From Promethearchaeota archaeon (GTDB lineage Archaea; Asgardarchaeota; Lokiarchaeia; Sigyniarchaeales; SOKP01): 28,040 nucleotides of DNA. The first letter of the stretch is position 1. The number at the start of each line of letters is the position of its first letter. Below are positions 1 to 28,040 of the stretch, in pieces. Position numbers and translations under genes: made by a program. The stretch spans positions 1 to 28,040 of the forward strand of contig JAHPZE010000043.1 of the NCBI GenBank assembly GCA_019058365.1. Direction: 5' to 3'. Under the pieces are notes generated by a model. That model made no database searches. It was not told the origin of the DNA and saw only the letters and a list, made by a program, of their open reading frames with translations.

Positions 1-63
1 ATAGAAAAATAACAAAAAAGAATTAAAAAAATTAAGAGCAAAATTTACTCAATTTCTATTATT

Positions 64-1200
64 TTATTTTTTTTTTGGAGGGAAAAGTATTACAGTTCTA
101 GGACCTTCAATTAGAGATATTGCATTTTCGGGGCAGAAATATGCACATACACCACAACCAATACATAATTCTTCTATTCTTTCTGCTTTATTATCATCAT
201 TTAATTCAATTGCTTTATTATAACATTTCTCAACGCATGTGCCACATCCTATACATAGATCATGATCTATACTAGATAGGTAATTAGTTGCATTAGCTAC
301 AGGAAAAATCAAGGACTCCCTTGCAGTTAAACAACAACAACTACAACAATTACAAACTGCCACTTCATCTTTGTTAATATCACTATGTAAATGATATGCT
401 TTATGAACTAATCCGGCTTCTTCACACTTCTTTAAGATTTTTAATGCTTCCTCTTTGGATACTAAAGTTGAGAAGCCATGATTAGAAGTATGCCTAGCAG
501 ACTTGCCTAGAGTAAAACAAGTTGGCGTAAGTTCAATCTGTTTACACGGATTACCTAAAAACTCATTATGTTGCCTGCAATAACAATACCCTACTGCTAT
601 ATCGTCATATTTTTCAATTAACTCTTTAATTTTTTGGGTCGGTAATATTTTTTCTGTAGGAACTTCTATTTCTTCATTTACAATGATATTAATACCATCA
701 CCCGTCTCTTGGTTCTCCAAAATTGGAACAGTTCTATCTATAGGTGGTAAATTTTTTAATGTTGATTCAAATCTCTCTTGATTTGAATAAAAAAGATCTT
801 TTATTTCTTCATTAAATTCATGAAATAATTTTGCTAGCTGATCATTTTCTCCTGTTTTATCAAGTTTTTTCATGAAGTTATATTCCAATTGTCTAGCAAT
901 TGGGAGTAACCGATAAACCGTAACACCTTTACTATTTGGTTGGTTAAATAGTACACCTCTCTTCGCAAGAGCTTCAACTTTTTTTAAAATTTCTTCTTCA
1001 GATAATCCACTGCTTTCTTTCAATTGCTCCATCGTTTGTGAGATATCCTTCTTAAATGCCATTACAAGATCCAAATTTTCTTCTTTAATATTAAATTTTA
1101 AAATATTAAGAGTAGTTTTGGTAATTGGATAAGGAAACACCCCTGCTTTGTTGAGTATATTAGCAGCTTTCTGATATTCTGCTTCAATTTCATTTGCCAT
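64..1200 (-). CDS. 4Fe-4S dicluster-domain protein with N-terminal wHTH-like region and Cys-rich CNCCSCCC motif (uncharacterised redox protein family)
   Basis: C-terminal ferredoxin motifs CIGCGTCVEKC and CIGCGVCAYFCP; internal CYCR and CNCCSCCC clusters; N-terminal 'MEQLKESSGLSEEEILKKVEALAKRGVLF' resembles a winged helix. Confidence 0.8.
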   Translation of the reverse strand: MANEIEAEYQKAANILNKAGVFPYPITKTTLNILKFNIKEENLDLVMAFKKDISQTMEQLKESSGLSEEEILKKVEALAKRGVLFNQPNSKGVTVYRLLPIARQLEYNFMKKLDKTGENDQLAKLFHEFNEEIKDLFYSNQERFESTLKNLPPIDRTVPILENQETGDGINIIVNEEIEVPTEKILPTQKIKELIEKYDDIAVGYCYCRQHNEFLGNPCKQIELTPTCFTLGKSARHTSNHGFSTLVSKEEALKILKKCEEAGLVHKAYHLHSDINKDEVAVCNCCSCCCLTARESLIFPVANATNYLSSIDHDLCIGCGTCVEKCYNKAIELNDDNKAERIEELCIGCGVCAYFCPENAISLIEGPRTVILFPPKKK

Positions 1201-1526
1201 ATTTAAAACCTGTTAATTTTTTTTATTTTATCATATTATCTTGAATTTAATAATTTTAATTTGTAATAGTTGTTAACTAATATTTTTTTCCCATATGCGT
1301 AAATATAATTTGAACGAATATCATCTATGTTAGAAATCTTAAAAACTAATAAATTAGGATGATAATAAACAATGATTTATTGTCTGTTCATCTAAATTTG
1401 CGTGAGTGAGATATAATAAAAATTTTTGTTTATTGAGAAACTACTATATAAAATGAAATTTCATACTAAATATATTTAAAATTTTATTGAAGAATATATA
1501 TAATTATCAAAATAATATTTAACTAA

Positions 1527-3176
1527 GTGAAAATAGTGGTTAAATTCAAAAGAGGTCATCTTTATTATCCCGAAGTTCCTATTTATAAAGTTTTAGAAGA
1601 CACTGTTAAAAGATTTCCAGGTAGACCTGCCTTTTTATACCCTAAGAAAATAACCTTCAAACAATTTCAAGAACAAGTTGATATATTTGCTACAGCATTG
1701 AAAAATTTAGGAGTAGAAAAGGGAGATAGAGTGGCTTTGTATGGTCCTAATTCAATTCAATGGGAAATTTCATTTTTTGGATTAGAAAAAGCAGGAGCTA
1801 TTTTAGTCCCTATGAACCCACAATTTAAAGAAACAGAGGTACAGTATGAATTAAATGACTCTGAAGCTGAAACTATTATCGTTTCCCTACTCGAATATAA
1901 ATATGTAGTTGCAGTTAAAGATAAAACAAAAATTAAAAATATTATAGTTATAGAATCAGAAGAAGAATCAGAAATACCAAACGGAACTATTGGTTGGTCA
2001 GAAATAATGGGAAAAACCAATCCAGATCCTCCAGAATGCGAATTCAATGTAAAAGAGGATCTTGCAGCACTAGTATACACGAGTGGAACAACGGGATTGC
2101 CAAAAGGAACCATGCTTACCCATTATAACATTGTATCGAATATAGTTCAAGTATCTCAAACTTTTGAGTTAAATGAATTGGATATTGCTATTATAGTACT
2201 CCCTCTTTATCATATTTATGGTCTAAACGTGGGAATGAATCAAGCAATATTGCTAGGTGCCGCACAGGTAGTGACTCCTCGATTTAAAGTAAAAGAGTTC
2301 TGCGAACTTATTGAAAAATATAAAGTATCATATAGTCTTTGCGTACCTCCGATATTTCTTGATGTAGTTAGACATCTCGAAGACCAAAATATAAAGGGAT
2401 ATGATTGGACAAATTTGAAAATCTTTAATAATGGTGCCGCACCGATCCCTCTTGAGCTTCTTGAAAGATTTGATAAACTCGCAAAAGAGAAGTGCAATGC
2501 TAAAGAAGCAACTATTCAACATGGTTGGGGTTTAACTGAGGCTTCTCCAGTTGTAGCTGTAAATCCAATGTATCGTCGCAAAATGGAATCACAAGGTACT
2601 TTACTTTCAGATACATTTCATAAAATAATTGATTTAAAGACGGGTAAAGAATTACCTGAACGTGGTCAGGTTGGTGAACTAGTTATTAAGGGACCTCAGG
2701 TCATGAAAGGTTATTGGAAAAGACCTAAAGCTACTGAAGAAGCCTTTTGGATTGATCCTAAAACAGGAGAAAAATGGCTTAGAACTGGTGACATGGCTTA
2801 TATAGATGATGAAGAGTATGAACATCTTCTGGACCGTATCAAAGAAATGATAAAATATAAAGGATGGAGCATCGCACCCGCTGAACTTGAAGATTTGATT
2901 TTTAAGAATCCGCATGTGTTTGATGCTGCTGTCATTGGTAAACCGTCTCTAGAATTAGATATTGGTCAAATTCCAAAAGCATTTATCATCTTAAAATTAG
3001 AGTCTAAAGGAAAGGTAACTGAGCAAGAAATTATGGATTGGGTTGCTGAAAGGATATCAGCTTATAAAAAGATACGTGAGGTTGAATTTGTTGATGAAAT
3101 TCCAAAATCAGGTTCAGGTAAAATATTACGTAGGGAATTAGTAGAACTAGAAAAACAGAGATTGGAAATAAAATAA
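1527..3176 (+). CDS. Long-chain fatty acid--CoA ligase (AMP-forming acyl-CoA synthetase, ANL superfamily)
   Basis: AMP-binding signature YTSGTTGLPKG, GWGLTEASP, WLRTGD and terminal PKSGSGKILRR lysine motif; GTG start. Confidence 0.92.
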   Translation: MKIVVKFKRGHLYYPEVPIYKVLEDTVKRFPGRPAFLYPKKITFKQFQEQVDIFATALKNLGVEKGDRVALYGPNSIQWEISFFGLEKAGAILVPMNPQFKETEVQYELNDSEAETIIVSLLEYKYVVAVKDKTKIKNIIVIESEEESEIPNGTIGWSEIMGKTNPDPPECEFNVKEDLAALVYTSGTTGLPKGTMLTHYNIVSNIVQVSQTFELNELDIAIIVLPLYHIYGLNVGMNQAILLGAAQVVTPRFKVKEFCELIEKYKVSYSLCVPPIFLDVVRHLEDQNIKGYDWTNLKIFNNGAAPIPLELLERFDKLAKEKCNAKEATIQHGWGLTEASPVVAVNPMYRRKMESQGTLLSDTFHKIIDLKTGKELPERGQVGELVIKGPQVMKGYWKRPKATEEAFWIDPKTGEKWLRTGDMAYIDDEEYEHLLDRIKEMIKYKGWSIAPAELEDLIFKNPHVFDAAVIGKPSLELDIGQIPKAFIILKLESKGKVTEQEIMDWVAERISAYKKIREVEFVDEIPKSGSGKILRRELVELEKQRLEIK

Positions 3177-3268
3177 ATTATTCTAGTTCTAACTTTTTAT
3201 CTTTACTTAATCATAAAGGATTTGAAATATTAAGTTTAATATATGAATTCATTATTAGAGTTGAAAAA

Positions 3269-3925
3269 ATGTTGATTAAAAATGGGGAACTTACAAGAGA
3301 GTTAATAAATTATTGTGATAATATTGGTATTGATCTAGTGGGTTTTGCAAATCCAGAACTCTTTGCTAAATATCAGTTAGATAATAGACCTTCCTCATTT
3401 TTAGAAATACCAAAATCAGTTGTAATTATTGGGCTTTATTTATACGATTTAATTCTCGATGCGTGGAGTAAAGATGAGAATAAATATATGAATTATCACT
3501 ATGCTGATTCGATTCTTGTTAATCAATGTCATAAAATTAAAAACTATTTAGCTAAAAATGGTTTTAAATCAAAAATTATTCCATATAAACCAGGTCTTTT
3601 TCTAAAGGAAGCAGCAGCATTAGCAGGTATAGGTCCAATTGGAAAAAATAATTTACTAATAACAGCAAAATATGGTTCACAAGTGAGATTAAGGGCTTTA
3701 GCAACCGAAGCACCGTTATTAAACGGAAATCCAATTTATGAAAGCAATTATTGCATTGATTGTGATATTTGTATTGAAGCTTGCCCTGCTAATGCTTTTT
3801 CAGAAGGCAAATATAATAAGGATGCTTGTTTAGCATATTGTCTAGCAAATTTGAAGAAACTATCAGATAATACGGTGCTATGGTGTAATATCTGTATCGA
3901 ATGTTGTCCCATAGGAAAAGATTAG
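3269..3925 (+). CDS. Epoxyqueuosine reductase (QueG)-like / reductive-dehalogenase-like protein with two 4Fe-4S clusters
   Basis: KEAAALAGIGPIGKNNLLITAKYGSQVRL motif typical of the QueG/RdhA fold; CIDCDICIEACP and CNICIECCP cluster motifs. Confidence 0.8.
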   Translation: MLIKNGELTRELINYCDNIGIDLVGFANPELFAKYQLDNRPSSFLEIPKSVVIIGLYLYDLILDAWSKDENKYMNYHYADSILVNQCHKIKNYLAKNGFKSKIIPYKPGLFLKEAAALAGIGPIGKNNLLITAKYGSQVRLRALATEAPLLNGNPIYESNYCIDCDICIEACPANAFSEGKYNKDACLAYCLANLKKLSDNTVLWCNICIECCPIGKD

Positions 3926-3954
3926 AATATATAAAAAGTTGGGAATCAATATAA

Positions 3955-5637
3955 TTATCCTTTGGACCTTTTATTTTTAATGCATTCTTTAATAAAATCC
4001 AAATAAATTGGAGAAGGATTATATGGACGAGATTTAAATTCAGGGTGAAATTGTGTACCAACCATCCAATGATCCTTTCTATCTAATTCAATACTATTAA
4101 TAATAGTTCCTGTTTCATCTCGGCTAGATACTCGCAAACCTTTTTCTTTTGCTTCAGTTGTTATAAATCTTTCTTGAATGTGAAATCTATGTCTATATCT
4201 TTCAAATATCTCTTTTTGTTTATATGCATTATAAAGCCGAGTATTCTTTTCAACTACTATTTTTTGAGCACCTAACCTCATTGTACCACCTTTTTCAGTG
4301 ACTTCTTTCTGAGTTTCTAAAATATCAACAACAGGATAAGGTGTATCAGGGTCAATTTCTGTTGAATTAGCATTTTTTAGACCGAGAAACTTTCTACAAA
4401 AGGCTACAAAAAATAATTGAGCTCCAAAGCAAATCCCTAAAAATGGCACTTTATTTTCCATAGCATATTCTGCTGATTTTATCATTCCCTCTACTGCTCT
4501 TTCCCCAAATCCGGGTGTAAGCAAAATTCCATCGCAATCTATCAATTGATCATTAAAATCTGTGTTTTCTTCAATGTTAATCATTTTAAGTTCTGTTTTA
4601 TATCCTAAATGAGCAGCAGCGTCTTCTAAAGCCACATTAATCGATATGTATGAATCTGAAATGTTAAAATATTTACCAGGCATAGCAATCTTCACTATTT
4701 TTTTAGCTTTTTTGAATAATTCAACCATTTTCACCCACTCTGAGTAATTACTCACTTCACTATAAACTACTAATTTTGCTTTCAAATCTATGAGTTCGCA
4801 AATTAGATCTCCTAATCCCTGTTCCTCGAATAATAAAGGTAACTCATACACAATTTCTAAATCAGGATTTGAAATTACAGCATTTTCTGGTACGTTAGAG
4901 AACAATGATATTTTTCTTTTAATATCTTTATCTAAAGGTTTTTCACTTCTCCCAATAATTATATCTGGTTGTAATCCTAAACTTTGAAGCATTTTAACAG
5001 AATGCTGAGTGGGTTTAGATTTTTGTTGCCCCACTGCTTTAGAATAAGGGATAAGAGTTACATGAACAAATGCAGTACGTTTAGGATACTCTAATTTTAA
5101 TTGTCGAAATGCTTCTAAAAATATGCTTGACTCCAAATCTCCTACTGTACCTCCACATTCAATTAATAGAACATCTAGATCTTCTTTTTCTGCAATTTCC
5201 ATTAATCTTTCTTTAATTATATTTGTCACATGGGGGATTATCTGAACAGTTTTCCCTAAGAATTTCCCTTTTCTTTCGCTAAGGATGGTAGAAAGATATA
5301 TTTGACCTGATGTTATATTATGTGATGGGTGCATCTCAATTCCTAATATTCTCGAATAAGTTCCAAAATCTTGATCAATTTCAGAAATTCTATATGATCT
5401 TTCATCAGATCCATGCACCGGTCTAAAATCCCAAACATCTTCAGTAATAAAACATTCGCCATGCTCAACAGGATTTAAAGTTCCAGGATCAACATTTAAA
5501 TATGGATCAATTTTGACGACTGACACTTTAAAACCACGGAACTGAAGTACTTTACCAATACTTGCTGTTGCAACACCTTTACCAATTCCACTCATGACAC
5601 CTCCTGTCACAAATACGAATTTACTGTTAGAACTCAT
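3955..5637 (-). CDS. pyrG: CTP synthase
   Basis: FVTGGVMSGIGKG, KIDPYLNVDPGT, GGTVGDLES and KSKPTQHSV synthetase motifs; glutaminase triad GICFG ... QFHPEF. Confidence 0.97.
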   Translation of the reverse strand: MSSNSKFVFVTGGVMSGIGKGVATASIGKVLQFRGFKVSVVKIDPYLNVDPGTLNPVEHGECFITEDVWDFRPVHGSDERSYRISEIDQDFGTYSRILGIEMHPSHNITSGQIYLSTILSERKGKFLGKTVQIIPHVTNIIKERLMEIAEKEDLDVLLIECGGTVGDLESSIFLEAFRQLKLEYPKRTAFVHVTLIPYSKAVGQQKSKPTQHSVKMLQSLGLQPDIIIGRSEKPLDKDIKRKISLFSNVPENAVISNPDLEIVYELPLLFEEQGLGDLICELIDLKAKLVVYSEVSNYSEWVKMVELFKKAKKIVKIAMPGKYFNISDSYISINVALEDAAAHLGYKTELKMINIEENTDFNDQLIDCDGILLTPGFGERAVEGMIKSAEYAMENKVPFLGICFGAQLFFVAFCRKFLGLKNANSTEIDPDTPYPVVDILETQKEVTEKGGTMRLGAQKIVVEKNTRLYNAYKQKEIFERYRHRFHIQERFITTEAKEKGLRVSSRDETGTIINSIELDRKDHWMVGTQFHPEFKSRPYNPSPIYLDFIKECIKNKRSKG

Positions 5638-5741
5638 AATATCAACTTTTTTTTAACAGCAATTATAATATTTTTAAAATAAAATTATTAATATAAAACA
5701 CTTTTAATAAGAATTTCGATGATTTTCAAATTTGAGATTTT

Positions 5742-6575
5742 TTACTTTCCTTTAAAAACTGGGTTTTTTTTAGTTATTAATGATTTTGTCGCTGCCCTAA
5801 AATCACTGGTTTTCATAGATTCCCTAAGTGCTTCATTTTCTAAATCTAAAGTTCTTGCTAAAATATCTTTAAAATAAGCATGCATTACCTTTTTCATTCG
5901 ATTGAGAGCCATTGAAGGAGCTTTAGGCGGAATTAAACGTAGTGCTTGTTCTCTTGTAAAAGGTATTAAATCTTCATAAGGTAATACTTTGTTAACTAAT
6001 CCAAGTTTTTCTGCTTCACGAGCAGTCATTTTATCACCAAAATATATAATTTCTTTTGCTTTTTGGAAACCAATTAAAAATGGAAGAATAAAAGTTGAGC
6101 TAAATTCTGGAATTATTGCTCGTTTTACAAAATAAAATCCTAACCAAGCATCTTCTGAAATATAAATTAAATCAGCACCAACTAAAGGCAATGTAATTCC
6201 AATACCTATAGCTAATCCATTAATAGCAGCAATAACTGGTTTATTAAAATTCCAAAATTTCATACATAATCTTTTTTGGGCAATATCCATTAGATCGATT
6301 TCTTTCATTATTTCTGGAGGAATAGATGTTACATACTTCATATTGAAATATCCTCCTGAGGAAAAAGCATTAGCTTCTTCACAACCAGTCATTATTAGCA
6401 CTTTAGCATTCTTATCTTTTTCCATATCATCAAGAACAGTCCAAATTTCTAAAGAGGTAACATAAGATAGAGCATTTCTTCTTTCAGGAGTATTAAAGGT
6501 TAGAGTACAGATCCCATTTTCTTCTTTTTCATAAATAATTTCAGTCAAATTTTCAATATCCATTTCTAAATCCAT
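5742..6575 (-). CDS. Enoyl-CoA hydratase/isomerase (crotonase) family; residue pattern is closer to delta3-delta2 enoyl-CoA isomerase/PaaG type
   Basis: AFSSGG and KPVIAAINGLAIGIG motifs; the two hydratase Glu positions are not Glu (GIGITL; GFYF) while IIPEFSS resembles the isomerase PE-x-x-S segment. Confidence 0.88.
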   Translation of the reverse strand: MDLEMDIENLTEIIYEKEENGICTLTFNTPERRNALSYVTSLEIWTVLDDMEKDKNAKVLIMTGCEEANAFSSGGYFNMKYVTSIPPEIMKEIDLMDIAQKRLCMKFWNFNKPVIAAINGLAIGIGITLPLVGADLIYISEDAWLGFYFVKRAIIPEFSSTFILPFLIGFQKAKEIIYFGDKMTAREAEKLGLVNKVLPYEDLIPFTREQALRLIPPKAPSMALNRMKKVMHAYFKDILARTLDLENEALRESMKTSDFRAATKSLITKKNPVFKGK

Positions 6576-6631
6576 CTATTCTGTAAATATATAAATTAAA
6601 TATTAAAAAAATAAAAAAAATTCTATTATTA

Positions 6632-7912
6632 TTATAACATTTTAAATAACTGTCTTAAAGCGAGACTCATTATATATTTTTGAATTTGTGATGTTCCTCC
6701 TCCAACTTGACCTATTCTTGAAATCCCGATTAAATCACTCATTAAAGTATTGTCACACAACCCAGCGCCACCCATTAGATCCGCGCACCCAAAACATATG
6801 CGTTCGGAGAGTTTAGCACTTTGAGATTTCAATTGTGAAGCTGTAGCTACAAGAGCTAAATTGAAATTTTTTGGAAGAGTACCAAATTGCTCCATTTTCT
6901 CATCAATAATCTGACAAATATGTAAAGTCGCTAATGTCAAACTCATTGTTTTCGACCACATCTCTGTTAAAGGAAAGCCGACTCCTTGATACTTTAAAAT
7001 CTCCTGATTAAACTGCTTTCTCATGTTAACATAAATGACGGCATGAGATATCGCATTCCAACATTCTGCTACGTTTGCTAGTACAATACCTAATCTTTCA
7101 ATATTTAATCCTTCAAAAAGATACTCCCTCCCTAAACCCGGTTTTGCTAAAACATAATCTGGGGGAACTCTTAAATTAGTGAAAGTCTCTTTGCCTAAAT
7201 ACACTCGTGGTGTCCACGGGATGTTAATTCTTTCTACATTCCATCCTTCCCATGATGTATCTACTAAAAATTGAGCCATTGTATTCCCATTATTTTTTTC
7301 CGAAACAGCATAAACTATCGCCCAATCTGCTCTGGCACCATTAGTTTGATATATTTTTTCACCATTTAAAGTGAAACTACCATCCTCGTTTTCATTGCAA
7401 GTTGTAAGCATATGAACCGCATCAGATCCACGTTCTGGTTCAGTTATACAAATACATCCTATTTTTTCTCCAGTTACTAATTCTTTTAACGCCTTCAAGC
7501 GGACTTCGACATCTTCATGATGAAGCATTATAGGATTCACAGTTAATACACTTGCACCCATTCCCATAATTAATTGTGGATCAAAAAAATCGACTGCTAG
7601 GCAACGCATAAGTTCAGCAGTCATACCGTATGGGTCATAGTTTAAATCCACCTCATCAAACTTATTAATTCTTGTTACTAAGCCTTCTTTACCAATCTCA
7701 GGAATCCATTCGTATAAATCTTCATTATGAGTGATATTATGTTTTTTTTCAAATCTAATGAAGAATTTTTGCGCTTTCCTGAGAAAGTTAAAGTGTTTGG
7801 GTTTTAGTATGCTCATCAAGTTATTATTCAGAAAATTGTAGCGATTTTGTAGGTTCATTTTCTCTAAAATATCATCATTAATACATTGAACTTTTCCTTT
7901 TTTATTTTCCAT
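6632..7912 (-). CDS. Acyl-CoA dehydrogenase family protein
   Basis: CITEPERGSDA, LNGEKIYQTNG, RKQFNQEI, MGGAG and GGGTSQIQ. No C-terminal catalytic Glu, but LNIERL supplies an IVD/LCAD-type Glu. SD-like GGGAGTG upstream. Confidence 0.92.
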   Translation of the reverse strand: MENKKGKVQCINDDILEKMNLQNRYNFLNNNLMSILKPKHFNFLRKAQKFFIRFEKKHNITHNEDLYEWIPEIGKEGLVTRINKFDEVDLNYDPYGMTAELMRCLAVDFFDPQLIMGMGASVLTVNPIMLHHEDVEVRLKALKELVTGEKIGCICITEPERGSDAVHMLTTCNENEDGSFTLNGEKIYQTNGARADWAIVYAVSEKNNGNTMAQFLVDTSWEGWNVERINIPWTPRVYLGKETFTNLRVPPDYVLAKPGLGREYLFEGLNIERLGIVLANVAECWNAISHAVIYVNMRKQFNQEILKYQGVGFPLTEMWSKTMSLTLATLHICQIIDEKMEQFGTLPKNFNLALVATASQLKSQSAKLSERICFGCADLMGGAGLCDNTLMSDLIGISRIGQVGGGTSQIQKYIMSLALRQLFKML

Positions 7913-7932
7913 ATTAAGACCACTCCCTACTT

Positions 7933-7952
7933 TAGTTAAGAAATTTTAACTA
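7933..7952. promoter_or_regulatory. Inverted repeat TAGTTAA-N6-TTAACTA upstream of the acyl-CoA dehydrogenase gene (possible operator)
   Basis: Perfect 7-bp arms, lying between a minus-strand TTTATAAA box (~7984-7993) and the start codon. AT-rich context lowers significance. Confidence 0.3.
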
Positions 7953-8038
7953 TAATTACTAATAATCCAAATTCTTAATATAATTTTATAAAAAAAGAGA
8001 AAACTAAAAAAAAGAGAAAAAAAGTTGACGGAATTATT

Positions 8039-9070
8039 TCATTCAAAATCAACAAAGACTTTCAATTCATCATGAGGTGGATTAGCTAGTTTTTCAAACA
8101 TTTGAGTGACTTCATCTATTTTTATCCGATTAGTAATAATTGGTTCAACTTTTATCTTTCTCTGCTCAAGTAAACTTAGAGCAGTTTTATAGACATCTTG
8201 AGTATAACCATAAGTACCTTTTATTGTTATACTATTAATTGTTATTAATCGAGCATTATTAATTTCATATGAACTATCATGCATACCTATGATAGTAATA
8301 CATCCTCCTTTTTTAATCAAAGAAAGTGAAGTAGTTACTGTTGATGACAACCCAACGCAATCAAAGATATGGTCAGGACCGATTTTATCCGTTAATCTTA
8401 CAATCTTATTCCATAATTTTGGATCAAAAGCTTTATCTGCACCGAGTTCTATTGCTTTTTTCTGTTTTGATTCTACTGGTTCTAATACATAAATCTTATT
8501 TGCTCCTGATACTCTTAACACTTGAATTGCAAATAATCCAATTGGACCAGCTCCTATAATCGCAACGTTATCACCAATCTTAAAACTGGACTCTCGAATT
8601 CCTTGTATTACTATTGATAAAGGTTCTACAATCGCCCCATCTTCATAAGACACGTTTTCAGGTAATATATGTACTCTTTCTGCTTTTACATTAATAAAAT
8701 CACGCATGGCTCCATTTTCTGTAGTACCAAGTGCATAATTTTGTAATTTACACATATTTTCTTGATTACGAATACAGTAATAACATTCGTGACAAGGAAT
8801 TTGGGGATTAACTGTTACTCGATTTCCAAGTTTCAACTTTTTAACATTTTCACCAATCTCTACAATTTCTCCCGAAAATTCATGACCAATAATATTTCCC
8901 GGTATATATGGACCTCCAGTTTCATATGATCCAACGTCAGTCCCACAAATGCCTACTTTTTTAACTTTAATTAAAACTTCATCTGATTGAATGGAAGGCT
9001 TTTCAAATCCTTCCTCGATTAAAACACTTCCCTTTCCTTTAAAAACAGCTGCTTTCATGATTAAACTCAT
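8039..9070 (-). CDS. Zn-dependent alcohol dehydrogenase (MDR family; sorbitol/butanediol dehydrogenase-like)
   Basis: GICGTD and GHEFSG catalytic Zn motifs; structural Zn C-x2-C-x2-C-x7-C; GAGPIG Rossmann motif. Confidence 0.93.
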   Translation of the reverse strand: MSLIMKAAVFKGKGSVLIEEGFEKPSIQSDEVLIKVKKVGICGTDVGSYETGGPYIPGNIIGHEFSGEIVEIGENVKKLKLGNRVTVNPQIPCHECYYCIRNQENMCKLQNYALGTTENGAMRDFINVKAERVHILPENVSYEDGAIVEPLSIVIQGIRESSFKIGDNVAIIGAGPIGLFAIQVLRVSGANKIYVLEPVESKQKKAIELGADKAFDPKLWNKIVRLTDKIGPDHIFDCVGLSSTVTTSLSLIKKGGCITIIGMHDSSYEINNARLITINSITIKGTYGYTQDVYKTALSLLEQRKIKVEPIITNRIKIDEVTQMFEKLANPPHDELKVFVDFE

Positions 9071-9080
9071 TTAATCATTC

Positions 9081-10367
9081 TTATTTTTTATTTTTTATTC
9101 TTCGTAGTTTTAAAATAAGAACTACGCTAATACTCGCAATAACCACAATTAGAAAGAAATTACCGAAAGATATTGAAGATTGTTCTTCTGAATCCTCACC
9201 AATCTCGTTGTAGAACATATAAACATTATTATCATTACTTAAAGCTGCGATATATTCTCCAGATTCAGATAATTCTACTGAAAAAACAAGATTATTGGTT
9301 TTAAAAGTTTTTATATTAAACATTTCTTTCTTTTCTATGCTTGCATTTATGTTCGGTCGATTAAAAAGATAAAATCGGTAATCATAACTTCCACATGCAA
9401 TATAATTACTATTACCTGAGATTTCAGCTTGTTCTATTTGATCTTCAGCAGTAAAATTCCAAATTGGGATAAGATTGCCTCTTTCAAATAAATAGAATCT
9501 GTGTTCAGAAGAGACAGTGCCAACAAAATAATCTCCTTCTGCTGATATTGAGACGTGGCCAAAGGGATCGGATGTTTCAAACTCTTGTATTGGCTTAGGG
9601 TTTAATATATCATAAAGGAAAATTGTCCCTGTGACTCCAGTTAAAGTTCCTGCAAGTAAATATTTTTCATTAGCTGAAAGATCTATCGAATATACTGTTG
9701 ACATAGAATCATTTACCCACAAGAGGGGAGTTGTCATTGATCTATTGAATACATGGACGCCAACGCCTAAACCTCCTCCAGCTATTATCTGCCCGTCAGA
9801 AGAAATTTCAACGGTATATACATTATTTCCCATAGAATAATTCCAAATTGGTATTGGACTCATTCTGTCAAAGAGATAAATGTAATCATCCCAACTGCCT
9901 GCAACTATATATTCACCATCAGGAGTTATTGCTACCGATCTGATTAAATCCCCTGCAGTAAAATTCCAAATAGGTGTTGAACTTGATTTATGAAAAAGGT
10001 AGAGTTTATAATCATAAGCAGTAGCAACTATATATTCACCTTGAGCAGAGATAGCTACTTGATCTATTGCTTCATTTAATGTTTTATTCCAAAGAGGTAC
10101 AGGATCTGAAGTGTCAAAGAAATATACATTTCGATCCCAGGATCCTACAACTAAGAATCTACCATTGGGAGTGATTGATAAGCCTCTTCCTCCATCACCC
10201 ATTGTATAGTTCCAAAGTAATGTTGTATTACATGAACTAGAGAAGATTTCATCAGATATGGTACTGTTAAAACCGCTAACCTTCGTATATAAGCTAGAGC
10301 TCGATAATATAAGAAAAGAATTTAATATTATTAGCAAATTCCGGATTGTCTTTTTTTTTAGTGTCAT
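9081..10367 (-). CDS. Secreted WD40/PQQ-like beta-propeller with C-terminal membrane anchor (Loki-CTERM-like)
   Basis: N-terminal basic+hydrophobic signal; ~41-aa repeats (P-x-WN-x-T ... V-x-IS-x-DG-x-YI-x-AGS-x-D); C-terminal SISFGNFF-hydrophobic-RRIKNKK; many N-x-S/T sequons. Confidence 0.85.
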   Translation of the reverse strand: MTLKKKTIRNLLIILNSFLILSSSSLYTKVSGFNSTISDEIFSSSCNTTLLWNYTMGDGGRGLSITPNGRFLVVGSWDRNVYFFDTSDPVPLWNKTLNEAIDQVAISAQGEYIVATAYDYKLYLFHKSSSTPIWNFTAGDLIRSVAITPDGEYIVAGSWDDYIYLFDRMSPIPIWNYSMGNNVYTVEISSDGQIIAGGGLGVGVHVFNRSMTTPLLWVNDSMSTVYSIDLSANEKYLLAGTLTGVTGTIFLYDILNPKPIQEFETSDPFGHVSISAEGDYFVGTVSSEHRFYLFERGNLIPIWNFTAEDQIEQAEISGNSNYIACGSYDYRFYLFNRPNINASIEKKEMFNIKTFKTNNLVFSVELSESGEYIAALSNDNNVYMFYNEIGEDSEEQSSISFGNFFLIVVIASISVVLILKLRRIKNKK

Positions 10368-10434
10368 ATTAGTTTCTTTATTTTATTTTTTAAGTATATA
10401 ATTAACATAATTCGAATAAGGAGTTAATTAATAT

Positions 10435-10448
10435 TATGGTTAACCATA
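10435..10448. promoter_or_regulatory. Perfect 14-bp palindrome TATGGTTAACCATA upstream of the beta-propeller gene
   Basis: Self-complementary; about 70 bp upstream of the minus-strand start at 10367. Confidence 0.35.
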
Positions 10449-10533
10449 TACATAAAAGTATGCTTTAATATCTTTTTAAATAAAAAGTAAAATAAAAGGA
10501 TTTTAAATGATAGGAAGGATAGAGGGGCTTGGT

Positions 10534-12246
10534 TTACAAAATTCCCATACTCCCCATAAGTTTTGTTGTGTCAGGTGTTTCAAAATCAATTTTTACATCT
10601 AACACTGCAGGTTTTCCAGAATTTTTTGCTCTTTCGAATGCGGGCTTTATCTCATTAGGATCGGTTACCACTTCCCCATAACAGCCAAAACCTTCAGCAC
10701 ATTTCGCAAAATCAAATTCTGGAAGGTCTACGTCAATATAGCGTTTTCCCTTGAAAAGTTTTTGTCCAGATTTAATCATACCCCATGAGCTATTATTTGC
10801 TACTACGTATACTAGATTTTTTAAATTTAATCTTACGGCTGTTTCTAAATCTTGCACGTTAATCATAAATGCTCCATCTCCTGCTATTGCTACTACTTGT
10901 TTATCTGGTCTTGCTAATTTAGCACCAATTCCATAAGGTACAGCAGTACCCAATTGACCCATACCTGTAGCAGCTAAGGTTGAGAGTGGTTTTCGTGTAT
11001 TATAGTCATATATTTGTTCTGCTGCTGAAACAGAAATATCTCCACCATCAAGTATCAAAATTGCGTCTTTATCCATTGATTCAAAAATATCTTTGAGGAG
11101 TCTTTTTGGCATAATAGGTATTTTATCTTTAGACAATTTTTTATTTAATTTTTCGATATTACTCTGTCGAGTCTGAACAAGTTGTTCTAACCATTCTCTT
11201 TTTTCTACTTTTTCTATTTTTTTTGCTTTTTCAAGGATTTGCTTTAAAAACTGCTTACAGTCGCCTTGAATACCCAAAGTTATTGGTTTAGCGCGTCCAA
11301 TTATTGAAGGGTCAATATCTACTTGTATTAATGTTTGAGAATCTTTCCAAAAGGGCTCATCACCATGTGCCATTGTCCAAGAAAATTTACATCCTAAAGC
11401 GACAACTACATCTGCTTCTGGTATCACTTTTAATCCCATGCCCGCAACCCCAGCTCCTAATAGATATTTTGATTTTTCGGGTACTGTTCCCATTCCACTC
11501 CCAGTTGTTATTACAGGTAATTGTAAATAGTCAACAAATTCTTCTAATTCATTCCAACCTTCTGCTCGTGAAACTCCTCCACCTGATATCATTACAGGCT
11601 TTTCTGCTTTTAATAAGAGATCAAGTGCTTTTTCTATTAATTCATCTTTAATAGCGGGTTTTTCAATTGAACGATAACTTCCAGTGTTTGGAATAGGTAA
11701 TGCATCTTCTTCGATCTCTTCGAGAAATGCATCTTCAAAGATCTCCAATAAAACAGGTTGAGGACGACCACCTAAAGCCTCTCTAAATGCCTTATGAACC
11801 GCATCTGGAATTTCTTTAATTTTTCGAATGCTTTTTTGATATTTAGTAATTGGTTTATACATCGTAATTTGGTCAAGACTACCCTGCAAGGTAAATGAGT
11901 CTTGAAACTCTGAATTCACTTGAGGTAAAATTGTAATAACAGGAATGTTATCTGCCCAAGCTGCGCCAACACCAGAGATTAAATTTGTTGCTCCAGGACC
12001 GACAGTTCCAAAACAAATACCTGGAGTATTTGTTACTCTTGCCCAAGCATCAGCTGCATGAGCGGCGGCTGCTTCATGTCTAAATAAAACAGTGTTTATC
12101 CCCTGTTCTCGACCCCATTTGTATATTGCATCATACATATTTAAAAATTGCCCACCAGGGATACCAAACATATATTTAACATTCTCTTTAAGGAGACATT
12201 TTATTAGAACGTCACCACCATTAATCATTTTCTTCTCATCTGCCAT
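10534..12246 (-). CDS. Thiamine diphosphate-dependent enzyme (acetolactate synthase large subunit / 2-hydroxyacyl-CoA lyase-like)
   Basis: FGIPGG, RHEAAAAHAADAWAR (catalytic Glu), GPGATN and GDGAF...NNSSWG ThDP motif. ATG at 12246 preferred over the GTG at 12255. Confidence 0.9.
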   Translation of the reverse strand: MADEKKMINGGDVLIKCLLKENVKYMFGIPGGQFLNMYDAIYKWGREQGINTVLFRHEAAAAHAADAWARVTNTPGICFGTVGPGATNLISGVGAAWADNIPVITILPQVNSEFQDSFTLQGSLDQITMYKPITKYQKSIRKIKEIPDAVHKAFREALGGRPQPVLLEIFEDAFLEEIEEDALPIPNTGSYRSIEKPAIKDELIEKALDLLLKAEKPVMISGGGVSRAEGWNELEEFVDYLQLPVITTGSGMGTVPEKSKYLLGAGVAGMGLKVIPEADVVVALGCKFSWTMAHGDEPFWKDSQTLIQVDIDPSIIGRAKPITLGIQGDCKQFLKQILEKAKKIEKVEKREWLEQLVQTRQSNIEKLNKKLSKDKIPIMPKRLLKDIFESMDKDAILILDGGDISVSAAEQIYDYNTRKPLSTLAATGMGQLGTAVPYGIGAKLARPDKQVVAIAGDGAFMINVQDLETAVRLNLKNLVYVVANNSSWGMIKSGQKLFKGKRYIDVDLPEFDFAKCAEGFGCYGEVVTDPNEIKPAFERAKNSGKPAVLDVKIDFETPDTTKLMGSMGIL

Positions 12247-12313
12247 GATATACACTTAATTAAATATATTTCATAAAGTCTGATTTAAACTTTATATTTT
12301 TTAGTTTAAATAA

Positions 12314-13288
12314 TTATCTAATTACTTTAATATGATGATTTAAAGATTTAGGGATAGTCTGAATAAAATTATGCTTGATATTAAGCATTTCAAGTTTGTT
12401 AAATGAATTAATTACTTCAGGAATTTTCTCAAATTTGTTATAGCTAATATCTAATTCTTTAAGTAAAGTAAGTTTTTTCATGGAATTCGGTAATTTTATT
12501 AAGCCGTTTCTCCTTAAAATTAACCTTTTTAAATAAATTAGAGATCCTATAGATTCTGGAATTGCAGATATCACAATTTGATTAATACTATATCTTCTTA
12601 ATGAACATAGATACACGTCAAGATCTTGTAGTTTAGTAAGAGATTTAACAATATCCGTGTTATCCTTAATAAAGTTCCAATTAAAATAATTAAAATTTAA
12701 AATTTCTACATGTTTATTTTTAATTACTAACCAAGGTTCACCATTTTTGATATCACTTAACTCTTCAAAATATTTATAGTTAAAAGGATCAATCTCATAA
12801 TTTCTTTTACCTTTGGCAAATATCACTTCCAAATCTAAAAAAAAAATTGATTCTTGAGGGACTATTCCAATTTTTGAAGAAAATTCTTCACTCCAATAAA
12901 TAAGATCCTTTTCTATTATCTTCAATTGAGGAGAACCAGATTTCTCTAAGAAATTATATAATAATTTTATAACTAAAGGAGATTTTTCATGCTGAATTAC
13001 CCATCTTAATGCGGGTAGACTATCGCCTGGAAAATTATAAATTAAATAATTTGCTGCTGAAGCTCTCACATTAGCGCTATCATCTGATATTAGGTGATTT
13101 TCCAAAGTTTTAAAGATGTTTTCGCTATGAAAATTTATTTTTTCCAATGCTTCAATACTCTTTATCCTAATTTCTGTATTTTCACTACTTTCTATTAATG
13201 AAATTAACAGTTCAGCAGCATTTTCCTTTCCTAAATTTCCAATCAAATATTCTTTTTGAATTTTTTCTGGTATTAAAGATTCTTTCAT
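12314..13288 (-). CDS. HEAT-repeat plus leucine-rich-repeat protein
   Basis: N-terminal HEAT-like repeats (ENTEIRIKSIEAL; DDSANVRASAA; EKSPLV); about three C-terminal 23-aa LRRs (IPESIGSLIYLKRLILRRNGL; LPNSMKKLTLLKELDISYNKF). Confidence 0.85.
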   Translation of the reverse strand: MKESLIPEKIQKEYLIGNLGKENAAELLISLIESSENTEIRIKSIEALEKINFHSENIFKTLENHLISDDSANVRASAANYLIYNFPGDSLPALRWVIQHEKSPLVIKLLYNFLEKSGSPQLKIIEKDLIYWSEEFSSKIGIVPQESIFFLDLEVIFAKGKRNYEIDPFNYKYFEELSDIKNGEPWLVIKNKHVEILNFNYFNWNFIKDNTDIVKSLTKLQDLDVYLCSLRRYSINQIVISAIPESIGSLIYLKRLILRRNGLIKLPNSMKKLTLLKELDISYNKFEKIPEVINSFNKLEMLNIKHNFIQTIPKSLNHHIKVIR

Positions 13289-13295
13289 TTATTTA

Positions 13296-13377
13296 ATTAA
13301 GATTAATAATCCTAGAAACTGAATATTTATCAAATCTTATTAAGATTAATATTTCTTAAAAGCTGAATATTTATCAA
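13296..13377. repeat. Imperfect tandem duplication (~43-44 bp period) in a divergent promoter region
   Basis: ATTAAGATTAATA...CTGAATATTTATCAA at 13296-13333 and 13339-13377; perfect inverted repeat AATCTTA-T-TAAGATT at 13333-13347. Confidence 0.75.
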
Positions 13378-13436
13378 CAATCAACTAATATTTTGAAAAT
13401 GATTTCATAATATTAAGATTTGTAGAAGTGATTATT

Positions 13437-13793
13437 ATGAATATTGAAGAGAAAATTAAATGGAATAAATGTAAAAATTGTGGATTCTTGCAACATACAA
13501 CTCATTTAAGATGTTTACAATGTAAAAGTGATAAATTTGAATCTATAGAGGCTTCGGGAATATGTAAATTATTAACTTATACAATATTAAATGCACTACC
13601 AATGGAATTTAGAGATCAGGAATCTTATGCTCTGGGAGTTGTGGAATTTAAGAACGGAGTAAAAGCTTTAGGACAGCTCGCAAATAAAGACAATTTAAAA
13701 ACTGGTATGCTACTCCAACCTATATATAAAAAAATTTGTAATGATCTAAATGGAACTGAAGTATATTCTTATATATTCAAACCATTAGAATAA
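13437..13793 (+). CDS. DUF35-type Zn-ribbon/OB-fold protein (acyl-CoA-binding, usually a thiolase partner)
   Basis: CKNCG...RCLQCKS rubredoxin-like ribbon followed by LLTYT ... YALGVVEFKNGVKALGQL OB-fold. ATG 13437 preferred because the GTG at 13428 sits in an SD-like GAAGTGAT. Confidence 0.87.
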   Translation: MNIEEKIKWNKCKNCGFLQHTTHLRCLQCKSDKFESIEASGICKLLTYTILNALPMEFRDQESYALGVVEFKNGVKALGQLANKDNLKTGMLLQPIYKKICNDLNGTEVYSYIFKPLE

Positions 13794-13888
13794 CTTATAA
13801 AATATAGAAATCTTCTCTTTATTATAATATTTTAAAAATATCATAGACTAAATTAAAATAATAGTTATAAAATACTCTTATATTTTCC

Positions 13889-14461
13889 ATGAATGAAAAA
13901 TTAAAAATAAGATTTTCTGGTAGAGGAGGTCAAGGCATCAAATTTTTAGGAAGTGTATTAGTCCGAGTTGCTATGGCTGCTAATTATTATGCGACACTCA
14001 CAGTAGACTATACACCTTCCGTTAGAGGAGGTCCTATTTTTTGTGATGTGATTCTAAACACTGCTCCTATTTCATATCCATTCTGCGATAAAGATGCTGA
14101 TATTTTTATAGCCATAGATCAAAATGGATTTGAGCGCGCTTCTGAATGTATATATGAAAAAACTCACTCCTTTATCGATGAGCATACAATTGCTAACCCC
14201 GAAGAAATAATCCAAAAAGGTATAATCCATCGCGTCCCAATTACAAGACGTGCGGATGAAAAAAAAATGCCCAAGAGCGCAAATATTGTTTGTTTAGGAT
14301 TCCTTTCTGAATATCTTAAAGAGAGTGGAAAAATTGATTTAAAAGAAGAATATTATGATCAAGTTTTAAATAATATGCCAAAACAGTTTAGAGCCATTAA
14401 TATTCAGAGTTATCAGCTTGGTCAAGCTCTCTATCAGGAATTAATAAATAAATTCCAATAA
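13889..14461 (+). CDS. 2-oxoacid:ferredoxin oxidoreductase gamma subunit (KorC-like)
   Basis: IRFSGRGGQG, YTPSVRGG and SANIVCLG motifs. Confidence 0.9.
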   Translation: MNEKLKIRFSGRGGQGIKFLGSVLVRVAMAANYYATLTVDYTPSVRGGPIFCDVILNTAPISYPFCDKDADIFIAIDQNGFERASECIYEKTHSFIDEHTIANPEEIIQKGIIHRVPITRRADEKKMPKSANIVCLGFLSEYLKESGKIDLKEEYYDQVLNNMPKQFRAINIQSYQLGQALYQELINKFQ

Positions 14462-14524
14462 ATCCTATTTCTTTAATAGAACCTTGTAAGATTTGACTTT
14501 TAAATTCTTACCAACGTAGTTTCA

Positions 14525-14558
14525 TATGAAGAAATCATTATTTAATGAGTTTCTTATA
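14525..14558. promoter_or_regulatory. Imperfect inverted repeat in the gamma-delta intergenic region
   Basis: TAT-G-AAGAAA-TCATTA [TT] TAATGA-G-TTTCTT-ATA; possible operator or RNA hairpin upstream of the delta-alpha-beta-hdrA unit. Confidence 0.35.
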
Positions 14559-14651
14559 CTGTGAAAAAGCAAATTTAAAAGAGACTCTATTATTTTAAAG
14601 CATAAGAGAAAAAAAATAGTCAGTGTATATATACAAAAAGATGATCAAAAA

Positions 14652-14939
14652 ATGTTAAAGTCTAAACGAACACCCATTTTACCACCTCCTACCCCCGAGA
14701 AAAAGTATGAGATATTTATAAATTCTGAACAATGTGATGGTTGTGAATTATGTTTATCGTTTTGTCCAAAAGATATAATAGAAATAAGTGAAGATAACTT
14801 CAATAGTCGCATGCTCCACTATGCAATTGTGGTTAAACCTGAAGAATGTGCAGGGTGCAGACAATGTGAACGGTTATGTCCTACAGTTTCATTATATATT
14901 TTGGAAACAGATATTAAGGAGGTTAATAATAGTGAGTAA
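14652..14939 (+). CDS. 2-oxoacid:ferredoxin oxidoreductase delta subunit (2x[4Fe-4S] ferredoxin, KorD-like)
   Basis: CDGCELCLSFCP and CAGCRQCERLCP; overlaps the alpha-subunit start. Confidence 0.9.
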   Translation: MLKSKRTPILPPPTPEKKYEIFINSEQCDGCELCLSFCPKDIIEISEDNFNSRMLHYAIVVKPEECAGCRQCERLCPTVSLYILETDIKEVNNSE

Positions 14940-16077
14940 GGTAAAGTTCCAAGAAAAAAGAATACTAACTACTGGAAATTATGCATGTGCAGAAGGTGCG
15001 ATTACAGCAGGATGTTTATATTTTGCGGGTTATCCTATCACACCATCCTCAGAAATTGCGGCTTACATGTCAAGACGACTTCCTCAAGTTAATGGGACAT
15101 TTGTTCAAATGGAAGATGAGCTGGCTTCAATCACAAGCTGTTTTGGAGCTTCTTATGCTGGAAAGAAAGCGATGACTGCAACTTCAGGACCAGGTTTTTC
15201 ACTTATGGCTGAAAGTATAGGTTTGGGCGTGATGTTAGAAGTACCAACAGTTATTGTCACAATAATGAGAGGAGGTCCTAGTACAGGACAACCTACAAAT
15301 GCATCTCAATCTGATGTATATCAAACGAGATATGCTTCTCATGGAGACTATGAAATAATCGTATTAGCCCCATCTACAGTTCAAGAAATGTACGATTTGA
15401 CCATACATGCATTTAATTTATCTGAAAAATATCGTATACCTGTAATTGTCGCTTCAGATGGAATTTTAGGACAAATGATGGAGGTTGTTAATATACATTC
15501 AAATATTCAATTAATAGAGCGTAAAAAACCTCAAGTTCCACCTGATAAATATAAACCTTTTGAAGCTTTTGATGATGATCTTGTGCCTGGAATGGCAATA
15601 GCAGGAACTGAATATTCTTTTTATGTTACAGGTTTAACTCATGATATAGAGGGAAATCCAGAAATGACACCAGAAGCGGCAGAAGTTCTCATTAAACGGC
15701 TTTGTGATAAAATTAGGAAAGCAAGACCTCAAATTAATGATTGGGAGGAAAAATATTTAGACGATGCTGATATCGTTATTTTAGCTTATGGAATTAATGC
15801 AAGAGGGGTGCCAGAAGTCGTTGAGCAAGCACGCCAAAAAGGATATAAGGTGGGACTTGTACGATTAAAAACTCTATGGCCCTTTCCTGATGAATTAATG
15901 GAAAGAATAGGACAAATGGGGGTTTCAAAGGTTATCGTCTGTGAAATGAACAATGGGATGGTAATTAGAGAAGTTCAGAGATTTCGGCATTTGTTTAATG
16001 TTTCTGGTATTACAATTCCTACCACCATACCTTTTAGTCCTAAATTTATTTATGAGAAGTTTATGAAGGAGGTTTAA
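14932..16077 (+). CDS. 2-oxoacid:ferredoxin oxidoreductase alpha subunit (KorA-like)
   Basis: GNYACAEGA, AGYPITPSSEI, QMEDE, TATSGPGFSLM and RGGPSTG. Real start is probably GTG 14932 after SD AGGAGGT (14917-14923), not 14788. Confidence 0.93.
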   Translation: MSKVKFQEKRILTTGNYACAEGAITAGCLYFAGYPITPSSEIAAYMSRRLPQVNGTFVQMEDELASITSCFGASYAGKKAMTATSGPGFSLMAESIGLGVMLEVPTVIVTIMRGGPSTGQPTNASQSDVYQTRYASHGDYEIIVLAPSTVQEMYDLTIHAFNLSEKYRIPVIVASDGILGQMMEVVNIHSNIQLIERKKPQVPPDKYKPFEAFDDDLVPGMAIAGTEYSFYVTGLTHDIEGNPEMTPEAAEVLIKRLCDKIRKARPQINDWEEKYLDDADIVILAYGINARGVPEVVEQARQKGYKVGLVRLKTLWPFPDELMERIGQMGVSKVIVCEMNNGMVIREVQRFRHLFNVSGITIPTTIPFSPKFIYEKFMKEV

Positions 16078-16080
16078 GAT

Positions 16081-16965
16081 ATGAGTCCATCAGATCAAAT
16101 CTCAATCCCCCCTGAAGCGCTGGGTCATCCCTTAATAGATATGTTAAATTTACACCGATTTATTTTTTGTCCGGGTTGTTTAATTGGGACTGTAATTACA
16201 TCAATTACAAGCTGCCTAAAAGAAAGAGGACTCACATCTAAAGATTATGCCATTGTATCTGGCATAGGATGTACTGGTCGATCTAGTGGCTGTTTTAAAG
16301 CACCTGCCTTCCATACTACACATGGGAGAGCTATACCCTTTGCAACGGGTATAAAATTAGCAAATCCTAAATTAAAAGTTATAGTTCTATCGGGAGATGG
16401 AGATCTTTTTGCTATTGGTGGGAATCATTTTATCCATGCTGCAAGAAGAAATATAGAACTAACGGTGCTCTGTATTAATAACAATATATATGGGATGACT
16501 GGAGGTCAAGTAGCCCCTACAAGTCAGATTGGTGACATCACTTCAACAACCCCATATGGAAATGTAGAACCTCCCTTCAATTTGGTAAGCCTAGCAGCTG
16601 CGTCAGGAGCAACATATGTCGCTAGATGGCCTGCATATGACACACTTAGATTACAAAAAAGTATTTTTAAATGCATAGACAATCAAGGATTCAGTTTTAT
16701 AGAAGTACTTGCTCCTTGTTTTATCCAATATGGGTCTAAAAATAAATTAGGCGATGCTGTAGAGATGCTAGATTGGTTAAAAAAGCAAATTAGGATTAAG
16801 CTTGATTGGCCCCCTCATCAGGCAACTTTTGATTTTAAGAAAGGGATTATTATTTGCGGAGAATTTGTGGAAGAGGAGCGAGAAGGATTTAGCAAAAAAA
16901 TAGAACAAGTTCGAAATAATGCACAAAATAAGAAAATAGTAAGAGAAATTAAAGATAGTGCCTAA
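16081..16965 (+). CDS. 2-oxoacid:ferredoxin oxidoreductase beta subunit (KorB-like, ThDP-binding)
   Basis: FCPGC, SGIGCTGR, HGRA, GDGDLFAIGGNH and NNNIYGMTGGQ; SD AGGAGGT upstream. Confidence 0.93.
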   Translation: MSPSDQISIPPEALGHPLIDMLNLHRFIFCPGCLIGTVITSITSCLKERGLTSKDYAIVSGIGCTGRSSGCFKAPAFHTTHGRAIPFATGIKLANPKLKVIVLSGDGDLFAIGGNHFIHAARRNIELTVLCINNNIYGMTGGQVAPTSQIGDITSTTPYGNVEPPFNLVSLAAASGATYVARWPAYDTLRLQKSIFKCIDNQGFSFIEVLAPCFIQYGSKNKLGDAVEMLDWLKKQIRIKLDWPPHQATFDFKKGIIICGEFVEEEREGFSKKIEQVRNNAQNKKIVREIKDSA

Positions 16966-16969
16966 ATAT

Positions 16970-19321
16970 ATGACTGAAAGTGATAATAAACCTGATATTG
17001 AACCTAATATAGGAGTTTTCCTATGTAAATGTGGAAAAAATATTGGTGGAACTGTTGATATTGATCAATTAGCTAAAGATATTGAAGAAGATACAAGAGT
17101 CAAACTAGTTCAAGTTAATACCTATACTTGTTCTGATCCCGGGCAAGTAGAAATCGAAGCAGCAATTAAAGAGCAAGGTATAGAGAAGATAGTTATAGCA
17201 GCATGTTCCCCGAGATTGCATGGACCAACATGGAAAAAGCTTTTAAGACGAGTTGGAATAAATCCTTCGCTAGTAGAAGTTGCTAATATCCGGGAACAAT
17301 GTAGTTGGGTACATCTTTCAGAGAAAGAAGAAGCGACTAAAAAAGCTAAAGAAATCCTTGAAATGGCAATCGCTAAAGCTGAGTTATTAGAAGCAATTGA
17401 TGATATCGTTGTTCCCATTACACGAAGAGTATTAATTATTGGAGGAGGAGTAGCAGGAATTCAGGCTGCATTAGATTTAGCTGATGAATTTGAAGTTATT
17501 CTTGTAGAAAAATCACCTACTATTGGAGGAAAGATGGCTCTCATCGATAAGACTTTTCCAACAATGGATTGTTCAATTTGTATTTTAGGTCCCAAAATGG
17601 CTGATGTAGGTAATCATGAAAATATTAATTTAATTTCCTGTGCTGAAGTAACCAATATATCTGGATATATTGGTAATTTTGAGGTAACAATTAAAAAACA
17701 TCCTCGCTATGTGGATGAAAACCTCTGTACTGCATGTGGGGATTGTGTTTCAATCTGCCCTGAAAACGTTATTGATGAGTATTCTGGCAATTTAGGTTGG
17801 AGGAAAGCAATATATATCCCATATCCACAAGCCGTACCAGCCTGTTACATAATTGATGAAAAGAGCTGTTTAGGTCTCTCTCCTTTAGCCTGTGGAAAAT
17901 GTGTTCCTGAATGCGAAAAAGAAGCTATAATTTATGAGGATTCCGAAAGAACTTTTAATTATAAAGTTGGAGCCATTATAATAGCAGTGGGATTTGAACT
18001 TTTTGATGCTTCTAAGCTCCCAGAATATGGATGGGGTAATTATTCCAATGTAATAACAACTTTTGAGTTTGAAAGGTTAATTAACGCGGCAGGACCAACA
18101 AATGGAGAACTCGTACGTCCCAGTGATCTTAAGAAACCAAAAAACGTTGCTTTCATTAATTGTGTAGGATCGCGTGATAAGCGATTTAATCCATACTGTT
18201 CTAACTTCTGTTGTATGGAAAGTATAAAGGATAGCCTTTTGATTAAAGAACATTGGCCTGATGTTGAGGTTACAATATTCTTTATTGATATTAGGGCTTT
18301 TGGTAAAGGGTTTGAAGAATTATATTCACGTTCAAGAGAAGAAGGGGTTCTTTTTATACGTGGACGCCCTGGTCAAATTAAAGAAAATCCCATAACTAAA
18401 AATCTAAAAGTTAGTGTTGAAGATATAAGCACTGGAACAATTCTCTCTGAAGAATTTGATTTAATAGTCCTTTCTATAGGAGTTGAAGGTTCATCAGAAT
18501 CTATTCCTTTTCCTATTGCTAAGGATTCAAGTGGATTTTATATTGAAGCACATCCTAAACTTCGACCAGTAGATACTCCAACTGATGGTATTTTCATTGC
18601 TGGTGGAGCAGAGTCACCAAAGGATATTAGAGAAACTGTTACACAAGCTAGTGCTGCAGCAGGACGTTGTGGAAATTTGCTTTCAGAAGAAGAATTCCAT
18701 GTAGAGCCTTTATATGCTTTCGTAGACATAGAAAAATGTACTAGTTGTGGAACTTGTGTATCTCGTTGTCCTTATGGTGCTATAAGTGTTGATCGAGAGA
18801 AAAAAACTCCAGCACGAATTATTCCAATATTATGTAAAGGTTGTGGTACATGTGCAGCAGATTGTCCTACAGATGCTATTACCATGACTAATTTTACGGA
18901 TGCTATGATCCTTAGACAAATTGATATTGCTCTTCGTGAAAAAGCTTCGGAAAAAGTAATGATTTTTGCTTGTAATTGGTGTTCATATGCGGGAGCCGAT
19001 TTAGCTGGAACAAGTCGTATCCAGTATCCAACTAATACAAGAATTGTTAGAACTATGTGTTCAGGACGAGTAAAAGTATCTTTTATTAAACATTGTTTTA
19101 ACCGTGGAGCTGGAGCTGTTATGTTGACCGGATGCCACCCCCAAGATTGTCATTATATTTCTGGAAATGATTTTGCCATAAAGCGAGAAAAAAGAATTAG
19201 AAGTTGGATGAAGAAAAATAATATTTCTGATGAGAGATTTGTCATTGAATGGATCTCTGCAGCAGAAGGAAAAAGATTTGCTGAAATAGTTTCACAAGTA
19301 AGTAAAATAGCTTTAAAGTAG
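16970..19321 (+). CDS. hdrA: Heterodisulfide reductase subunit A (HdrA)-like flavoprotein fused to a C-terminal MvhD [2Fe-2S] domain
   Basis: GVFLCKCG, NIREQCSWVH, FAD motif IIGGGVAG, DKTFPTMDCSICIL, inserted and C-terminal ferredoxins, CVGSRD...CSNFCC; MvhD motifs FACNWCSYAGAD, CSGRV and GCHPQDCHY. Start is ATG 16970 or GTG 16958. Confidence 0.92.
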   Translation: MTESDNKPDIEPNIGVFLCKCGKNIGGTVDIDQLAKDIEEDTRVKLVQVNTYTCSDPGQVEIEAAIKEQGIEKIVIAACSPRLHGPTWKKLLRRVGINPSLVEVANIREQCSWVHLSEKEEATKKAKEILEMAIAKAELLEAIDDIVVPITRRVLIIGGGVAGIQAALDLADEFEVILVEKSPTIGGKMALIDKTFPTMDCSICILGPKMADVGNHENINLISCAEVTNISGYIGNFEVTIKKHPRYVDENLCTACGDCVSICPENVIDEYSGNLGWRKAIYIPYPQAVPACYIIDEKSCLGLSPLACGKCVPECEKEAIIYEDSERTFNYKVGAIIIAVGFELFDASKLPEYGWGNYSNVITTFEFERLINAAGPTNGELVRPSDLKKPKNVAFINCVGSRDKRFNPYCSNFCCMESIKDSLLIKEHWPDVEVTIFFIDIRAFGKGFEELYSRSREEGVLFIRGRPGQIKENPITKNLKVSVEDISTGTILSEEFDLIVLSIGVEGSSESIPFPIAKDSSGFYIEAHPKLRPVDTPTDGIFIAGGAESPKDIRETVTQASAAAGRCGNLLSEEEFHVEPLYAFVDIEKCTSCGTCVSRCPYGAISVDREKKTPARIIPILCKGCGTCAADCPTDAITMTNFTDAMILRQIDIALREKASEKVMIFACNWCSYAGADLAGTSRIQYPTNTRIVRTMCSGRVKVSFIKHCFNRGAGAVMLTGCHPQDCHYISGNDFAIKREKRIRSWMKKNNISDERFVIEWISAAEGKRFAEIVSQVSKIALK

Positions 19322-19328
19322 ATATATA

Positions 19329-19351
19329 TTTGTTGGTTGTAAATCAACAAA
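19329..19351 (+). other. Short hairpin immediately 3' of the hdrA-mvhD stop (possible transcript-end or stabilising element)
   Basis: TTTGTTGGTT-GTA-AATCAACAAA: 10-bp stem with one G-U pair on the + strand. Confidence 0.4.
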
Positions 19352-19385
19352 ACTGAAATAATATAAGAGGGATAATTTAGAAAAT

Positions 19386-19886
19386 ATGCCTGATCTTCAG
19401 AAAGAAAGAAAAAAACGCTCAGAAAAGATGATAAGCTTATTTAATTCTTTCAAAAACCAAGAATTAAAAAACTTACCTGTTCCTCCTTTTTCAAAATGGG
19501 CTAATGGGAAAATAATAAAAGCGGAGTTTGGTTTAATGGAATTAGAATTTGAAGTAAGACCTGAAATGGCAAATCCAACAAACTTACTACACGGTGGGAT
19601 ACAATGTGCACTAATGGATGATGTGATAGGGATTACAACAGCCACACTAGGTTATAAAGGTTTTCCAATTAGTATAGATTTCCATGTAGATTATTTAGGA
19701 AAAATTCAAGTTGGTGAAAAAGTAAGAGTAATTGGAGAAATTATACGGGAAGGAAGAAATATTATCCATGCAAATGCAGAAATTCGAGATTTGAATAATA
19801 ATTTGATCTCAACCAGTAATTCAAATCTATTAAAAACTAAGTTTATACCAGAATATGTAAAAACAGCGGATAGGTTAGAAAGGTAA
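19386..19886 (+). CDS. PaaI family (hotdog-fold) acyl-CoA thioesterase
   Basis: MANPTNLLHGGIQCALMDD hotdog motif; SIDFHVDYL; REGRNII. Confidence 0.9.
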   Translation: MPDLQKERKKRSEKMISLFNSFKNQELKNLPVPPFSKWANGKIIKAEFGLMELEFEVRPEMANPTNLLHGGIQCALMDDVIGITTATLGYKGFPISIDFHVDYLGKIQVGEKVRVIGEIIREGRNIIHANAEIRDLNNNLISTSNSNLLKTKFIPEYVKTADRLER

Positions 19887-21320
19887 TCATGAATGTCCCA
19901 TTCTTCTTTTATATTCTGAAATTTTTGTCAGTAGTGGGATAAATTCAAGAGGATCTCCAGAAACTGGAACTTTCCTTTCAATTAACTTTTTTGAAATACT
20001 TTCTCTTTCTTCTGGGTTATTCAAACGTTGAATTATGGGAATTAAGGGTTTATTATGTTTATGACCCAATATAAGGCTTTCTATCATATTAGATTCAAAA
20101 TCTTGATTATCCCTTGATTTAAGAACAGGAGTTAAATAAAAACTAGGCATATCTAAAATTAAACCATCTATCTTTTTGTCTGATAAAGCAAGATCAATAA
20201 TTTCATATACAGAAATTACATAGAAAAATTGTGCTGCTAAATCTAAAGGATTATTTGAACTTGTACCTGGCAAAAAAAATTTGGACTTGAGTTTATCTTG
20301 GATTTCAGAACTAAATGGAGGTATTTTCATTCCTGCTTTCTCAAGTAGATCTACTAAAATCACTCCATAGCCTCCACTAATACTAAAAACTGCCAAATTA
20401 TTTAGTTCAAAAATTCCATAAAAGTCAATTAAACGAGCAGTGTGGAGTAATTGCTCCAAAGAATCAACATCAATAATGTTAAATTGTCTAAAAAGAGCAT
20501 GCCAAAGTCGATTATCTCCTGAAATTGAAGCAGTATGTGTCTTAGCTGCAATAGAGCCGGTCTCTGATTGACCTCCTTTTAATATTACAATTGGCTTTTT
20601 GTTTTGTTCAAGGACTTTCTTCAAATCATCAATTCTTCCTTCTTTAATACCCTCGAGGTAACATAAAATAATGTCTGTTTCTGGATCATTACTTAAAAAG
20701 TAAAGTAAATCAACAAAATCTATATCTGCTCCATTTCCAAATGAAAATACTTTAGAAAAATTAATACCTAATGCTTCTGCTCCATATATTGCAATATTAC
20801 AGATCCCACCTGACTGTGCAATAAAGCCTATATTTCCGGGTGTTGTTGGAAATCCTGGACGCCAAGCTATACCTAACTTAGGATAATAGATTCCCAATCC
20901 ATTTGGTCCTAGGATCCTTACTTTATTTTGTGCTCGCTTTAATAATTCCTTCTCTAAAGCAATACCTTCTTCTGTACCAGAATCAGAAAATTCAGATGTA
21001 AAAACAGTAACTAATTTTACGTTTTTTTTTACACAAGAATCAATTGTCCTTAAAATCTGGGATGGTGGAACTGCAATAAATGCAAAATCGACTTCTCCAT
21101 GAATGTCTTCTAATGATGGAAAAATATTTTTCTTGTCAAAATTAGGAATTTCTTCAGCAGTAGGATGAACCGCATAAGTAGGACCTTTAAAATATTCTGC
21201 ATGATTTTTCAAAAAGAAGTATTCTCGCTTTTTGGAAGGACCAATAACAGCAATAGATTTAATATCATTTATGAACGAAACATCCTTGACATTTAAGTAG
21301 GTAGTATCTTCCTCTGTCAT
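19887..21320 (-). CDS. ADP-forming acyl-CoA synthetase alpha subunit (AcdA-like CoA-binding protein, no ATP-grasp domain)
   Basis: SIAVIGPS CoA-binding fold, ILGPNGLG, AQSGG, SFGNGAD, YLEG, AKTHTAS phospho-His, SISGG and NNPLDL. Its stop abuts the convergent thioesterase stop with no spacer. Confidence 0.88.
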   Translation of the reverse strand: MTEEDTTYLNVKDVSFINDIKSIAVIGPSKKREYFFLKNHAEYFKGPTYAVHPTAEEIPNFDKKNIFPSLEDIHGEVDFAFIAVPPSQILRTIDSCVKKNVKLVTVFTSEFSDSGTEEGIALEKELLKRAQNKVRILGPNGLGIYYPKLGIAWRPGFPTTPGNIGFIAQSGGICNIAIYGAEALGINFSKVFSFGNGADIDFVDLLYFLSNDPETDIILCYLEGIKEGRIDDLKKVLEQNKKPIVILKGGQSETGSIAAKTHTASISGDNRLWHALFRQFNIIDVDSLEQLLHTARLIDFYGIFELNNLAVFSISGGYGVILVDLLEKAGMKIPPFSSEIQDKLKSKFFLPGTSSNNPLDLAAQFFYVISVYEIIDLALSDKKIDGLILDMPSFYLTPVLKSRDNQDFESNMIESLILGHKHNKPLIPIIQRLNNPEERESISKKLIERKVPVSGDPLEFIPLLTKISEYKRRMGHS

Positions 21321-21547
21321 TACTTCTTAAAATTATTTATAGCATTAAATTTTTGAGATTTAATATTTTTACTAACGCATTTTTTCTATTAGATAATATA
21401 TCGCAGTAAATATTTAGCAATTTTAGTTATTTTAACAAGCCTATAAATTTTAGTAAGAAGTAAATTATTTTGAAATAAATAAATATAGATTTTAGATCTT
21501 CATGAGGATTTGATCTATTATAGTTCTTCTATTCATTTAAAGAAATA

Positions 21548-21667
21548 TTTACAATAATGTAAACTTACTAAATCCATCTACAGATTTGTCTATACAATAA
21601 TGTAAATTCCCCAAATTCATATACATATTTGTTAATTTATTCTTTCTTTAATTTACATTAATGTAAA
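21548..21667. promoter_or_regulatory. Array of three 16-bp palindromes TWTACA-WTAA-TGTAAA (candidate transcription-factor operators)
   Basis: TTTACAATAATGTAAA 21548-21563; TATACAATAATGTAAA 21591-21606; TTTACATTAATGTAAA 21652-21667 (perfect palindrome). The first two lie in an imperfect 43-bp tandem duplication. Confidence 0.75.
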
Positions 21668-21715
21668 ATACACTACTATAAATAATCTCTTATAGATTTT
21701 TCAATTTTGTCAAAT

Positions 21716-21737
21716 GAAAAAAAAAAATTTATATATA
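21716..21737 (+). promoter_or_regulatory. Archaeal BRE/TATA promoter of the metalloprotease gene
   Basis: Purine run followed by TTTATATA at 21728-21735; the same position is occupied by TTTATAAA in copy 2. Confidence 0.65.
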
Positions 21738-21761
21738 ACTCGGCATAATAAAAAATCACTG

Positions 21762-21886
21762 AAAATGTCTAGAATTTCGTAGAGCTTAAACCACTTGCAG
21801 AAATTTTAGGACTTTTTGGCTATGTTTGTAATATGTTCAAATGAGACAACATTTTGAATATTCGAACAACAAAAATGGAAAAGTAA
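21762..21886 (+). ncRNA. Candidate structured cis-regulatory 5' leader RNA, copy 1 (hairpins P1 21762-21816 and P2 21824-21867)
   Basis: Both hairpins are conserved in copy 2 with one fully compensatory and three G-U-consistent substitutions; the loops diverge most. Confidence 0.7.
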
Positions 21887-21926
21887 TTTCCAACAAATTT
21901 AAAAAAAAAAATAAGATGATATAAAA

Positions 21927-24221
21927 ATGAGAAAAAAACTAGTTACAATTTTAATGGTCTTCACCTTTTTAAGTATTGCTAGCTTTTCAACAATGTTAAA
22001 TGTAACCGGTAATGTTCAGAGTGAAACATCATCCTTTGATATAGAACCACTTTATGATTGCCAGTCTGCTGATACTTTATCACTTGAGGATGCAGTATTT
22101 GAACCTCCACATAGTCCATGGCTTTATCCCACCATTAACGATTATACTGGTTCCGTACAATGGCTCTATTTTGAAAATATCTTTAATGGTACCTATGGGA
22201 ATATTTGGGTCGCATTGGATCCAGCATATGATTGGTATGTTGATAATGGTGAGCCTGGTTATAGTCCTGATGATGTATGGTTTTTTAGTTATCCATGGAC
22301 TTCTACTGGCTACCCTGATTCGAGTTATCCAGATGGCTATTATTTACCACCGGGTTATGTTGATTATATAACAGGAGCAGATCTATTAGAAGTTTTAGAA
22401 GAATTCGATAATAATATCCATGATACAGATGTGGGATATTTTGGTCAATATAATGATCGACCAGGCCCTTATGATGATTATAAGGTCCAAGTAATGGTAT
22501 TCAACATCAAGGATGATTTTTTCTACGATCCTGCTAACGCTCAAGGTTTTATCGAAGGATATTTCTGGTCACAAATAGCTGATTATTTCTCTACTAACGC
22601 ATTCCATATGGATACTTATCAATGGTGGAGGAGACAAGGTGGAAATCCACCAATGGAGGATCCTTATAATAACTTTGATTACTCATATCTCAGTATACGT
22701 GCTTGGGAATATGAAGGAACCTTTGCCCATGAATTTCAGCACCTTATTCATCATGACAGAGATTCTGATGAACTTTCCTGGGTTGACGAAGGCTGCGCAA
22801 CTTTAGCTGAATGGCTTTGTGGATATGGATTCTCTCCCGGACATATTTCGGAGTATTTACTCTGGTTCTGGGATACTCCATTAACGATATGGGAAGGGTA
22901 TTTAGCTGATTATGGCGCATCCTTTCTGTGGACATACTATATGTATGAACATTACGGTGGAGCAGAATTATTAACCTATCTAGTTGAGGATCAAGCGAAC
23001 GGAATTGCAGGATGGGAAAATGCACTTGCAGCAATGCATATACATAGATCATTTGATCAAATCTTCCAAGACTGGTGTATCGCAAACTATCTTGATGATA
23101 CATCATTTGGAAGAGGAAGATATGGTTATTATGAATTAGATATTCCTTCGGAAAACTCAGATGGTATGAGTATACAGCTTGCAATGGAATTGTGGGACAG
23201 TTGGTATGCAGGTCTTGGCTATTTCGATTGGTATGTGAATGAATATCCATATGACGGTGAATATATTTTAGCTGGTCGTGGATTACCTTATACTGCGAAT
23301 TATGTAGAATTTACCAATGTTCCATCATTATTTGAAGTAGAATTCGACGGTGCTGAAACATGTGGGGCTGCACCAACTAGTGGGACACATAATTGGTATT
23401 CTGATGGGGAAGCTTGGTCATGGTGGACACTTAGTCAAACATTTGATGTACCTGCTACAGGAGCATGGCTTTATTTCTCTAACTACTTTTCAATCGAAGA
23501 AGATTGGGATTATGGTTATGTAGAGGTTTATGACCATGATACTGGATTGTGGACAACACTACCAGGGCTTTACACGACAGATTATCTTGGTTATGCACAA
23601 GACAATCCATACACTCCTACTGAAAGAGAGCCATATATGTATAATTATACAGGAACATGGAACTGCTTCACAGGAGACAGTGGTGGTTTATACACAGAAG
23701 CAATGGATCTTACACCCTTCGCAGGGCATACAATAGAATTGTCCTTTACTTATTGGACTGATGCATATACACTTGGTTCAGGATGGTATATTGATGATAT
23801 AGAAATACCTGAAATTGGATTCTCTGATGATTGTGAAACGCTTGGTGACTGGACTGTTAGTCCAGAAGGTTATGGATGGTATTTAAACGATGAGATAATT
23901 TACAATCATTTTGCAGTAAGTTTAATCCAATCGACAACCTATTTCAAGAAGGATGGTACAGCATATAAAACTTGTTATCATATAGATGGAATGAGAATCA
24001 ATGATGATACTGAAACAGGAAATGAGTTCATGTTAGTTAAAAATATTAGGCGTACTGAGAGTACTGTTGTAATGGTGGTTGCTAATCAACCAGGATATGA
24101 ACATACATTCGGAACCACTTATAGTTTCCATGCAGATTGGAAGCATTGGCATCATCATTGGTATTGCCAATGGCATCATCATTGGATTCATGATTGGCAT
24201 CATTGTTGGCACCATCATTAA
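21927..24221 (+). CDS. Secreted zinc metalloprotease (HEXXH...E gluzincin-type domain + immune-inhibitor-A-like beta domain) with Trp/His-rich C-terminal tail
   Basis: Signal peptide MRKKLVTILMVFTFLSIASF; TFAHEFQHLIH with downstream WVDEG; EEDWDYGYVEV and GWYIDDI motifs of InhA-like C-domains; tail WKHWHHHWYCQWHHHWIHDWHHCWHHH. Confidence 0.87.
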   Translation: MRKKLVTILMVFTFLSIASFSTMLNVTGNVQSETSSFDIEPLYDCQSADTLSLEDAVFEPPHSPWLYPTINDYTGSVQWLYFENIFNGTYGNIWVALDPAYDWYVDNGEPGYSPDDVWFFSYPWTSTGYPDSSYPDGYYLPPGYVDYITGADLLEVLEEFDNNIHDTDVGYFGQYNDRPGPYDDYKVQVMVFNIKDDFFYDPANAQGFIEGYFWSQIADYFSTNAFHMDTYQWWRRQGGNPPMEDPYNNFDYSYLSIRAWEYEGTFAHEFQHLIHHDRDSDELSWVDEGCATLAEWLCGYGFSPGHISEYLLWFWDTPLTIWEGYLADYGASFLWTYYMYEHYGGAELLTYLVEDQANGIAGWENALAAMHIHRSFDQIFQDWCIANYLDDTSFGRGRYGYYELDIPSENSDGMSIQLAMELWDSWYAGLGYFDWYVNEYPYDGEYILAGRGLPYTANYVEFTNVPSLFEVEFDGAETCGAAPTSGTHNWYSDGEAWSWWTLSQTFDVPATGAWLYFSNYFSIEEDWDYGYVEVYDHDTGLWTTLPGLYTTDYLGYAQDNPYTPTEREPYMYNYTGTWNCFTGDSGGLYTEAMDLTPFAGHTIELSFTYWTDAYTLGSGWYIDDIEIPEIGFSDDCETLGDWTVSPEGYGWYLNDEIIYNHFAVSLIQSTTYFKKDGTAYKTCYHIDGMRINDDTETGNEFMLVKNIRRTESTVVMVVANQPGYEHTFGTTYSFHADWKHWHHHWYCQWHHHWIHDWHHCWHHH
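24138..24218 (+). repeat. Degenerate 12-nt repeat (TGGCATCATCAT) encoding the period-4 W-x-x-x His-rich tail
   Basis: 27 aa containing 13 His, 7 Trp and 2 Cys; Trp every fourth residue. Confidence 0.9.
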
Positions 24222-24260
24222 GACTAAATAGTAAAAATAGATACTTAATCAAAACTTAAA

Positions 24261-24271
24261 TTTTTTTTTTT
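24261..24271 (+). terminator. Oligo-T archaeal terminator after the metalloprotease gene
   Basis: T11 run 40 bp downstream of the stop; flanks resemble those at 27962-27972. Confidence 0.6.
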
Positions 24272-24410
24272 ATTCTATAATTTTCTAAAATTGTTTGTAT
24301 ACTAATCTTCCCTTAGATATGTCATTTGGGTGAACTGGAATTGATGCAAATTCTTGGCTCACAGTTGATTATCAAGGAAATGGAAATTTTATAATAATCA
24401 AAGCACATTA

Positions 24411-24986
24411 GTGATCAGAATAATAAAAAACTGGAAAAATTATTTAAATTTTGATCCTCTGCTAAAATTTCAATCTTCTGGAAAGAAGGCAATTAGATAT
24501 TATACTAATCGAGATCTTTTAGGTGATAAAATGAGATCAATTAAAAGTTTATGGGTACTTCCAAAAGCAGAATAAATACTCAAAAAACAACAAAAAAAGG
24601 GCTCATGGAAATATCTTAGAAGGAAAACATATTTGAGATCTCAATAAAATTATGATCAATTAGAAACATATAGGCAATTAGGGTTCCTTATTGAAAAATA
24701 TGAGTTCAATAATAAACATCAAACCATCCAAAAAGCAGCTAAATTCTTATTTTCATATCAAACTGAAGAAGGTGATTTTAGAGGGATTTATGAGAATCAA
24801 TATTCCCCGAATTATTCTGCTGGAATAATGGAATTGCTGATTAAAGCAGGATATGATAAAGATCATTATATATAATAAGGATTTAAATGGCTATTATCAG
24901 TGAAGCAAGATGATGGTGGATGGATTATGCCGATAAGAACAAATAATGCGAAATTTTTGATGATAAAAAAAAAAGAGATGATATAA
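24411..24986 (+). pseudogene. Truncated pseudogene of a prenyltransferase/squalene-cyclase (QW) repeat protein
   Basis: One frame from GTG 24411 reads ...QQKKGSW...FLFSYQTEEGDF...GFKWLLSVKQDDGGW... with in-frame TAA at 24573, 24645, 24873 and 24876. Missed by the ORF track. Confidence 0.8.
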
Positions 24987-25040
24987 AAATTGTAAATGTT
25001 ACAATTTTAATAGTAATAATCTTCATATTTTTAAATGTTC
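24965..25040 (+). repeat. Relic third copy of the protease translation-start/signal-peptide region
   Basis: A10-GAGATGATATAAAAAT...GTTACAATTTTAATAGTAATAATCTTCATATTTTTAAATGT resembles copy 1 (AGATGATATAAAAAT; GTTACAATTTTAAT) and copy 2 (ATTTTAATACTAGTAGTCTTCACACTTTTAAATGT). Confidence 0.6.
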
Positions 25041-25257
25041 TTATGCTGAGTTTATTTATTATATTAACATTATGACATGTTAGAATATTTAAATTTCGCA
25101 TTCTAATCTTATACAATCTTAAAAGTGTAACAAAGAGGATAATAACTCAAAAATGGCAATATTGGTTGATATCCTCAGATAATTTGGAAAGTTTATTAAA
25201 AAATTTTAAAAATTTATCTGATTTCTGTTTCAAGAATAATTTTCAATTTTGTAAAAA

Positions 25258-25275
25258 GAAAAAAAGATTTATAAA
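25258..25275 (+). promoter_or_regulatory. Archaeal BRE/TATA promoter of the subtilase gene
   Basis: GAAAAAAAGA followed by TTTATAAA at 25268-25275, 199 bp before the ATG exactly as in copy 1. Confidence 0.65.
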
Positions 25276-25301
25276 TTTGTCAACATAATAAATTCTCAAC
25301 A

Positions 25302-25432
25302 AAATTGTCTAAAATTTCAGTGGGTGAAAACCATTTGGAGAAATTTAATGACTTTTTGGTTTTGTTCGTAATATCTTGAAAAACTATAAGATTATGGATA
25401 TTTGAACTGTAAAAATGGAAAAGAATAGTTAA
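25302..25432 (+). ncRNA. Candidate structured cis-regulatory 5' leader RNA, copy 2 (P1 25302-25356, P2 25364-25407)
   Basis: Same pairing register as copy 1, with structure-preserving substitutions. Confidence 0.7.
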
Positions 25433-25466
25433 TAATTTACTAAAAAAAAAATAAGATGAGAAAAAA

Positions 25467-27938
25467 ATGAGAAAAAAACAAATTATTTTAATACTAGTAG
25501 TCTTCACACTTTTAAATGTAGTTAGTTTTCCTTTCGTTTTCGCAGAACCACAGAAAATTTCTTCTGACTTAGAAGATGAGCTATCAAGACTTGATGCAGG
25601 TTCTATTGATGCAGGTTCTATTAACGTCCTTATTGAAACATATGATTATGATTATACCTCAATTGTATCATATATTGAGTTTTTTGGAGGTGTAGTAACA
25701 AACGAATTTAAATATGCATCTGGTTTAGCTGCAGAAATTCCTATTAACGCAATTGAAAATTTGAAAGATCTTTCTAATGTTAAAAAGATATCTAAAGATG
25801 AAATTCGCCAGTTTAGTTCCTCTACACCTATATTCGGTAATGAAGAATTGGATGACTATATTTTTAGTGAAACAGAGCTTTCAATGGATGGAAGAGAAGT
25901 AATTAGCCTATCCACATCTGAAATAACAAAGATATTTGATAGTGTGCCTGAGACATACTGGAATTACCTTTCTATGAATGCTTGGTCTGTTTGGGAATCT
26001 GGTTATATGGGACAAGATTCTTTGGCTGTTATTATCGACACTGGAGTGTATGATCAACATATCATGATACAACACGCGGTTATAGGTGGTATAGATCTAA
26101 GTCCTGACTCAGAAACTCCAGGAAATCCAGATTGGAATAGTCCTCTTAATCATTGGCATGGAACTCATTGTGCCGGTATTCTAGCTGGTGATGTTGCGCT
26201 TATAGTGCCAGAAAGTGATATATTATATCAATCCTATGAATTATATACTGGTATATCCATACCCGCATCTGTTGTCGACCCTGGATATTCAGAAAATTAT
26301 TATGTCATCCCTTTATTAGGCATGGCACCAGAGGCACAGATCTTTGGCATAAAAGTATTTCCTTCTAGTGGTGCAGGTGTTCCCACATCGTATATTATTA
26401 ATGCTATTGAATATGCCATAGGGATGCATGAATCTGGTGATTATGATGTGGATGTTATAAGTATGAGTTTAGGAGGTGGAACTGGGTATGATGGACGAGA
26501 TCTCGAAGCTCAAACTGTAGACTATGCAACTTCAATAGGTATTACTGTTGTTACCTCTGCTGGTAATGATGGTCCTGCTTCATTGACGGTTGGTAGTCCA
26601 GGGTGTGCTAATACAGCCATTGCTGTTGGAGCCGTCGCTGATCCTGTCAATACAAGAATCTATTGGGACGTAATGTATGATTGGTATGGTCTTGGATATT
26701 ATCTCTTTACTAGTGAAACTCCACAAGTTATTTACTTTAGTAGTCGTGGAACAACATCAGATGGACGACTAAAACCAGAATTATGTGCAACAGGAGTATA
26801 TGTGTTATCATCATATATAGATCCTTTAGATCCAAGTCCTTACGGTTTCGCTTGGGCTTCTGGTACCTCAATGGCCTGTCCAGCAGTTGCGGGAGCAGTA
26901 GCACTTCTTAACAGTTGGGGTGAATGGGAAGGTGCTTCTCCTTATGATTATAAACAAGCTTTAATGGATGGAGCAATATGGATGGAAGGTTATGATGAAA
27001 ATGACCAAGGAGCAGGTAATTTAAATGCATACCAATCTTGGCTTTCATTAATTAATGATGATTCTCTAGGAGATGATCACCCAGGACTTAGAAAATGTTA
27101 TAGAAGAAGCCCTGTTCGACCAAATGGTATTAATACACACATTTCTGAGAAAGGTCGCTTCACATATTATTTAAAAGAAATGGAACCAGGACATCCACTT
27201 GAATTTTACTTGCTTGTTACTGAAAAAACGAAAAGTATAACAATAATTCTCTCGCATATAGACTTAGGTGATGATCCATTATTGATGAATAGTTTTGAAC
27301 TCTCTGTTCAGAGTGCTGTAAGAACGGGCTATGATTATCATGTTGAGAGCTTTAATATAAATGGTACTACTACAGTTGAGATTGAAGATTATAGTGTTAC
27401 ATGGACAGAAGATAATATATGGGGAACCGATTATTACCAAGAAACACCACTCCAACCTGGATATTATAAAGTTTGTGTGGAGAATGATTGGACTAGTTAT
27501 GATGTCCTTTCAGGCAAATTGGAGATTATCGTAGAAAAAGATATGCCTTGCTGGGATCATCATCATTGCTGGGGTCATCATCATTGCTGCTGTCATTGCC
27601 ATTGGAAATATATTAATTTTCCAGATGAAACTTATAAAGGTACAATTACAACTGACGAGGCAATAGGATGGATTCCTATCGGAGCTGGTGATGATGGTGT
27701 TATAGTAGAGCTATGGTGGAAGAATGATTGGACTAGATATCCAACTAGTGATTTAGATATGGTGGTTGCATGGTTTGATACAGATGACAACTTACATTAT
27801 GAATATGCTGCTGGTGGTTCTCTTAGATCACCTGAAGGGGTATATTTACCTGATGCAGTTGCGGCATACATCCTAATTTTTGGATATGAGACTTATGGAG
27901 TCAAAGAACATTGGAAATTGTATGTTTGGTATCAATAA
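25467..27938 (+). CDS. Secreted S8 subtilisin-like serine protease (signal peptide, I9-like propeptide, catalytic domain, C-terminal beta domains with a His/Cys/Trp-rich insert)
   Basis: Triad IIDTG / HGTHCAG / GTSMACP, oxyanion SAGNDG, FSSRG; insert CWDHHHCWGHHHCCCHCHW; no C-terminal transmembrane anchor. Confidence 0.93.
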   Translation: MRKKQIILILVVFTLLNVVSFPFVFAEPQKISSDLEDELSRLDAGSIDAGSINVLIETYDYDYTSIVSYIEFFGGVVTNEFKYASGLAAEIPINAIENLKDLSNVKKISKDEIRQFSSSTPIFGNEELDDYIFSETELSMDGREVISLSTSEITKIFDSVPETYWNYLSMNAWSVWESGYMGQDSLAVIIDTGVYDQHIMIQHAVIGGIDLSPDSETPGNPDWNSPLNHWHGTHCAGILAGDVALIVPESDILYQSYELYTGISIPASVVDPGYSENYYVIPLLGMAPEAQIFGIKVFPSSGAGVPTSYIINAIEYAIGMHESGDYDVDVISMSLGGGTGYDGRDLEAQTVDYATSIGITVVTSAGNDGPASLTVGSPGCANTAIAVGAVADPVNTRIYWDVMYDWYGLGYYLFTSETPQVIYFSSRGTTSDGRLKPELCATGVYVLSSYIDPLDPSPYGFAWASGTSMACPAVAGAVALLNSWGEWEGASPYDYKQALMDGAIWMEGYDENDQGAGNLNAYQSWLSLINDDSLGDDHPGLRKCYRRSPVRPNGINTHISEKGRFTYYLKEMEPGHPLEFYLLVTEKTKSITIILSHIDLGDDPLLMNSFELSVQSAVRTGYDYHVESFNINGTTTVEIEDYSVTWTEDNIWGTDYYQETPLQPGYYKVCVENDWTSYDVLSGKLEIIVEKDMPCWDHHHCWGHHHCCCHCHWKYINFPDETYKGTITTDEAIGWIPIGAGDDGVIVELWWKNDWTRYPTSDLDMVVAWFDTDDNLHYEYAAGGSLRSPEGVYLPDAVAAYILIFGYETYGVKEHWKLYVWYQ
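25591..25620 (+). repeat. Perfect in-frame 15-bp tandem duplication in the subtilase propeptide
   Basis: TTGATGCAGGTTCTA x2, giving LDAGSIDAGSI. Confidence 0.9.
27549..27605 (+). repeat. 18-nt repeat (TGCTGGGRTCATCATCAT x2) and Cys/His run encoding the internal metal-binding-like tract
   Basis: 19 aa containing 8 His, 6 Cys and 3 Trp. Confidence 0.9.
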
Positions 27939-27972
27939 GGTAATATAATTACCATCTAAAATTTTTTTTTTT
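27939..27972 (+). terminator. Hairpin + oligo-T terminator after the subtilase gene
   Basis: GGTAAT-ATA-ATTACC (27939-27953) followed by T11 (27962-27972). Confidence 0.7.
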
Positions 27973-28040
27973 ACTTATTATTTTGTGAATATGATCCCTA
28001 AAAACTAGTAAATTATTTAAGATTTAGGATTGAGAACGAC

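Follow-up and report, generated by a model that had tools for sequence, protein, structure and literature searches.

A conserved front end with a putative structured leader precedes exchanged secreted proteases at one locus of a Lokiarchaeial genus

In bacteria, the mRNAs of secreted proteins may be stabilised by their 5′ UTRs, as illustrated by the aprE leader of Bacillus subtilis and the ompA 5′ UTR of E. coli. A further case is hbs, with a structured 5′ UTR and a strong Shine-Dalgarno (SD) sequence (PMC5737220). The leader reported here resembles all three in being long and apparently cis-acting, with a 5′ stem-loop followed by a good ribosome-binding site, and they too belong to genes for highly expressed, often secreted proteins. 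It differs from them in its Asgard host, which has different RNases, in its two conserved hairpins and sequence-conserved junctions, and in being common to non-homologous genes at one locus. With riboswitch and attenuator leaders it shares a conserved structured 5′ UTR, and its U-tract has alternative pairings; as in an attenuator, a hairpin with a U-run behind it could end transcription in archaea. Unlike riboswitches, it has no Rfam match, no evident multi-stem junction resembling a ligand pocket and no visible sequestration of the SD. Our literature search found no report on Asgard cis-regulatory RNAs or 5′ UTRs.

The proteins behind this leader also have described counterparts. Trp/Arg-rich membrane-active peptides (indolicidin, tritrpticin, the puroindoline Trp domain) are known, as are His-rich metal-binding tails. 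Tails such as KWKWRRRCWW, SWNWRCRW and HPRHWRHHWWC resemble interfacial membrane-binding peptides in composition, and the (WHHH)n form may be likened to metal-binding or pH-switching His tracts; unlike the peptides, they are covalent ends of large acidic enzymes and frequently contain Cys. The signals of archaeosortase, exosortase and rhombosortase (PGF-CTERM, PEP-CTERM, GlyGly-CTERM) are likewise C-terminal tags on the secreted proteins of one lineage, but consist of a motif, a transmembrane helix and a basic cluster, whereas the tails here lack a hydrophobic helix and are hypervariable in length. As for the enzymes, the secreted metalloprotease of this locus has an HEXXH domain similar to that of lugdulysin (MEROPS M30) and a MAM domain matching that of immune inhibitor A (InhA, M6); in its archaeal subfamily a beta domain is added at the C-terminus, together with a Trp/Cys tail that is cationic or His-rich. 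The second enzyme stands apart from other subtilases of ~800 aa in being alone in carrying a CWxHHH linker repeat, the sole member in its genus, and located behind a metalloprotease leader.

The window, the whole stretch of 28,040 nucleotides that we analysed, comes from a Promethearchaeota genome of 4.74 Mb (G000; other G-numbers are genomes of relatives, and L105 is a metagenome). Its features are collected in Table 1. The original prediction described two secreted proteases, unrelated in catalysis, built on a common cassette, and much of that description held. One enzyme has HEFQH and an InhA-like MAM domain, the other a Peptidase_S8 domain, yet their front ends (21698-21990 and 25240-25529) are 74% identical over ~290 nt (21690-21990 against 25240-25529, E 3.7e-45), and the TATA boxes at 21728 and 25268 each lie exactly 199 nt before the ATG (21927 and 25467). 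The two ORFs start with the homologous signal peptides MRKKLVTILMVFTFLSIASF and MRKKQIILILVVFTLLNVVSF, and similarity ends at about codon 21-26. T11 follows both stop codons, in a genome with only 179 runs of at least 11 T or A. Oligo-T termination is established in archaea, and these runs are probably terminators; bacterial sigma-70 and hairpin-terminator scans, unsuited to archaea, were disregarded.

Table 1. Annotated features of the two protease units and the region between them
Feature	Position	Strand	Basis
Three TACAWTAATGTAAA boxes, operator-like, 5′ of unit 1	21548..21667	+	Repeat families, TRF period 43
Upstream box TTTTCAATTTTGTCAAATG, A-run and TATA box TTTATATA (21728-21735), unit 1	21698..21737	+	Conserved columns, 25-copy alignment A3
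Leader core, unit 1: hairpin P1 (21767-21812), hairpin P2 with U5/A5 extension	21754..21878	+	Covariance model R1, 129.6 bits
A-run and SD-like AAGATGAT (21913-21920)	21901..21926	+	Conserved GAGATGAT block
Secreted InhA-like zinc metalloprotease, 764 aa (unit 1)	21927..24221	+	Pfam, profile, AlphaFold2, Foldseek
C-terminal Trp/His/Cys tail, 27 aa (aa 738-764), 12-nt repeat, 6.3 copies	24138..24218	+	TRF
T11 run, probable terminator, unit 1	24261..24271	+	Sequence
Pseudogene, N-terminal 177 aa of a squalene-cyclase-like 321-aa protein, 4 in-frame stops	24423..24956	+	tblastn
Relic front end of a deleted unit: A-run, SD, lost start codon, signal-peptide remnant	24965..25088	+	Repeat search, BLAST
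Upstream box, A-run and TATA box TTTATAAA (25268-25275), unit 2	25240..25275	+	Alignment
Leader core, unit 2 (P1, P2)	25294..25418	+	R1, 118.9 bits
A-run and SD-like AAGATGA (25453-25459), unit 2	25442..25466	+	Sequence, conserved block
Secreted S8 subtilase, 823 aa, two repeated C-terminal beta domains (unit 2)	25467..27938	+	Pfam PF00082
Cys/Trp/His tract, 19 aa (aa 695-713), linker between two C-terminal domains	27549..27605	+	TRF
T11 run, probable terminator, unit 2	27962..27972	+	Sequence

The upstream box, A-run and TATA box of unit 1 would form its promoter. The motif TACAWTAATGTAAA, present three times 5′ of unit 1, occurs once elsewhere in the genome and was also found directly upstream of leaders in G031, G027, G015 and G007. 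AAGATGAT lies 6 nt before the ATG, and 7 of its 8 positions pair with the 3′ end of this genome's 16S RNA, GGAUCACCUCCU. We rejected the idea that the MRKK signal peptide is generic to the genome: a strict pattern matched 3 of 3172 long ORFs (and missed the S8 subtilase itself), and the peptide is a trait of the InhA-like family, shared by paralogues outside the locus, whose upstream region is different and lacks the leader.

Each leader copy alone folds into P1 and P2, with an unremarkable single-sequence folding energy (z -2.24 for unit 1, -1.25 for unit 2). When the copies were aligned with MAFFT, 87.1% of cells were paired, against 37-49% with the partner slid; the model-fitted alignment, which is biased towards the structure used to build it, gave 87.1% against 40-53%, and contained 19 pairs changed on both sides, compared with 9.0 ± 1.9 in shuffles, none of 500 shuffles reaching 19. 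G·U and U·G occupied 145 cells and A·C and C·A 24, where composition predicts parity. Stem positions are mostly conserved in sequence and covariation is modest; the apical P2 stem changes in sequence and keeps its pairing. These marks of sense-strand RNA structure agree with the structured leader originally proposed, and with modest support the element qualifies as a putative structured 5′ UTR that covaries on the sense strand. A TATA box at -199 places the predicted transcription start ~170 nt before the ATG, so that the leader would lie within the transcript. After P1 comes a conserved U4-5 tract with alternative pairings to 5′ CUGAAAA or 3′ GCAAAAA. A scan of 21000-28040 against Rfam 15 (E up to 1) returned no leader family, its sole match being a chance CRISPR-DR38 (24467-24504, E 0.55), and inspection for conserved complementarity by which P2 might sequester the SD found none. 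An upstream ORF in the leader was rejected, its start ATGGAAAAG being missing in many copies (G008, G009, G006, G017).

Strong BLAST matches to the front end numbered two in this genome, both in the window, and the covariance model likewise found these two leaders, with a next best E of 0.6. The leader is present in 18 of the 54 species of one Promethearchaeota (Lokiarchaeia) genus and on a further 7 metagenome contigs; a pattern scan across GTDB (185,579 species genomes) detected it in that genus only. In all 18 leader-bearing genomes every copy sits at one syntenic locus, which holds 1-3 leaders and up to 4 gene units, flanked on one side by an acyl-CoA-synthetase-like gene and on the other by a second oxidoreductase block. 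The dispersed regulon of exoenzymes that had been postulated is contradicted by these counts; reuse of a module on non-homologous cargo stood, at one locus of one genus. In about two thirds of the genus an InhA-like gene occupies this locus but lacks the P1/P2 leader, which is therefore dispensable. According to Pfam, the surrounding island encodes two 2-oxoacid:ferredoxin oxidoreductase sets, an HdrA-MvhD fusion, an ADP-forming acyl-CoA-synthetase-like protein and an M28 peptidase; it is a peptide-fermentation island with, inside it, a hot spot of 1-4 secreted protease genes. An integron or mobile gene cassette was rejected: Pfam identified no recombinase among the neighbouring genes scanned, which were part of the ORFs at the loci, and ORF maps of ~25 loci showed the same neighbours, with locus and orientation fixed in all genomes.

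Thirty strong leader copies precede 27 HExxH InhA-like metalloproteases and three S8 subtilases. The former span several deep subfamilies, with PF20773 matched by 23 of 24 cargo proteins, and the latter two families: a small one (G008, L105 and, weakly, G076) and the large one of G000. The genes downstream had been expected to be secreted hydrolases in general; the cargo found consists of proteases only. The S8 leader of the window groups with a metalloprotease leader of G007 (G007_M6c) and a cargo-less relic leader of G003, not with unit 1, and by this grouping we regard it as the orthologue of the leader driving a metalloprotease in G007. The two genomes are collinear through relic, spacer and leader, and homology stops at about codon 21-26. 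The closest metagenomic orthologues of the large S8 already have an MRKKQII signal peptide; the fusion is therefore old, its direction being putative. G086 is the only genome-resolved large-S8 orthologue, with no leader detectable there, and a metagenome scan with the leader pattern returned no large-S8 locus.

The metalloprotease begins with a signal peptide (aa 1-~28), followed by HEFQH (22728-22742, aa 268-272) and a MAM domain (aa 458-642) that matched PF20773, the InhA-like MAM domain (3e-17, 63.2 bits against a cut-off of 26.9). H268, E269 and H272 do not vary across 37 sequences. A PDB search with the single sequence gave nothing, and only the profile search matched lugdulysin (7bb8, 5.9e-16) and InhA2 (4yu5). 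The AlphaFold2 model (mean pLDDT 85.4) was matched by Foldseek to 7bb8/7bb9 and 4yu5, the catalytic-domain match having a probability of 1.0 (E about 1e-12 for lugdulysin 7bb8). The Pfam Peptidase_M6 catalytic-domain model found no match, PF20773 being the only hit at E up to 0.01; we call the protein InhA-like and not M6 because the fold of its catalytic domain is nearer to M30 lugdulysin. The S8 subtilase matched PF00082 at 4.2e-42 (144.9 bits, cut-off 21.8), and D191, H231, N367 and S468 (in DTG, HGTH, NxGP and GTSMA motifs) are invariant in a 24-sequence alignment. Its ~800-aa family has full-length homologues in Asgard, Bathyarchaeia and Chloroflexi (44-67% identity, alignment A5), whereas the remaining 53 species of its genus yielded no orthologue. 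Acidic, aromatic-rich and anchorless mature regions had been predicted for both enzymes, which matches a pI of 4.1 and 4.2 and an F+W+Y content of 21% and 13% (units 1 and 2), with the signal peptide as the only hydrophobic stretch of at least 18 residues.

The W/H-rich tract claimed for both proteases is real, the two being the top hits of a six-frame scan of the whole genome: in a 15-residue window they score 13/15 (metalloprotease) and 14/15 (S8), the next best being 8/15. The metalloprotease tail, disordered in the model (pLDDT <50 at aa 743-764), corresponds, in expanded form, to the short cationic W/C/H/R tail found in its subfamily. The S8 tract, with an 18-nt unit in 2.3-3.2 copies (84-95% matches, TRF), is an insertion of ~14 aa that the closest orthologues lack, their sequence there being DRPFWSNG--KKAPKPDE. 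With units of 12 and 18 nt, the tracts appear to have arisen separately by codon-repeat slippage. Transfer of the tail to the S8 in G000 was rejected: the repeat units differ and the longest word shared by the tracts is 11 nt (p 0.43). The corresponding 12 nt in G008 (p 0.004), where an S8 of a different family behind the leader ends in WHWHHHHHGPHCRC and the adjacent metalloprotease in NWHHFWHHH, is only a hint of transfer there; the orthologues of this S8 in G076 and L105 have no tail. Among 30 complete leader-bearing genes, 22 have at least three W/H/C in the last 12 residues; tails in general are W-, H-, C-, R- and K-rich, and their length, 5-27 aa, is hypervariable. The claimed co-occurrence of leader and tag therefore holds for these 22 ends, but the tag is not bound to the leader: tails also occur without a P1/P2 leader (locus genes of G019, G026 and G028), leaders without a tail (the S8s of G076 and L105, several class III metalloproteases), and the closest orthologues of the large S8 are tractless. 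A sorting enzyme and a TM-plus-basic signal are both absent, and neither protein has the hydrophobic stretch of a sortase-type C-terminal signal.

A third, relic front end had been placed between the units, and its segment 24965-25039 indeed matches both front ends at 68-72%, the G007 relic at 85% and the G003 relic at 73%. The G007 relic lies ~200 nt before the orthologous leader, about the same distance as in G000. The neighbouring pseudogene is 64% identical to a G009 protein (tblastn); the intact homologue carries Pfam SQHop_cyclase_C, and the DNA of the pseudogene is 77.7% identical to the intact copy that lies where contig C3 ends.

The reading that we prefer, with a probability of roughly 0.6, is a locus-bound expression module with a conserved front end and exchanged protease cargo, and no dispersed regulon. 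A unit would comprise the upstream box, TATA box, a 5′ UTR of ~170 nt (P1, P2, A-run, SD-like GAGATGAT) and a Sec signal peptide. Purifying selection would hold this front end while the cargo changes, units duplicating in tandem and decaying to relics; recombination close to where the signal-peptide region ends would swap the coding body, placing at least two unrelated S8 families behind a leader otherwise found on InhA-like metalloproteases. Selection on the leader is supported because its 62-80% identity to the window copy persists where fourfold sites are saturated (identity 0.31-0.45 in those comparisons, chance expectation 0.36) and cargo proteins are 31-40% identical, which is conservation far beyond neutral decay. 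Plain local duplication with neutral decay, leaving functionless front ends, accounts for adjacent units, a relic between them and only two copies in this genome, and the original prediction had itself named this scenario, with no co-occurrence of leader and tag, as its refutation. Beside the fourfold sites, it is contradicted by copies kept across 18 species and 7 metagenome contigs, by the 22 W/H/C-rich ends and by an S8 leader that is nearer to the leaders of other species than to its neighbour, of which it is no recent copy; we consider it highly improbable. Gene conversion between tandem units, operating in the absence of selection for function, is favoured by tandem arrays and would explain the grouping of certain leaders within a genome or array (G034 a and b; G007 a and b with G029 b). 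It is nevertheless unlikely, since single-unit genomes (G005, G031, G009, G006, G062, G036) hold the leader at 73-96% identity, conservation between species exceeds what conversion provides, and compensatory changes and the G·U bias are unexpected from conversion alone.

Whether P1 and P2 act as RNA or as DNA bears on the same data. In archaea the binding site of a repressor is often directly downstream of the TATA box, an arrangement that, with stem arms largely conserved in sequence and further operator-like boxes upstream, would suit inverted-repeat operators whose RNA fold is incidental. Composition predicts parity of G·U and A·C at paired positions, whereas a six-fold excess of G·U was observed; at least 20 nt separate the arms, pairing in the apical P2 stem persists despite sequence change, and conservation extends over ~170 nt up to the ribosome-binding site, so that we judge control at the DNA level improbable, if somewhat less so than conversion. 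In the preferred module the leader would instead be a cis-acting RNA of the sense transcript, most likely either a 5′-proximal stabiliser or translation-control element or an attenuator, the latter because the conserved U4-5 tract after P1 can pair with the flanking A-runs instead; either role would place any protease behind the leader under one shared signal. The original prediction also took the His/Trp/Cys tracts for a shared signal of targeting or assembly, under joint selection with the leader. Two tracts unique in the genome, W/H/C-rich ends on most leader-bearing genes and the paired G008 tails speak for this, but only two S8 cases have tracts and the rows are kin; the tracts differ in composition, repeat unit and placement (terminal or internal), G000 shows no sign of DNA transfer and G008 only a hint, tails and leaders occur apart, and a sorting system is lacking. 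A shared tag seems doubtful to us. Under the preferred reading, the tracts evolve fast and separately from the leader: those of the metalloproteases would be disordered stretches by which slippage has lengthened a short cationic Trp/Cys tail, and the S8s would have gained theirs independently. The tracts would most likely hold these very acidic enzymes at a surface or bind metal. A bolder possibility, which we offer tentatively, is that P1/P2 represents a new Asgard class of cis-regulatory RNA, an attenuator or a ligand or protein sensor that switches on proteases together with the peptide-fermentation island, the tails being a convergent means of metal- or pH-dependent surface retention in wall-less cells.

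Taken together, the comparisons point to an undescribed regulatory RNA rather than a genome-wide system. Protein breakdown has been proposed, and partly shown, as the lifestyle of Lokiarchaeota (PMC9123169). Here a compact, alignable RNA element of ~125 nt, with ~40 natural variants, precedes extracellular proteases in a peptide-fermentation island. The locus would be a natural case in which a regulatory and export module is retained and its enzymatic cargo exchanged, and the paired genome-unique tracts on unrelated acidic proteases suggest a way in which enzymes might be kept, or charged with metal, outside a wall-less cell. The element may provide a concrete handle on post-transcriptional control in Asgard archaea.

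The window carries two protease genes arranged head to tail, each behind a front end composed of a predicted promoter, a predicted leader of ~170 nt with hairpins P1 and P2, a Shine-Dalgarno-like block and a signal peptide. The upstream regions of the two genes were 74% identical over ~290 nt (E 3.7e-45), with a distance from TATA box to ATG of exactly 199 nt in both. Similarity continued past the start codon for ~21-26 signal-peptide codons and then ended. Both genes end at a T11 run, runs of this length totalling 179 in the genome, and a decayed third front end (the relic) separates the units. All sequence features reported in the original prediction, that is front-end homology, spacing, signal peptides, His/Trp/Cys tracts, T11 runs and relic, were confirmed.

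Pfam identified an InhA-like MAM domain in the unit 1 protein, which has HEFQH at residues 268-272, and assigned the unit 2 protein to Peptidase_S8, with D191, H231, N367 and S468 present. A profile of the unit 1 protein matched lugdulysin, a metalloprotease of family M30 (7bb8, E 5.9e-16), as well as the MAM portion of InhA2 (4yu5); Foldseek retrieved the same two entries with its AlphaFold2 model (mean pLDDT 85.4). Both mature proteins are strongly acidic (pI 4.1 and 4.2 for units 1 and 2, respectively), and neither has a membrane anchor.

Coordinates of features in the window and at other loci
Feature	Location	Strand	Details
Fermentation island	window 13889-21320		
TACAWTAATGTAAA boxes	window 21548-21667		three boxes
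Unit 1 ORF, InhA-like metalloprotease	window 21927-24221	+	764 aa
Unit 1 tract	window 24138-24218		13/15 residues
Squalene-cyclase-like pseudogene	window 24423-24956		177 aa, 4 in-frame stops
Relic front end	window 24965-25088		
Unit 2 ORF, S8 subtilase	window 25467-27938	+	823 aa
15-nt tandem duplication	window 25591-25622		TTGATGCAGGTTCTA, 2.1 copies, perfect
Unit 2 tract	window 27549-27605		14/15 residues
Intact squalene-cyclase-like gene	same genome, contig C3 47719-48801		
Further TACAWTAATGTAAA motif	same genome, C35:134669		
Small S8 behind diverged leader	L076 (G076:C34) 8049-9567		nhmmer E 0.007
Cargo-less leader	L051 (G003:C23) 10287-10573		start codon ATC
Cargo-less leader	L083 3328-3559		start codon ATC

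Complete genes behind 30 strong leader copies encoded 27 HExxH proteins and three S8 peptidases. The metalloprotease cargo, with PF20773 in 23 of the 24 proteins tested, divided into deep subfamilies at 27-91% identity to the window protein, and the S8 cargo into two families with a mutual identity of only 27%. The large S8 family was found behind the leader in this window only. The small one (434-496 aa) follows it in genome G008 and metagenomic locus L105, with a weak leader match in genome G076, where it is the sole protease at its locus; no InhA-like gene is present there, and it looks as if the usual cargo of this hot spot had been replaced in full. Natural 'empty' units also occur: at two loci the leader is complete but its start codon is dead, and the next conserved gene follows directly, with no cargo in between.

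In the leader tree, the window S8 leader clustered with the metalloprotease leader G007_M6c and the cargo-less leader of G003, and not with that of unit 1. This genome and G007 are also collinear through relic, ~200-nt spacer and leader, the relics being 85% identical. Grouping and collinearity together indicate that one orthologous front end has a metalloprotease as its cargo in one species but a subtilase in another. The large S8 had no orthologue in the 53 remaining species of the genus; across 161 genomes of the class a single one was found, in G086, where it likewise comes after an InhA-like gene and has no detectable leader. The closest metagenomic orthologues by BLASTP (59-65% identity) already possess the MRKKQII signal peptide, so the S8 fusion probably predates this species. 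The proposed cassette holds as a conserved regulatory and export module reused on unrelated proteases, but the His/Trp/Cys tag lies outside this module and there is no regulon. Away from the hot spot, InhA-like paralogues combine a MRKK-type signal peptide with a different upstream region; at three loci (L147, L148 and L149, in G017:C81, G003:C6 and G008:C102) this region is conserved among the paralogues themselves (...GGGAATAGTTATACCTTATTTCTTTTTATGTCA...TTTATGAGGTTTGAAA) and may represent a second leader family.

A modular regulon of exoenzymes had been predicted. BLAST of this genome returned two leader copies and the relic, nothing more, and a covariance model built from 27 leader copies (R1) returned the same two copies, the next best match having an E of 0.6. 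Across the 54 species genomes of the genus, the leader was detected in 17 by BLAST (E up to 1e-10) and in 18 by R1 (E up to 0.001), the extra genome, G063, having a single weak match; leader-bearing genomes hold one to three strong copies. When 185,579 species, each represented by one genome, were scanned with an exact pattern, true copies were found in this Promethearchaeota genus only (bacterial matches were chance matches); a metagenome scan added seven loci. ORF maps revealed identical synteny at every mapped leader locus. By Pfam, the units are preceded by OFOR alpha/beta, HdrA-MvhD, sometimes a thioesterase, and a divergent acyl-CoA-synthetase-like gene, and followed by a squalene-cyclase-like gene (sometimes), an IF-2B-like gene, an M28 peptidase and a second OFOR. 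With two copies in this genome and constant synteny, the leader is tied to a single hot spot, present in part of one genus, rather than to a regulon.

The protease hot spot lies within an island for the fermentation of peptides and amino acids, which is also seen at loci L059 and L062 and is kept across the genus. The island comprises an HdrA-MvhD fusion and two OFOR sets, together with genes for a 4HBT thioesterase, an ADP-forming acyl-CoA-synthetase-like protein, an IF-2B-like protein and an M28 peptidase. Public labels for this one GTDB genus are inconsistent (Promethearchaeota, Promethearchaeia, Hermodarchaeota, 'uncultured archaeon'), and one homologue is labelled Odinarchaeota.

The TACAWTAATGTAAA boxes stand upstream of unit 1. 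Elsewhere in the 4.7-Mb genome the motif occurs once only, and in G031, G027, G015 and G007 it is again found immediately before leaders. Given this recurrence, it is probably an operator of a dedicated transcription factor.

The two His/Trp/Cys tracts were the top two in a six-frame scan of the complete 4.74-Mb genome, the next reaching 8/15. Members of the metalloprotease subfamily typically end in ...NQPGYEHTFGTxYxFxA followed by a short W/C/H/R/K-rich tail, such as SWNWRCRW, HPRHWRHHWWC or KWKWRRRCWW; the (WHHH)n tail in the window is this tail expanded by a 12-nt repeat, and is disordered in the predicted model. The S8 tract inserts ~14 aa into the linker that joins two repeated C-terminal domains; it is missing in orthologues and built from an 18-nt unit (2.3-3.2 copies, 84-95% matches). 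No sign was found that it had been copied from the neighbouring metalloprotease. In G008, another S8 family likewise acquired a WHWHHHHHGPHCRC end, beside a His-rich metalloprotease tail, and its orthologues in G076 and L105 are without such a tail. Two unrelated S8s with tracts beside His-tailed neighbours are striking, but they are two cases. At least three W, H or C occurred among the last 12 residues in 22 of 30 leader-bearing genes. Tails without leader and leaders without tails were both observed, and the tag could not be upheld as part of the leader cassette. We read the tracts as fast-evolving slippage products under some common selection, for surface retention or metal binding. The S8 propeptide region also contains a tandem duplication yielding DAGSIDAGSI, missing in orthologues, which adds to the evidence that this gene underwent recent slippage.

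The intact squalene-cyclase-like gene normally comes after the protease array. Here a pseudogene lies between the two proteases and the intact copy at the very end of C3; their DNA identity is only 77.7%, a divergence of the between-species kind. Pseudogene and intact copy together make contigs C19, which the window covers in full, and C3 probable neighbours, the end of the window most likely joining C3. The segment of pseudogene, relic and S8 is probably an insertion from a related or other lineage.

Conservation of the leader was assessed on 22 cargo genes compared with unit 1 for amino-acid, fourfold-site and 232-nt-upstream identities. Nine cargo genes at 31-40% protein identity had a fourfold identity of 0.31-0.43 (chance 0.36), and their leaders were 62-79% identical (chance 0.33). 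Conversion between tandem copies might keep leaders alike, but the leader is retained in single-unit genomes too, so conversion does not explain its conservation. Each leader copy, folded alone, formed two hairpins: P1 (GUCUAGAAUUUC...GAAAUUUUAnGAC), which carries a small stem at its apex, and P2 (GUUCGUAAUAUC...GAUAUUUGAAC), in which the apical stem varies in sequence and keeps its pairing. The paired fraction in a standard MAFFT alignment was 87.1% of cells, against 37-49% with slid partners; a model-fitted alignment of 40 copies, biased towards the model, gave 87.1% against 40-53%. In the latter, 19 pairs had changed on both sides, compared with 9.0 ± 1.9 after shuffling (0/500 shuffles as high). 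Covariation support is real but modest, since the sequence itself is conserved at most positions of the stems; single-sequence folding energies were unremarkable (z -2.24 and -1.25). G·U + U·G cells numbered 145 and A·C + C·A cells 24, where parity is expected from base composition; this excess fits a sense-strand RNA rather than an antisense transcript or a palindrome at the DNA level.

Downstream, the GAGATGAT block lies 6-8 nt ahead of the start codon, and 7 of its 8 positions pair with the 3' end of the genome's own 16S rRNA. Following P1, at about 21813-21818 in unit 1, the U4-5 tract has two alternative pairing partners, 5' CUGAAAA and 3' GCAAAAA, an arrangement that would suit an attenuator. 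No Rfam family matched the leader. We propose the leader as a candidate for a new Asgard cis-regulatory RNA, the most valuable outcome of this analysis.

What the first reader, a model, noticed from the sequence alone, without database searches (positions are those of the whole stretch)
21762..21886. Two-hairpin 5' leader RNA with covariation: riboswitch-like element, copy 1
Seen: P1 pairs GUC-UAGAAUUUC (21767-21778) with GAAAUUUUA-g-GAC (21800-21812). P2 pairs GUUUG-u-AAUA (21824-21833) with UAUU-CGAAC (21859-21867) and UGUU (21834-21837) with AACA (21848-21851), leaving a 7-nt bulge (UUWUGRA) and a 10-nt loop. Versus copy 2 (+3540): G21835-C21850 becomes C-G (fully compensatory); U21827.G becomes C-G; G-C21863 becomes G.U; G21772.U becomes A-U; the variable base 21809 falls in a bulge; one P1 pair (21771/21807) is lost; loops diverge most. 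G.U tolerance points to + strand RNA, not a DNA palindrome. Conserved unpaired blocks (AAACCAYUUG, UUUUUGG, AAAAAUGGAAAAG) could form ligand contacts or a CCA/UGG pseudoknot. A ~170-nt leader is long for archaea, where few riboswitches are established. I cannot match it to a known family from memory.
Basis: partly seen in the sequence, partly recalled or inferred. Interest (0 to 1): 0.9.

Follow-up and report, generated by a model that had tools for sequence, protein, structure and literature searches.

The report
Asgard protease-gene hairpin leader RNA
Secreted-protease genes of one family of Asgard archaea start their messages with a folded two-hairpin RNA that is missing from the Rfam database; it most likely protects the message from decay rather than sensing a chemical, and it moves between unrelated protease genes as part of a promoter-leader-signal-peptide module.

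Summary
The hairpins are real, exactly as described. The genome's close relatives are Promethearchaeota (Lokiarchaeia). Both copies lie between a TATA box and a secreted protease gene (HEXXH/InhA-like; S8 subtilase). Rfam has no match. I found 39 close copies: 34 precede InhA-like proteases, 3 subtilases. About 35 diverged leaders occur in two genera. The structure is under RNA-level selection: the P1 core has 74 G·U against 1 A·C cells, 0/500 shuffles reach the covariation score, and median folding z is -3.3 against 0.0 for other leaders in the genome. The riboswitch reading is not supported: 44 diverse leaders share no invariant base, the 'conserved unpaired blocks' are deleted in about half, the pseudoknot lacks support, and I found no terminator or anti-SD switch. 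Best reading (0.5): a 5'-terminal mRNA stabiliser like E. coli ompA's. Main rival (0.22): an attenuator or protein-bound regulator hiding U-tracts from aCPSF1. Start site and function are untested; no RNA run was listed. The scan's first readers noted this element before in related genomes.

The parts
21698..21720 (.). Imperfect DNA palindrome TTTTCA-N11-TGAAAA just upstream of the BRE; possible transcription-factor site
   Evidence: Sequence; kept upstream of most close homologues; function inferred
21721..21735 (+). A-rich BRE and TATA box (TTTATATA at 21728-21735) of copy 1
   Evidence: Sequence; same position in homologues; archaeal promoter consensus from established knowledge
21756..21758 (+). 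Initiator-like TCA; predicted transcription start A21758 (not mapped)
   Evidence: T 100%, C 97%, A 100% in 36 copies; about 27 nt from the TATA centre
21759..21819 (+).
   Evidence: ensemble pairing of the core about 0.98 (median, 34 leaders)
21783..21792 (+). Apical mini-hairpin of P1, GNRA-capped in 19/36 close copies; broken in copy 1, intact in copy 2 (GGU-GAAA-ACC, 25323-25332); deleted in diverged classes
21824..21867 (+). P2 hairpin: GUUC/GAAC base, AUAUC/GAUAU middle, variable top
   Evidence: top mutual-information pair 21835/21857
21871..21883 (+). Purine-rich tail AAAAAUGGAAAAG; close subfamily only; holds an upstream AUG in 23/39 copies with no common frame or length
21913..21920 (+). 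Shine-Dalgarno-like AAGAUGAU in an unpaired A-rich spacer
   Evidence: Own 16S 3' end GAUCACCUCCU; pairing probability 0.06 in copy 1
21927..24221 (+). 764-aa secreted HEXXH metalloprotease with an InhA-like MAM domain (M6-like) and a His/Trp/Cys-rich C-terminus
   Evidence: PF20773 E 3e-17; HEFQH at residue 268; signal peptide read from sequence
24965..25075 (+). Dead third copy of the SD plus signal-peptide start, with no ATG, leader or promoter
   Evidence: Repeat family D2; translation
25268..25466 (+). Copy 2: TATA 25268-75, predicted +1 25298, P1, P2, tail, SD
   Evidence: 72-92% identity in leader blocks, 32% in the spacer, 45% upstream
25467..27938 (+). 823-aa secreted S8 subtilase; its signal peptide resembles that of the metalloprotease
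   Evidence: PF00082 E 4e-42

Best explanation
This is the structured 5' untranslated leader of secreted-protease mRNAs in one family of Promethearchaeota. Predicted: transcription starts about 27 nt after the TATA centre, and the first ~62 nt fold at once into a hairpin whose first pair is at about +2; a second hairpin follows; an unpaired A-rich stretch leads to an open Shine-Dalgarno site. Shown: the two hairpins are conserved as + strand RNA structure while sequence, loop sizes and registers drift. Inferred: the 5'-terminal pairing denies 5'-end-dependent decay enzymes a single-stranded end (and hides U-runs from aCPSF1), so the message is long-lived and much protease is exported; on/off control is done at the DNA level by upstream palindromic sites. 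Promoter, leader, SD and signal-peptide start are copied as one module between metalloprotease paralogues and onto unrelated subtilase genes.
For: Structure: (P1 core G·U 74 versus A·C 1 cells; tree events 41 versus 17, p=0.002). Specific to this gene family: first 70 nt have median z -3.3 (39 close copies) and -2.6 (34 diverged) against 0.03 for 231 other predicted TATA leaders of the genome. The first paired base lies within a few nt of the predicted start in every class. Sequence is free: no invariant column in 44 leaders; P1 shrinks from 62 to about 30 nt. Paralogues with 25-30-nt leaders also begin with a mini-hairpin of unrelated sequence (median z -1.2 versus +0.4). SD mostly open (median pairing 0.23). 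A separate upstream palindrome TGGG-N7-11-CC(C/A) sits about 72-83 nt upstream in 18/25 diverged leaders against 3/390 background. Leader identity is uncoupled from protein identity (82% with a 30% protein; 62% with a 65% protein). The genome encodes aCPSF1 and two further beta-CASP proteins. Precedent: 5' secondary structure stabilises bacterial mRNA (PMC3997798); long 5' UTRs stabilise methanogen mtaA/mtaC mRNAs (cited in PMC5378194).
Against: No start-site, probing or half-life data. A bare stabiliser need not keep P2, the apical GNRA hairpin, the unpaired G21782 (97%) or the purine tail seen in the close subfamily. aRNase J, the main archaeal 5'-3' exonuclease, is reported absent from Asgard archaea (PMC10946056), and the RNase J-like protein here scores 106 bits against a cut-off of 400, so the enzyme guarded against is unidentified. 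The homologues are kin, so p-values overstate. The genome-wide control rests on crude promoter prediction.
Confidence: 0.5

Rival explanations
1. Regulated attenuator or protein-bound leader: the 3' arm of P1 carries two U4+ runs, the minimal aCPSF1 binding element. When P1 folds they are hidden and transcription continues; a protein or small RNA that binds the leader (apical GNRA hairpin, G·A-rich internal loop, purine tail) shifts the fold and lets aCPSF1 cut and terminate early.
For: Two U4+ runs in the P1 3' arm in 27/39 close copies, with U-run bases 84% paired. Two U4 tracts are the minimal aCPSF1 site, and Loki aCPSF1 reads U-tracts (PMC8716108). aCPSF1 is present. The close subfamily mostly lacks the upstream TGGG palindrome (3/39), so it may use RNA-level control instead. 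Copy 2 has an alternative fold (U-run with tail 0.86; SD pairing 0.59).
Against: The double U-run is found in only 4/14 class II and 0/6 class III leaders. U-runs are expected in a 29.5% GC genome. The alternative fold dominates in 1/34 leaders, and its pairs show 11 A·C versus 5 G·U events. No candidate protein was identified.
Confidence: 0.22
2. Riboswitch: P1 (GNRA-capped) and P2 dock to form a pocket for a metal, amino acid or cyclic dinucleotide and switch protease expression, at least in the close subfamily.
For: Two hairpins with a GNRA loop in 19/36; conserved unpaired A27/G28/A39 in the close subfamily; always upstream of one functional class of gene.
Against: No invariant base family-wide; the apical region and tail are deleted in classes II and III; GNRA is lost in 17/36, including copy 1; no 11-nt receptor seen; no Rfam match even at E 10; no terminator after P2 and no covarying anti-SD; registers slide between members.
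Confidence: 0.08
3. RNA thermometer or cold-adaptation leader: marginally stable, AU- and G·U-rich hairpins melt or refold with temperature and tune stability or translation.
For: Many G·U pairs; long leaders are tied to cold response in methanogens (PMC5378194); predicted SD pairing rises from 0.23 at 37 C to 0.44 at 20 C.
Against: The SD lies about 45 nt beyond P2 and is not in a conserved helix; P1 is predicted fully folded at both temperatures; ROSE_3 hit is chance (E 8.2).
Confidence: 0.08
4. DNA operators: the inverted repeats are binding sites for a repressor downstream of the promoter, and RNA folding is incidental.
For: Fixed arm spacing within each class; class II has a near-perfect CTTGAAA/TTTCAAG repeat.
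Against: G·T departures far outnumber A·C on the + strand (74 versus 1 in the P1 core; 3 versus 0 in class II); arms and spacing differ wholly between classes.
Confidence: 0.06
5. No function: similarity reflects recent duplication of a promoter region.
For: Leaders do get copied between genes; one copy has lost its gene (G003); the two window copies fold weakly.
Against: Leader blocks are 72-81% identical while the adjacent spacer is 32%; covariation and strand asymmetry; the fold persists with unrelated sequence in two genera.
Confidence: 0.04

Closest known systems
5'-terminal stabilising stem-loops of bacterial mRNAs (E. coli ompA and papA leaders; reviewed in PMC3997798)
   Same: Long leader of an exported-protein mRNA, a hairpin at the extreme 5' end, a second hairpin (ompA layout from my own knowledge), open ribosome-binding site, structure more important than sequence.
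   Different: Archaeal host with TATA/BRE promoter; no sequence homology tested or expected; the decay enzymes would be beta-CASP proteins rather than RppH/RNase E; travels as a module among protease genes; function not shown here.
Long 5' UTRs of Methanosarcina mazei mtaA/mtaC mRNAs (Cao et al. 2014, as cited in PMC5378194)
   Same: Archaeal long leader that raises mRNA stability.
   Different: Different lineage and genes; I could not read the paper, so structural likeness is unknown.
c-di-GMP-I (GEMM-I) riboswitch, Rfam RF01051
   Same: Two hairpins, a GNRA-capped stem, often upstream of secreted-protein genes.
   Different: No Rfam match; no invariant junction bases; GNRA optional; no receptor motif; no expression platform; not among the riboswitch classes common in archaea (TPP, fluoride; PMC5473149).
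aCPSF1/U-tract termination signals (PMC8716108)
   Same: Two U4+ runs close together in the P1 3' arm of most close copies; aCPSF1 encoded.
   Different: Here the runs sit at about +50 to +60 of a leader and are base-paired; not kept in diverged classes.

Membership tests
Structured cis 5' leader RNA | Lies between promoter and start codon on the coding strand | tested here: met
   TATA, initiator and downstream gene in 37 of 39 close copies; one truncated, one gene lost
Structured cis 5' leader RNA | Base pairs kept by compensatory or wobble changes, with strand asymmetry | tested here: met
Structured cis 5' leader RNA | Transcribed from the predicted start | not testable with these tools
   No RNA holder listed
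5'-terminal stabiliser (ompA type) | Hairpin begins within a few nt of the 5' end | tested here: inconclusive
   First pair at predicted +2 in the window and within a few nt in all classes, but the start is predicted, not mapped
5'-terminal stabiliser (ompA type) | Structure conserved, sequence free | tested here: met
   No invariant column in 44 leaders, folding z stays low
5'-terminal stabiliser (ompA type) | Raises mRNA half-life | not testable with these tools
   Needs a reporter or decay assay
Riboswitch (any class) | Invariant nucleotides forming a ligand pocket | tested here: not met
   None family-wide; candidate blocks paired or deleted; a few conserved unpaired bases only in the close subfamily
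Riboswitch (any class) | Expression platform (terminator/antiterminator or SD sequestration) | tested here: not met
   No U-run after P2; SD median pairing 0.23; alternative fold dominant in 1/34 and not covarying
Riboswitch (any class) | Ligand binding | not testable with these tools
   Needs probing
c-di-GMP-I riboswitch RF01051 | Match to the covariance model | tested here: not met
   No hit at gathering or at E up to 10; none in loci holding strong homologues
c-di-GMP-I riboswitch RF01051 | Conserved GNRA loop with a receptor in the other stem | tested here: not met
   GNRA in 19/36, absent in copy 1 and in diverged classes; no conserved receptor seen by inspection
H-type pseudoknot (CCA/UGG) | Loop-to-tail pairing kept across homologues | tested here: not met
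   With UGG 21876-78: 21 of 108 cells unpaired, 4 A·C versus 2 G·U events; the other UGG is in the basal stem
aCPSF1 attenuator | Two U4 tracts within about 18 nt, conditionally exposed | tested here: inconclusive
   Present in 27/39 close copies, 4/14 class II, 0/6 class III; conditional exposure not shown
MITE or transposon end | Many dispersed copies, terminal inverted repeats, varied insertion sites | tested here: not met
   Two copies in the genome; all copies in the same promoter-leader position
Leader-peptide (uORF) attenuator | Conserved short reading frame | tested here: not met
   Single-base indels through the alignment; upstream AUG in 23/39 with no common frame or length

The most novel reading that the evidence does not exclude
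In the close subfamily the leader is a true RNA regulator, the first in Asgard archaea: a ligand or protein acting on the GNRA-capped P1 decides whether two U-runs are exposed to the termination nuclease aCPSF1 (homologue of eukaryotic CPSF73), switching a regulon of secreted proteases by premature cleavage.
Probability: 0.2. Interest if true: 0.88.

Novelty: new variant of a known kind. Interest (0 to 1): 0.5.

Why it matters
My two literature searches found no described cis-acting structured leader in Asgard archaea, and how they protect or degrade mRNA 5' ends is open: aRNase J is reported absent there. A hairpin kept at the predicted 5' end across some 70 leaders with drifting sequence implies selection on mRNA 5' ends in this lineage and gives a defined substrate for testing its beta-CASP nucleases. 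It also shows a portable promoter-leader-signal-peptide module that recruits unrelated proteases in presumed peptide-fermenting archaea. It is a candidate new Rfam family.

Tried and rejected
Rfam at gathering threshold (whole window) and at E up to 10 (21300-22000): only chance hits DLEU2_1, RT-17, ROSE_3; nothing relevant in three homologue loci. Model R1 over 151 genomes of the phylum: not found outside the own genus in those searched; it also misses the diverged classes, so this is a sensitivity limit, not absence. Pattern hits in bacteria and Bathyarchaeota failed the covariance model and are chance. My first apical register (5-nt loop) was replaced by the GNRA register. An alternative U-run/purine-tail fold and a GUCU anti-SD pairing were tested and are not supported. 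A kink-turn in the P1 internal loop was considered by eye; the tandem G·A consensus is not met. A conserved uORF was rejected. A genome-wide habit of 5' hairpins was rejected. No solved structure resembles the metalloprotease by sequence. R-scape was not available; covariation rests on shuffles that ignore relatedness, slid controls and a tree-based event count. Two primary papers were not held.

Full report
Observation. All helices and all differences between the two copies are present at the coordinates given. The copies are 74% identical over 165 nt and 3540 nt apart. They are the only two in the 4.74-Mb, 29.5% GC genome. Singly they fold only modestly (z -1.66 and -0.91 on the + strand, about 0 on the - strand), so the pair alone would not prove a structure. 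Rfam has no match.

Context. Each copy lies after an A-rich BRE and TATA box (21728-21735; 25268-25275) and an initiator-like TCA that puts the predicted start at A21758, 169 nt before the ATG. Copy 1 precedes a 764-aa signal-peptide protein with HEFQH and an InhA-like MAM domain; copy 2 precedes an 823-aa S8 subtilase. The two front ends match in promoter (74%), P1 (73%), P2 (72%), tail (81%) and SD region (92%), but not in the spacer between (32%) or upstream (45%). The SD-like AAGAUGAU fits the genome's 16S 3' end with a mismatch. Named relatives holding the element are mostly labelled Promethearchaeota.

Homologues. DNA, pattern and covariance-model searches gave 39 distinct close copies (class I) in 18 of 135 genomes of the family, all one genus, plus metagenome contigs. 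Downstream lie 34 InhA-like proteases (down to 28% identity), 3 subtilases, one truncated gene and one lost gene. Reading upstream of all homologues of the metalloprotease (64 of 135 genomes) showed diverged leaders with the same layout: class II with a CUUGAAA/UUUCAAG stem and a P2 that keeps GUUC/GAAC; class III (second genus) with P1 cut to its base; class IV with GCC/GGC for GUC/GAC. A class II model found 18 genomes, and its two new hits again preceded secreted proteins, one of them a subtilase. About twenty other paralogues have a different promoter and a 25-30-nt leader.

Is it RNA structure? On a structure-blind alignment of 36 class I copies the refined model has 90.2% paired cells, 21 cells with double changes and covariation 0.187; no shuffle of 500 reaches these, and slid partners give 36-59% paired. 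These shuffles ignore relatedness. A test that a DNA palindrome cannot pass is strand asymmetry: in the P1 core there are 74 G·U cells and 1 A·C cell; over all helices 41 versus 17 parsimony events (p=0.002). Class II deviations go the same way. The first 70 nt fold with median z -3.3 (class I) and -2.6 (diverged), against 0.03 for 231 other predicted TATA leaders of the genome. The fold is thus specific to this gene family, and the two window copies are weak members of it.

Refined anatomy. Upper P2 uses several registers; the commonest pairs 21835 with 21857.

Is it a riboswitch? Aptamers keep pocket bases across distant members (established knowledge; PMC5473149). Here 44 leaders across the classes share no invariant column, the apical region is deleted in about half, and the purine tail is confined to class I. 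That alignment is imperfect, but the deletions are plain from length. The pseudoknot is not supported. No U-run follows P2. The SD is mostly open (median pairing 0.23), and an alternative fold dominates in only 1 of 34 leaders, which is copy 2. So both testable defining features fail. Within class I a few unpaired bases (G21782 97%, A21781 94%) remain unexplained, which leaves a small probability.

Most likely mechanism. What every class keeps is a hairpin at the predicted 5' end: 62 nt in class I, about 45 in class II, about 30 in class III, and even a mini-hairpin of unrelated sequence in the short-leader paralogues (median z -1.2 versus +0.4). In bacteria such 5' pairing blocks RppH and RNase E and lengthens mRNA life (PMC3997798); long leaders stabilise some methanogen mRNAs (PMC5378194). 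I therefore infer a constitutive 5' stabiliser that raises output of exported proteases, with regulation at upstream DNA palindromes (18/25 diverged leaders versus 3/390 background). Shown: position relative to TATA, RNA-level structure, sequence freedom, gene association, module mobility. Inferred: start site, effect on half-life, the nuclease involved. The genome has aCPSF1 and two other beta-CASP proteins, but aRNase J is reported absent from Asgard archaea (PMC10946056), which weakens the analogy.

Main rival. The 3' arm of class I P1 carries two U4+ runs in 27 of 39 copies, the minimal aCPSF1 binding element (PMC8716108). P1 could hide them until a factor unfolds it. The feature is not kept in classes II and III, and no switch covaries, so I give this 0.22.

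Verdict. A real, uncatalogued structured leader of secreted-protease genes in one Asgard family, carried on a portable promoter-leader-signal-peptide module; probably a stabiliser, probably not a riboswitch. New variant of a known kind; interest 0.5. First readers of this scan had noted the same element in related genomes, and a follow-up reached a similar reading for a Heimdall-group leader, which I did not test.

Noticed in passing
window 24435-24953 (+): Broken gene with a QDDGGW motif (prenyltransferase/squalene-cyclase repeat type, from memory), 64% identical to a stretch on contig C3; internal stops; it runs into the dead signal-peptide copy at 24965.
   Followed up: partly
L050, L051, L159, L163, L164, L167, L176, L177 and others, 72-83 nt upstream of the leader: Conserved palindrome TGGG-N7-11-CC(C/A) in 18/25 diverged promoters against 3/390 background; a similar GGGGAA..TATACC motif abuts the TATA of the short-leader paralogues. 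Likely site of an unknown transcription factor of this protease family.
   Followed up: partly
L168, L170, L179-L185, L206 (25-30-nt leaders): Short-leader paralogues begin with a mini-hairpin whose 3' arm often holds the SD-like GGGUG/GAGGU, so it could also gate translation.
   Followed up: partly
L031:8343-8600 (G003): Intact promoter and leader followed by a decayed signal-peptide start and no gene.
   Followed up: partly
window 24120-24221 and 27540-27610: His/Trp/Cys-rich tracts (WHHH-type) at the C-terminus of the metalloprotease and inside the subtilase; variable in length among homologues.
   Followed up: no
L032 (G007:C5), L038, L039, L187 (G143): Tandem arrays of 2-4 InhA-like protease genes, each with its own promoter and leader; G007 has class I and class II leaders in one array.
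   Followed up: partly
G000:C41:7944-9320 (L225:1429-2898): 489-aa beta-CASP protein whose best match is the RNase J family (106 bits, cut-off 400), although aRNase J is reported absent from Asgard archaea.
   Followed up: partly
window 13889-21320: korC-D-A-B-like genes followed by a stand-alone HdrA-MvhD-like fusion, converging on a thioesterase-like gene and an ADP-forming acyl-CoA ligase alpha gene; the ligase gene is divergent from the protease promoter here and in L242 and L248. Names other than the ligase are from sequence motifs by eye.
   Followed up: no
window 21550-21632: Two tandem 40-nt copies (83% identical, 43 nt apart) in the divergent intergenic region.
   Followed up: no
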